DNA of 52,278 nucleotides from contig CAXBQP010000016.1 of the NCBI GenBank assembly GCA_963978095.1, forward strand, positions 1 through 52,278, given 5' to 3'. Source of the stretch: an uncultured bacterium (GTDB lineage Bacteria; Gemmatimonadota; Gemmatimonadetes; Gemmatimonadales; Gemmatimonadaceae). This document shows positions 1 through 52,278 of the stretch, in pieces. The first letter of the stretch is position 1. The number at the start of each line of letters is the position of its first letter. The notes beneath the pieces were generated by a model. It was not told the DNA's origin and ran no database searches. It worked only from the letters and a program-made list of their open reading frames with translations. The position numbers were made by a program, and so were the translations under genes.

Positions 1-71
1 TTTTTCAAGCAGAAGACGGCATACGAGATAAGGCCACGTGACTGGAGTTCAGACGTGTGCTCTTCCGATCT
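1..71 (+). other. Illumina TruSeq P7/index/Read2 adapter contamination (not genomic)
   Basis: CAAGCAGAAGACGGCATACGAGAT (6-29) + 8-nt index AAGGCCAC (30-37) + GTGACTGGAGTTCAGACGTGTGCTCTTCCGATCT (38-71), an exact adapter layout. Confidence 0.99.
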
Positions 72-436
72 GCATCGCCCACGGGAAAGCGCCACTCTTT
101 GCCGCCGGCCGTCGTCGGCCGGATCACGACATCGGCGTCTCCTTCGTTCGGCGCGATCGTGTAGGCAAACCACTTGCCGTCGTTCGAGAGGGCGGGGGAC
201 CGGATCCCCTTCCACGTGAGCAGGTCGTTGAGCGTGAGCTGACGTCCGGCACTGGCTGGCGGCGTCCACTTCGAGACGGGCCTGTCGCTCGTCGCGCCGA
301 AAGGGAGGGAGGCGAGGGGGTTGCTCGCGTTCGCGGCGTTCGCGGTACCGGGTGCGGTCGCTTGCTGGGCGCTCACGACCCGGCTCGTTGACGCGACGAT
401 CAGAGCCAAGGTCCCGAAGAGGCGGTTTGGACGCAT
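72..436 (-). CDS. S9 (prolyl oligopeptidase/DPP-IV-like) peptidase, N-terminal fragment truncated at the contig end
   Basis: ATG at 436, signal peptide MRPNRLFGTLALIVAST, then LTLNDLLTWKGIRSPALSNDGKWFAYTI, typical of the first propeller blade of S9 peptidases; reading frame runs into the adapter. Confidence 0.65.
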
Positions 437-600
437 GGAGGAGGAGGGTTGAAGGTCCTCAGAACAGTACCGTCCAAAGACTGGGCCGGGAAGGTCAACA
501 CGCCGCCCCATTTCCCGTGCGAGCCGCCGCCATTATCTTCGTATCAGCCGGACCCGATGCAGGGCTCGCGGAGCAGGTGCGAACCGCCCGTTCTCTCGGA

Positions 601-1854
601 ATGAATCAGTTGATTCCCCCGCACGGCCTTCGGCCGTTTCGGTACTTTCTAGCCGCTGGCTGGTTCGCTGGTGTGCTGTCGGTGATGCCCGCGGCCGCAA
701 GCGCCCAGACCGATCCCGCGTACCGCGACATCGTTACTGCCGTCCTCAAGGCGAATCCGGACATCCGGATCGCGCGGCTGCGCGTGGATTCCGCTCGCGC
801 GGAGACCCGTATCGCGCGCGCGCTGCCGAATCCGTCGGCCACTATCGCGCCGCAGGTGCCGTATCAGTACGTCCTCACCGCACCGCTCGATGTTGGCCCA
901 GTGCGTACCGAGCGCATCCGCGCCGCCGGGGCCGGTCTCAGCGCGACCATCGCCGACTCCCGCGACTTCGAGCGGCAACTTCGGTTCACGGCCGGTGCGG
1001 CGTACTTCGACCTCGTCGTCGCGGAGGATCGGCGCGATCTGGCGCACGACGAAGCCCGCATGGTCGGCGAACTCCTCGCGGCCGACTCCGCGCGCGTGCG
1101 GGCCGGCGATGCCCCTGAGCGCGTCCTCGTCGCGGGGGAGCTGGAGCTCGCCAAGGCGACGACGGCGGTCGCGCAGGCCCACGCCGCGGTGCGCGCCGCG
1201 CGCATTGCCCTGCAACTGCTCATGGGGAGCGGACGCCTCGATAGCGCCTTCACTGTCGCGCGCGTCGCCGACGCGCACGCCCTCGATCTCACGCTCCGGC
1301 TGCACATCGACTCGGCGTCCGAGGCCCGCCCCGACGTTGATGCCGCCGCGCAACGCGCGATCGCGAGCCGCGCGCTCGATGCGCAAGCACGCGCCCTGCT
1401 GCTCCCCGTCCCGTCGGTCGCCCTGGTCGTCCAGCCCGACGCCCCGTTTGCGAACGGACAGAACACCGCCCTGGGGCTCAGCCTGCAGTTCCCCCTGCTG
1501 AACTGGTACGGTGGGGAACGAGAACGCGCGCGCGCCGGCGCGGAACAGGCACGGATCGCCGAGGAACGTGCGCGACGGCAGGCGCGCGCTGAGGCGGAGG
1601 CGGCTGTTGACCAGTTCACCGCCGCCAATGCGCTGCGTCGTCGCTACGATGCGGCGCTGCTCGCCAAGTCACGCGAGGCGGTGGAGCGGGATCGCTACGC
1701 GTACCGCGCCGGTGCGCTCTCGTACGTGGAGCTGATCGACGCCCTGCGCACGTGGGGCCAGATCCGCAACGACGCCCTTACCGCCACTCACGATGCGTGG
1801 GTGGCGGCACTCGCCCTCAATCGTGCCTTCGGTCGGGAGATCATCACGCCGTGA
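601..1854 (+). CDS. TolC/CzcC-family outer membrane efflux protein
   Basis: Signal peptide, ANPDI..AR, ARALPNP, RPDV and LSLQFPLLNWYGGE repeat motifs, YRAGALSYVELIDALR; first gene of an RND operon. ATG 601 preferred to the ORF-track start at 352. Confidence 0.88.
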   Translation: MNQLIPPHGLRPFRYFLAAGWFAGVLSVMPAAASAQTDPAYRDIVTAVLKANPDIRIARLRVDSARAETRIARALPNPSATIAPQVPYQYVLTAPLDVGPVRTERIRAAGAGLSATIADSRDFERQLRFTAGAAYFDLVVAEDRRDLAHDEARMVGELLAADSARVRAGDAPERVLVAGELELAKATTAVAQAHAAVRAARIALQLLMGSGRLDSAFTVARVADAHALDLTLRLHIDSASEARPDVDAAAQRAIASRALDAQARALLLPVPSVALVVQPDAPFANGQNTALGLSLQFPLLNWYGGERERARAGAEQARIAEERARRQARAEAEAAVDQFTAANALRRRYDAALLAKSREAVERDRYAYRAGALSYVELIDALRTWGQIRNDALTATHDAWVAALALNRAFGREIITP

Positions 1855-2975
1855 TCCGTCATTCGCGTTCTTTGATGGTGCTGTCGGTGGTCGCTGCGGC
1901 GCAATGGGGGTGCGCCGGGGCCGAAGCGGACCCGCGCCCGAAGGCGCAGGGCGCGCCCACCTCCATCACGCTCGATACGGCCTCGCCGAAACTCCGGGCG
2001 CTGACGGTCGAGCCTGTGCAGGTCACGCATGAGCGCGTCGTTGCCGTGCTCCCGGCGCAACTGGTGCTCGACGAAGACCACACCGTGCGCGTGCTCTCTC
2101 CCGTCACGGGCCGCGTGCGCACGCTCGATGCCAAGGCGGGCGATGTCGTCGCCGTCGGCGCGCCGCTCGCTCATGTCGTCTCCTCGGATCTCGCGCAGGC
2201 GGTCGCCGATCAGGCCAAGGCGGAAGCCAGCGCTACCGCCGCCGCGCGCGCACTCGCACGCGCCGAGGATCTGCTCGCGCACAAGGTGATCGCCCAGAAG
2301 GAACTCGAGCAGGCGCGCAACGACGCGGCGCAGGCCGACGCCGAACTGCGACGCGCGCATCAGCGCGTCGAACAGCTTGGCGTCGGCGACGGCACCTCCG
2401 GGGAGTTCGTGCTGCGCGCCCCGATCGCCGGGGTGGTCATCGACCGCACGGCGAATCCGGGCGCGGAGCTACGGCCCGACGCGACGACCCCGCTCTTCAC
2501 CATCTCGCGACTGGACGCGCTCTGGCTCACCGCCGCGGCCCCACAACACGACCTCGCCGCATTCCGGCCCGGCGCGACGCTGTCGTTCACGACCGACGCG
2601 CTCCCCGGGCGCACCTTCGAGGCGACCGTCACCTGGATCAGCGATCAGCTGGATCCGGTCTCCCGCACGGCGGCGGTGCGCGCGGTCGTCGCGAACCCCG
2701 GCCACGAGCTGCGCGCGCAGGAGATCGGATCGGCCCGGTTGCTCACGCACGAGGTGCAGGCGCAGGTACTCGTCCCGAGCGCGGCGGTCGTCACGATGGG
2801 AGCCGAGGCCGTCGTCTTCGTCGAAACGGCGCGCGGCACCTTCGCGCGCCGCGCCGTGGTCGTCAAGGACGACGACGGCAAGCTCGCGACGATCGGAAGC
2901 GGACTCGCGGCCGGCGATCGTGTCGTCTCCCGCGGCAGCCTGCTGCTCGCGGCCGAGCTCGGCCGTACCCCGTAG
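1851..2975 (+). CDS. RND efflux periplasmic adaptor subunit (CzcB/CusB family), probable lipoprotein
   Basis: GTG overlaps the upstream TGA; lipobox-like AQWGC; VLSPVTGRV, LRAPIAGVVI, LDPVSRT, LVPSAAVV, GLAAGDRVV motifs. Confidence 0.9.
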   Translation: MIRHSRSLMVLSVVAAAQWGCAGAEADPRPKAQGAPTSITLDTASPKLRALTVEPVQVTHERVVAVLPAQLVLDEDHTVRVLSPVTGRVRTLDAKAGDVVAVGAPLAHVVSSDLAQAVADQAKAEASATAAARALARAEDLLAHKVIAQKELEQARNDAAQADAELRRAHQRVEQLGVGDGTSGEFVLRAPIAGVVIDRTANPGAELRPDATTPLFTISRLDALWLTAAAPQHDLAAFRPGATLSFTTDALPGRTFEATVTWISDQLDPVSRTAAVRAVVANPGHELRAQEIGSARLLTHEVQAQVLVPSAAVVTMGAEAVVFVETARGTFARRAVVVKDDDGKLATIGSGLAAGDRVVSRGSLLLAAELGRTP

Positions 2976-2984
2976 GAGCGCCTG

Positions 2985-5900
2985 ATGCTGCGTCGTGTCG
3001 TCCGATTCGCCTTGCGCCAGCGGCTCCTCATTCTGGGGCTGACCGTCGCGCTCGCCCTCATCGGGCTGCGGTCCTTCAGCAACCTCTCCGTCGAGGCCTT
3101 CCCCGACGTTGAGGATGTGCGTGTCCAGGTCATCTCGCAGTGGAGAGGGCACGCCGCCGAGGAGATCGAGAAACTCGTCACTCTTCCCCTCGAGCGGCAG
3201 TTCGGTGGGCTCCCCGGACTGACGAACCTCCGCTCGACGTCAATGTTCGGGCTGTCGGTGGTCACCCTCACCTTCGAGGACGGCACCACCGACTACTTCG
3301 CGCGCCAGCAGACGCTCGAAAGGCTGCAGGGGGCGAACCTCCCCGCGAACGTTGCTCCCGGACTCGCCTCGCTGTCGAACTCCACCGGCGAGATCTTCCG
3401 CTACACCGTGAGCGGCAAGCGTCCGCTCACCGAGTTGAAGGCCATCGAGGACTGGGTCGTCGAGCCGGCCTTCCGCACCGTTCCGGGAATCGCCGACGTC
3501 GTGAGTTTCGGGGGCGCCCTCAAGCAGTACCAGGTCGAACTCGACGCGGACAAGCTGCAGAACTACGGCATTTCTCTGCAGCAGGTCGAGCAGGCGATCG
3601 CGAACGCGAATCTCAACGCCGGCGGCGGATACATCGAGCACGGCTTCGAGAAGCAGGTCGTACGCGGCGTCGGGACCTTCGGCTCCCTCGACGACATCGC
3701 TCGCGTCTCGGTGCAGTCGCGCGGCGGGGTCCCGGTCACGATCGCCGATCTTGGCGCCGTCCGCATCGGCGGCGCCCCACGCGAGGGGATCGTCGCCAAG
3801 GACTCCCTCGACGATGTGGTTCAGGGAATCGTGCTCATGCGGAAGGGGCTCAACGCGCTGCAGGTGCTCGAACGGGTCCGTGAGAAGGCCGCCGCGCTCA
3901 ATGCCACGATCCTCCCCAAGGACGTGCGCCTCGTGCCGTTCTACGATCGCGCCAACCTCGTTCGTCACACGGTGCGCACGGTTGAGGAGAACCTCGCGAT
4001 CGGCGCAGCGCTCGTGCTCGTGATCCTCGTCGTCTTCCTCGGCGACTGGCGTAGCGCGACCATCGTGGGACTCGTGATCCCGCTCTCCCTGCTCGCGGCC
4101 TTCATCCTGATGGACCTCGAGAACGTCTCCGCCAACCTGATCTCACTCGGCGCAGTGGACTTCGGCATTATCGTCGACGCGGCCGTGGTGATGGTGGAGG
4201 CGTTCATCGTACGGCTTGCGATGAGTCCGCCCAGGGACGGCGACCTGCACCGGCGGGAGTTCTTCGCGCACACTGCCGAGCAGATGGGGCGTCCTATTCT
4301 GTTCTCCAAGGCCATCGTCATCACCGCCTTCCTCCCAATCTTCACGTTCCAGCGGGTCGAGAAGCGCATCTTCTCCCCGATGGCGTTCACGCTGTCGTTC
4401 GCGCTGCTCGCTTCGCTGTTGCTCACCCTCACCTTCGTCCCGGTGCTCGCCAGCCTCTGGCTGCGCGTCGCCCCACATGCGGAGGAGCCCGCGGCCGCGC
4501 GCTGGCTGCAGCGACGTTTCGCACCCCTGCTCGACTTCGTCCTCGCGCGCCCCAAAAGGACCCTCGCCGCCGCTCTCACCGCGCTCGCCATCAGCATGGG
4601 GATCGCGACGCGACTCGGCACCGAGTTCCTTCCCGCACTCGACGAAGGGAACATCTGGCTCACCGTGACCATGCCCGTCGGCATCTCGATGACGCAGGCC
4701 AAGGAAATCGAGCGACAGGTACGAGGCGTGATCCGCAGCTACCCCGAGGTCACGCAAGTCATCGCGCAGCTCGGCCGACCCGACGACGGAACCGACGCCA
4801 AGGGGAGCAACAACCTCGAGGTGTACGCCGACCTCCGGCCGCGCGGCGAATGGACTACGACGCACGACAAGGACGCGCTCGTCGCCCTCATGTCCAAGCG
4901 TCTCGAGGCCATTCCCGGGATCGACCTCAATTTTTCGCAGTACATCAAGGACAACGTCGATGAAGCACTCAGCGGCGTGAAGGGCGAGCTCGTCGTGAAG
5001 CTCTTCGGCCCGGACCTCCAGGTCCTGCAGCAGAAGGCCGAGGAGATCCGTGCCGTGCTTGATCGCGTGGACGGTGTTGCCGATCTGGGCGTCGAGCAGC
5101 AGTTCGGTCAGCCGCAGATCCGTTTCGAGTTCGATCGCGCCGCGCTGGCGCGGCACAATGTGCAAGTCAGCGATGCTGCCGATGCCGTCGAGACCGCCAT
5201 CGGCGGTCGCGCCGTCACGCAGTTCCTCGAAGGGGACCGCGTCTTCGATTTGACCGTTCGCGTCGACAGCGCGCACCGCGACAACCCGCGCGCACTCGAG
5301 CACATTCCCGTCTTCTCCGCCGATGGCCACGCCGTCCCGCTTGGCGCACTCGGCACGGTGGTGCATGCGGAAGGGGCTTCGCGCATCGCGCGCGAGGCCA
5401 ACGAGCGCCGCATCGCGATCAAGTGCTCGGTGCGCGGGCGTGATGAGGGTGGATTCGTCCGTGAGGCGCAGCACCTCGTCGAGAAGGAGGTCTCGCTCCC
5501 AGCCGGCTATCGCGCCGTCTGGGGCGGGCAGTTCGAGAATCAGCGCCGCGCCACCGCGCGCCTCGCCGTGATCGTGCCGGCGAGCATCGCGCTCATCTTT
5601 CTCCTGCTCTTCAGTGCCTTCGGATCGGTGAAGTACGCCACGCTCATCCTCGCGAACCTTCCTTTCGCGCTCATCGGCGGCATCGGGACCCTCTGGTTGC
5701 GAGAGATCCATCTGAGCGTCTCAGCGGCGGTGGGATTCATCGCGCTGTTCGGCATCTGCGTGCAGAACGGCGTACTCTTGGTGAGCGCCTTCAATCACCG
5801 ACGTGAACAGGGGGAGCCGATGCTCGCCGCGGTGCGTGAAGGGACGCTTGAACGTTTGCGTCCGGTCGTCATGACGGCGCTCATGGCGGCGCTCGGTCTC

Positions 5901-6062
5901 CTCCCCGCAGCCCTCTCGAAGGGGATCGGCGCCGAGACCACGCGCCCCTTTGCGAGCGTGATCGTCGGCGGACTCATCACCGCGACCGTGCTGACCCTGA
6001 CCCTGCTCCCGATCCTCTACGTGATGTTCCACGAGGATCCGCACGAGGAGATCGCGCGGTAG
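2985..6062 (+). CDS. czcA: CusA/CzcA-family heavy-metal efflux RND permease
   Basis: 1025 aa; EAFPDV, EEIEKLVTLPLE, TM4 LGAVDFGIIVDAAVVMVE, GTEFLPALDEG, ERLRPVVMTALMAALGLLP. Family-level call; metal specificity unknown. Confidence 0.93.
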   Translation: MLRRVVRFALRQRLLILGLTVALALIGLRSFSNLSVEAFPDVEDVRVQVISQWRGHAAEEIEKLVTLPLERQFGGLPGLTNLRSTSMFGLSVVTLTFEDGTTDYFARQQTLERLQGANLPANVAPGLASLSNSTGEIFRYTVSGKRPLTELKAIEDWVVEPAFRTVPGIADVVSFGGALKQYQVELDADKLQNYGISLQQVEQAIANANLNAGGGYIEHGFEKQVVRGVGTFGSLDDIARVSVQSRGGVPVTIADLGAVRIGGAPREGIVAKDSLDDVVQGIVLMRKGLNALQVLERVREKAAALNATILPKDVRLVPFYDRANLVRHTVRTVEENLAIGAALVLVILVVFLGDWRSATIVGLVIPLSLLAAFILMDLENVSANLISLGAVDFGIIVDAAVVMVEAFIVRLAMSPPRDGDLHRREFFAHTAEQMGRPILFSKAIVITAFLPIFTFQRVEKRIFSPMAFTLSFALLASLLLTLTFVPVLASLWLRVAPHAEEPAAARWLQRRFAPLLDFVLARPKRTLAAALTALAISMGIATRLGTEFLPALDEGNIWLTVTMPVGISMTQAKEIERQVRGVIRSYPEVTQVIAQLGRPDDGTDAKGSNNLEVYADLRPRGEWTTTHDKDALVALMSKRLEAIPGIDLNFSQYIKDNVDEALSGVKGELVVKLFGPDLQVLQQKAEEIRAVLDRVDGVADLGVEQQFGQPQIRFEFDRAALARHNVQVSDAADAVETAIGGRAVTQFLEGDRVFDLTVRVDSAHRDNPRALEHIPVFSADGHAVPLGALGTVVHAEGASRIAREANERRIAIKCSVRGRDEGGFVREAQHLVEKEVSLPAGYRAVWGGQFENQRRATARLAVIVPASIALIFLLLFSAFGSVKYATLILANLPFALIGGIGTLWLREIHLSVSAAVGFIALFGICVQNGVLLVSAFNHRREQGEPMLAAVREGTLERLRPVVMTALMAALGLLPAALSKGIGAETTRPFASVIVGGLITATVLTLTLLPILYVMFHEDPHEEIAR

Positions 6063-6071
6063 CAGGACGCG

Positions 6072-6890
6072 TTACTTCACCACCGCCCGTGGAGTGGCGC
6101 CCCAGAGTTGCCCCACGTTCCAGGTGAGTCCGGTGTAGAAGGCGTGCGCCTGCGGCCCCACGACGGGGATGATCCCGCCGATGTCGAAGACGAGCCAGTC
6201 GCGGAGCGTGAAGGTCGGCCCGGCGAGGAAGCCAACGAGCGGGAGCGCGCCCTGCGGTCCGCTCGTCCCGGGGACCCCGAAGAGTTCCGCCACCCATCCG
6301 CCCCCATGCGGCAGATCGCCGCTGAGCGATGCGGCCCAGAGCCAGGAGTCGCGCGGTGCGCGGATCCCGCTTCCACCGCGGAAGGTGTACCCGACGTTCA
6401 CGTCGAAGTCCGCCCCGAACAGCTCGCGACTCGAGACGAGCAACAGCGTCCCATCCGTCGTGCCCGTCCCCGTGCCGCGTGCGACCGATCCCGTCGGCAG
6501 CTTGACGGAAGGGAGCACCGCGAAATCACCGAGGATGGGGTGGTCCGAGAGCATGCGGTACTTCACGCCCGTCGTGATGTCCCCCATGCCCCCCGCGAAT
6601 CCCGTCGCGCGCAGCGCGCTCATAAGCATCGTGAGCTGGAGCCGCTCGCCGATCCCGAGCTTCGCGGCGAGGGTGAGCACCCCCGTGTGATCCGGGTCCT
6701 GTCCGTTGTCGAGCTCGATTCCGGTCTCGACCTCGAACCAACCGGTGGAGACGGTCCCCGCATGCGTCGAGACCGAGGGACGCTCGGGTTGCGCGGTGTG
6801 CAGCTTCGGCTCGCGTTGCGCGGCGGCGGTGCGACTCGCAAGGAGCAGCAGCACCGCGACCACCGTCGTTCCCCGCATTGTGCTGCTCAC
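6072..6890 (-). CDS. Putative outer-membrane beta-barrel channel (MetA-pathway/COG4313-like 'transporter' family)
   Basis: Signal peptide, ERPSVSTHAGTVSTGWFEVETG, GMGDITTGVKYR, VKLPTG, alternating beta-strands and terminal FYTGLTW; SD-like GGGAG upstream of the GTG. Confidence 0.7.
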   Translation of the reverse strand: MSSTMRGTTVVAVLLLLASRTAAAQREPKLHTAQPERPSVSTHAGTVSTGWFEVETGIELDNGQDPDHTGVLTLAAKLGIGERLQLTMLMSALRATGFAGGMGDITTGVKYRMLSDHPILGDFAVLPSVKLPTGSVARGTGTGTTDGTLLLVSSRELFGADFDVNVGYTFRGGSGIRAPRDSWLWAASLSGDLPHGGGWVAELFGVPGTSGPQGALPLVGFLAGPTFTLRDWLVFDIGGIIPVVGPQAHAFYTGLTWNVGQLWGATPRAVVK

Positions 6891-6914
6891 GAGGATGAGT
6901 CTCCCTTTCCATGA

Positions 6915-6934
6915 AAGTTAGTGTGTACTAACAT
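6915..6934. promoter_or_regulatory. Candidate MntR/DtxR-family operator overlapping divergent -10 elements
   Basis: Perfect inverted repeat GTTAGT-GTGT-ACTAAC (6917-6932), i.e. TTAG-N6-CTAA; overlaps TAACAT (+, 6929-6934) and TAACTT (-, 6920-6915); mntR is in the same operon. Confidence 0.7.
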
Positions 6935-6940
6935 ATCAAT

Positions 6941-8338
6941 GTGGCCACCATCCGCCCATTCCCCGACCCCACCCCGCACGAGGCGGCGACGTCGGCCACA
7001 CCCGACACTACCGGTACCGCCGGCTGGCGCCGCTCCCGCTCCACCCCCTCGCTCGCCGACGCCTACCGCTCCATCCCCGTCAACGGCTCCACCTGGTGGC
7101 GCAAGATCCTCGCCTTCGCCGGTCCGGGCTATCTGGTCGCCGTCGGCTACATGGATCCGGGGAACTGGGCCACCTCGCTCGCGGGTGGCTCCCGCTTCGG
7201 ATACAACCTGCTCTCGGTCATCCTCATCAGTAATCTGATGGCGGTGCTCCTCCAAGGACTCGCCTCGAAACTGGGCATCGTCACCGGACGCGATCTCGCC
7301 CAAGCCTGCCGCGATCACTACGCGCGCCCCACGGCGCTCCTGCTCTGGGTCGGCGCCGAGATCGCGATCGCCGCGTGCGATCTGGCCGAAGTCATCGGTT
7401 CCGCCATCGCGCTCAAACTGCTCTTCGGCATCCCCATCACCTGGGGCATCCTGATCACCGCGCTCGATGTCATGCTCGTGCTCGTCCTCCAGCACCGCGG
7501 GTTCCGGCTCCTCGAAGCGGTCGTCATCGCCCTCATCGCCACCATCGGCGCGGCCTTCCTCTTCGAACTGGTCATCGCGCACCCGGCCCTCGGGCTCGTG
7601 GCACGGGGCTTCCTGCCACGTGCGGACATCATCACCGACTCGGACCAACTCTACATCGCCATCGGCATCCTCGGTGCGACGGTCATGCCCCACAACCTGT
7701 ATCTCCATTCGAGCATCGTGCAGACGCGGCGCTACGAGGAGACCGCGGCCGGCAAACGCGAGGCGGTGCAGTTCGCCTTCATCGATTCAACGCTCGCGCT
7801 CACCATGGCGCTGTTCATCAATGCGGCGATCCTCGTCGTCGCGGCCGCCACCTTCCACACGAGCGGCCACACGGACGTCGCCGAGATCCAGGACGCCTAC
7901 CAACTGCTGACCCCACTGCTCGGCGTGGGCGGTGCGAGCGCGGTCTTCGCCCTCGCCCTGCTCGCCAGCGGTCAGAACTCCACACTCACGGGCACGCTCG
8001 CCGGACAGATCGTGATGGAGGGATTCCTCGATCTCCGGCTCCGCCCCTGGGTCCGCCGGCTCATCACGCGTGCGATCGCCATCATCCCCGCGATCGTCGT
8101 GAGCCTCATGTTCGGTGAACAGGGCACCGCCAAGCTGCTCATCTTCAGTCAAGTGGTGCTCTCGCTGCAGTTGTCCTTCGCGGTGTTCCCGCTGGTACAG
8201 TTCACCGGCGACCGCACCAAAATGGGCGAGTTCGTGAGCCCGCCGTGGATGAAAGTGCTCAGCTGGATGGTCGCCGTCCTGATCGCCGTGCTCAATGTGT
8301 GGTTGCTCGTCCAGACCTTCGCCGGATGGTGGGCCTAG
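6941..8338 (+). CDS. mntH: Nramp-family divalent metal (Mn2+) transporter
   Basis: [61 protein letters not shown]. Confidence 0.96.
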
Positions 8339-8772
8339 TGTATTCCTGCATCCTCGTTCCACTCGAGAACTCGCCGACCGACACGGCCATCCTCGCGCAT
8401 GTCACCCGCCTGGCGCGGCACTGCAACGCCCGTCTGGTACTGATCCACGTCGCCGATGGGTTCGCCGCGCGGAACATCGAGCAGCTCAAGCTGCGTGAGT
8501 CGGAAGAGATGAAAAAAGACCGCGCATATCTCGATGCCTGTGTCGCCACGCTCGCCGCCGATGGACTCACCGTCGATGCCGTGCTCGCCGTCGGGGACCC
8601 GGCCAAGGAGATCAGTGCCGCCGCGGCGCGTGAGCAGTGCGACCTGATTGCCATGGGAACGCATGGCCACCGGTTCGTGAAGGATATTCTCTACGGCTCG
8701 GTCGCCAACGAAGTCCGCCACACCTCGTACGTTCCCGTGCTCATGGTGCGCGACGGCGCGCCGCCGGCGTAG
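8338..8772 (+). CDS. Universal stress protein (UspA family)
   Basis: GTG overlaps the mntH stop (TAGTG); ILVPLENS, GDPAKEI, CDLIAMGTHGH, LYGSVANEVRH, PVLMV. Confidence 0.92.
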   Translation: MYSCILVPLENSPTDTAILAHVTRLARHCNARLVLIHVADGFAARNIEQLKLRESEEMKKDRAYLDACVATLAADGLTVDAVLAVGDPAKEISAAAAREQCDLIAMGTHGHRFVKDILYGSVANEVRHTSYVPVLMVRDGAPPA

Positions 8773-8778
8773 CCGACG

Positions 8779-9465
8779 GTGGCTCCCACGCCCCGCCCCG
8801 ACTCCCCGGTCGCCCTCACCGGGCAGGCCGAAGACTACCTGAAGGTCATGTACCACCTCGAGCGGAGTGGCGCGGCCGCCGCGACCTCCGACATCGCCGC
8901 CGAACTGGGCGTCGCGCCGGCGAGCGTCAGCGGGATGCTGCAGCGCCTCGCACGCCTCGGCCTCGTGCGCGTCGAGCGCTATCGCGGCGCGCGGCTCGCG
9001 CCCCCGGGGCGTCGGATCGCCCTGCAACTCATCCGCCGTCATCGCATCATCGAGTCCTTCCTCGCCACGACTCTCGGCTACAGCTGGGATGACGTGCACG
9101 CGGAAGCCGAGCGGCTGGAACATGCCGCGAGCGCCGAGCTGGTGGAGCGGATGGCCGCGTCGCTCGGACATCCCACCACCGATCCGCACGGCGCGCCCAT
9201 CCCGACGCCGGAAGGACGCGTCAACGAGCGGCTGCTGCGGAGCATCGCCGAGCTGCGCCTGAACGAGCGGGCACGAGTGGTATTGATGCGCGATCGCGAT
9301 CCGGCTTTCCTGCGCTACCTCGCGGGGGTCGGGCTTCGGCCAGGGGTTGAGATCACGGTGGTCGCGATCGCGCCGTTCGAAGGGCCGGTGGAGCTGCGCG
9401 TCTCGCGAAAACGGGTCAGCATTGGTGCCTCCGCCGCGGGGCGGGTGTTCGTCGAATCGGTGTAA
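8779..9465 (+). CDS. mntR: DtxR/MntR-family metal-dependent repressor with C-terminal FeoA domain
   Basis: EDYLKVMY, HTH IAAELGVAPASVSGML, RRHRIIESFL, HAEAERLEHA, DPHGAPIP, LRYLAGVGLRPG. Confidence 0.93.
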   Translation: MAPTPRPDSPVALTGQAEDYLKVMYHLERSGAAAATSDIAAELGVAPASVSGMLQRLARLGLVRVERYRGARLAPPGRRIALQLIRRHRIIESFLATTLGYSWDDVHAEAERLEHAASAELVERMAASLGHPTTDPHGAPIPTPEGRVNERLLRSIAELRLNERARVVLMRDRDPAFLRYLAGVGLRPGVEITVVAIAPFEGPVELRVSRKRVSIGASAAGRVFVESV

Positions 9466-9531
9466 CACCCTTCAGGAGAAAGGGTTACGGATCGAAATGG
9501 CGGTCGCAGGAACGAGAAGAAGAGACGGCTC

Positions 9532-9563
9532 TTGACAATATCTCACTACTAAGTATATTACTT
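9532..9563 (+). promoter_or_regulatory. Sigma70-type promoter for the YceI gene, with a small palindrome over the -10
   Basis: TTGACA (9532-9537)-N16-TATATT (9554-9559); inverted repeat AAGTA-TAT-TACTT (9551-9563). Confidence 0.6.
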
Positions 9564-9608
9564 GTGAACTTTAACCGGGCTTTGCCCGCCCACTCGGAGC
9601 TCCGAACC

Positions 9609-10214
9609 ATGCACATCACCCGCTTGTCCGCCCTGCTGCTGCTTCCCGCGCTCGCAGCCTTCACCAGTGCCGTCGAAACCAAGCCGTACGTCCGCGACGA
9701 AGCGCACAGCCAAATCAACTTCTCGGCCAGCTCGCGCTTGATCGACGCGCAGGGGTTCTGGGGGAAGTGGGATGCCGCCATCGCCTTCGATCCGGCGGCC
9801 ATCGACAAGACCACGCTCAACATCACGATCGATGCCAAGAGCGTGAACACGCGCGTCGAAATGCGCGACAATCACTTGAAGTCCAAGGATTTCTTCCACG
9901 CGGACAGCTTCCCGACCATCACCTTCGTTTCGAAGTCGGTGCGCGCGACCGCCGGCCAGCCGACGGGCGATTTGAACAATGTGAAGCTGATCATCACCGG
10001 CGACCTCACGATCCGCGGCGTGACCAAGACGATCCCGGTGCCGGCGACCCTCGTCTTCTTCGATGCCAAGAGCGGCATGGGACGCGTGAAGGGGAACTTC
10101 ACGATCCTCCGCAAGGAGTACGGCGTGAGCTACGACGCCGCCATGAACCCGATCGAGAACGAGGTGCCGGTGCAGTTCGACATCACCTTCAAGAGTGCGG
10201 CGCCGGCCAAGTAG
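9609..10214 (+). CDS. YceI-family polyisoprenoid-binding periplasmic protein
   Basis: Signal peptide; DEAHSQINF, IDAKSVNT, RDNHLKSKDFF, FPTITF, GDLTIRGVTK. Confidence 0.92.
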   Translation: MHITRLSALLLLPALAAFTSAVETKPYVRDEAHSQINFSASSRLIDAQGFWGKWDAAIAFDPAAIDKTTLNITIDAKSVNTRVEMRDNHLKSKDFFHADSFPTITFVSKSVRATAGQPTGDLNNVKLIITGDLTIRGVTKTIPVPATLVFFDAKSGMGRVKGNFTILRKEYGVSYDAAMNPIENEVPVQFDITFKSAAPAK

Positions 10215-10232
10215 GCCGGCCACGCAACCGGG

Positions 10233-11867
10233 CTACTTCGCCGCCAGCTTCGCCACCACCCACTCCGCCAACGCCCCCATCACCTCCGCATCGATCTTCC
10301 CGTTTTTCAACTTCACATAATCACTCGGGAACCCGATCGGATCCTTCAGGAACAGATGGTTCCGTTCCGGAAAGAGCTTCAGCGTCACGTCATTGTTTCC
10401 CGCACCCTTCAGCGTGCGCTCGATGATCGGCGCCTGCTCCGGTGTGATCTGCTGGTCCGTCCCCCCCTGCATGATCAGCACTGGCTGCTTCACCTTCTTG
10501 AGCGTCGCGATCGGGTCGTAGGTCAGAAAGTATTTCGTCCAGGCGTTCGCCTCCTTCCCGAACGGCACCTTCGCCGCCGCGAGGATCGAGTCCTTCTTGT
10601 CGGCCGGGATCTCCGTGTTGTTCTCGACGAGATTCCTGAGCTGGAAATCGATGATCTTCTGCCCCGTGTACGCCGGACCGGCCATCAGCACCACGGCCTT
10701 CACCTTGGGATCGCTCGCCGCGACCATCGGGCCAATCATTCCCCCCTCACTGTGGCCGATCAGTCCGATCCGGCCACCATCGATCTCCGGACGTGTGCGC
10801 AGATAGGCGATCCCGGCACGAATGTCATCCGCAAAGTCCGCACTGGTCGCCTTCACCAGGTCGCCCCCGCTGCCGTTGATCCCGCGGTCATCCATCCGCA
10901 GCACCGCGACCCCACGACGGCCGAGCGTGTCGGCGACCTGACGGAAGATCCGATAGTTCGGCACGAGCGAGATGTTCTCGTCACGATCCTCCTGCCCGCT
11001 CCCCGTGATCGTGACCACGGCACCGACCTTCCCCGTCGCCCCCTTGGGCATCGTCAGCGTGCCGCTCAGCACATGCCCCATCGGCGTCTTGACCGTCACC
11101 TCCTCGGCGGTGTACGGCGCGTCGGCCGGTGCGCCGTAATCCGTCTTGCCCAGCGAGATCCGGGCCGCGGCCGCCCCATCCACGCGCGTCATGATGACCC
11201 CTGCGCCCGGAATCACCGCACCACGGATGTGTCCCTCGGCATCCAACGCCAGCCGGTTCATCTGCCCCGACACCACGAAGGCCGCGCTGTCGGTTCCGAT
11301 GAACTCGATGGTCGCATCGAGCGAGACCGCTCCGGTCATCGCGAACATGGACCCCGTGAACTTCGGCTGCCGCGAGGCGCGGGCACGCTGCACGAACGCG
11401 TCGATCAGGACGAAATCGTTGTTCAGGATCGGCAACGGATCCCCGGACGTGGGACGCACCACATGTTGATCGCGCCCGCCGGCGCTCACGTCGAGGAAGA
11501 CGGAGTCGGTCGTGAACCGCATCGTCCCCTTTTGCAGCGGCGCGGCATCCGTGGCCGCTCCGGGGCCGTGCACGGAGAACGTCATGGAGCTCACCCGCGT
11601 GGGCGACGGCGTCTCGGCGACGAAGGCAATCGTTCCCGCTCCGCGCATCGCGAGGTCGACGCTCACGCTCGAGCGACCGCGCGTGATCCGTTCGACGATC
11701 AAGGTGTCCGTGCCCTTGGTCATCACATAGGCACGCTGCAGCGCGACCTCCGTGGTCGTCGACTGCGCGCCGGCCGGCAGTGCGGCCATGCCGAACAGGG
11801 CGGCCGCGAGCGAGAGACGCCGGCCGCCGACGGCGCAGGTGAACACCGAGATGCATCGCATCATCAC
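10233..11867 (-). CDS. Secreted alpha/beta-fold hydrolase (esterase/peptidase-like)
   Basis: Signal peptide ending AGA-Q; ITGSGQEDRD, LRMDDRG, nucleophile GHSEG, QGGTDQQI, NHLF. Confidence 0.88.
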   Translation of the reverse strand: MMMRCISVFTCAVGGRRLSLAAALFGMAALPAGAQSTTTEVALQRAYVMTKGTDTLIVERITRGRSSVSVDLAMRGAGTIAFVAETPSPTRVSSMTFSVHGPGAATDAAPLQKGTMRFTTDSVFLDVSAGGRDQHVVRPTSGDPLPILNNDFVLIDAFVQRARASRQPKFTGSMFAMTGAVSLDATIEFIGTDSAAFVVSGQMNRLALDAEGHIRGAVIPGAGVIMTRVDGAAAARISLGKTDYGAPADAPYTAEEVTVKTPMGHVLSGTLTMPKGATGKVGAVVTITGSGQEDRDENISLVPNYRIFRQVADTLGRRGVAVLRMDDRGINGSGGDLVKATSADFADDIRAGIAYLRTRPEIDGGRIGLIGHSEGGMIGPMVAASDPKVKAVVLMAGPAYTGQKIIDFQLRNLVENNTEIPADKKDSILAAAKVPFGKEANAWTKYFLTYDPIATLKKVKQPVLIMQGGTDQQITPEQAPIIERTLKGAGNNDVTLKLFPERNHLFLKDPIGFPSDYVKLKNGKIDAEVMGALAEWVVAKLAAK

Positions 11868-12076
11868 AACTCCTCAGCGCCCTCGGGCGCATCGTGAATG
11901 ACTCCCTCCGGTTCGGCCACGGTGGGACGGACCGGGCGGCCACTCCGCTTGAGCGCCGCACGCAGGAGGTACTCGACCTGACCGTTGAGCGAGCGCAAGT
12001 CGTCGTTCGCCCAGCGCTGGACCGCCTCCAGCACGTCGCGATCCACGCGCAACAAGAACGACTTGCGTTCGGCCAC
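11864..12076 (-). CDS. Arc-like ribbon-helix-helix DNA-binding protein
   Basis: 70 aa; beta-strand KSFLLRV then helices ...WANDDLRSLNGQVEYLLRAAL; lies directly downstream of an SPFH gene. Confidence 0.85.
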   Translation of the reverse strand: MAERKSFLLRVDRDVLEAVQRWANDDLRSLNGQVEYLLRAALKRSGRPVRPTVAEPEGVIHDAPEGAEEL

Positions 12077-12092
12077 GGTCCGGAAAACCGCC

Positions 12093-12962
12093 TTACTGGT
12101 AGATCGTGCCCGCGTTCACGATCGGCTGCGCCGAACGTTCGCTGCAGAGCACGACCAGCAGATTGCTCACCATCTGCGCCTTGCGCTCCTCATCGAGCGT
12201 CACGATCCCCTTGCTCGAGAGCATCTCCAGCGCGTTCTCCACCATCCCGACGGCGCCCTCGACGATCTTCGACCGTGCCGCGATGATCGCGCTCGCCTGC
12301 TGACGCTGCAACATGGCCTGTGCGATCTCCGGCGAATAGGCGAGATGCGAGATCCGCGCCTCGATCACCTCGACTCCGGCCTTGGCCAGCCGCTCGTGGA
12401 TCGCCTGCTGCAGCGAGTGGCTCACCTCGGCGGTATGCGTCGACAGCGCTTCTTCGTTGTCGGCATGCGAGTCGTAGGGATAGCTCTGCGCCACGGCGCG
12501 CACCGCCGACTCGGACTGCACGGCGACGTACGTCTGATAGTCATCGACTTCGAAGAGTGCTTCAGCCGTCTCGACGACTTTCCACACCACGATCGCGGCG
12601 ATCTCGATCGGGTTGGCGCGGTTGTCATTCACCTTGAGCTTCGTGGTCTCAAAGTTGCGGATGCGGAGCGAGATCCGGCGCTTGGTGAGGAACGGGTTGG
12701 CCCAGTAAAAGCCCCCGCTCTTGATCGTTCCCTTGTACGCCCCAAAGAGCACGAGCACCTTGGCGTCGCCGGGATCGACCACGAAGAGGCCGCCCATCGC
12801 GACCGCCGCGACGGCAATGACGAGCATTCCGCCCACCGAAAAGTACTGGTCTCCGGTCTTGGCACCGTTCATCACCATCGCGAGACCGCCAAGACCGGCG
12901 ACGATCTGGATGAGGACCGCGGGGAGACCTGGAACCGCCTTCAACTCAGCTTCGCGAAACAT
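12093..12962 (-). CDS. SPFH/band-7 domain membrane protein
   Basis: Two N-terminal TM helices, [64 protein letters not shown] 12962. Confidence 0.93.
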
Positions 12963-12984
12963 CGACGGAGGAACTCCATTGAGG

Positions 12985-13023
12985 TAGTATCTGAATGATA
13001 TCATATTGGAATCGCTTCGTCAA
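12985..13023 (-). promoter_or_regulatory. Extended -10 sigma70 promoter of the SPFH-RHH-hydrolase operon overlapped by a tandem operator
   Basis: Minus strand TTGACG (13023-13018)-N17-TATCAT (13000-12995) with TGn; 8-mers TAGTATCT, TGATATCA and TGGAATCG at an 11-bp period (12985, 12996, 13007). Confidence 0.7.
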
Positions 13024-13119
13024 GCACTTCCAACCTGTTGCCCGGCAACACGTTGCCGGACTCACTCCTCGCCGACCCCGCCCTCGCACTCCTGTGAGCA
13101 CCGCGCTACCATCCCACGC

Positions 13120-13923
13120 ATGCCCATTCGACTTGGCACCCAGGGCTGGAACTATTCCGCGTGGACGGGGCCCTTCTATCCGGACGGCACACGCCCCGCG
13201 GACTTTCTCAGCACCTACAGCCGCGCCTTCACCACGGTGGAGGTGGACTCCACCTTCTACGCGATTCCTGCAGCCAAGACCGTCCGGGGGTGGGCCGCCC
13301 GCGTGGGCGACGACTTCATCTTTTCCCTGAAGTTGCCCCAAGAGATCACGCACGGGCAGCGATTGCGCGACGCGGGCGAGACGAGTGCGCGCTTCTTTGA
13401 CGTCGCCCGGGAGCTCGGCGCGAAACTCGGTCCGGTCCTGATCCAGCTGGGCCCCGACTTCTCACCGGCGGAACTCCCCGCCCTCGAGGCGTATCTGCCG
13501 ACGCTCCCGCACGACATCGATTTCGCCATCGAGTTTCGGCAGGCCGCCTGGATTCGCGAGGATGTGGTGTCGCTGCTGCGCGACCACGAGGTGGCGCTGG
13601 CGCTCGTTGATGCGCGCTGGGTGCCGCGCGCTACGATGCTCGAGCTCGCCGCGAACCCCACCGGGCGGATCGCCTACCTGCGCTGGATGGGGCCGAACCG
13701 CGACATCGTGGATTACTCACGCATCCAGGTGGATCGCACGCCGGAGCTCGAGTCGTGGGCGGCCGTCATGCCGATGATCGCCTCGCGCGTGCGCACGGCG
13801 TACGGCTACGTGAACAATCATTTCGGTGGACACAGTCCCGAACATGTCCGCATGCTGCAGCGCATGCTTGGGCTTCCGACGGTGAGCCCAGGGGCGCTGA
13901 GCGATCAACTCGGATTGTTTTGA
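13120..13923 (+). CDS. DUF72 (YecE-like) protein
   Basis: IRLGTQGWNY, FYPDG, TVEVDSTFY, KLPQEITH, LGPVLIQL, AIEFR, YLRWMG, YVNNHFGGHS. Confidence 0.93.
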   Translation: MPIRLGTQGWNYSAWTGPFYPDGTRPADFLSTYSRAFTTVEVDSTFYAIPAAKTVRGWAARVGDDFIFSLKLPQEITHGQRLRDAGETSARFFDVARELGAKLGPVLIQLGPDFSPAELPALEAYLPTLPHDIDFAIEFRQAAWIREDVVSLLRDHEVALALVDARWVPRATMLELAANPTGRIAYLRWMGPNRDIVDYSRIQVDRTPELESWAAVMPMIASRVRTAYGYVNNHFGGHSPEHVRMLQRMLGLPTVSPGALSDQLGLF

Positions 13924-13931
13924 ACCGCGCG

Positions 13932-16900
13932 TTACGGCACCGTGATCGTTTGCGTCAGGATGGGAATCGAACCGGTCGGGTTTCCCTGCGAATCCGTCCA
14001 CTTGTACGAGAGCGTGTACGTGCCGGTTGGCGTTCCACTGGCGAGGCCGATGCCGGTGAATGAGGCCATCCCCGATGAGACCGCTACTGTTTTCACCGGC
14101 GTGCCATAGAACGATGCGCCGTTGTTGATGCTGATGGTGACATATCCGGTGGCACCGTTCAGGTAGTTGTTCCCAGCGTCTTGGACGTCAATCAACGGTT
14201 GGACGGTGAAATCAGCCCCGAGATTCACGCCGGACGCCTGCTGCGAGAAGATGAGCTTCGCCGCTGGCCCAGTCGCTGCAGTGATGCTCTGCGTGACGGT
14301 GTATGAGCCCGACGTGAAGGTGAGGGTGTAGCTCGTTCCCGCGGTTCCGGTGATTCCGACATTGGTGAAGTTCGCGTAACCGTTGGACGCGGCGAGCGTC
14401 GAGGTACCGACGACCGTGGCCTGGCCGTCACCCCCACTGACCGTCATCGTGACGGTCCCCTGCGACGTCAGGTTGCCATAGGTGTCCTTGACCTGAATGC
14501 TCGGCTGCGTGGTGAACGGCGAGCCGGCGGGAGCGCCACTCGCGGCGATGGAACTGGCGATCTGTGTGGTTGCGCCGGCCTTCGCCGTGTCACTGAAGGT
14601 CAGCGGGCTTCCGGTCAATCCCGTTGCCGTCGCCGTCATGGTGTTGACGCCGGCGGTCGTGCCCAGCGTCCAGGAACCGGGCGATGCGAGGCCGTTCGAG
14701 TTCGTGGTAGTGGTCAGCGTCGTGCCGGAACCGCCCCCGGAGGCGACCGCGAAGGTCACCGAGACGCCGGGGACTTTGTTGCTGTTGGCGTCGACGACCA
14801 ATACAGTGGGCACGGTGCCGACCGCGGTGCCAACCGTCGACGATTGGTTGTTCCCGGCGTAAATGCTGATTTGCGTCGCGGCGCCCGGCGTCAGCGTCAC
14901 GGTGACGGGGTTGCTGCTGTGCGTCAGAGTTGTCCCGCCGAGTTGTGCGCTGAAGGTCGCCGTGCCAGCGACCGATCCCTTGACCGTGGCGGTGTAGCTG
15001 CCATTGTTGTTGTCGGTCACCGCGCTGAGCGTCAGGCTCGGCCCGTTGGTCTGCACGATCGTCACCGTACCGCCGCTCGCCGTCAGGGCGTTGCCACTGA
15101 CGTCCTTCAACTGGACGGTCAATGTGCTGGTGGCGGTATTGTTGGCCGTGATACTGGACTGACTCGCCGTGAGCGTCGAGGTCGACACCGACGCCGTCCC
15201 CGGCGTGATGCTGAAGCTGGTACTCTGGCCAGTCGCCAAGCTCCCGCTCCGTGCAGTCAGCGTGTACGTCCCGGCCTTGTCGACATGGCACCCGCTGAAT
15301 GTCGCGACGCCGTTCACGGCCGGGATCTTGCTGGCGGCACAATACAGGGTGGCCCCACCCGGCGAGGTGAGTTCGACCGAGACGCTGTCGGTGGACGACG
15401 TGATGTTCGAGGCGGCGTCCTGGATCATGACCGCGGGCTGCCCCGACCAGTACGCCAGCGACTGCGCTGACGTGGGCTGGACGCTGAAGGCCAGCTTGTT
15501 CGGCGCACCCGCCACCACGCTGACGCTGTTGCTCGTGGCCGAACCGAGTCCGGTGCTGGTGGCGCTGAGCGTGTAGGTGCCGGCCTTGTCCACGGCGCAG
15601 CCGCTGAAGGTCGCCACGCCGTTGACGGCGACCACCGGATTCGACGTGCACGTCAGCACGGCGCCGGTTCCACCGACGAGCGCCAAGGACACGGCGTTCG
15701 TCGCGCCCGTCATGGTCGTCCCCACGCCATCCTTGACCGCGACCACGATCTGCGTCCCCCATGCGTTCAGCGACACCCCGCCGCTGGGCTGCGTCGTGAC
15801 GGCCAGGGCCCGGGCGGTGCCCTCCACCCAGTTGACCGCGGTCGGCGTCCCGCGCGGCGACGTCGTGCTGTCGCCATTCTGGCCGAGCCCGCCAGCGCCC
15901 CAGCAGTACAACGCACCGGCCGATGTCCGGGCACACGTTCCGGAACCCAGCGCGGCGATGCGCGAGAAGGTGAGGCCGCCGAGCGTCGCGGTCGGCACGC
16001 TGCGGTTCGCGGTCGTGCCGTCGCCGGCGCTCTGGTCGCCGTTATACCCCCAGCACCAGGAGCTGCCGGCCACGGTCAGGGCGCAGGCATGCGTGAGTCC
16101 CACCGACACACTCGCGAACGCTTGCGATGATGCCACGCGCGTGGGCGAGGTACGCTGCACCGTGGTGCTGCCATCGCCCAGCTGTCCCGACCCTTGCCGT
16201 CCCCAGCAATACACCTCGTTCGTGTTCGTGACGGCGCACGCATATTGCGCTCCCACGCTCACGTTCGTGTAGGTGCGACCATCGTTGATGGCGGCGGGGA
16301 AGGGACGTGTGCTGAACGGACTCGCGGGGAACGAGCCACCGGTGGTGCCGTCGCCGGTGAAGCTTCCCCAGCAATAGATGGTTCCGCTGGTCGTGATGCC
16401 GCAGGTGACATTCGTCCCCATGCTGACCGACGCGAAGGCGACACCCCCGGTATTCACGGCAGCGGGCGCCTTCTTGATCGTACCGTAGGAACCATCGCCC
16501 AACACGGACTGATCCATCGAGCCCCAGCAGAACACGCCGCCGGCGGCGGTCACGCCGCATGTGGACCGCAGCGACACCGCCAACGAGGTGAAGCTGTTGC
16601 CCCCCGCAACGGCAACGGGATTGCTCCGATCCGTGGTGCTGCCGTCACCCAACTCCCCGAAGCTGTTGGAGCCCCAGCAGTACGCAGCGCCGGCGGCGGT
16701 CAGCCCGCACATGTGGTCGGCGGATCCGCGCGCGAGCGAGGTGAAGGTGATCCCGCCGACGACGGCCGTTGGCATCGTCCGGTTCACGAGGCTGCCGTCG
16801 CCCACTTGCCCGCGCCGGTTGTCGCCCCAGCAATACGCAGCGCCGCTGGTGGTCAGCTGGCAGCGCGCGTCGCCCTGATTGCTCTGCGTCGCCACGCTGA

Positions 16901-19900
16901 GGACCGAGAAGGTGATGGGCGCGATGCTGGTGCCGACGACGGTCGCGACGATGCCCTGGGTCCCGACGCTGCCGGACGCAGGGGTGAACACCACACGCGC
17001 GATTCCGCCAGCATCGGTCGTGGCCGACACCGCAGTGATCGGTGTCCCGGACGGGCTCAACGCCACGCCGCCGCTCGACCCTGACGCCACGCTGAACTGA
17101 ACCGTCGCATTGCTTACGGGATTCCCACTCCCGTCTTTCACGATGACGCCGAGGTACCCCTGCGTCACGCTGCCCGCGACCTGCGCTTGCTGGTCGCCGA
17201 AGCTGATGGCAGAGCTCGCCGGAACCGACGCGGCGGTCGTAACCACGAGCACGGTCGGCGGCAATCCGTCCGTTTTGGCGGAGATCGCCGCGAATCCGGA
17301 GCTCCCGAGCACGAAACTCTGCGCGGTGGCGGTACCGGTACTGTCGGTCGTCGCCACGGCTCCAGTCAGCGTTCCCGTCCCCCCGGCGAGCGCGAAGGTG
17401 ACGGTCACGCCGACCACCGCCTTGCCACTCTTGTCCTTCACCACGACCTGTGGTGGCACAGTGGTGGCGGCTCCGCTCGCGGCGGTGCGTCCCGACACCC
17501 AGGCGCTCGTCGGCGTGATGGTGGTCGGCGTTCCGGTGGCGGGACCCGCTGGCCATCCGATGACCGCGACCGGCGTGCCGCGCAGGGAGACGGCGCTGCT
17601 GTCCCCCACTTGGCCGTTGGCGTTCGCGCCCCAGCAATACATGGAGCCGCTCACCACTCGCGCGCACTTGCCGCGGAAACTGGTAGCCGTCAGCTCCGTG
17701 AACACGGCACCGGTGATCTCCTGGGGCACCAACAGATTCGCGCCACTGATGTCGCCAGTACCCGCCGCACCCAGGATGTTTCCGCCCCAACAGAACACGC
17801 GCCCGTCAATCCGAAGTCCGCACGGGCTGAGATTGCCGATGATCACGTCGCGAAAGCGATCCTCGGCGAGTGCGATCGGCGTGGGGACGTTGCGCGGTTG
17901 GGTCGTGCCGTCGCCGTTGTTCCCCACCTGTCCGGAGCCCCAGCACAACAGCGCGCCGGTCGACGCGACGCCGCAGATGTTCGCGGTTCCGCCCGCGATA
18001 TGCGTGAAGGAGATTCCACCGGTGACGGCGGTGAACGTCGTGCGATCCGTGAAGGTGCCATCCCCGACGGCGCCGGCCCCGTTGTCCCCGAGGCAATACA
18101 CCGATCCCGCGGCGGTGCGGCCACAGAGGCCGGTGTCCCACAGCGCAATCTCGGCGAAGCTGAGGCCGTTGCTGTTCAGCGGCACCGGGGTGAGCTGACT
18201 CCGTTCGGCGAGCGCGGGGTATGTCAGACCGTACGGTTGCATCCATCCCCAGCAGTAGATGCTGCCCGCGGTGGTGAGGCCACAGGTGGTCAGGTTCTCC
18301 GTGACGATCTGCTTGAATGCCAGTCCCCCGAGGACCGCGGTCGGAACCGACCGTTGCGTCGTCGTACCGTCACCGAGCTGCCCCACGCGATTGTCGCCCC
18401 AACACCACGCGGCCCCCGCGGCGGTCAATGCGCAATGATGCGTGGCCTGCTGATCGGAGAGGCGCTTGAACGTGAGTCCACCGCTCACCGGAGCGGCGTA
18501 GTTGCGTTGCTGCGAGGCGGCACCGTCGCCGAGCGCGCCGAAGCTGTTCAGCCCCCAGCAGTATGCGGTGCCGTCCGTGGTGAGCGCGCACGGGGAGTTG
18601 CGCGACTGCACGGGGTTCTGCAACCCGAGGAAGGTGAATGTCGCGGCGGTCGCGCTGGTCGCGCCGGAGACACTCGCGGTGATCGTCGTCGTGGTGGTCA
18701 CACCGATGAGTGCACTGCGGTCGATCTGCGCGATGCCGGCGCTGTCCGACTTCGCGGTCACCGTCGTCGGCAAGCCGGAGAAGGTGACCGTGACCCCTGC
18801 CAGCGGTTGACCGGTTGCATTCGCGACGCGAACCGTCGGGGCGTTATAGGGGGGCCAGCCGGTCTGATTCGCAAACACCACGCTGTCGCCGCCCACCTTC
18901 GTGAGACTGGCGACCGCGGCGGTCCCGAAAGAATAGAAGAAGGTGTTGGACGTCGCGCCGCCTGCAAGCGTGATTGTGGCTCGTACGACATTCATCCCGG
19001 ACGCCGCGCCGAGCGTCCATTGCCCAGCCGTCGCTTGTCCCGCAGCGTTGGTCGTTGCAGTGGTCGTAGTGAGCGACCCGCCGCCGGAGACGACGGCGAA
19101 AGTGACGGTGACCCCGGACACGCCGCCGCCGCGTCCGTCACGGACGACGACGGAGGGCGAGAATGTCGGCGCGAGCGTCGCGCCTGCCGATCCCGTGCTG
19201 GTGAACGAGATGGGCGTTGGCACCATCGACGCCGCGCTCCCCGCGGTAGCCGTGGGGAGAACCACGCTCACCGGCGTGGTGGCGAAGGTCGCCGTGCCAT
19301 CGCCGAGCTGACCCGAGCTGTTGCGCCCCCAACAGAAGACGGCCGCGCCGCCCACGGCGAGCGCACAGGTGTGATCACCGTTGGTGTTGCCCGCCCCGCC
19401 GGCCATCAAGCGGGTCGCGGCCATCGGAATGGGGACCGGGGTGGCACGAACCTCCACGACTGCGCCATCGCCGAGTTGGCCGACGGAGTCGTAGCCCCAG
19501 CACCACACGGAGCCATCGGCTTTGAGGGCACAGGTCTTGTCGTCACCCGCCACGATCTCCGTGAACACATGTCCGCCGCTCACCGCCACCGGCGTCATGC
19601 TGCTGGTCGACGAGGTGCCGTTGCCCAACGTGCCGGCATAGCCCAGGCAGTAGGCCGAACCGGCGGCGGTCAATGCACACGCCTGCAACGTACCGACCGA
19701 GACGCGGACCACGCCGCTGGCGCCCGCGACCTTGGTGGGAATGCGCTGGATGCCGGTCACGCTCGAAAACACGGAGCCGCCGCTCGCGCCCCAGCAATAC
19801 ACGTCGCCGGTGGAAGCCGCAGCGCACGTGGTGTTCGCCCCGGCACCGATGTCGACGAAGGTGACGCCGGTCGGCATCCGCACGGCGACAGGCGTCGCGT

Positions 19901-21632
19901 ACGACGTGCCAACCGTGCTGTCGCCGATTTCGCCATATCGATTCAGTCCCCAGCAGTAGGCCGCGCCGGCGGTGCTGAGCCCGCACGTATGCATCGACCC
20001 CACCGAAAGCTTGGACCAGGTCACCGATGATTTTACGAGCACCGGCGTCAAGCGATTCACGCGGGAGCTGTCGCCGAGCTGCCCCGCCGCGTTGTACCCC
20101 CAGCAGACCCCTTGTCCGCTCGTCGTCACGCCGCAGGAATGATCACCACGGATGTTCTCGGACAACCGTGCGATTGCGAATCCGCCACCGACGGCCACCG
20201 GGACGGAGGTCCCGGTCGTGCCTCCGGAACCCAACTGCCCGCGCGCGCCGGCGCCCCAACAGAAGGCACCGGTCCCGACGGCCATGCAGCTGTGCTCGCC
20301 CACGCTCGCGTTGTCCAACAGCGTCGCCGTGAAGGTGGCACTCGCGCCGGACTCACTCTGCACGGTTACCGTTGCGCTCGAACCGCTGGACGGAGCTGTC
20401 CATTTGCTCGGCAAGGCGGTGTAGCCCAGCGAGTCGGTAACGCTCGAGACATTCGGCTGGTTGTTCGCTGAGAAAACAGGTGCGCCAGCGGGGACGGACC
20501 AGAACACACGCGCATTGCTGATCGGCGTGCCGAAGGAGTCCTTGATGCGGACCACCGGCGTCTCGGGAACGGTCCCTCCGACGATCGTGAACTGGTTGTT
20601 GCCGGCCACGCGCTCGATCCCCATCGCCTGCCCCGAGGTGCCGACGCCGACGGTGACCGCCACCGAGGCACTCTGGCCGCCGACGGCCGCCGTGATCGTC
20701 GCGCTGCCGGTCGCGACGCCCGTCACATCCCCGGTCGCCGTGACGCGTGCTTTTGTCGTGTCACTGCTGGTCCATGTCACACCACGGCACCCCGCCAGCG
20801 GTGCACCGCTCGCGCTGCGTGCGTCGACGAACACATGGCCGCCCGAGCCGACCCCGACACTGAGCCCGGCACTCGGACTGACGGCGACCGACGCGATCGG
20901 AGGCACCACGAAGGTCGACGTCGCCGTCCGCGACGGCGCCGAGAGTCCGATCGCGAATCGCGCGACCTGCTGCGCGTCGATCACGTTGATCGCGTTGTCG
21001 CCCGTGACGTCACCCGTGGATTGGAACGTGTTCAGATCAGCTACGGCCATGCCGACCGTGAAGCGTGCGATCTGCTGCGCGTCGAGGATGTTGACCAGTG
21101 AGTCGCCATTCACGTCGCCCCATTTGCCGAACGACGCCACGCACACATCAGTACCGGTCGACGACCTCGGCGTCGCCAGTACCGCGCCCTGCGCGTTGCT
21201 GGCCTCCGACACGTCCAGATGCAGCTGCGTGCCGGCCACGCTCGCCGACGCCGTGAACCACGCATACGCGAGCGTGACGGTGCCGCTCGCGCTCGACGCA
21301 CTGAACACGCTCAGGACGGCACGCCCCACCGTCGGGCTCAGGATCGTGGCACTCACGGTGCCGAAGTTGCCCGCCGTGATGGAATCGATGGTCAATCCCG
21401 CCGCGTTCCAGTTGAGCTGCGCCGCGATCGACGACACCGCGACCACACTTCCGGTGGCGCTGGTCGTTCCGGCGGTCGGCACGGTCATCAGCAGTGGGAC
21501 ACTGAACTTCATGCCGGGCGCGACTTGGATCTTCGTGGAGGTCCCGGCCGCCACCGCAATCGTCGACTGGGCGCGGCCGAGGCTCGGCAGCGTGAGACAG
21601 AGCAACGGGATCCAACGGCGGAGCAGGCGCAT
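13932..21632 (-). CDS. Giant secreted modular protein: cohesin-like + dockerin + Ig-like (Big_2/Big_1-type) + three RCC1 beta-propellers
   Basis: Signal peptide (..LGRA-Q); cohesin-like segment ~21563-21135; duplicated dockerin GDVNGDSLVNILDA / GDVTGDNAINVIDA (21122-20943); 21 C-x(8-10)-C[WL]G RCC1 blades in three groups of 7; GDNQ/GNNQ-type Ig modules. ATG 21632 preferred to 21659. Confidence 0.88.
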   Translation of the reverse strand: MRLLRRWIPLLCLTLPSLGRAQSTIAVAAGTSTKIQVAPGMKFSVPLLMTVPTAGTTSATGSVVAVSSIAAQLNWNAAGLTIDSITAGNFGTVSATILSPTVGRAVLSVFSASSASGTVTLAYAWFTASASVAGTQLHLDVSEASNAQGAVLATPRSSTGTDVCVASFGKWGDVNGDSLVNILDAQQIARFTVGMAVADLNTFQSTGDVTGDNAINVIDAQQVARFAIGLSAPSRTATSTFVVPPIASVAVSPSAGLSVGVGSGGHVFVDARSASGAPLAGCRGVTWTSSDTTKARVTATGDVTGVATGSATITAAVGGQSASVAVTVGVGTSGQAMGIERVAGNNQFTIVGGTVPETPVVRIKDSFGTPISNARVFWSVPAGAPVFSANNQPNVSSVTDSLGYTALPSKWTAPSSGSSATVTVQSESGASATFTATLLDNASVGEHSCMAVGTGAFCWGAGARGQLGSGGTTGTSVPVAVGGGFAIARLSENIRGDHSCGVTTSGQGVCWGYNAAGQLGDSSRVNRLTPVLVKSSVTWSKLSVGSMHTCGLSTAGAAYCWGLNRYGEIGDSTVGTSYATPVAVRMPTGVTFVDIGAGANTTCAAASTGDVYCWGASGGSVFSSVTGIQRIPTKVAGASGVVRVSVGTLQACALTAAGSAYCLGYAGTLGNGTSSTSSMTPVAVSGGHVFTEIVAGDDKTCALKADGSVWCWGYDSVGQLGDGAVVEVRATPVPIPMAATRLMAGGAGNTNGDHTCALAVGGAAVFCWGRNSSGQLGDGTATFATTPVSVVLPTATAGSAASMVPTPISFTSTGSAGATLAPTFSPSVVVRDGRGGGVSGVTVTFAVVSGGGSLTTTTATTNAAGQATAGQWTLGAASGMNVVRATITLAGGATSNTFFYSFGTAAVASLTKVGGDSVVFANQTGWPPYNAPTVRVANATGQPLAGVTVTFSGLPTTVTAKSDSAGIAQIDRSALIGVTTTTTITASVSGATSATAATFTFLGLQNPVQSRNSPCALTTDGTAYCWGLNSFGALGDGAASQQRNYAAPVSGGLTFKRLSDQQATHHCALTAAGAAWCWGDNRVGQLGDGTTTQRSVPTAVLGGLAFKQIVTENLTTCGLTTAGSIYCWGWMQPYGLTYPALAERSQLTPVPLNSNGLSFAEIALWDTGLCGRTAAGSVYCLGDNGAGAVGDGTFTDRTTFTAVTGGISFTHIAGGTANICGVASTGALLCWGSGQVGNNGDGTTQPRNVPTPIALAEDRFRDVIIGNLSPCGLRIDGRVFCWGGNILGAAGTGDISGANLLVPQEITGAVFTELTATSFRGKCARVVSGSMYCWGANANGQVGDSSAVSLRGTPVAVIGWPAGPATGTPTTITPTSAWVSGRTAASGAATTVPPQVVVKDKSGKAVVGVTVTFALAGGTGTLTGAVATTDSTGTATAQSFVLGSSGFAAISAKTDGLPPTVLVVTTAASVPASSAISFGDQQAQVAGSVTQGYLGVIVKDGSGNPVSNATVQFSVASGSSGGVALSPSGTPITAVSATTDAGGIARVVFTPASGSVGTQGIVATVVGTSIAPITFSVLSVATQSNQGDARCQLTTSGAAYCWGDNRRGQVGDGSLVNRTMPTAVVGGITFTSLARGSADHMCGLTAAGAAYCWGSNSFGELGDGSTTDRSNPVAVAGGNSFTSLAVSLRSTCGVTAAGGVFCWGSMDQSVLGDGSYGTIKKAPAAVNTGGVAFASVSMGTNVTCGITTSGTIYCWGSFTGDGTTGGSFPASPFSTRPFPAAINDGRTYTNVSVGAQYACAVTNTNEVYCWGRQGSGQLGDGSTTVQRTSPTRVASSQAFASVSVGLTHACALTVAGSSWCWGYNGDQSAGDGTTANRSVPTATLGGLTFSRIAALGSGTCARTSAGALYCWGAGGLGQNGDSTTSPRGTPTAVNWVEGTARALAVTTQPSGGVSLNAWGTQIVVAVKDGVGTTMTGATNAVSLALVGGTGAVLTCTSNPVVAVNGVATFSGCAVDKAGTYTLSATSTGLGSATSNSVSVVAGAPNKLAFSVQPTSAQSLAYWSGQPAVMIQDAASNITSSTDSVSVELTSPGGATLYCAASKIPAVNGVATFSGCHVDKAGTYTLTARSGSLATGQSTSFSITPGTASVSTSTLTASQSSITANNTATSTLTVQLKDVSGNALTASGGTVTIVQTNGPSLTLSAVTDNNNGSYTATVKGSVAGTATFSAQLGGTTLTHSSNPVTVTLTPGAATQISIYAGNNQSSTVGTAVGTVPTVLVVDANSNKVPGVSVTFAVASGGGSGTTLTTTTNSNGLASPGSWTLGTTAGVNTMTATATGLTGSPLTFSDTAKAGATTQIASSIAASGAPAGSPFTTQPSIQVKDTYGNLTSQGTVTMTVSGGDGQATVVGTSTLAASNGYANFTNVGITGTAGTSYTLTFTSGSYTVTQSITAATGPAAKLIFSQQASGVNLGADFTVQPLIDVQDAGNNYLNGATGYVTISINNGASFYGTPVKTVAVSSGMASFTGIGLASGTPTGTYTLSYKWTDSQGNPTGSIPILTQTITVP

Positions 21633-21693
21633 GCAATGTGACCAGAGCATAGGGAGCATCAGCGATCGCGGACGAACGGCGCAACGCGCCGGA

Positions 21694-22215
21694 TCAGGGC
21701 TTTCGTGGTGTGGCAGGTGCAGGCGGAGGAGCAGACGATTCCGTGTCGATCAGCGTCGTACCTTCGAGCGCGGTCGCGGCGAGTCGATGTCCGTCGAGGT
21801 CGCCCGCGACCTCGAGCACGCCGGAGATCCGCGCGTTCTCGAGCGGGCCCCGCGTGTGCGCGACGAGCCGCACCGCATCGGCCCCCAGGAATCCGGAGGT
21901 CGTGAACCCGGCGAACCGGAGGGTGCCGGCACTCACGCGCTGGGCGTTCACGAACCGGGAGCCGTCACCCGGCGCCGTGGCACTGTCCACCACGAGCACC
22001 GATGGGTCGAAGGTGAGGGTGCCTTGATATGCGCCCATGCGTACGTCACGTGCCTCGACCCGGAGCATCAGCACCACCCGGTTCCCGGGCGGCGACACGC
22101 GAACCAGCCGGAGACGAACATGCGCGGTGCCCCGCGCGTCCGCGGGTGCGACGTGCGCGCCCGCGCCCGCGCTCGCCGGCACTGCGGTCACGAGTGCGAG
22201 GGCCAGACGCCACAC
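21694..22215 (-). CDS. Small secreted single cohesin-like domain protein
   Basis: Signal peptide; MGAYQGTLTFDPSVLVVDS...FVNA...GTLRFAGFTT; clear paralogue of 22216..22767. Confidence 0.7.
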   Translation of the reverse strand: MWRLALALVTAVPASAGAGAHVAPADARGTAHVRLRLVRVSPPGNRVVLMLRVEARDVRMGAYQGTLTFDPSVLVVDSATAPGDGSRFVNAQRVSAGTLRFAGFTTSGFLGADAVRLVAHTRGPLENARISGVLEVAGDLDGHRLAATALEGTTLIDTESSAPPPAPATPRKP

Positions 22216-22767
22216 TCAGCGCGCGACCGCGAGGCCGCTGTACAAGTCGAGCACGGCATTGCTCGCCTTCAGCGCCGACGCCCGGATCGACGATCCCGTG
22301 GTCTCACCGGCGACATCCAGTTTGCCGACGATGTTCACCGGCACCTTCCCGGGCTTGAACACGCCGACCAGGCGGAACGCCTCCGTGGTCGAGAACTTCT
22401 CCGTGGCGAAGCCGGCGAAGCGCACGGTGCCGGTGGCGGCATCCGCGGCATTCACCACGCGGAACTCGCCACTCGTACCCGTCGGCGTCGGGACCTGGAC
22501 CACGGACATCGCGTTCGGATCGAAGGTCAACACCCCCTGATACGAGGCGACCGGAACACCGTTGCCCACGATGTTCACGACGAAGATCGCGCTGTCGCCG
22601 CCGGCTCGGGTGTCCTGCTCCACCATCACCTGCACATTCCCGTGGCCGACGAGCGTCACCAGATCCGTCTTGGGGGCGGTCGGGTGCTTCTCGGCGCAAG
22701 CCGTGACGACGGCGACCGCGGCAATCGCGATCCCGGAGAGACCCAGCATGGTCGAACGCAACTTCAT
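22216..22767 (-). CDS. Lipoprotein with a single cohesin-like domain
   Basis: Lipobox VTAC; VASYQGVLTFDPNAMSVVQ...VVNA...GTVRFAGFAT, resembling the cohesin S-x-Q-x-x-L-x-F/Y-D-P and G-x-I/V-x-F pattern. Confidence 0.75.
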   Translation of the reverse strand: MKLRSTMLGLSGIAIAAVAVVTACAEKHPTAPKTDLVTLVGHGNVQVMVEQDTRAGGDSAIFVVNIVGNGVPVASYQGVLTFDPNAMSVVQVPTPTGTSGEFRVVNAADAATGTVRFAGFATEKFSTTEAFRLVGVFKPGKVPVNIVGKLDVAGETTGSSIRASALKASNAVLDLYSGLAVAR

Positions 22768-22796
22768 GACGACTACCTCTGAGGAAGTTCGGTGCG

Positions 22797-25238
22797 CTAC
22801 GGCGTGATGAGGACGGTGAGCGGACGGACCAGCAGCGGGACGGTCACCGCGTTTTCGTTGCCGGCGGCCGTGACCACGAGCCCCACGGTCGCGGAGGTGT
22901 TCGCGGTGCCACTCTTCGGTCGCAAGGTGAGGGTGTACAGCGTGGTCGTCGCCGTGGCGGGCGTCGGCGAGAACACACCGACGGTCACCTTTCCACTCGA
23001 CGTTGCACTCTGGTTGTCGAACACCGAGCCGAAGCTGCCCGCCGTGCCCGACACGAAGGTGAACTTGGTGCTGTCGTAGGTGATGTCGAAACTGGCGGAC
23101 GCGAGCGTCGCGCCCTGCGGGTACGTGAGGTCGAGCGTCACCGGGATCACGAGGTTCCCGCCGACGGCAACCGTCGCCGCCGCCACACTGGGCTCACCGC
23201 CCGCGTTCAGCGTCAAACCGCGTGCCCGGGCCGCCGCTGAGAAGGTCGCCGGCGCCGAGACTCCGGCACAACTCGCGGTCAGCGTCTGCGACCCCACCGT
23301 GCTGCCGAGGGTCCACGAGGTGCTGAAGGTCGCGGTCGCGCCCGTCACGCCCGACGCGGTGCCGACGATCCCGCCACCGCTGGCCGAGACGCTCACCGCG
23401 ACACCACTGATCGGATTCCCACTGGCGTCCGCGACTTGGACCACCGGAGCGATCGGCAGCTGTGCCCCCACGAAGTAGCTCTGCGCCGGCGCGCTCAGAG
23501 CGGTGCAGATCGCCGGTACGCCAACGGCGATCGCGAACGCCGTGCTCGTCACGGGACTCACCCCGGACCCGGAGGCGGTCACTTGATACCCGCTGCCCGC
23601 CTTCGTGAGCCGCACGGCGCTGAAGGTGGCCACGCCGCTCACCGGAGTCGCGGTCACGGTTCCGCTCAGCGACACCGACGTCGCGGCGCCCGCGAGCGTC
23701 AGGGAGACCGGCGAGTTGAACGTGGTCGCGACGTTGCCGTAGCTGTCGAGGGCGTTCACCACGAACGTCGGAATCGCGGCATCGGCCGTGCCGTTGCCGG
23801 GCTGCGTGCCGAACTGCAGCGTCGACGCCGAGGCGGACGCCACGGCGAAGGTGGTGGTCATCCCGCTCGTCAGGCCGGTAGCGCTCGCGAGCAGTGCGTA
23901 CCCTGTCCCCGCCTTGGTGACCTGGAGTCCGCCGAAGGTCACGACTCCGGCGTTCGCGGAGGCGGTCTTCGTCCCGATCAGCGGCGTCGAAGTGACCAAT
24001 CCGAACGAGCTCCCGACCACGGCGCCAAGGTCGACCGTCACGCTTCCCGTGAACGATGTCGCAGTGTTGCCAAAGGCATCCCGCGCCGTGATCTGCACGT
24101 TGCCCAGCGATTGGCCGGCGGTGATCGCCGCAGGCGGATTGGTGGTTGCCGCCAGCGCTACGGCTGGTCCCGGTGTGGCCGTCGCCTTGAACGTGACGGG
24201 AGAACCGCTCAGGCCGGTCACGGCAAACGTCGCGGTCTTCGCCCCCGCCGTGCCGTCCAGCGTCCAGGTCGCACTGACCTGTCCGTTCGCATCGGTGGTC
24301 GACTGCGACACCTTGGCGGCCGTCCCCGACCCCAACGTGATCGTCACCGGCGTCCCGGCGAGCGGCAATGCATCCGTGCCGAGCACGCGCACCACCAGCG
24401 GGTTGGCCAACGGCTGTCCGACGACTCCCGATTGGTTGTCGCCAGAGACGGCCGCGATCGAAGCCGCCGCGGCATTCACGGTCAGCAGCACCGTGTCCTT
24501 CGGCCCGGTGAGCAACTCGGCGACGATCCGCGCGGTGCCGCGTTTGTTCGCCGCCCCGGCACCGGTGCCGGCGTTGGTGATCGACGCGACTGCCGTATCG
24601 AGAGAACTCCACTTGATCGGCGTGTTCGCCACGACCGTGCCGCTCGCGTCCAACGCGCTGGCTTGCCACGTGAAACTCTGCCCGATCAACAACTGCTGCG
24701 TGCGAGGGGTGATCACCACGGACTTGGCGGTCGAGCCGGTCCCGGTGTAGGTCACCGTCACCGTCACTTGTGCGGGCGTCGAGCTGCCGCCGCTCGATCC
24801 GCTCGCGCTGGCGGCGGTCGCCACGATCGGCGCCGCGCCGCGGAACACCGTATCACCCGCAGGACTGACGTATTTCAAGTTCATGTTCAACGACTCGCCC
24901 GCCGCCGGCGCCGTCGGCGAGAGCGGAACATCCATGCTCACCGTCACCGAGTCCTTCCCATCCGGGAACGCGACCATCGTATCGAGTGCGATCGTGCTGT
25001 CCGCCCGATACAACACCACGCGGACCTTGCTCACGGGGACCAACTGGCTCGTGCCCGGCGTGTTGTCGCGCAGCGCCTGCGGGAACTGGGTCAGGAAACT
25101 GATGCCACGTGCCATGATCCGAAGACCGCGGCTCGGCGCGGTCACCTCGCGCGCGCAGCTCACGGCCCCAACAAGCAGAACAGACGCGAGTAGCGCAGAT
25201 CGACGCAGATACCGACTGACGGGCACGGGCAGGCGCAT
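22797..25238 (-). CDS. Lipoprotein with an Ig-like domain stalk and a C-terminal cohesin-like domain
   Basis: Lipobox VSC; Big_2-like IKWSSLDTAVASI, SGDNQSGVVG Big_1-like and GVATF..KAG.GY Ig modules; C-terminal LASASFDITYDSTKFTFVSGTAGSFG...GKVTVGVFS (~23219-22800). ATG 25238. Confidence 0.82.
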   Translation of the reverse strand: MRLPVPVSRYLRRSALLASVLLVGAVSCAREVTAPSRGLRIMARGISFLTQFPQALRDNTPGTSQLVPVSKVRVVLYRADSTIALDTMVAFPDGKDSVTVSMDVPLSPTAPAAGESLNMNLKYVSPAGDTVFRGAAPIVATAASASGSSGGSSTPAQVTVTVTYTGTGSTAKSVVITPRTQQLLIGQSFTWQASALDASGTVVANTPIKWSSLDTAVASITNAGTGAGAANKRGTARIVAELLTGPKDTVLLTVNAAAASIAAVSGDNQSGVVGQPLANPLVVRVLGTDALPLAGTPVTITLGSGTAAKVSQSTTDANGQVSATWTLDGTAGAKTATFAVTGLSGSPVTFKATATPGPAVALAATTNPPAAITAGQSLGNVQITARDAFGNTATSFTGSVTVDLGAVVGSSFGLVTSTPLIGTKTASANAGVVTFGGLQVTKAGTGYALLASATGLTSGMTTTFAVASASASTLQFGTQPGNGTADAAIPTFVVNALDSYGNVATTFNSPVSLTLAGAATSVSLSGTVTATPVSGVATFSAVRLTKAGSGYQVTASGSGVSPVTSTAFAIAVGVPAICTALSAPAQSYFVGAQLPIAPVVQVADASGNPISGVAVSVSASGGGIVGTASGVTGATATFSTSWTLGSTVGSQTLTASCAGVSAPATFSAAARARGLTLNAGGEPSVAAATVAVGGNLVIPVTLDLTYPQGATLASASFDITYDSTKFTFVSGTAGSFGSVFDNQSATSSGKVTVGVFSPTPATATTTLYTLTLRPKSGTANTSATVGLVVTAAGNENAVTVPLLVRPLTVLITP

Positions 25239-25469
25239 CCGGGAAGACCTTGGACTGGGACGAGGCGCCGCGATATCTATCCCGCGGCGTTGATAGGCTG
25301 GCGTGGAAAACTTACAACTATAAAGGCACACGTGACAAGACGGCCGCGACGTGTCCCAGCGCCCCGCGCCTCCTAAGCCGCGGGGATGGCGCTCTACCGA
25401 CGGGTGAACAATACTTCCCGAACCAGCTCGGCGCGGTGCGCGCCGTCACATTTCCCGCCCAACGGCTCC

Positions 25470-26216
25470 ATGCCAAAGCGCCTCAAACTGATCCTCACGC
25501 TCGCGATTCCGCTCGCGTGCGCTTCGGTTTTCATTCGCCTTGGTGTGTGGCAGCTCTCCCGCCTCGCCGAACGACGTGCGTTCAATGCGACGCTCGCCGC
25601 GCGAACCGTCGCGCAACCAATTGATATTCAAGAACTTACGCGTGATACTGCCCTCGGCCACTATCGGCGGGTGACCGCGTCGGGGCGGTTCGACTATGAC
25701 CATCAAATCGTCTACGCGGGACGCTCCCGGAACGGCTCCCCCGGGGTGTATCTGATCACCCCCCTCCGCATGGCGGGAACCGATACCGTCGTCATGGTCA
25801 ACCGAGGGTGGGTCTATTCCCCGGATGCCGCGACGGTCGACGAATCCCGCTGGCGCGAAGCCGACTCGGCCGCGGTGGCCGGTTATACCGAAACCTTCGT
25901 CACGGCGGATCCGCGGGTCAATCCCGCCGCCCCCCGCCGGCTTCGGACACTCGATCAGGGCACCATCGCGCGACTCGTTCCGGCGCCAATCGCTCCGTAT
26001 GTCATTGTCCGGAACGACACGTCCATCACGGTGGCAGCGCCCAAATCCGCCACATCACCGCCGGCCCCGGTGGATTCCACGCCGGCACGGCTCGTACTGC
26101 CCCCGCTCGACGAAGGCCCGCATCAATCCTATGCGTTCCAGTGGTTCGCCTTCGCGACCATCGCGGTCGTCGGGGGTGTGATGCTCACCCGTCACGCTCT
26201 CCAGCGTCCGAGCTGA
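25470..26216 (+). CDS. SURF1 family protein (heme-copper oxidase assembly)
   Basis: FIRLGVWQLSRLAER, YRRVTASGRF, GVYLITPL, VMVNRGWV, HQSYAFQWFAFA. Confidence 0.93.
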   Translation: MPKRLKLILTLAIPLACASVFIRLGVWQLSRLAERRAFNATLAARTVAQPIDIQELTRDTALGHYRRVTASGRFDYDHQIVYAGRSRNGSPGVYLITPLRMAGTDTVVMVNRGWVYSPDAATVDESRWREADSAAVAGYTETFVTADPRVNPAAPRRLRTLDQGTIARLVPAPIAPYVIVRNDTSITVAAPKSATSPPAPVDSTPARLVLPPLDEGPHQSYAFQWFAFATIAVVGGVMLTRHALQRPS

Positions 26217-26226
26217 CGTCCTCGGC

Positions 26227-27162
26227 TCAGGCCACCCGCTCGCGGCGATACTGCAACAGCACGACGGCCGCCACGATCATCACGCCCCCCACGAGCACGC
26301 TCACGGTGATGGGCTGCCCGAGGACCAGCGCCCCGAGGATCGCGGTGAGGAACGGTTCCACGGTCGAGACGATCGCCGTGCGCACGGGGCCGAGCCGCAT
26401 CAGGCCTTTCAGGAAGAACACGCTCGGCAAGACCGTGCTGAAGAGCGTGAGGGCCAGGATCGCGCCCCACGCCGTCGCGCTGAGCGAGACCGTGAACGAG
26501 CGATCTCCGACCGCGAGCATCAGGAAGCACAGGGCGGACCCGATCTTCGCGTAGGCACTCGTCACCGCGATCGGGTGCGACTTCTGCATCCACTGCATCA
26601 GCGGGATGTACATCCCGTACACCGCTGCGGCGCCGAGGGCGAGTACGATGCCGCGCGCGCTGGTGCTCCCCGCGACCGGCGAGAGGTCCAGCGTGCCGCC
26701 ATTTGCCAGCTGGCAGACGATCACGATGATCCCGCCGAACGAGAGCGACAACGCCACCACGCGCCGGATGCTCAGCGCCTCCGCACCGCGCAGGGCCTGA
26801 ACGAGCGTGACCCAGGCGGGATAGGTGTAGAAGAGGAATCCGAGGGTCGCGGCCGTGATGTACTGCAGGCTCGAGAGCGCGAGCCCCACGAGCAACGCTT
26901 GGCCGCCACCGCCGAGTGCGAGGAAGCGCAGTGACTCCTTCCACGCCATCTTGGGATACCGATGTGCGCCGACCCAGCCCACCATCACCACCGCCCCGAG
27001 CGTGTAGCGCCAGGTGAGGACGGTGAAGAGCGAGACCTGCTCGCCGGTCGCGAGACTGGTCAGGGTGCTCACCGCGGCGAAGCCCAGGGCGGCGAGCAGG
27101 GTCCATCCGGTGCCCGTGCCGAGCGCTGCGGGGGCGGCCGCGGGCGAGCGCGGATCGCTCAC
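26227..27162 (-). CDS. DMT/EamA-family transporter
   Basis: About 10 TM helices in two repeats; LFYTYPAWV, GPVRTAIVSTVEP. Confidence 0.9.
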   Translation of the reverse strand: MSDPRSPAAAPAALGTGTGWTLLAALGFAAVSTLTSLATGEQVSLFTVLTWRYTLGAVVMVGWVGAHRYPKMAWKESLRFLALGGGGQALLVGLALSSLQYITAATLGFLFYTYPAWVTLVQALRGAEALSIRRVVALSLSFGGIIVIVCQLANGGTLDLSPVAGSTSARGIVLALGAAAVYGMYIPLMQWMQKSHPIAVTSAYAKIGSALCFLMLAVGDRSFTVSLSATAWGAILALTLFSTVLPSVFFLKGLMRLGPVRTAIVSTVEPFLTAILGALVLGQPITVSVLVGGVMIVAAVVLLQYRRERVA

Positions 27163-27166
27163 CGGG

Positions 27167-28591
27167 TCAGCCCATGTACTTGCCGAGGACGAGCAGCGCC
27201 ACGGTGAAGTAGATGATCAATCCGGTGACGTCGACAAGGGTCGCCACGAATGGCGCTGAAGAGCTTGCCGGATCGAAGCCCAAGCGGCGGAGCAGGAAGG
27301 GAAGCATCGATCCGGTGAGCGAGCCGAAGGTCACGATGCCGGTGAGCGCGATGAAGGTGTTGAGCGCCACGAGCAGATACGGCGCCTTGGTGCCGTAGTC
27401 GTAGAAGCCGGCCTTCTGCCAGACGATCACGCGAATGCAGCCGATGATCCCCAGGATCGCGCCGAGCGTCATCCCCGTGGGGAGTTCGCGCAACGCCACG
27501 CGCCACCAGTCGCGGAGTTCGACTTCCTTGAGCGCCATGGCGCGCGTGATGAGCGATGTCGCCTGGGAGCCGGAGTTGCCGCCGCTGCTCATCACGAGCG
27601 GCACGAAGAGCATGAGCACCGGCAGCTTCTGCAGTTCCTGGTCGAAGTACTGCAGCGCGCTGGTGGTGAACATTTCGCTGATCATCAGGATGGAGAGCCA
27701 TCCCGCCCGCTTCTTGAGCATGCCGACGATCCCCATCGACATGTACGGCTCGTCGAGGGCCTCCATACCGCCCATCTTCTGGACGTCCTCGGTCTGCTCC
27801 TCCTGGATGGCGTCGATGACGTCGTCGAAGGTGACCACGCCCAGTACCCGTTCGGAGTCATCCACCACCGGCACGGCGACCAAGTCGTACTCCGAGATCA
27901 CGCGCGCGACTTCTTCGCGGTCGGACGTCGGATGCACGTGGCGTACTTCCGACCAGGCCACATCGCTGACCCGCGCGCCCTCAGGCGCGGCGAGCAACTC
28001 GCGCAGGGAGAGCACCCCGCGGAGGATCCCCCTGTCGTCCACCGCATACACGACGTTCATCGCTTCGCGTCGGCCGCCGCGCGCGATCTCGCGCACGCGT
28101 CGCAATGCGACCTCCACGGTGTCCGTTTCGGGGACCGAGACGAACTCGGTGGTCATCAGTCCGCCGGCACTGTCCGTCGCATACTCGAGCAACTGCTCGG
28201 TGACGCGCCGGTCCGCCTCCGGAAGCGCCTCGACGATGTCCTCGGCGTGCTCCTCGTCGATCTCGTCGAGCGTGTCGACGCGATCGTCCGGCGTCATCTG
28301 CGCGATGAGCTTGGCCGCCTGCTCGGGGCTCATCTCCTCGAGGAGTTCGACCCGCAGCTCCTCGTTCACATACTCGAGGACCGCCGCCGCCCGGTCGGCG
28401 GGGAGCGTGGCGAAGAACGCCGGCAGTTGCGAGCGCGGAATCTTCTCGACGACGTCGGCGAGATCCGCGGGGTGGACTTCCTCGGTTTCGGCCGCGATGG
28501 CGCCGGGCTCGGTCTCGAGAAGATCGAGCAGGTCCGGCGCGAGGAGGGACGCGATTGACGGCTCGTCGCCGTGCGTCTGTCTGGCTTTCAT
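27167..28591 (-). CDS. mgtE: Magnesium transporter MgtE
   Basis: HPADLAD N-domain, tandem CBS (SAGGLMTTEF, VPVVDD), KRAGWL, SSGGNSGSQ, DPASSSAPFVATLVDVTG; SD AGGAGG. Confidence 0.96.
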   Translation of the reverse strand: MKARQTHGDEPSIASLLAPDLLDLLETEPGAIAAETEEVHPADLADVVEKIPRSQLPAFFATLPADRAAAVLEYVNEELRVELLEEMSPEQAAKLIAQMTPDDRVDTLDEIDEEHAEDIVEALPEADRRVTEQLLEYATDSAGGLMTTEFVSVPETDTVEVALRRVREIARGGRREAMNVVYAVDDRGILRGVLSLRELLAAPEGARVSDVAWSEVRHVHPTSDREEVARVISEYDLVAVPVVDDSERVLGVVTFDDVIDAIQEEQTEDVQKMGGMEALDEPYMSMGIVGMLKKRAGWLSILMISEMFTTSALQYFDQELQKLPVLMLFVPLVMSSGGNSGSQATSLITRAMALKEVELRDWWRVALRELPTGMTLGAILGIIGCIRVIVWQKAGFYDYGTKAPYLLVALNTFIALTGIVTFGSLTGSMLPFLLRRLGFDPASSSAPFVATLVDVTGLIIYFTVALLVLGKYMG

Positions 28592-28785
28592 GATCCCTCC
28601 TGTGCGACCGTCTGGTGTTGCGGCGACTGCAAGTGGGCAGTGCGCTGAATCAACGTGCTAATGTTTCACGCGGGAAGGTAACCGTCGGCGATGGTCGATG
28701 ACACCCCTGCGTTCCGTGCCTGGAACGCGGGCGCAATCGCCGCACCGGACCGTGTTCCCACCGTCGGTTTTACCGGTGGAGAGTC

Positions 28786-29031
28786 TTAAAGATCCCCGCG
28801 CGGCTCGAGGAGCGGGAGCGCTGCCGGCAAACGCTCGATCCGACTCAGCTGACAGCCCACCGCCTCGACCGCCGAGCGGAGATCGGCCTCGTCGAGCGCG
28901 GTTCCCTCCACGATCGCCTCCCCCATCTCCACGGTCGCTCGGTGAATGCCGCGCACACCGGTCATCGCCGTGAACACCGCGCGCTTGGCATGCACCGAGA
29001 GCATCCCGTCGATTGTCAGCCGGAGTCGCAT
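28786..29031 (-). CDS. Heavy-metal-associated (HMA/CopZ-like) domain protein lacking the CxxC motif
   Basis: 81 aa: LTIDGMLSVHAKRAVFTAMTGVRGIHRATVEMGEAIVE...LRSAVEAVGCQL, an HMA pattern with GMxCxxC replaced by GMLSVHA; 3' end of the ORF-track frame 28786..30003. Confidence 0.7.
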   Translation of the reverse strand: MRLRLTIDGMLSVHAKRAVFTAMTGVRGIHRATVEMGEAIVEGTALDEADLRSAVEAVGCQLSRIERLPAALPLLEPRGDL

Positions 29032-29163
29032 GTGGGAATGATCGGCGATGCGCCGGCGCTCCGGTAGCGGCATCGCACCGGCGCACTCGAGGGCGCATCG
29101 AGGGGTGGCGCCTGCCGCGCGGCGCGGTGACCTTTCGACAGCACCCTCTCGCCCTCCATCGCC

Positions 29164-30054
29164 ATGACTACCGTCGCCTTCCTCGGCTTGGGCGCCATCG
29201 GAACTCCGATGGCCCGCCATCTCGCCGCCCCTGAGTTCACACTCGCTGTCTGGAACCGGACTTCCGGCAAAGCCGACGCGTTCGGCGCCGAGTTCGGAAG
29301 CCGGGTCGCCACGAGCCCCGCGGATGCCGCGAAGGGCGCCGCGGTCGTCATCACCTGTCTGCCGACGTCCAAGGAAGTGGAGGCACTCCTCGACGGCCCC
29401 GACGGACTGCTGGCCACGATGACGCGGGGCACGGTCCTCGTGGACTGCACCTCCGGAGATCCCGCGAGTTCGCAACGGATCGCCAAGCGCCTGCAGGAGC
29501 ACGGCATCGGGTTTCTCGATGCCCCTGTCAGTGGCGGAGTGGCGGGCGCGGAGATCGGTACGTTGACGGTGATGGTTGGCGGTGACGCCGGACTCCTCGA
29601 GCGCGTGCTGCCGGTCATCGACGCCTTCGGCGAGAAGATCGTGCACTGCGGCCCGATCGGCGCCGGACACGCGGTGAAGGCCGTGAATCAGGCCTTGCTC
29701 TCCCTGCACATCTGGGGACTCGGCGAAGGGTTGCTCGCGCTGAGCAAGGCGGGTGTCGCCCCGGCGGTCGCGCTGGACGTGATCAACGGCTCGAGCGGAC
29801 GGTCGAATGTCTCGCAGAATCTGTTCACGCAGCGCGTGGTCGGACGCTCGTTCCCGAGGACGTTCCGGCTGGCCCTGATGGACAAGGACATCAAGATCGC
29901 CGCCCAGTTGCTGCGCGAGCAGGGGGTCCCGTCGCCGCTCACGCAGATGATGACGGAGCTCACGAGCGCCGCGCATCTCGCGCTCGGCGAGGAGGCGGAT
30001 CACGTGGAGATGGTGAAGTACATCGAACAGATCGCGGGCGCGGAGATCGTCTGA
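29164..30054 (+). CDS. NAD(P)-dependent beta-hydroxyacid dehydrogenase (3-hydroxyisobutyrate DH family)
   Basis: VAFLGLGAIGTPMA, WNRT, FLDAPVSGG, GTLTVMVGG, GAGHAVKAVNQ, FRLALMDKD. Confidence 0.93.
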   Translation: MTTVAFLGLGAIGTPMARHLAAPEFTLAVWNRTSGKADAFGAEFGSRVATSPADAAKGAAVVITCLPTSKEVEALLDGPDGLLATMTRGTVLVDCTSGDPASSQRIAKRLQEHGIGFLDAPVSGGVAGAEIGTLTVMVGGDAGLLERVLPVIDAFGEKIVHCGPIGAGHAVKAVNQALLSLHIWGLGEGLLALSKAGVAPAVALDVINGSSGRSNVSQNLFTQRVVGRSFPRTFRLALMDKDIKIAAQLLREQGVPSPLTQMMTELTSAAHLALGEEADHVEMVKYIEQIAGAEIV

Positions 30055-30056
30055 CC

Positions 30057-31295
30057 ATGGCCGACACCAACGGCACGACGAAATCGCTCGACGACATCCG
30101 CGCGCTCTTTCCCGCGCTCGAGCGCACCCACAACGGGCACCCGGTGGCGTATTTCGACGGACCCGGTGGTACCCAGGTGCCGCTCAGTGTGGTGCAGGCG
30201 ATGGGCGGCTACCTGCTGCACCACAACGCCAATACGCATTGGGTCTATCCAACCAGCGTGGAGACCGATGCACTGCTCGACCAATCCCGCTCGGCGGCCG
30301 CGGATTTCCTGAACGCCACGGTCAGCGAGGTCGCGTTCGGCAACAACATGACGACGCTCACCTTCCATCTGGCGCGCGCGCTTGGCTCCTGGTGGGGACC
30401 GGGGGATGAGGTGGTGATCACGGATCTCGATCACCATGCCAACGTCGCGCCCTGGAAGCGGCTCGAGCGCGAGCGCGGGATCACGGTGCGTCACGTGAAG
30501 GTGAATCTCGCGACCGGACAAGTGGACTTCGACAGTTTGGCCAGCGTTCTGGGGAAGAAAACGAAACTCCTGGCGATCGGGGCCGGCTCCAATGCCTTGG
30601 GCACGATCACCGACGTCCAGCGCGCGGGGGCGATGGCACATGCGGTCGGCGCCCTCGTGTTCGTCGATGCCGTGCACTACGCGCCGCACGCGCTGGTCGA
30701 CGTCCACGCCATGGACTGCGACTTCCTGGGATGCAGTGCGTACAAGTTCTACGGGCCGCACGCGGGGATGCTCTACGGCCGACAGGCGCTCATCGAAGCG
30801 CTCAACGTCCCGCGATTGGATCCGGCCCCGAACTGGTCACCGGAGCGACTCGAGACGGGCACGCAGAATCACGAGGGAATCGTGGGGACCGGGGCGGCCA
30901 TCGATTTTCTGGCGCACCTCAGCCACGGAGCCACGCGCCGCGAGCGTCTCGTGCACAGCTTCGCCGCACTGCATGCGCGCGGTCAGGCTCTGCTGGAGCA
31001 GCTCTGGACCGGGCTCGGTGCGATTCCGGGCGTGACCCTCTATGGTCCAACCCCCGACCAGCCGCGGACCCCGACCGTGGCGTTCACGGTCGAGGGGCAC
31101 AGCTCGGAGGCGGTCGCACGCCATCTGGCGGAGCTCGGCGTGTTCGTGTCGAACGGCGACTTCTACGCCTCGACGATCATCGGCCTGCTCGGCCACGCCG
31201 AGGACGGGGTCGTCCGCGCGGGCTGCTCGTGCTACACCTCGGCGGACGAGGTCCAGCGCCTGATCAGCGGCGTCCAGACGCTGCGGCAGGGGTGA
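30057..31295 (+). CDS. Cysteine desulfurase-like protein (aminotransferase class V)
   Basis: YFDGPGGTQVP, LDHHANVAPW, VFVDAVHYAPH, PLP lysine CSAYKFYGPH, ETGT. Confidence 0.92.
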   Translation: MADTNGTTKSLDDIRALFPALERTHNGHPVAYFDGPGGTQVPLSVVQAMGGYLLHHNANTHWVYPTSVETDALLDQSRSAAADFLNATVSEVAFGNNMTTLTFHLARALGSWWGPGDEVVITDLDHHANVAPWKRLERERGITVRHVKVNLATGQVDFDSLASVLGKKTKLLAIGAGSNALGTITDVQRAGAMAHAVGALVFVDAVHYAPHALVDVHAMDCDFLGCSAYKFYGPHAGMLYGRQALIEALNVPRLDPAPNWSPERLETGTQNHEGIVGTGAAIDFLAHLSHGATRRERLVHSFAALHARGQALLEQLWTGLGAIPGVTLYGPTPDQPRTPTVAFTVEGHSSEAVARHLAELGVFVSNGDFYASTIIGLLGHAEDGVVRAGCSCYTSADEVQRLISGVQTLRQG

Positions 31296-32430
31296 CGTAC
31301 GCTTTCTTCCGCGACACGGTCGTCTTCTCGAGACCGGCGAGGAAGGGTTCGTACTTGGAACCGGGGTGCCAGAGCACCCAGCCGTCGTAGCCGGCGTCAT
31401 AGACCGCGCGCTTCTGTTCGCGGACCTCGTCGGCACCATACGGCGGCTTTCCGAGCGTGAAGGCCTGAAGCCACGGACGGACGCGCTCGCCCGAGAGGCC
31501 GAGTTTGATGTTGCGGTCGTGCGCCTTGGAGATCGCGATGAAGACGGTCTTGTACGGCTCCGCATTCGGGCGCGGGATGTTGAACGAACCCGGCGGATAG
31601 TGCGAGGGGTAGACCATCGGCAACAGCACGTCGGTCACTGGCGCGACCTTCTCCCACTCCTGACCGACTTCGAGCGCCCCGGGCACCGTCGTCACCAGCC
31701 CGAAGATGTCAGCCGTGGTGCGCACACCCAGCTTGGACAATCGCGCGCGCGCGGTGCTCAGGTACTCGGCGAGCGCCGCCGGCTTCGGTTCATTGTTCGA
31801 CCCCGGGAAGACCTGCTGCGGGAGCGATTTGTACGGCTCGGGGAAGCGGATGTAGTCGAACTGCACCTCGCCGAAGCCGAGCTTCACCGCTTCCTCGGCG
31901 ACGCGCAGGTTGTAATCCCACAAATCGCGATTGTACGGGTTCACCCACAGCATCCCCTTCTTGTCGCGCCACGGGGAACCATCGGCCTTCCGGATGTCCC
32001 ATTCCGGATTCACGCGCGCGGTGACCGAGTCCTTGAACACCACGATCCGCGCGACCGCGAGAATCTTGTGGGCCTTGAGCGTGTCGAGCAACGCGCCAAG
32101 GTTCTTGATGACCCCGGCCTTGCCGGCGTTCCGCTGCACCTTCGGATCCTTCGACTCGTAGTTGAGTCCGAACTCATCCTTGATGTCGATGATGAGCGCG
32201 TTGACCTCGGTCTCGTCGGCCATCTGGATGAGCTGTCGCATGCGCTTGGTGCTCTGCGCCGCGAAACGGTTCACATAGAGGCCGCGCACGATCCCGGGGT
32301 CGGCGGCAGCCGCGGCTGCCGCGGGTGCGACCGGGGCAGGGGGCTGTTTGGCCGCGGCGGTCGCGGACTGCGCGGGCGCCTGCGCGAGCGCGGGGGCGGC
32401 GCAGCAAAGGAGCATGAGTGTGTATTTCAC
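31264..32430 (-). CDS. Putative glycoside hydrolase (DUF4015 family), secreted
   Basis: Signal peptide; VRGLYV, NALIIDIKD, ARIVVFKD, WVNPY, GFGEVQFDYIRFP, ADIFG, PMVYPSHY, RPWLQAF. Confidence 0.88.
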   Translation of the reverse strand: MKYTLMLLCCAAPALAQAPAQSATAAAKQPPAPVAPAAAAAAADPGIVRGLYVNRFAAQSTKRMRQLIQMADETEVNALIIDIKDEFGLNYESKDPKVQRNAGKAGVIKNLGALLDTLKAHKILAVARIVVFKDSVTARVNPEWDIRKADGSPWRDKKGMLWVNPYNRDLWDYNLRVAEEAVKLGFGEVQFDYIRFPEPYKSLPQQVFPGSNNEPKPAALAEYLSTARARLSKLGVRTTADIFGLVTTVPGALEVGQEWEKVAPVTDVLLPMVYPSHYPPGSFNIPRPNAEPYKTVFIAISKAHDRNIKLGLSGERVRPWLQAFTLGKPPYGADEVREQKRAVYDAGYDGWVLWHPGSKYEPFLAGLEKTTVSRKKAYVTPAAASGRR

Positions 32431-32448
32431 GGCTGTATATTAGCAGCA
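32430..32448. promoter_or_regulatory. Symmetric bidirectional -10 element driving two leaderless divergent genes
   Basis: TATATT (+, 32436-32441)-N6-ATG 32448 and TAATAT (-, 32442-32437)-N6-GTG 32430; start codons 18 bp apart. Confidence 0.7.
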
Positions 32449-33839
32449 TGGTGCGTGTCTGTTGCACTCCCTCCCTGCGGCGGATTCTTGCCGGGGTCCT
32501 GCTCGTCGCCGCCTGCGGCGGCGACCGCGCCGGCCCGACATTGCCGGCCGATTTCCTGCTCACGACCGCGGACTCCAGCTACTGGGTCACCTCGGGTCCG
32601 ACCGGTGTTCGCGTGCGCAGCGCCCCCATCCTGATCGCGCGCGTCGACGGACGTTTGAGCGAGTTGTACACGACCGATGTGGAGCGCACGTATTTCGACG
32701 CGGTGTTCGTGGGGCAACGTCTCTTCATCCGCGACCTGGTGCGCGGTGATTCCACGGAACTCATGAGCGACACCACGGTGGCGGCCCTCGAGCAGCGCTT
32801 CCGGCGCGAGCATCCCGCCGAGCGGCTGTTGGACGCGGACGAGGACCCGGCCGCCGACCCCTCGATCTCGGCCGCGGCGAGCATCGACATCCTGGACGTC
32901 CATGGACCGTACGTGTCATTCGAATATCACACGGACGTCGATCTGAAGCGCAGCAGACCGGTGGTGGATCGCCATGCGGGTCGCCGTGGGGTGCTGGACG
33001 CCCGGACCCGCCACGCGGTGACCCTCGCGCAGCTCTTTGGCGAGGCACCGTCGGTGCAGGTCGTGCGTGCTGCCACCGAGGAGTGGCGCGCGGCGTCACT
33101 CGTGCTGGCGGAGCACGCGGACTCCGCCGGGCGCCTGGCGGCCGCGTCGATGCGCGGGTTCGCCGTGGATGCGACGAGTTTCTCGCTCGACGCGCGCGAC
33201 GGCAAACCGTTGGTCGTGATGGCCGTTCCCGGTTCGCGTCGAGGGACACCGACCGAGCCCGTGGCGCTCACGCCGCAGCCGGTGGCGATGCCCGCATGGT
33301 GGCGCGACGTCCAACCGACGCTCCCCGCCGGTTCTGATTCGGTACGCCGATGGACCCGAACCTCGCCCCAGGGTACGGCGCACGTCACCGCGCGGAGTAC
33401 CGACCGCGAGCACGCGCGCTTGGTGGTGCGCGACAACAATGCGCGCGAGTGGGATCTCGGGCTGATCACCGCGCCCGTCCAGCACGTGCTCTGGCTCGAT
33501 CACGGCATCACGGCGGAGGATCGGCGCGCGCTCGAACGCGCGTTCGACGCCGCGGCATCATCCGGCGGCTCCACCCAAGTCGCCACGCGAACGCCCCGCA
33601 GCCCCTTCATCCATGCCAACACCCAGCCGTCCGACCCGAACGGTGCGCGAGTCCGCGCACACGAGCTCCGCCCTCATGATGCCGATGGACGAGAACGTCC
33701 TGGGCCACGTGTTCGGCGGCACGATCCTGAGTCTGATCGACAAAACCGCGGCGGTCTGCGCCATGCGCCACGCCCGCGCGTCGGCCGTCACGGTGTCGAT
33801 GGACAAAGTCGATTTCCGCGAACCGATCCGCGTGGGTGA
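32448..33839 (+). CDS. Hypothetical lipoprotein; 3' end overlaps the thioesterase gene
   Basis: Lipobox LVAAC; globular-looking body (DFLLTTADSSYWV, DVHGPYVSFEYH); the last ~75 codons read through 33613..33839 in another frame. Confidence 0.7.
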   Translation: MVRVCCTPSLRRILAGVLLVAACGGDRAGPTLPADFLLTTADSSYWVTSGPTGVRVRSAPILIARVDGRLSELYTTDVERTYFDAVFVGQRLFIRDLVRGDSTELMSDTTVAALEQRFRREHPAERLLDADEDPAADPSISAAASIDILDVHGPYVSFEYHTDVDLKRSRPVVDRHAGRRGVLDARTRHAVTLAQLFGEAPSVQVVRAATEEWRAASLVLAEHADSAGRLAAASMRGFAVDATSFSLDARDGKPLVVMAVPGSRRGTPTEPVALTPQPVAMPAWWRDVQPTLPAGSDSVRRWTRTSPQGTAHVTARSTDREHARLVVRDNNAREWDLGLITAPVQHVLWLDHGITAEDRRALERAFDAAASSGGSTQVATRTPRSPFIHANTQPSDPNGARVRAHELRPHDADGRERPGPRVRRHDPESDRQNRGGLRHAPRPRVGRHGVDGQSRFPRTDPRG

Positions 33840-34095
33840 ACTCGTCCATGTGATGGCCAGTGTGAACTGGACGGGGCGCACCAGCATGGAGATCGGCGTC
33901 CGGGTCGAAGCCGAGAACATCATGACCGGTGTTCGGCGGCACACCAACTCCTGCTACGTCACCTTCGTGGCCATCGACCACAGCGGCACGCCGACGGAGG
34001 TGCCAGCGCTCGTGTGCGAGACGGAGGACGAGCAACGGCGGAACCGTGCCGCTGCAGCGCGGCGAGAGCGCCGGACGGCCGAAACCAGCCACTGA
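33613..34095 (+). CDS. Acyl-CoA thioesterase (hotdog fold, YciA-like)
   Basis: MPMDENVLGHVFGGTILSLID, VTVSMDKVDFREPIRVG, GRTSMEIGV, TFVAID. Confidence 0.93.
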   Translation: MPTPSRPTRTVRESAHTSSALMMPMDENVLGHVFGGTILSLIDKTAAVCAMRHARASAVTVSMDKVDFREPIRVGELVHVMASVNWTGRTSMEIGVRVEAENIMTGVRRHTNSCYVTFVAIDHSGTPTEVPALVCETEDEQRRNRAAAARRERRTAETSH

Positions 34096-34110
34096 GAGCT
34101 GGCGCCGCTC

Positions 34111-34911
34111 TTATCCCCGGCGCTGCGCGAACACGGCCCAGCACCCGTTGTTGGCCACGTGCTTCGTGCATCGATATCCGACGTCCTCGAGGTACGCGAT
34201 CAGCGCGGTGACGTTCCGTCCCTCGCCGGGCAGGTCGTGCACTTCCAGGAAAATCGCGCGCACGCCCCGCCACAGTTCGCGGGGCGACTCGTAGATGATC
34301 GGGTATTCGCTCCCTTCGCAATCGAGCTTCAGGAGGTCGACCGTGTCGAGCCCCTGCGTGCGCATGAGATCCGCCAGCGAGATCGCCGGCACGCGAACGC
34401 TCCGCGTGTTGTGCGCATCGAACTCCCGCAGCACGCTCGCGGTCACGGAGTTCGCTTCGGCCTCGGCGAAAATCTCGATGCTCTCGACCGGCGTCCCCGT
34501 GACGGCGGCGTGATGCACGTGCACCTGCTCCGCGAGTCCGGCGTTCCGCGCGACGTTCGCCGTGTACAGCGCGAAGTTCTCCGGCATCGCCTCGTAAGCG
34601 TGGATCGTGGCGCCCGGGACGCGAGACAGGAGCATCATGGCGAAATAACCGGCGTTCCCGCCCACATCGATCACGACGGGGGCCGTGGGGAGTGCGCCCG
34701 CCAACTGCCGAATGTCGTAGAAATCGGACAGGAAGATTTCCTTGAACACCAGGTACAGCCCCTTGCTCGACACTTCGAAGCTGAGGGGGCGCCCCTTCGT
34801 GGTGATCGTGAGCGGGGCGAACGGTCGCTGCCGTTTCTCGCGGAAGTATTCGCCCCAGTTCTCGACGAACGTGAACAGGTTGCGGTAGCGGGCCAGCGTT
34901 CCGGTGTTCAT
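34111..34911 (-). CDS. FkbM-family SAM-dependent methyltransferase
   Basis: VIDVGGNAGYF, HAYEA, DLLKLDCEGSEY, LEVH; ATGA overlap with rnz. Confidence 0.9.
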   Translation of the reverse strand: MNTGTLARYRNLFTFVENWGEYFREKRQRPFAPLTITTKGRPLSFEVSSKGLYLVFKEIFLSDFYDIRQLAGALPTAPVVIDVGGNAGYFAMMLLSRVPGATIHAYEAMPENFALYTANVARNAGLAEQVHVHHAAVTGTPVESIEIFAEAEANSVTASVLREFDAHNTRSVRVPAISLADLMRTQGLDTVDLLKLDCEGSEYPIIYESPRELWRGVRAIFLEVHDLPGEGRNVTALIAYLEDVGYRCTKHVANNGCWAVFAQRRG

Positions 34912-35864
34912 GCGTTCCCCGGGGCAGAGGCGTCGAGTGGGTCAGCATCAGCGAACGGGACATCCAGGATCATCCCGTCGCGCGCACACTGGGTCGCGCT
35001 GAACCGCTCGCGCGCTTCGCGTGCGAGATCGGACGGATCATTCGAATAGCGCGCCGAAAAATGCGTGAGGACCAGTCGACGTGCCCCGGCCCGTGCCGCG
35101 ACATCCGCGGCTTCCCTCGCGGTGCTGTGGCCGGTCTCCACCGCGCGCGCCGCTTCGTCGTCGCCGAATGTGGCCTCGTGCACGATCACATCGGCACCGG
35201 TGCTCGCCGCCACGGTCGCATCGCAGGGCCGTGTGTCCCCGGTGATGACGACGCGGCGCCCAACGCGCGTCGGGCCGACCAGGACCGATGACTCCACCAC
35301 CCGTCCATCCTCGAGCGTGATGCGCTCCCCCCGGTGGATCTTCCCCCAGAGCGGTCCCTCAGGGATCCCCATCGAGCGGGCGAGCTCGGGGTCGAAGCGA
35401 CCCCGACGTTCCTCTTCGATCAACGCCCACCCCACCGCGAGCTGATGGCGATGGTTCACCGGGAAGGGCAGCATCACATAACCGTCACGCTTCACCGGCT
35501 CACCCGGGGTGATCTCGGTCAGCTCGAGCGGGAACGACAACCGCTCGCTGCCGAGCCCGTCGGTCTTCTTGAGCAGCGCGTTCAAGCCCTTGGGCCCCCA
35601 CAGACGCAACGGTTCCGTTCGTGCCTGCAACGTCAACGTGCGGAGCAAGCCCAGGAAGCCGAGGTAATGATCGGTGTGGAAGTGCGTGAAGAAGATGTCG
35701 CCGAGCGCGAACGACACCCCGTAGCGCATCATCTGGCGTTGCGTCCCCTCGCCACAATCCACGAGCATCGTCTCCCCGTCGCGGACGATGGCCACGGCGG
35801 AAACGCCGCGCTCGATCGTCGGGCGCGAGGCGGAGGTGCCGAGGAATTGGACGGAGAGGGTCAC
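34908..35864 (-). CDS. rnz: Ribonuclease Z
   Basis: FLGTSASRPT, DCGEGTQRQ, THFHTDH, exosite GIPEGPLWGK, GDTRP, HEATF, GHST, LTHFSARY. Confidence 0.96.
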   Translation of the reverse strand: MTLSVQFLGTSASRPTIERGVSAVAIVRDGETMLVDCGEGTQRQMMRYGVSFALGDIFFTHFHTDHYLGFLGLLRTLTLQARTEPLRLWGPKGLNALLKKTDGLGSERLSFPLELTEITPGEPVKRDGYVMLPFPVNHRHQLAVGWALIEEERRGRFDPELARSMGIPEGPLWGKIHRGERITLEDGRVVESSVLVGPTRVGRRVVITGDTRPCDATVAASTGADVIVHEATFGDDEAARAVETGHSTAREAADVAARAGARRLVLTHFSARYSNDPSDLAREARERFSATQCARDGMILDVPFADADPLDASAPGNA

Positions 35865-35897
35865 GGCAGAAAGATACTCGGCGGCTGCCGATTCGTC

Positions 35898-36884
35898 CTA
35901 TCGCCGCGGGCGCGTGCCGTCGAGGATCTCCTGATGCCGCGCGTCGTCGATATTGCTTCCGGAGACGATCACCACCACGGGGAAGGCCGTGGGGCGCACT
36001 CGCCCCGACAGCAGGGCCGCGGCCCCGACGGCCCCGGCGCCTTCCACCCTCAGCCCTTCGTGCGTCCAGAGGGCGTGAATGGCGTGGGCGATCTCCTCCT
36101 CGCTCACCGTGACGATCTCGTCGAGCGCCGCCTGTCCCTGCGCGAGCATCTCCTCGTCGACCAATCCGGCGAGTCCGTCAGCCAGGGTCGGGAGGTCGGG
36201 GATGTCCGTCGGCTCGCCCGAGGCGAGCGCGAGCGACATGGCATTCGTCCGCTCCGATTGCGCACCCATGATGCGGGTATCCGGCGATTCGGCACGGATC
36301 ATCCCCGCCACGCCACCGGCCAGCCCGCCACCGCCGACGCACACCAGGAGTGTGCCGAGTGCGGTCTGCTGTTCCGCCAACTGGTCGAGAATCTCGAGCG
36401 CCACGGTTCCTTGGCCCGCCAGCAGCTCGCGTCCCGTGCAGGGACTCACGAAGCGCGCACCGCTGTCGACGGCCGCGACGCGCGCATTCGACTCGGCCTC
36501 GTCGTAGCTGCGCGACGACGCGTGCACCGAGGCGCCAAGCGCCACGATCTTCTCGCGCTTGATGCGCGGGGCGCTGGTCGGCACGAAAATGGTCGCCGGG
36601 ATTCCCAGCGTACGGCTCGCGGCGGCGATCCCGAGGCCGTGGTTGCCCGCACTCGACGCCACCACGCCGGCCGCACGTTCCTGTTCGGTCAACTGCGCGA
36701 GGACATTGGTGGCGCCGCGGATCTTGAACGATCCCGTGCGTTGTTCACATTCACGCTTGAGCCACACGTCGCCGCCGACGATCGACGATAGGAACGCAGC
36801 GCGCGTCAGAGCGGTACGATCAACGAATCCGTCAATCCGGGCCGCAGCGGCGCGGATCTCGGCAGGTGAGGGGAGCGAGGTCAC
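35898..36884 (-). CDS. PLP-dependent threonine/serine dehydratase-family protein
   Basis: KRECEQRTGSFKIRGA, ASSAGNHG, AGQGT, VGGGGLAGG, TLADGL, EGAGAVG, SGSNID; no ACT domain. Confidence 0.9.
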   Translation of the reverse strand: MTSLPSPAEIRAAAARIDGFVDRTALTRAAFLSSIVGGDVWLKRECEQRTGSFKIRGATNVLAQLTEQERAAGVVASSAGNHGLGIAAASRTLGIPATIFVPTSAPRIKREKIVALGASVHASSRSYDEAESNARVAAVDSGARFVSPCTGRELLAGQGTVALEILDQLAEQQTALGTLLVCVGGGGLAGGVAGMIRAESPDTRIMGAQSERTNAMSLALASGEPTDIPDLPTLADGLAGLVDEEMLAQGQAALDEIVTVSEEEIAHAIHALWTHEGLRVEGAGAVGAAALLSGRVRPTAFPVVVIVSGSNIDDARHQEILDGTRPRR

Positions 36885-36893
36885 GCGCCAAAT

Positions 36894-38351
36894 TTAGCGC
36901 GATGCCCCCCGCCAGCGCGCGATGTACCCGTCGGCGTCGAACTTCTCATACGCACGGGCGATCGACATGGGACGGATCACCCCCCAGACCGGCTTGTCGA
37001 ACCAGGGGCGATCGAACTTTCCGAAACACCACTGGATGCCGCCGAAGCTCGAGGGATCCCTTCCGTCCAGCCCCCACTTGTTGTTGAGCAGAATCAGGTG
37101 GTCGAGCGCCGTCTTGTACCGCGGGGTCCACAGAATCACGCTCTTCCCCCAGATCATCCGGACGACGTTGTGGATCGCCCCCGTCTCCTGGAGTTCCCGC
37201 TGGGCCGCATTCCAGAGCGGTTCGTGGGTGCGTGCCTCCTCGAGCTCGGCGAGGGTGTACTGCACCTCGCGCGGATCGTCCTTGTGTGCCTCCATCGTCC
37301 TGTGGACCCAGTCCGGGAGGCCGCGGAGTTTGCCGTGGTTCGGGTTCAGGCGGCAGAAGTTGAAGGAGAGCTCGCGCCACGTGATGAGCTCGTCCAGGAA
37401 CTTCTCGACCGATGCGGCAGGACCCGTCGCGATCGCCGCGCGCGCGACCTCGGCGGCGCTGATCTGCCCGAAATGCAGGTACGGGGACATCCGGCTGGAA
37501 CCGTCGCGATCCGTCGGCTCATTGCGGCGCTCGGCGTAGTCCTCGAGCGCGAAGGTCGTGAAGTCGGCGAGGCGGTCCCGCGCGGCCGTCAGGCCGCTCA
37601 CGATGTGGTCGGTGCTCACCGGCGGGACGCTGTGGTCGATCTCGCAGCACGCGAGTTCCGCCGTCAGCGCCGCATCCGAGAGCGTGCCCACCGCCAGCGG
37701 GGTGATGTCGAGTCCATCGAGGAGGGCGCGATCGAAGCGCTGGCGCGGTGCGCGATCCTCCACCGGCTCCAGGCAGAGGTCGCGCAGTTTGGCCAGCTTC
37801 GGGCGGATCGTGCGCGCGGCGAACTCCTCCTTGCCGTCGAAATGCGCGGACGGGACCACGCAGTGCGACTCGACCGCGACCACGCGGCAGGGCGCGCGGG
37901 ACGCGAATCGTGCCGTGCGCGCCGCGATCCCGCAGGTCGGGAAATCATCGGTGACGACGATGGTCGCTCGCGATGCCAATCGGTCGACCACGCGGCGGTC
38001 GTCGTTTCGGGTCCGGCGGAGGACGAACTGGTACTCCAGTCCGAAGGTCGGCGCGCGCCGCGCCAGCTCCCGGGCGTTCTGGATGATGAAGCTGTGGATC
38101 CGGTCGCTCGCATGCTCGTACGTGGGATCGAGCCCCTGATGCACGAGCAGGGGGACATTCAGCCGATCCGCTTCCAGCACCGCGAATCGGAGCGCCCAGT
38201 TGTCCTCGAACCGATGCGTGGACTGCATCCAGTACAGCACGTACCGCCCGTCGGGCTGGAGCCGCACATCGTTGATCGTGCGGACCCGCAGCGCCAGTTG
38301 CGCGGCGACGAAATCGGACGTCAGGGAGTGGAGCGACCGGGGTGAGGCCAT
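36894..38351 (-). CDS. phrB: Class II CPD photolyase-like protein
   Basis: YVLYWMQ...DNWAL, SRMSPYLHFGQIS, FLDELITWRELSFNFC, PLWNAAQ, RMIWGK, LDGRDP, FDRPW; ATG 38351. Confidence 0.88.
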   Translation of the reverse strand: MASPRSLHSLTSDFVAAQLALRVRTINDVRLQPDGRYVLYWMQSTHRFEDNWALRFAVLEADRLNVPLLVHQGLDPTYEHASDRIHSFIIQNARELARRAPTFGLEYQFVLRRTRNDDRRVVDRLASRATIVVTDDFPTCGIAARTARFASRAPCRVVAVESHCVVPSAHFDGKEEFAARTIRPKLAKLRDLCLEPVEDRAPRQRFDRALLDGLDITPLAVGTLSDAALTAELACCEIDHSVPPVSTDHIVSGLTAARDRLADFTTFALEDYAERRNEPTDRDGSSRMSPYLHFGQISAAEVARAAIATGPAASVEKFLDELITWRELSFNFCRLNPNHGKLRGLPDWVHRTMEAHKDDPREVQYTLAELEEARTHEPLWNAAQRELQETGAIHNVVRMIWGKSVILWTPRYKTALDHLILLNNKWGLDGRDPSSFGGIQWCFGKFDRPWFDKPVWGVIRPMSIARAYEKFDADGYIARWRGASR

Positions 38352-38414
38352 GGTACGCAGAGTAACGAGAGTCAGGCGAACGCGGTTCCTCCCGAATATA
38401 TACCGAATCCCCAC

Positions 38415-38442
38415 TTGACTTGCGGCGGCCGACGGCTAGCTT
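38415..38442 (+). promoter_or_regulatory. Candidate sigma70 promoter for tRNA-Ala
   Basis: TTGACT (38415-38420)-N16-TAGCTT (38437-38442). Confidence 0.5.
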
Positions 38443-38542
38443 CCCCTCCGTGATGTCGGCCCTGCCCGATTTTCGGCGGGGCTGGTGCGTTTCTGGACCC
38501 GGGTGCGACCGGTTGCTCGATGCTACCGCACCTGAGTCATTC

Positions 38543-38615
38543 GGGGCTGTAGCTCAGCTGGGAGAGCGCTGCAATCGCACTGCAGAGGTCAGGGGTTCGA
38601 TCCCCCTCAGCTCCA
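38543..38615 (+). tRNA. tRNA-Ala (anticodon CGC), CCA not encoded
   Basis: GGGGCTG/CAGCTCC acceptor with G3-U70, D arm AGCTCAGCTGGGAGAGC, anticodon arm CTGCA-ATCGCAC-TGCAG, T loop GTTCGAT. Confidence 0.97.
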
Positions 38616-38626
38616 CTGTTTCGAGA

Positions 38627-38715
38627 TTCGGTCGTCGCTGCCAGGTCTGCCCGCCGCTCGGCGGTAGGACGGAGAGTTCCAATGCCGGCGTGCGTGGCAC
38701 TTGCAGGGCACCGAA
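38627..38715 (+). ncRNA. Unidentified ~89-nt rod-shaped structured RNA candidate in the tRNA-Ala trailer
   Basis: Nested pairings TTCGGT/ACCGAA, CTGC/GCAG, TGCC/GGCA, CGC/GCG, CGC(T)CGGC/GCCGGCG and GGAC/GTTC around a GGAGA loop. Confidence 0.3.
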
Positions 38716-38721
38716 ACATCT

Positions 38722-38763
38722 GAGGCCGTTGGCTCTGCCGAGCTGACGGCCTTCGTCGTTGTT
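38722..38763 (+). terminator. Probable intrinsic terminator after tRNA-Ala
   Basis: 13-bp stem AGGCCGTTGGCTC-TGCC-GAGCTGACGGCCT (two G-U pairs) followed by TCGTCGTTGTT. Confidence 0.55.
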
Positions 38764-38817
38764 GCCGGCCGTGCCGTGGGAATGTGCCTTGACCGACCGC
38801 ACCGAGCGCGTGCGGGG

Positions 38818-38846
38818 TTGCCCAGCACGGTGGCAAGAGATACACT
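38818..38846 (+). promoter_or_regulatory. Candidate sigma70 promoter for tRNA-Gln
   Basis: TTGCCC-N17-TACACT. Confidence 0.5.
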
Positions 38847-38901
38847 TCGGATTCCGGTGAAAAACGGCGTCCCGCGTGTTCTGCGCGGTCGCCCGATCCG
38901 A

Positions 38902-38974
38902 TGCCCCTTGGTGTAACTGGCAACACGCCTGACTCTGGATCAGGAGAGTCCTGGTTCGATCCCAGGAGGGGCAA
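38902..38974 (+). tRNA. tRNA-Gln (anticodon CTG), CCA not encoded
   Basis: TGCCCCT/AGGGGCA acceptor, anticodon arm CCTGA-CTCTGGA-TCAGG, T arm CCTGG-TTCGATC-CCAGG. Confidence 0.97.
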
Positions 38975-38977
38975 CTT

Positions 38978-39014
38978 CAGGCGGGCCAACCGAAAGGTTG
39001 GCCCGCCTGTTTTT
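38978..39014 (+). terminator. Intrinsic terminator after tRNA-Gln
   Basis: Perfect 14-bp stem CAGGCGGGCCAACC-GAAA-GGTTGGCCCGCCTG followed by TTTTT. Confidence 0.93.
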
Positions 39015-39062
39015 GCCCCTGAGGCGACCCGGGGAGTGTCACGGTTCGGTTACATTGTCGGC

Positions 39063-40763
39063 ATGCCTGTCGCTCCTAGTCCCATCACATCCGAGACCCG
39101 TCGTACGGCGGCTGCCGTGGCCCTATTCGGGGTGATCGCCGTCTACAAACTGGCGGTCATCGGCGTCGCGCATCCGCTGGCCTGGGTGACGGGACTGTGC
39201 ATCGACGTGGCCTTTGTGGGCTTCCTCTGGCTCGGTGCGATCCGCGCGGGTCGGACCCCATTCCCCGGCGCGCGGTGGGTCAGCGCGGCCGTGTATTGGC
39301 CGCTGCTCCTCCTCTGGTTCGCGAGCGCCTTCGGCTACACCTTGTTCCACGATGCCGCGGCCGGCCGGCATTACTCGCTGCTCAATGTGCGTCTGCACGA
39401 GGTCCTGTATTTCTTCCGAGACCTCCTGCCGCCGACGGGTTGGCTGCAACTCGGCCTGCTCACTCTGGTCGCGCTGCTGTGTGCGGCGTGGTTGGCGCGG
39501 CGACTCAGGGTAGGACCGTTGGTCGTCTCCACGCGCGTGATCGTGCTGGTGGCCGGTGCCGCCTCGACCCTCGGTTGGAACGTGCCGGACGTCCCGAGTC
39601 CGTTGATGGACATCGCCCGCGACCTTCAGGTGCGCCTGACCGAGCGGGCGATCGCCCCCCGGGAGGAGCGCGGTGCGGTACCGTCCATCTCATGGTTCGA
39701 CAAGAGTGCCACCGCGCCGCCGGCCCTGCGTCCGCAGTTCACGAAGATCATCGTCATCGTCATGGAAACGATGGCCATCGACACCTATCGCCGTGAAGTC
39801 GCGGCGCTGCCCCCGGATGGCATGCTCCGGTCGCTGGGCGCACATGCGCACAGCTTCGAGCACTACTACACGGCGAACCAGGACAGTCGCACCGCGATGC
39901 TCGACATGCTCCTGTCGCGGTTCGTCCCGTACGAGGCATATGACGACGCGACCTTTCCGTCCTACGAGCACGCCTACCGGCTGAGCAATCTCCCACAGCT
40001 GCTGCAGGCGCAGGGCTACGCGACGGCCTATGCCTTGGCGCAGGAGGACAAGGAGCAGGTCGTGGCCGAGTTGCCGTGGCAGACGGTGATGAGCCTGACG
40101 CCGCCCCAGATCGCGGAGCTCAAGCAGCACGCCCTGTGCTTCAATCCGTTCGAGTTCGAGAACAGCTGCGAGGACAAGGTGTTGTTGCCTCAGGTCGTGC
40201 AGTTCATCGCCGGCCACGAACGCGCGTTCGTGTATCAGGAGATGATGTGGGGGCACGATACCGAGTACAACACGGCCTCCGGCAAAGGGAACGTGCAGTA
40301 TGTGGGGGAATATGTGGAAGCCCTGTGGACGGAGTTGCGTCGGCGTGGCGTGGCGGATCACACGTTGCTCGTGCTGACGGGGGATCACGGCGACAAGGCG
40401 GAGGACCGCCTGCGCCAGGCGGAGAACTACCAGGTGCCGCTGTTCTTCTATGCCTCGGGCTTCGCGCCACGGCACGAGCGCGGCATGTATACGCATCTGG
40501 ATTTCAAGGATCTGTTGCTCCGCGAGCTGGATCCCCGCCGGTCGATGCCGGCGCCGACGCCGTTCGTGCAGGTGGTGGGGCCGACGAACTCGCTGACCCG
40601 GGTGGTCGTGGATTCCGCTGGGGGGCTGGTCCAGTTCAAGGAACGGAACGGCAAGACGTTCGTGACTTTCGCGAGCCCCGGGCAGCCGCCGGACGCGAGC
40701 CTCCACCTGCAGATGTACCACGCGTATCGGCAGTGGTGGGAGCAGATGGTACCGCGCCGGTAG
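39063..40763 (+). CDS. Membrane-anchored sulfatase/alkaline-phosphatase-superfamily hydrolase or transferase (LTA-synthase-like)
   Basis: About 5 N-terminal TM helices, IIVIVMET, FEHYYT, LLQAQGYAT, TLLVLTGDHG, YQVPLFFY; start moved to ATG 39063 because the ORF-track start lies in tRNA-Gln. Confidence 0.78.
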   Translation: MPVAPSPITSETRRTAAAVALFGVIAVYKLAVIGVAHPLAWVTGLCIDVAFVGFLWLGAIRAGRTPFPGARWVSAAVYWPLLLLWFASAFGYTLFHDAAAGRHYSLLNVRLHEVLYFFRDLLPPTGWLQLGLLTLVALLCAAWLARRLRVGPLVVSTRVIVLVAGAASTLGWNVPDVPSPLMDIARDLQVRLTERAIAPREERGAVPSISWFDKSATAPPALRPQFTKIIVIVMETMAIDTYRREVAALPPDGMLRSLGAHAHSFEHYYTANQDSRTAMLDMLLSRFVPYEAYDDATFPSYEHAYRLSNLPQLLQAQGYATAYALAQEDKEQVVAELPWQTVMSLTPPQIAELKQHALCFNPFEFENSCEDKVLLPQVVQFIAGHERAFVYQEMMWGHDTEYNTASGKGNVQYVGEYVEALWTELRRRGVADHTLLVLTGDHGDKAEDRLRQAENYQVPLFFYASGFAPRHERGMYTHLDFKDLLLRELDPRRSMPAPTPFVQVVGPTNSLTRVVVDSAGGLVQFKERNGKTFVTFASPGQPPDASLHLQMYHAYRQWWEQMVPRR

Positions 40764-40782
40764 TACGGGGTGCAAAAGGATC

Positions 40783-40813
40783 GGGGGGCGACGCCAGCTC
40801 GGCTTCGCCCCCC
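40783..40813. terminator. Hairpin between convergent genes (probable terminator)
   Basis: GGGGGGCGA-C-GCC-AGCTC-GGC-T-TCGCCCCCC; T-run GATCCTTTTG follows on the minus strand. Confidence 0.55.
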
Positions 40814-40839
40814 TTCGATATCCCGACGCTCGGTGAACG

Positions 40840-43800
40840 CTAGGGTTTCGCGTTGAGGTGGAAGGTCACCAAGCCACCATTCGACGTCGCGATGATCTGG
40901 CACTGTCCGTCGGTGTAGTAGATGCGCGCCGAGTAATCGCCGGTGGAGTTCGACATCTGCCGGAGTGTGGCCATCCCCTTGTCGTCGGTGACGAGCGTCA
41001 CTTGGGCGTTCCCACCCGGGTCGAGCTGGCAGGCCATGGCACTCGGCTTCGTGCCGACACTGAAGACCACCGGGGTCTTCACGATCGGCTTGCCCGTCCA
41101 ATCTCGCACACTCACGGTGAGCGGCCCGAAGAACGCCTCTCCGCCCTGCATGTTGGTCCCTGTACGCGCGGCCGTCTGATTGTCGCCGCTCACCATCGAA
41201 AGCGACGGGGGGCCTGGAACCGAGGACTTCAGGTGGAAGGTGACCGGCGCCGCGGAGCCTGACGTCGCGAGGATTTCGCAGTCTCCGTCCGCGTAGTAGA
41301 TCCGGGCGGAGTTGCCGCTCATCTTGTTCAGGATGGAGGTGCCGGAGGCGTCGGCGTATGTGAATCCCGGGTTGATGCCGGAGGGCTCGAACTGGCACGC
41401 CATCGCGCTGGGCTTGTTCCCAAGTTTCCATGCGATGAGCGCACCCGGGACCGGATTGCCCGCGGCATCCACGGCCTGCACCACGAGCGGCGCGTAGAAC
41501 GCCTCCCCTCCCTGGATGTTCGCCCCCGAGCGCGTGGCGACTTGAAAATCACCGCTGATGAGCTTCAGGGATGAGGCGCTCGGACCCGTGGGACCGGAGG
41601 CGCCCGAGACGTTCAAGTGGAAGGTCGTTGTCGCCGGGCCCGCGGAGGCGATCACCTGGCATTCGCCGTCGGCGTAGTACGCGAACACAGGGGCGGGGGC
41701 ACCCATGGCGGAGAGCGTGGCCACACCATTGGCATCGGCGGTCACGGTTCCATTCGGGATGCTCACCTGACAGGCCATCGCATTGGGCTTCGCGCCAATC
41801 GAGAAGATGACCGTTGCCCCCGGAACGGGCTTCCCGGCGCCGTCCTTTGCCACGACCGCCAGCGGAGCGAAGTACGCAGCGGGGATACCGGCGCCCGGCA
41901 GCAGCTGCGTGCGTGCCACGGTCTGGTTGTCGCCGGACACGATGGACAACGCGCTGGTGGCGGTCGGCGCACCGACAGGGGTCGACGGGCCGGCGACCGC
42001 GTTGAGGTTGAACGGAGCGGAGCGGGAGAAGGCCGTTGCCGTCGCGATGATCTGGCACTGACCGTCTGCACCCGAGACGACGGCTGCAACGGTGCCTGCC
42101 TTGCCGAGTTGCGACCGGCCGTTCGCGTCGGTGATGTCGGTGAAATCCGTGCCCAACTGCGGACCCAGCAGGCAGGTCATGTTGGCCGGATGGGGGCCAA
42201 CCTTCCACAGGACCGGTGTTCCGGGGATGGGTTTGTTGTTGTTGTCGCGGAGTTCGATTTCCATCGGCGCAAAGGTGGCCGCGAGGGCGCCGTTGACCAT
42301 CTGTGTCCGAGAAGCCGACTGATTGAAGCCCATGTTGAGCAGCAACATGACGGCTGGTGGCGTTCCCGCTGTCGTGCCGCCCATGGTGCCGCCCATGGTG
42401 CCGCCCATGGTGCCGCCCATGGTGCCGCCCATGGTGCCGCCCATGGTGCCACCCATGGTGCCGCTGGTGGACGTGTTGGTGCTGCTGTTCGCGTTCAGGT
42501 GGAAGGTCACTTGTGGGGCGCCGCTTGCCACCGCAAAGATCTGACAGTCGCCATCCTGGCCGGCAATGCCCGCGGACATCCCGTTCATCTTTGCGAGGAC
42601 CGCGCCGCCTGCGGCATCCGTGACACCGGCCACGGAGACGTTGTTGCTGAGATCAATCATGCACGTCATGGCGGCGGGATGCGGTCCAACCGTCCAGGTG
42701 ATCGGTACGCCGGCGAGCGGCTTGCCGTTGGCGTCCTTGGCGACGACCACCAGCGGAGCAAAGACGGCCGTGAGTACACCATTGACGGTCTGGTTGCGGG
42801 CCACGCTCTGTCCGTCGCCGCCAACGGGGCTCAACGCAGCGACGATCGGCGCATTGCCGGTGGGAGTCCCTGACCCCGTCCCGGACGCGGTCCCGGCCGC
42901 CGTGGTGGAACCCTTTGTGGTGCCGTTGGAGCTGGTGGCACCGGTGGTACCGGGAGCACCGGTGGAGCCGTTCGTGGTGCCACCGTTTGATGTGGAGGTG
43001 GTGTTCTGGGCGGCCACCACCGGCGTCGCCGTCAGCCGAAACAGAGCGGTCGAAGCGCCGAACTTTGCCGTGATGACGCATTGCCCGCTCGCGCCGAAGA
43101 CAAGTGCCGAACTGCCATAGACATTATTTGCCAGCGTCGACGTGCCTGACGCGTCGGTGGTGACCGTGTTCTGCGTTTTGCCCTGGCCGTCGAGGGCGCA
43201 GGTCATGCCTGACGCTTTCGACGTGACGGACCACGTGACGGTGAGCCCACTGCCGAGGGGATTCCCTGCGGCGTCTTTCACCTGCACGGCGAGAGGTTTG
43301 AAGAGCGCCGTCGGCACGCTGTTCGCCTGCTGCGCCAGCGGCGTTGACTGGTTGTCACCACTGACGACGGCGAGCGTCCCTGAGGCGGATCCTGTTGTGG
43401 ACGGAGCGCTCGTCTGACCCGCCGCTGGTGCCGTGGCCGTGAGGTGAAAGGTGACGGTGTTGGCACCCTGCGTCTGCGCATACACGAGGCACTGTCCGTT
43501 GTCGCCGAAGATCGCGGCGCCCAGCGTCCCGGGCAACTTGACGAGCGTCGCCGTTCCCGTCGCGTCCGTGGTCACTCGGCTGTTCGTCACCGTGTTCGGA
43601 TCGATGAGGCACGTCATCTTCGCCGGGTGCGGTCCCACGGTGAAGTTCACCCCCGCGTTGGCGAGGGGCTGTCCGCTGCCGTTCTTGACGAGCACCTTGA
43701 GCGGCGCGAACGACGCGGTCGGCGTTCCATTCGCCAGCGTGAGACGCGGCTGCGACTGGTTGTCGCCGGAGACGATCGTGATGGTGTTCTGCGCGAGCGC

Positions 43801-43860
43801 GGCAGCACTCCAGCAGAGGCTCGAGGCGAACGCCACTAGCACAGCGCGAGTACGGGGCAC
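40840..43860 (-). CDS. Secreted protein of seven tandem Cys-paired Big_1-like Ig repeats with T/G-rich linkers
   Basis: Signal peptide (..AAALA-Q); seven repeats SGDNQ..FAPL.V...G.P...M[TA]C...TDA.G...G.C.I.A...TFHL; GTG 43860 has AGGA upstream. Confidence 0.85.
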   Translation of the reverse strand: MPRTRAVLVAFASSLCWSAAALAQNTITIVSGDNQSQPRLTLANGTPTASFAPLKVLVKNGSGQPLANAGVNFTVGPHPAKMTCLIDPNTVTNSRVTTDATGTATLVKLPGTLGAAIFGDNGQCLVYAQTQGANTVTFHLTATAPAAGQTSAPSTTGSASGTLAVVSGDNQSTPLAQQANSVPTALFKPLAVQVKDAAGNPLGSGLTVTWSVTSKASGMTCALDGQGKTQNTVTTDASGTSTLANNVYGSSALVFGASGQCVITAKFGASTALFRLTATPVVAAQNTTSTSNGGTTNGSTGAPGTTGATSSNGTTKGSTTAAGTASGTGSGTPTGNAPIVAALSPVGGDGQSVARNQTVNGVLTAVFAPLVVVAKDANGKPLAGVPITWTVGPHPAAMTCMIDLSNNVSVAGVTDAAGGAVLAKMNGMSAGIAGQDGDCQIFAVASGAPQVTFHLNANSSTNTSTSGTMGGTMGGTMGGTMGGTMGGTMGGTMGGTTAGTPPAVMLLLNMGFNQSASRTQMVNGALAATFAPMEIELRDNNNKPIPGTPVLWKVGPHPANMTCLLGPQLGTDFTDITDANGRSQLGKAGTVAAVVSGADGQCQIIATATAFSRSAPFNLNAVAGPSTPVGAPTATSALSIVSGDNQTVARTQLLPGAGIPAAYFAPLAVVAKDGAGKPVPGATVIFSIGAKPNAMACQVSIPNGTVTADANGVATLSAMGAPAPVFAYYADGECQVIASAGPATTTFHLNVSGASGPTGPSASSLKLISGDFQVATRSGANIQGGEAFYAPLVVQAVDAAGNPVPGALIAWKLGNKPSAMACQFEPSGINPGFTYADASGTSILNKMSGNSARIYYADGDCEILATSGSAAPVTFHLKSSVPGPPSLSMVSGDNQTAARTGTNMQGGEAFFGPLTVSVRDWTGKPIVKTPVVFSVGTKPSAMACQLDPGGNAQVTLVTDDKGMATLRQMSNSTGDYSARIYYTDGQCQIIATSNGGLVTFHLNAKP
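42374..42464. repeat. In-frame 12-bp tandem repeat (GTGCCGCCCATG) x7.6 encoding (GGTM)n
   Basis: Six identical units, a seventh with one substitution (GTGCCACCCATG), then a 7-nt partial unit. Confidence 0.95.
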
Positions 43861-44142
43861 GACGAAGTCCTGTGTAAGAGAAGCGAGCAATGGCGGCGCG
43901 TTCGGGCGCGACGCGTGATCAGGCGAGGGTCACGGCGTGGGGCGAGTCGCCGTGGATGGTCGGGGAACGCTCCCTGTCGCGTCCACGGATGTTGCGCTTA
44001 CCGCCGTCCGAATACAAACTGGTGCATCGGTGTGGACGAGATTTCCGGTACTCTGACTGAGAAAACTTCTGAAATCTCAAACAGTATTGCAATCAACGCC
44101 CAGCAAGTTTTTCGTGAACTGTGTCGCTTAAAGTCATTCCTT

Positions 44143-44159
44143 TTGACATGACCTGTCAA
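44143..44159. promoter_or_regulatory. Perfect inverted repeat TTGACA-N5-TGTCAA in an AT-rich divergent intergenic region
   Basis: Read directly from the sequence; either an operator or back-to-back -35 elements. Confidence 0.45.
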
Positions 44160-44229
44160 TATTGTAGTGACTGAGAACCCCTCGACGACACCATGCACTC
44201 GGTCAAGATGTGCTGGTAAGCCGTTTCAG

Positions 44230-44251
44230 AGAAGTGATTTGCGTCACATTT
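44230..44251. promoter_or_regulatory. CRP/FNR-family-like binding site
   Basis: AGTGA-TTTGCG-TCACA-TTT versus the CRP consensus TGTGA-N6-TCACA (9/10). Confidence 0.45.
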
Positions 44252-44280
44252 GCTCGGTTTTTTTCACTGTGAGGACTGTC

Positions 44281-45393
44281 ATGCGACGCCACTTCTTTCG
44301 CACGCTTACTGTGTTGTTTGTGGTCAGTCTCGGGCATGCGATTTCTGCTGTGCCTCTTCGCGCCATGCAACAAGCGGGTCCAGTCCTGGTAAACCAGTGC
44401 CTGCCGAGCGGCGGGGTCACGGCGCCCGCCCCGTCAGCGGCGGTGTATCGCCTGTCCGCCGAGTGTCTCGCGGAGCTGCGCTCGGCGCTCAACGCCGGTG
44501 CCTTCGGCCGCGCGCTGCAGATCTACTTCGGCGATTCGTACAATCCGGCGCTCGCCAACTGGGTGGTGTACGTACGGGCCGACGGTTCGGTCAAGCAGGG
44601 CGTGATCCAGAACGGGGAGGTGACGGATCTGCTCCGCGGCCAGAAATACATCTACGCCGCCGCGTTCTTCGAGGCGGTCCCCACGAATCCCGCCGATTCC
44701 CTGACGCCATCGCTGGAGTTGTCACGCCGCTCGATCAACTTCGTCAAGGATCAGTTCACGACCGTTCTCGTGAATGCCTTCGGTGCGGGGAAGATCCCGA
44801 CCTTCGACGCGGGCGCGACGGTCGGGGATCTCGATCGCCAGATGGCGCTGCGCATGGTGTCGGACGACCCGCGCGCACCACTCTGGGCAGGATCGGCGCG
44901 GGTCGAGATCGGTGAGAACACCGATGTGCAGCTCGCCCTCGCGGCGAACGGACGTCAGCGGCTCCCGGGGACGCTCTCCCGTCTGTACACCACGGTCAAC
45001 AACGCCAAAGCGACGCGCTGGGATCTGGGGCTCGGCATCGCGTCGGCCTTCGGCCCCGGCGCGACGACTCTGGAATCGGGAACGCAGCATGTGGCCTCGT
45101 CGGTCAAGACCAACATTTATCTGACCACCTACTTGAACCTGCTGCCCGCACGGTTGCCGCGCTTCCGCCGTTCGTGGTCGCTGGTCGGCGGGACGAACAT
45201 CACCAACGGGTCGTTGCTGGATGACCTGCTGACCGGCGTGGCGGTCGGCCGCGTGGTCGGGGACGCGGGGCTCATGACGGGCGTGATGTGGGAATCCCGA
45301 AAGCGGGAGTCTGTCGACCCCGTCACGCACGCGAATCGCTCGGAGGACTACCGGGTGCCGAGGTTCTTCATCGGGTTCGACCTGCGCGCGTGA
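44281..45393 (+). CDS. Hypothetical exported protein with a probable C-terminal outer-membrane beta-barrel
   Basis: Signal peptide; C-terminal amphipathic strands RWDLGLGI, IYLTTYLNL, WSLVGGTNI, LLTGVAVG, LMTGVMW, FFIGFDL; SD GAGGA. Confidence 0.7.
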   Translation: MRRHFFRTLTVLFVVSLGHAISAVPLRAMQQAGPVLVNQCLPSGGVTAPAPSAAVYRLSAECLAELRSALNAGAFGRALQIYFGDSYNPALANWVVYVRADGSVKQGVIQNGEVTDLLRGQKYIYAAAFFEAVPTNPADSLTPSLELSRRSINFVKDQFTTVLVNAFGAGKIPTFDAGATVGDLDRQMALRMVSDDPRAPLWAGSARVEIGENTDVQLALAANGRQRLPGTLSRLYTTVNNAKATRWDLGLGIASAFGPGATTLESGTQHVASSVKTNIYLTTYLNLLPARLPRFRRSWSLVGGTNITNGSLLDDLLTGVAVGRVVGDAGLMTGVMWESRKRESVDPVTHANRSEDYRVPRFFIGFDLRA

Positions 45394-46094
45394 GCGCGCA
45401 CGCCACAATCCTGATCGTTGATGACGAAGCCCCGATTCGTCGCGCAGTGGTGCACGCGCTTGCCGACGATCGTGTCCTCGAGGCCGGTACGGCCCAGTCG
45501 GGGTTGCAGCTCGCCACCACCGAGCGCCCGGATCTGATCATACTCGACTTGGGGCTTCCCGACGGAGCAGGCGCGGGGATGTGCCAAGAACTTCGGTTGC
45601 GGACGGCGGTTCCCATCCTGATTCTGAGTGCGCGTCACGCGGATGCGGAAAAGGTTGCGCTTCTCGATGCGGGGGCCGACGATTACGTAACGAAACCATT
45701 TAGTCCCGCCGAGTTGCGGGCACGCGTGCGGGCGCTCCTTCGGCGGGCGAATCCGCCGATCGCTGGATCGGCAATCAGTGCGACCGACACCGACCAACGC
45801 GTATTCGGCGCGCTAGTGATTGACGTGCGTGCCAGGATTGTTCGCGTGTCTGGCCAGCCGATCCATCTCACACCAATCGAGTGGGGATTGCTCGTGGCGC
45901 TCTCCAGCGCGCCAGGCAAGGTGTTCACCCATCAGCAACTCTTTCGGGACGTGTGGAAGGGGCGTGAGCACGGGGACGCGCAGCAATATCTGCGGGTGTA
46001 CGTGGCGAACCTGCGCAGGAAGCTCGAACAGGACCCCGTTCGCCCGCAGTACATTGTGACGATCCCCGGGGTCGGCTACCGGTTTGGCGGGTGA
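45390..46094 (+). CDS. kdpE: KdpE-like OmpR-family response regulator
   Basis: GTGA overlap; ILIVDDE, DLIILDLGLPDG, EKVALLDAGADDYVTKPF, GKVFTHQQL, QYLRVYVANLRRKLEQDPVRPQYIVTIPGVGYRF. Confidence 0.88.
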   Translation: MSAHATILIVDDEAPIRRAVVHALADDRVLEAGTAQSGLQLATTERPDLIILDLGLPDGAGAGMCQELRLRTAVPILILSARHADAEKVALLDAGADDYVTKPFSPAELRARVRALLRRANPPIAGSAISATDTDQRVFGALVIDVRARIVRVSGQPIHLTPIEWGLLVALSSAPGKVFTHQQLFRDVWKGREHGDAQQYLRVYVANLRRKLEQDPVRPQYIVTIPGVGYRFGG

Positions 46095-47218
46095 CCCAGT
46101 CGCCTGACCACTCCGCCCGCACCACGCGGCATCGCATGCACGGAGTCGTGCCCGTGATGACCTGGTCGCTGATTCTGTTGGGAACCAGCGTCGGACTCGT
46201 GGCGCTTCGTGAATCGTTGGATCGCGCTCACGTTGCGATGGTGCTCTTGCTGGTCGTGCTGGGTGCCGGGGCCAGAGGTGGGCGTGTGCTCGGGGTGCTG
46301 ATCGGGCTCGCGTCGTTCGTGGTATTCGATGTCGGCTTTGTGCCGCCGTATGGTCGCCTCGCAGTCACGAACCCGCTCGACTGGCTGATTCTCGTCAGTT
46401 TTCTGGCCACGAGTTTTGTCGCGGCCGAGTTGCTGCATCGTGAGCAAAAAGCGAGCCGATTGGCCACGGAGGAGCGCGAACGCCGCGGGTTGGAGCGTGC
46501 GCGGGCGGAGGCATTCCGCGAGACCGAGGCGCTGAAGGATGCACTGCTGTCGTCCGTCTCGCACGATTTGCGCACCCCGCTCACCAGCATCAAGGCGTTG
46601 GCGAACCAACTCGGGATTTTCGGTGACGAACGATCGCAGGTCATCGAGGAGCAGGCGGACCGGCTGAATCGGTATGTGAGCGACCTCCTGGATCTGTCGC
46701 GCATGAACGCTGGCTCGATGCCCGTTCGGCTGGAACTGAACGCCGTCGACGACTTGCTGAGTGCGACGATTGAGGAGACCGAAGCGGCCCTCGGGCGTCC
46801 GCTCGACGTGCGGCTGCCGTCCGATGGCGTGCTGCTGGCGGGGCGGTTCGATTTGTCACTCTCCGTGCGCATCCTGGTGAACCTCGTCGAGAACGCGAAC
46901 AAGTACGGGCCCCAGGGGAGCCCCATTCGCATCGATGCGGTCCAACAGGGAGGAGTGTTGCGTCTCACGGTCGCGGACCGTGGGCCGGGCATCGATGCGG
47001 CGGAGGTCGATCGCGTCTTCACGCCATTTTATCGACCGCTCTCCGCACCCGCCGACCGTGGCAGCGCCGGACTCGGTCTGGCACTCTGCCAACGAATGGC
47101 CGAGCTGCAGAAGGGGCGATTGAGCTATGCCCCGAACCCCGCTGGCGGCAGCCTGTTCGTACTGGAGCTCCCTGCCGTCCAGCTGCCGGCCGCGGCGTAT
47201 GAGCCGCAGTCTTTGTGA
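46091..47218 (+). CDS. kdpD: Short KdpD-like sensor histidine kinase (DUF4118 TM + HisKA + HATPase)
   Basis: Four-TM DUF4118 (FVPPYGRLAV), H-box SSVSHDLRTPLTSI, NLVENANKY, DRGPGI, GLGLAL; only 375 aa. Confidence 0.8.
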   Translation: MTQSPDHSARTTRHRMHGVVPVMTWSLILLGTSVGLVALRESLDRAHVAMVLLLVVLGAGARGGRVLGVLIGLASFVVFDVGFVPPYGRLAVTNPLDWLILVSFLATSFVAAELLHREQKASRLATEERERRGLERARAEAFRETEALKDALLSSVSHDLRTPLTSIKALANQLGIFGDERSQVIEEQADRLNRYVSDLLDLSRMNAGSMPVRLELNAVDDLLSATIEETEAALGRPLDVRLPSDGVLLAGRFDLSLSVRILVNLVENANKYGPQGSPIRIDAVQQGGVLRLTVADRGPGIDAAEVDRVFTPFYRPLSAPADRGSAGLGLALCQRMAELQKGRLSYAPNPAGGSLFVLELPAVQLPAAAYEPQSL

Positions 47219-47228
47219 ATTCTTAGCG
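47210..47228 (+). promoter_or_regulatory. Candidate OmpR/KdpE-type tandem binding site upstream of the KimA-like gene
   Basis: TCTTTGTG-AAT-TCTTAGCG (11-bp period) upstream of a -10-like TAACGT (47261-47266). Confidence 0.4.
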
Positions 47229-47275
47229 CCCGCCGCCCTGCTCGGCTCCGCAGATGCCGGTAACGTTCGACTGTT

Positions 47276-49198
47276 ATGCTGACCATCACGAAGCGATGGC
47301 TCATCGGCAAGCCGCTCACGAGCGACCGGCTTGATCATGAGCGACTGAGCAAGCGAACGGCGCTGGCGGTACTCAGCTCCGATGCGATCTCCTCCGTGGC
47401 GTATGCCACCGACCAGATCCTCTTCGTGCTCGGCGGCGCCATCGGTGCGGCGGCCTTGCACTACGTATTCCCGATTTCTGCGGTCATCGTCGCACTGCTG
47501 GTCTTGGTGGGCGTGTCATACCAGCAGACGATCCACGCCTACCCCGGTGGTGGCGGCAGCTACACCGTGGCGCATGAGAACCTCGGCAAGCGTGCGGGAT
47601 TGATCGCGGCGGCGGCGCTCCTGACGGACTACGTGCTCACCGTAGCGGTCTCCGTGTCGGGCGGTGTCGCCGCCATCACGTCGGCGTATCCGCACCTTCG
47701 CCCGTACACGGTATCAATCGGGATCGGGGCCATCGCGCTCCTGACCCTCGTCAACTTGCGCGGAGTTCGCGAATCCGGGGCGGCGTTCTCGCTGCCAACG
47801 TACGCGTTCATCGGCATGATGTGCCTGCTCTTGGCCGTCGGATTCTGGAAGGCATCGCACGGCGCCGTGCCGATCGTGACCCTCGCGCCGCTGGATGTCG
47901 ATGCCTCGAGTGCGAAGCACGGGCTCGATCCGACGGGATTCGCGCTCCTGTTTCTGCTGATGCGGGGATTCGCCGAAGGGTGTGCCGCTATGACGGGCAC
48001 CGAAGCGATTTCGAATGGCGTACAGGCGTTCCGGGCCCCTTCGCAGCGCAATGCCGCGATAACGTTGACATGGATGGTGGCCATCCTGGCCGCATTCTTC
48101 CTCGGGACCAGCTGGCTCGCGGGCTACTTCGGTGCCATGCCGACCACGGACGAAACGGTGCTCTCACTGCTCGGACATCGGATCCTCGGCGGCGGGATTG
48201 CCTATTATGCCTTGCAATATTCCACCTTCGCGGTCCTCGTGCTCGCTGCCAATACGGCTTTCGCGGATTTTCCGCGACTGGGCGGGATCCTGGCGCACGA
48301 TCGATATCTCCCCAAGCAGCTCGCCGCGCGCGGCGATCGTCTCGCCTTCAGCAACGGCATTCTGTCGCTCGCGTTAGTGGCGATGCTGCTCGTCTGGCTG
48401 TTCCGCGGTGACACGAATTCGTTGGTGCCGCTGTATGCGGTCGGGGTGTTCGTGTGCTTCACCTTGAGTCAGGCGGGGATGGTGGTGCATTGGTTCAAGG
48501 AGCGTCAGGCCGGATGGAAATGGCGGGCGACGCTGAACGGACTCGGGGCGTTCGCGACCGGCATCGTCAGTGTGATTCAGATCGCGACCAAGTTCCGTGA
48601 AGGCGCGTGGATCGTCGTCCTGCTCATCCCGCTGCTCATCGCAGTGCTGCAGCGGATCAACACGCATTACCGCCGGTTCGCCATTCGAATTGCGTTCAGG
48701 GGGCGAAGCCCGCTGCTCCCGCAATCGCATGCCGTCGTGGTTCCCGTGTCGAGCGTGAACAAGGCCGCGGCGGCGGCCCTCATCTACGCCACGGCGATTT
48801 CGAAGACCGTGCATCCGGTCCACGTCGCCGTGGAACCAGACAAGCTTCCCGAGGTGGAGCGTGACTGGGATCGATGGGACATCGGTTATGAGCTGGAGGT
48901 CCTGCCTTCACCGTACCGATCCGTCGTGCGGCCACTTGTGGATTACGTGTCGGCGCTGCAGGCCGAAACGAAGGGGACGCTGGTGACGGTCGTAACGCCG
49001 GAGTTGGTGCCGCGGCACTGGTGGGAGCACTTACTGCACAACAAGACCGCGCTGTACATCCGGACCGCGCTGCTGTTCCGGCCGAACGTCGTGGTGGTCG
49101 CCGTGCCGTACCTGATCGGGTACGACTACGAGCATGAGTTGCAGGGGCCGCGGTGGACGCCAGATGCACGGCTGACCTTGGGGTTGCGGAACGACTGA
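47276..49198 (+). CDS. kimA: KimA/YdaO-like APC-superfamily K+ transporter
   Basis: LSSDAISSVAY, AYPGGGGSYTV, DYVLTVAVS, NLRGVRESG, MTGTEAISNG, AANTAFADFPRL, LYAVGVF, SPYRS, WWEHLLHN. Confidence 0.85.
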   Translation: MLTITKRWLIGKPLTSDRLDHERLSKRTALAVLSSDAISSVAYATDQILFVLGGAIGAAALHYVFPISAVIVALLVLVGVSYQQTIHAYPGGGGSYTVAHENLGKRAGLIAAAALLTDYVLTVAVSVSGGVAAITSAYPHLRPYTVSIGIGAIALLTLVNLRGVRESGAAFSLPTYAFIGMMCLLLAVGFWKASHGAVPIVTLAPLDVDASSAKHGLDPTGFALLFLLMRGFAEGCAAMTGTEAISNGVQAFRAPSQRNAAITLTWMVAILAAFFLGTSWLAGYFGAMPTTDETVLSLLGHRILGGGIAYYALQYSTFAVLVLAANTAFADFPRLGGILAHDRYLPKQLAARGDRLAFSNGILSLALVAMLLVWLFRGDTNSLVPLYAVGVFVCFTLSQAGMVVHWFKERQAGWKWRATLNGLGAFATGIVSVIQIATKFREGAWIVVLLIPLLIAVLQRINTHYRRFAIRIAFRGRSPLLPQSHAVVVPVSSVNKAAAAALIYATAISKTVHPVHVAVEPDKLPEVERDWDRWDIGYELEVLPSPYRSVVRPLVDYVSALQAETKGTLVTVVTPELVPRHWWEHLLHNKTALYIRTALLFRPNVVVVAVPYLIGYDYEHELQGPRWTPDARLTLGLRND

Positions 49199-49242
49199 CG
49201 CCACCGAACGCCGCCGGGTGATCACTGCCGAACGCGCATGGG

Positions 49243-49986
49243 TCAGCTCCCCGGTTCGTCCGCCGCGAAGTAGTCGAGCACCATCTGCCTCCCCTGCGCA
49301 CGAGTGTAGACATCCCCGGCGCGGGTATCGATGACCCCCGCGATCACGGCAGCGACCTCGTCCACCGTCTGCGAGTTCGGGAACGAGCGCGAGTCGGGAC
49401 CACCGTGAAGGGCATTCTTGCCGAAGTCGGTCTGCACCACGCCGGGTGATACCAGCGAGAACTGGATCCCCGGGTGCGTGGCCCGCACCTCGGTCCGGAA
49501 GTTGGCGGTGAGCGAGTTGACCATGTGCTTCGCCGCGCTGTAGGCAGCACGCATCGGGGCCATCGGGATCCGCCCGAGCATCGAGGAAATGTTCACGACC
49601 TGGCCGCTCCCGCGCTCTTTGAAGTGCGGCAGCACCTCCTGCATGCCGTACAGCACGCTCTTCACGTTGATCCGGACCATGTCGTCGAGGTCCGAGTCCG
49701 TGAGCTCCGTGGGCATGCGCGTGATGCCGCGTCCCGCATTGTTGACCCACACGTCGATGTGCCCGAAACGTTCGATGGCGGCGCGCACCGCGCGCCGGAC
49801 GTCCTCCCGGATCGTGACATCGGCCACCACCGGCAGTGCCTGCGCCCCGCAGGCGGCCGCAACACGGTGCAACTCGTCCGCACGCCGCGCCACGAGGACC
49901 ACGGCATCCCCCCGCCGTGCGAGGAGTTCTGCGAGTGCCGCGCCGATGCCGCTGCTCGCACCGGTGATGACGATGACCTGTGACAT
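49243..49986 (-). CDS. Short-chain dehydrogenase/reductase
   Basis: ITGASSGIG, WVNNAG, NISS, YSAAK, VSPGVVQT. Confidence 0.95.
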   Translation of the reverse strand: MSQVIVITGASSGIGAALAELLARRGDAVVLVARRADELHRVAAACGAQALPVVADVTIREDVRRAVRAAIERFGHIDVWVNNAGRGITRMPTELTDSDLDDMVRINVKSVLYGMQEVLPHFKERGSGQVVNISSMLGRIPMAPMRAAYSAAKHMVNSLTANFRTEVRATHPGIQFSLVSPGVVQTDFGKNALHGGPDSRSFPNSQTVDEVAAVIAGVIDTRAGDVYTRAQGRQMVLDYFAADEPGS

Positions 49987-50043
49987 GGTTGGTGGTGGGC
50001 CAGTGGTGAGAGATGCGATCGATGCTCGTGCACCGAAGGAGAA

Positions 50044-50868
50044 CTATGCCGCCATCGCTTCGCGAGACGTGCCCCGGCGAGCCTTGCGCCATCCTTCCCA
50101 GACATTGGCCACCAGCAGGCCGGCGAGCAGGAAATATGCGGCGCCAACCAACTCGAAGACGGCGAAACTCACGACGGCCACCATCACCCCGTAAACCAGC
50201 TGGTCGCGGTGCTTCGGCGGCGAGGTCGGGGGGTCGGTCACCATGAAGAACGCGAAGAACAGTGCGGCGTGCAGGTCAGGTTCCCGGTACAGCTCGGCCA
50301 CATGTCCCGGGTCCGCGACATAGGCGAAGGTCGTGGCCAACGCGAAGTAGACGCCCAGGAAGGCGAGCACGAGTGGCCCCTTGTTCATGCGGATGGTGAT
50401 GAAGATTCCCGTCGCCAAGAGCGCGGTGATCCACCCGATGGGCATCTCCGGCAGCGCTCCCCACCAACTCTGGCCGGTGTCGAACACGTAAAACGTGGCG
50501 ACGAGCGCGACCGCTGCTGGATTGAACACATTGGCCTTGCGTGCGCGCACGACGTACTTGCTCACGACCCCGACCACGGCGGTGATCGCCGCCACATGCC
50601 ACGGCTCGTGCGGACTCAGGATCAGGGCGACGATCCAGCCGGTCAGCATCGCCCCGTCCGGGAATACCCACCGACCGCCGCGCCACCGCAACAGCGGCGC
50701 GTCCACGAGCATGGCGGCACCGATCGCACCGAGTACGGGGGGAGCCACCAATCGCCATCCCTCGTGCGGTGCAGCGATCGCCGTGAGGATCAGCAGAACG
50801 ATCGTGAAAAGCCCCTTGGGCGTGCGCAAGTAGCGCTGGACGGCGCTCGAGTTAGCGGGGCGTGGCAT
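50044..50868 (-). CDS. NqrB/RnfD-family-like membrane protein (short, stand-alone)
   Basis: DGAMLTG, SKYV...NVFNPAA, SWWG, FFAFFMVTDPPTSP; about 9 TM helices. Confidence 0.82.
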   Translation of the reverse strand: MPRPANSSAVQRYLRTPKGLFTIVLLILTAIAAPHEGWRLVAPPVLGAIGAAMLVDAPLLRWRGGRWVFPDGAMLTGWIVALILSPHEPWHVAAITAVVGVVSKYVVRARKANVFNPAAVALVATFYVFDTGQSWWGALPEMPIGWITALLATGIFITIRMNKGPLVLAFLGVYFALATTFAYVADPGHVAELYREPDLHAALFFAFFMVTDPPTSPPKHRDQLVYGVMVAVVSFAVFELVGAAYFLLAGLLVANVWEGWRKARRGTSREAMAA

Positions 50869-51781
50869 CGGCGGTGTCGAAGTGGTGATGAAATCCCGCA
50901 GACTCCGTGCGGACGAGCGAAGGCGAGAGGATCAGGCCGTCGACTCCTTGTCGCTCGAGGAAGGCGATGCCGCGGGCGGGTCCGAGAACGAAGGCCGCGG
51001 TCGCGAGCGCGTCGGCGACCATGGCGCGTGGCGCGACCACGGTGACGCTCACCGCGCCTGACGCCGAACTCCCCAGACGGGGATCCACGATGTGATGGGC
51101 ATCGCCCGCGGGTGAGCGACGTTCGTAATCGCCGCTCGTGCAGACCGCGGCGCCGGAGATGCGCAGACAAGCGATCTGCGTACTCGCATCCCGCGGGTGT
51201 CGCACGCCGACCCGCCAGGGCTCATCGCGACTGTTGTGGCCTGCGAGGTAGAGGTCACCGCCGGCATCGATGGCGAAGTGCTCGAGGTCCGCGAGCTCCG
51301 CGGCGGCGAGATCCACCGCCAACCCCTTGGCCACGGCACCGAGATCGAGGACCAACGGGCGAAGCAGCGTGATCGTGTGTTCCGCTTCGTCGAGCTCGAT
51401 ATCTCGCCACGACACCGTCGCGTCGACGGGCAGCCGTGACGGCGCGCGTTCGCCGGTCTGCCACGCGACGTCGTAGCCGAGTGATTCCATCGTGGTGCCG
51501 ACGGTCGGATCAAAGGCCCCGTCACTGGCCCGCGCCACTGCGAGCGCGAAGCGCGTCGCCTCGAACAGGATTTCACTCGCGGCGAACGGGTGCCCGACAT
51601 GATGCCCCATGCGGCGGAGTTCGCTCGACGGGTCGAAGCGGCTGCAGCACTCCTCCACCCGGGCGAACCAGTCGAGCGCACGTTGCGCACGCACCGGGCG
51701 ATCTGCCGCGGGTCCACCCGCGAGACGGATGGTGACCACGGTGCCCATTGCCGTGGTGGTGCGCTCGTAGGCAGCCGTCAC
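50852..51781 (-). CDS. apbE: FAD:protein FMN transferase ApbE (no signal peptide)
   Basis: AMGT, SRFDPSSEL, SDGAFDPTVG, LDLGAVAKG, DAGGD, WRVGVRHP, CTSGDYER, HHIVDP, ADALATA; GTGA overlap with the upstream stop. Confidence 0.93.
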   Translation of the reverse strand: MTAAYERTTTAMGTVVTIRLAGGPAADRPVRAQRALDWFARVEECCSRFDPSSELRRMGHHVGHPFAASEILFEATRFALAVARASDGAFDPTVGTTMESLGYDVAWQTGERAPSRLPVDATVSWRDIELDEAEHTITLLRPLVLDLGAVAKGLAVDLAAAELADLEHFAIDAGGDLYLAGHNSRDEPWRVGVRHPRDASTQIACLRISGAAVCTSGDYERRSPAGDAHHIVDPRLGSSASGAVSVTVVAPRAMVADALATAAFVLGPARGIAFLERQGVDGLILSPSLVRTESAGFHHHFDTADATPR

Positions 51782-52278
51782 CGCGATTTGTTGAGCGCTT
51801 CGACGACCGCGTAGTAGAACGCGTTCGTGCTCTGCGTGGCGCCGGACACGAAGTCCACGTCGGCGCTCTGCCGCACCACCACCTGCTGTTGGAGGTGCGC
51901 GATCCACGAGCACGAATAGCGGGTGAGGCATCGTGAGATCTGGGCCGAGACGATACGTCCCTCCGCAATCACCACCGTGGCTTCGATATCGCCGTGCCGG
52001 GAGGTCCCCCATCCCGTGTAACTCCCATCGTGCCACGGCGACCGCGACCGCTCCGCGTCCTGTTGGGCCGGTGCTGGCGCTGGCTTGGGAGCAGCCGGAG
52101 CCGGGGCCGAGGGAGGCGCACTGGTCGGCGCGGTGACGGCGAGGGCGGGGGCTGCGGCAGGGGCAACGGCAGCGGCAGGAGCGATCGCCGGCGCTGGTGC
52201 GACACTGGAGTCTGTCACCGACACGGTGGTCACCGCTTTCGAGCGCTCTGACGGTGCGGGCGACGACGCGACGGCTTC
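51778..52278 (-). CDS. FMN-binding (flavinylated) domain protein, 5'-truncated by the window edge
   Basis: Pro/Ala linker then WHDGSYTG...GDIEATVVIAEGRI...VDFVSGATQST (flavinylation motif at 51835-51855); frame is open to base 52278. Confidence 0.9.
   Translation of the reverse strand, partial: EAVASSPAPSERSKAVTTVSVTDSSVAPAPAIAPAAAVAPAAAPALAVTAPTSAPPSAPAPAAPKPAPAPAQQDAERSRSPWHDGSYTGWGTSRHGDIEATVVIAEGRIVSAQISRCLTRYSCSWIAHLQQQVVVRQSADVDFVSGATQSTNAFYYAVVEALNKSR

Follow-up and report, generated by a model that had tools for sequence, protein, structure and literature searches.

The window analysed here (a stretch of DNA of 52,278 nucleotides, corresponding to contig C16 of a 2.98-Mb genome that is 91% complete) contains four open reading frames (A, B, C and D) that are all located on the minus strand, as are the features described below, and that are separated by gaps of 29, 0 and 61 nt (given a start of D at the ATG at 21632; an alternative open ATG is present at 21659), which bears out the four co-oriented, closely spaced genes of the first-pass annotation. 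Gene A (22797..25238, 813 aa) encodes a putative lipoprotein in which a conserved N-terminal domain and an Ig-like stalk precede a C-terminal cohesin; gene B (22216..22767, 183 aa) a small putative lipoprotein with one cohesin; gene C (21694..22215, 173 aa, GTG start) a predicted secreted, non-lipidated paralogue of B; and gene D (13932..21632, 2,566 aa) a predicted secreted cargo protein composed of a cohesin, a dockerin, Ig domains, three RCC1 propellers and a C-terminal Ig stalk. The stop codon of B abuts the start codon of C (TGA-GTG), and GC3 ranges from 0.79 to 0.89 across the four reading frames. Signal peptides and lipoboxes were called by eye and by regular expression: the lipobox-like motifs of A (VSC, Cys28) and B (TAC, Cys24) are both conserved in homologues, a lipobox-like cysteine was matched by regular expression in 92 of the 125 short proteins of the B/C family, and LolA is encoded in the genome. 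NCBIfam provided no name for any of the four proteins, and scans for promoters and terminators of the operon stayed at chance level. In metatranscriptomes (four runs of one study) short, low-depth contigs covered A, B, D and neighbouring genes.

Cohesins are nine-stranded jelly-rolls that lie closer to solved cohesins than to other beta-sandwiches, and the four cohesin-like domains initially proposed for this operon were substantiated by Pfam (A), by fold matches (B and D) and by homology together with an Atlas model (C). The C-terminal domain of A (residues 673-813, 22800..23222) has a Pfam Cohesin match above the cut-off (PF00963, residues 684-798, E 4.9e-9), and its family profile retrieved exclusively cohesins from the PDB sequences (12 of 12 matches; 2vn5 at E 9.5e-7). 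The start of A agrees with that of homologues in two related loci (L017 and L019), the stalk is of variable length (A-type ORFs span about 430 to 2,700 aa), and the N-terminal domain had no Atlas match of at least 0.9. The domain of B (22237-22641) gave no Pfam cohesin match; when its AF2 model (123 homologues, pLDDT 96) was compared to 48,161 chains, the top 16 rows were all cohesins (Z 9.9-12.3, rmsd about 3), and the first non-cohesin match appeared at Z 9.4. The profile built from the B/C family found its best solved relative in the non-cellulosomal NagJ cohesin (E 0.003) and gathered 1,765 representatives at E 0.001, some of them multi-repeat proteins whose sequences, read by eye, are cohesin arrays. 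For C (21745-22125), the Pfam Cohesin match was below the cut-off (E 0.0075), the identity to B was 35%, and the Atlas model aligned with clusters named Cohesin at a TM of about 0.6. The N-terminal domain of D (residues 22-168, 21129..21569) occupies residues 1-147 of a model of D22-240 (pLDDT 91), for which the top 20 rows were cohesins (Z 11.5-16.2), headed by 2vo8 and 6kgc (Z 16.2, with rmsd values of 1.9-2.3). A carbohydrate-binding module (CBM) or plain Ig fold was ruled out for B and D, as cohesins outranked all other sandwiches. Four cohesin folds and one dockerin are thus real components of the operon.

Type I-like dockerins consist of two Ca-binding loop-helix repeats with Asp or Asn at positions 1, 3, 5, 9 and 12, and the dockerin of D (20943..21119) displays this organisation in Pfam (Dockerin_1, PF00404, residues 172-225, E 9.4e-7, above the cut-off), in structure (model residues 148-210 against 2ccl_B: Z 9.9, rmsd 1.5 over 62 residues) and in the statistics of its family. 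Its Ca positions are intact and its recognition positions symmetric; within the family (76 rows), Asp occupies Ca positions 1 and 12 in 74-76 rows, and the two repeats agree at positions 10, 14 and 18 in 57, 67 and 58 rows, respectively. The first-pass annotation had read the motif GDVNGD twice: the two repeats stand, and the second one reads GDVTGDNAINVID instead. Furthermore, the dockerin is flanked by a co-conserved pair of cysteines (20787..21143), namely Cys164 (21141-21143), just ahead of it, and Cys282 (20787-20789). Both cysteines are present in 67 of 70 distinct proteins whose dockerin is N-terminal and are absent from 3 (one of which retains the cohesin, both Cys being lost), and no protein has a single one; the second cysteine follows within at most 70 residues, mostly near +8, +44 or +59. 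C-terminal dockerins carry an internal Cys pair in 20 of 22 cases. We infer from this pattern that disulfides brace the dockerin, a putative staple that would fit both folding in the periplasm and a structural role for the cohesin of D.

Behind this head, D carries 21 RCC1 repeats that form three seven-bladed propellers with Ig-like domains between them (about residues 449-790, 1015-1350 and 1591-1930; 19263..20288, 17583..18590 and 15843..16862), each blade bearing a Cys pair, and a C-terminal Big_1/invasin-like Ig stalk (13935..15830) that was recognised by Pfam and is unlike the stalk of close homologues. The Pfam inventory of D (RCC1, Big_1 and the passenger-type Invasin_D3) thereby corroborates the RCC1 propellers and Ig domains proposed earlier, and likewise the lack of glycoside hydrolase and autotransporter domains, of which none was found at E up to 0.1. 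A type Ve autotransporter (invasin/intimin) was considered and rejected: the N-terminus of D is a cohesin-dockerin module and no N-terminal beta-barrel is present. In relatives, the cargo differs widely: 49 of the 67 distinct cargo segments were scanned (Pfam, E 1e-10), and these comprised 13 with RCC1, 6 with VPS10/BNR, 6 with beta-helix and 4 with InlB B-repeat domains, 4 with Ig domains only, 8 without a family, and one each with M6 peptidase, M8 peptidase, DUF285, CARDB, He_PIG, PKD, PPC and DUF6298 domains. No Pfam glycoside hydrolase family was detected in them at this threshold; a weak C-terminal polysaccharide-lyase match (E 0.002) was found in one homologue of D. The cohesin-dockerin system is a general carrier. 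D represents a non-catalytic cargo, most likely an adhesin or capture protein that binds a ligand. The earlier suggestion of adhesion rather than degradation fits D, and does not extend to the family as a whole, in which GH74-like propellers, beta-helices and M6/M8 peptidases occur.

A second operon of the same kind was identified on contig C37 of the same genome, where an Ig-stalk lipoprotein with a cohesin, a small cohesin lipoprotein and a protein combining a cohesin with a further Ig-like domain accompany a cargo consisting of a VPS10/BNR propeller (partly GH74-like, E 8e-15) with a C-terminal dockerin. The count of further dockerin proteins thus returned this cargo, and the single dockerin of the first-pass annotation is correct for the operon and not for the genome. 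Dockerin-like motifs on contigs C65 and C66 were discarded, being single loops in unrelated proteins. The gene set recurs beyond this genome: B alone matched 6 of 61 relatives (own genome included), the order A-B-C-D is shared by three further genomes of the genus (in two of them a second cohesin-dockerin giant, with a different cargo, is added) and A-B-D is retained in another genus, and 41 of the 44 loci found with the dockerin family are titled Gemmatimonadota. In 301 genomes across the phylum (G036 enters these tallies only), the B/C profile was found in 37 and the dockerin profile in 33; both occurred in 22 genomes as compared to 4.1 expected under independence, an excess that is inflated by kinship among the genomes and by the dockerin profile itself, some rows of which stem from loci that B/C had led to. 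The cohesin profile alone was matched by 15 genomes and the dockerin profile alone by 11; 5 of the 6 dockerin-only genomes that were followed up have a divergent cohesin gene adjoining. A less circular count comes from the Gemmatimonadota loci found by dockerin alone (5 of which overlap the earlier locus set, so that the sets are not summed), where 20 of 41 contain a separate cohesin gene in the DNA examined. The other 21 derive mostly from genomes with many dispersed cargo genes, in which 13 (G341) or 5 (G342) dockerin matches are found with one B-C pair, and 7 (G338) or 3 (G339) with one B-C pair plus an additional B-like gene; in G340, a single partial dockerin was matched and no cohesin. 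Taken together, these observations point to a real and conserved cohesin-dockerin system with predicted lipoprotein anchors and putative binding between its parts.

The phylogeny of 60 cohesin domains (including 17 of the 47 D rows, i.e. a random draw and the window's own) separated B/C from A/D at 100/99 and placed B and C in distinct subclades (the C subclade at 100/99). In line with this split, profile-profile comparisons were strongest between A and D (E 3.8e-24), followed by B/C with A (9e-15) and B/C with D (3e-10). We thus distinguish two cohesin clades on sequence grounds, alpha (A and D) and beta (B and C). In cellulosomal complexes, the canonical dockerin-binding face is formed by cohesin strands 8-3-6-5. 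With face positions set by the in/out alternation on predicted strands rather than by coordinates, the identity of the binding as compared to the opposite face was higher in B/C (47 vs 31%, n 26; 42 vs 22%, n 20; 73 vs 41%, n 6, for three locus classes) and lower in A (31 vs 40, 29 vs 37 and 39 vs 45%), and in D the binding face reached 26% as compared to 36% overall (n 45); for the first class of B/C the contrast had a permutation P of 0.053, with rows picked by profile, which favours conserved columns. These values are suggestive of B/C being the only ones of the four cohesins to conserve the canonical face. Since the Ca ligands and recognition positions of the dockerin are conserved and symmetric, its receptor is expected to be conserved as well, and the restriction of face conservation to B/C would thus make lipoprotein B the likely socket and C its soluble paralogue. 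Gene context is consistent with this assignment: in eight loci (L035, L037, L040, L041, L042, L048, L050 and L055) a B-type gene accompanies a dockerin gene devoid of its own cohesin, with no A detected, and in L065 a B-type cohesin, a D-type cohesin and a dockerin are fused in one lipoprotein. The proposition that lipoprotein cohesins tether the cargo may therefore be kept for B, for which context and face conservation argue, and not for all four cohesins, which are not equivalent. Complex prediction for the D dockerin and four Ca, performed with B only of the four cohesins, scored 0.20 and 0.18, where the mark is 0.32, and counts neither for nor against binding. In two loci (L061 and L099) A lies directly upstream of D with no B between them, which counts against B as the socket and would fit A in this role; the frequent presence of A beside B is likewise left unexplained by the assignment.

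On the whole, we regard a lipid-anchored plug-and-socket display, in which D docks on B, as the probable function of the operon. All four proteins would be exported, and A and B would receive a lipid anchor and be sorted to the outer membrane; D would fold in the periplasm, where a disulfide would staple its cohesin to the Ig domain behind the dockerin, so that the stapled head holds out the dockerin as a rigid plug. Once loaded with Ca, the dockerin would then bind the conserved face of a beta-clade cohesin, and lipoprotein B would retain the cargo at the membrane (a three-propeller RCC1/Ig protein here, other cargo being plugged in by other genomes). The soluble C could bind the same dockerin as an accessory (an escort or chaperone, a cap or a release factor), and A may contribute another lipid-anchored stalk to this assembly. 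The cohesin of D looks structural, a pedestal for the dockerin rather than a socket, and would act like the X module of XDoc tandems; this is an analogy only, as the partner there is an Ig-like X module and here a cohesin fold. By a similar analogy, and no closer one, the stand-alone cohesin of R. flavefaciens (PDB 4n2o), which reportedly has a shuttle role, serves as a model for C as a free cohesin.

A different architecture would arise if the alpha-clade cohesins also bound dockerins, directly or via C, and thereby built head-to-tail polymers of mixed cargo in which A or B starts the chain and every D would in turn provide the socket into which the following D plugs. We hold this to be rather unlikely, even though several observations agree with it: the cohesin and the dockerin of D are a few residues apart, so that canonical binding in cis would be improbable; the cohesins of A and D belong to one clade; in five loci (L017, L019, L028, L029 and L030), A-B is followed by 2-4 cohesin-dockerin genes in tandem; A immediately precedes D in the two loci mentioned above; and one A (L069) has three cohesins. 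Against this, the presumptive binding face of D is made up of variable small polar residues and varies even among paralogues of one genome that have nearly identical dockerins, and many cargoes with C-terminal dockerins lack a cohesin. The joint construction, by alpha (A, D) and beta (B, C) cohesins, of Ca-dependent, disulfide-stapled surface chains nucleated by lipid-anchored stalks is accordingly doubtful in our estimate; if true, the giant and interchangeable subunits of such chains, encoded by up to 13 dispersed genes, would be put together by a pilus-like assembly principle in a diderm. That the proteins do not bind each other at all, the cohesins being spacers or binders of glycans or surfaces, and the dockerin a Ca structural element, within a generic surface-protein island, appears distinctly improbable given the conserved and symmetric recognition positions of the dockerin, the one outward face conserved in B/C and the position of B-type genes beside dockerin genes, which holds for unrelated cargoes and for either order of the genes, despite the occurrence of cohesin folds elsewhere (e.g. 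fused to secretins), the looser match of the B model in comparison to that of D (Z 12 vs 16, rmsd about 3) and the presence in some genomes of cohesins without a dockerin match.

No export route is common to all carriers. A T2SS-type cluster (C57) and a type IV pilus cluster (C10) were recovered by the secretin search, neither of them linked to the operon; the CsgG-like genes on C7 and C23 are not linked to it either. The GspD model, which also recognises pilus secretins, matched 287 of the 301 genomes and is thus uninformative, and the GspK-like model matched 17 of the 26 carrier genomes (several of these matches being doubtful), leaving 9 without a match; T9SS models had no match in the genome, and positive controls gave none either. 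No transporter is encoded in the operon or by its neighbour genes, and D has neither a barrel nor a recognised secretion signal. These features, together with the patchiness of T2SS markers among carriers, would be compatible with a bound pair that is not displayed on the surface, i.e. an assembly in the periplasm or at the inner face of the outer membrane, or a cargo held there until release. We nevertheless judge such a location very unlikely, as a chain of 2,566 aa with Ig domains and propellers and stalks of A-type proteins of up to 2,700 aa would be hard to fit there, and as the InlB B-repeat, He_PIG, CARDB and DUF285 domains found among the cargoes are typical of surface proteins.

In comparison to known systems, the operon resembles the anchoring layer of cellulosomes and falls outside the cellulosomes themselves: a multi-cohesin primary scaffoldin is absent (every cohesin ORF found in the 91%-complete genome has one cohesin), and dockerin-bearing glycoside hydrolases were found neither as D nor, at E 1e-10, among the 49 cargoes (the C37 cargo being partly GH74-like). 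The single-cohesin anchors and adaptor scaffoldins of Clostridia and Ruminococcus (OlpA and OlpC complexes 3ul4 and 4dh2), as treated in the available text of PMC11557425, share with it the cohesin and dockerin folds, a cell-anchored single cohesin, cohesin and dockerin in one chain, and a single socket locus alongside numerous scattered dockerin genes; in contrast, here the host is a diderm, a predicted lipobox takes the place of an SLH or sortase anchor, and an N-terminal cohesin-dockerin head bears the putative staple. The nearest solved relatives by profile, which also rank among the top fold matches, are non-cellulolytic and originate from C. perfringens (NagJ/GH84C, 2jh2 and 2ozn; GH33, 2vo8) and Archaeoglobus fulgidus (2xdh). 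In these monoderms and archaea, the pairs connect glycoside hydrolases or proteins whose role is unknown, and the text portions available describe for them no A-B-C operon of lipoproteins with exchangeable giant cargo. Cohesins and dockerins outside cellulosomes are widespread, and binding has been reported for archaeal pairs (PMC9012536, in the text available). Moreover, such modules have been proposed for adhesion in ANME archaea and in syntrophic sulfate reducers, again with variable domain content among kin (excerpts of PMC9012536 and PMC10553843), but these are other lineages with ABC substrate-binding proteins as cargo, and the excerpts describe no comparable operon.

Further parallels are two genome-based proposals for diderms, the 'planctosome' hypothesised in freshwater Planctomycetes (anchor, adaptor and peptidases; PMC6461901) and the cellulosome-like complex of Ca. 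Stygibacter of the Cloacimonadota (PMC8542988), both of which, as far as the accessible text of these papers extends, comprise a cohesin anchor, a dockerin-cohesin adaptor and non-cellulase cargo. They are anchored by a lamin-tail protein or by a scaffoldin that has a C-terminal domain, and carry peptidases or hydrolases as cargo, whereas here the anchors are predicted lipoproteins and the cargo a non-catalytic RCC1/Ig giant; no Pfam domains of the planctosome type (lamin-tail anchor, HYR adaptor, peptidase cargo) were found in A-D at E up to 0.1, and peptidase cargo was present in 2 of the 49 cargoes of relatives. Giant proteins of the dockerin and RCC1 types are discussed in 10.1101/2023.11.21.568195, in the accessible text of which Gemmatimonad- is unmentioned, and a RefSeq-wide survey of cellulosomes that excluded metagenome genomes has no mention of Gemmatimonadota in its main text (PMC11557425, as available); the available text of a review (PMC12484212) contributes nothing on this point. 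No publication on a Gemmatimonadota cohesin-dockerin lipoprotein operon was found in the literature searched, although a table may contain a mention. The opinion that this is not a described system consequently needs to be narrowed, as the general kind has been proposed for diderms in the text available; non-cellulosomal cohesin-dockerin pairs being already known (C. perfringens, Archaeoglobus), it is the lipoprotein-anchored Gemmatimonadota version that appears to be new.

The small size of the expressible domains (about 135 and 70 aa) makes the role of non-cellulosomal cohesins and dockerins directly testable, and the operon may be a source of new and perhaps orthogonal pairs for designer scaffolds able to fold in an oxidising periplasm. 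Furthermore, the retention of very large, barrel-less secreted proteins by two-membrane bacteria is poorly understood outside a few model systems, and a socket formed by the cohesin of a lipoprotein, into which exchangeable dockerin cargo is plugged, would, if true, represent a general answer to this problem for a widespread and little-studied phylum.

A second operon resembling the four-gene operon of the window was found in the same genome, on contig C37 (locus L023: 3534-9471), where it encodes a lipoprotein with an Ig stalk and a cohesin, a small lipoprotein with a cohesin, a protein combining a cohesin with an Ig-like domain, and a VPS10/GH74-like propeller whose dockerin is C-terminal and Cys-clasped. 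A SusD-like gene lies ~2.6 kb upstream of this operon. Other arrangements were identified among the loci fetched for comparison: three of them (L028, L029 and L030) carry 3 or 4 cohesin-dockerin genes in an array behind A-B, with mostly beta-helix cargo; a single 509-aa ORF (L065: 629-2155) fuses a lipoprotein signal, a B-type cohesin, a D-type cohesin and a dockerin; and in L122 (5198-8958) an A-type protein is followed by a small dockerin protein (228-aa ORF) without a cohesin. A related class of cohesin-bearing lipoproteins was recovered in L022 (2537-12099) and further in L039, L044-L047, L051-L053 and L059, some of its members combining a B-type cohesin with a dockerin-like segment of divergent sequence and with a C-terminal domain that is long. 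Those of L022 come after a gene that reads as a TonB-dependent receptor. By profile comparison, the surveyed genome G068 harbored 12 weaker dockerin matches and no B/C-type cohesin match, a pattern (many weaker dockerins, B/C-type match absent) shared by other genomes of its family, f10; we consider that these dockerins probably constitute a separate class.

The genes flanking the window operon on both sides are ordinary (alpha/beta hydrolase, SPFH and DUF72 at 10233-13923; SURF1, EamA and MgtE at 25386-28591), and in L017 the EamA-MgtE neighborhood upstream of the operon looks identical in arrangement. The window also encodes, on the minus strand (40840-43890), a secreted Big_1/MG4 repeat protein (~1,000 aa, paired Cys) that has neither cohesin nor dockerin. 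On contig C7 of the same genome (L113: 12125-14500), a CsgG-like gene adjoins a 508-aa ORF that returned no match in a Pfam search and reads like an outer-membrane barrel, the two together being a candidate exporter. In D-type proteins, Gln is often the first residue after the predicted cleavage site (A|Q; window 21567-21569, and D homologues in L017, L019 and L020), reminiscent of the pyroglutamate ‘Q-rule’ of Bacteroidota.
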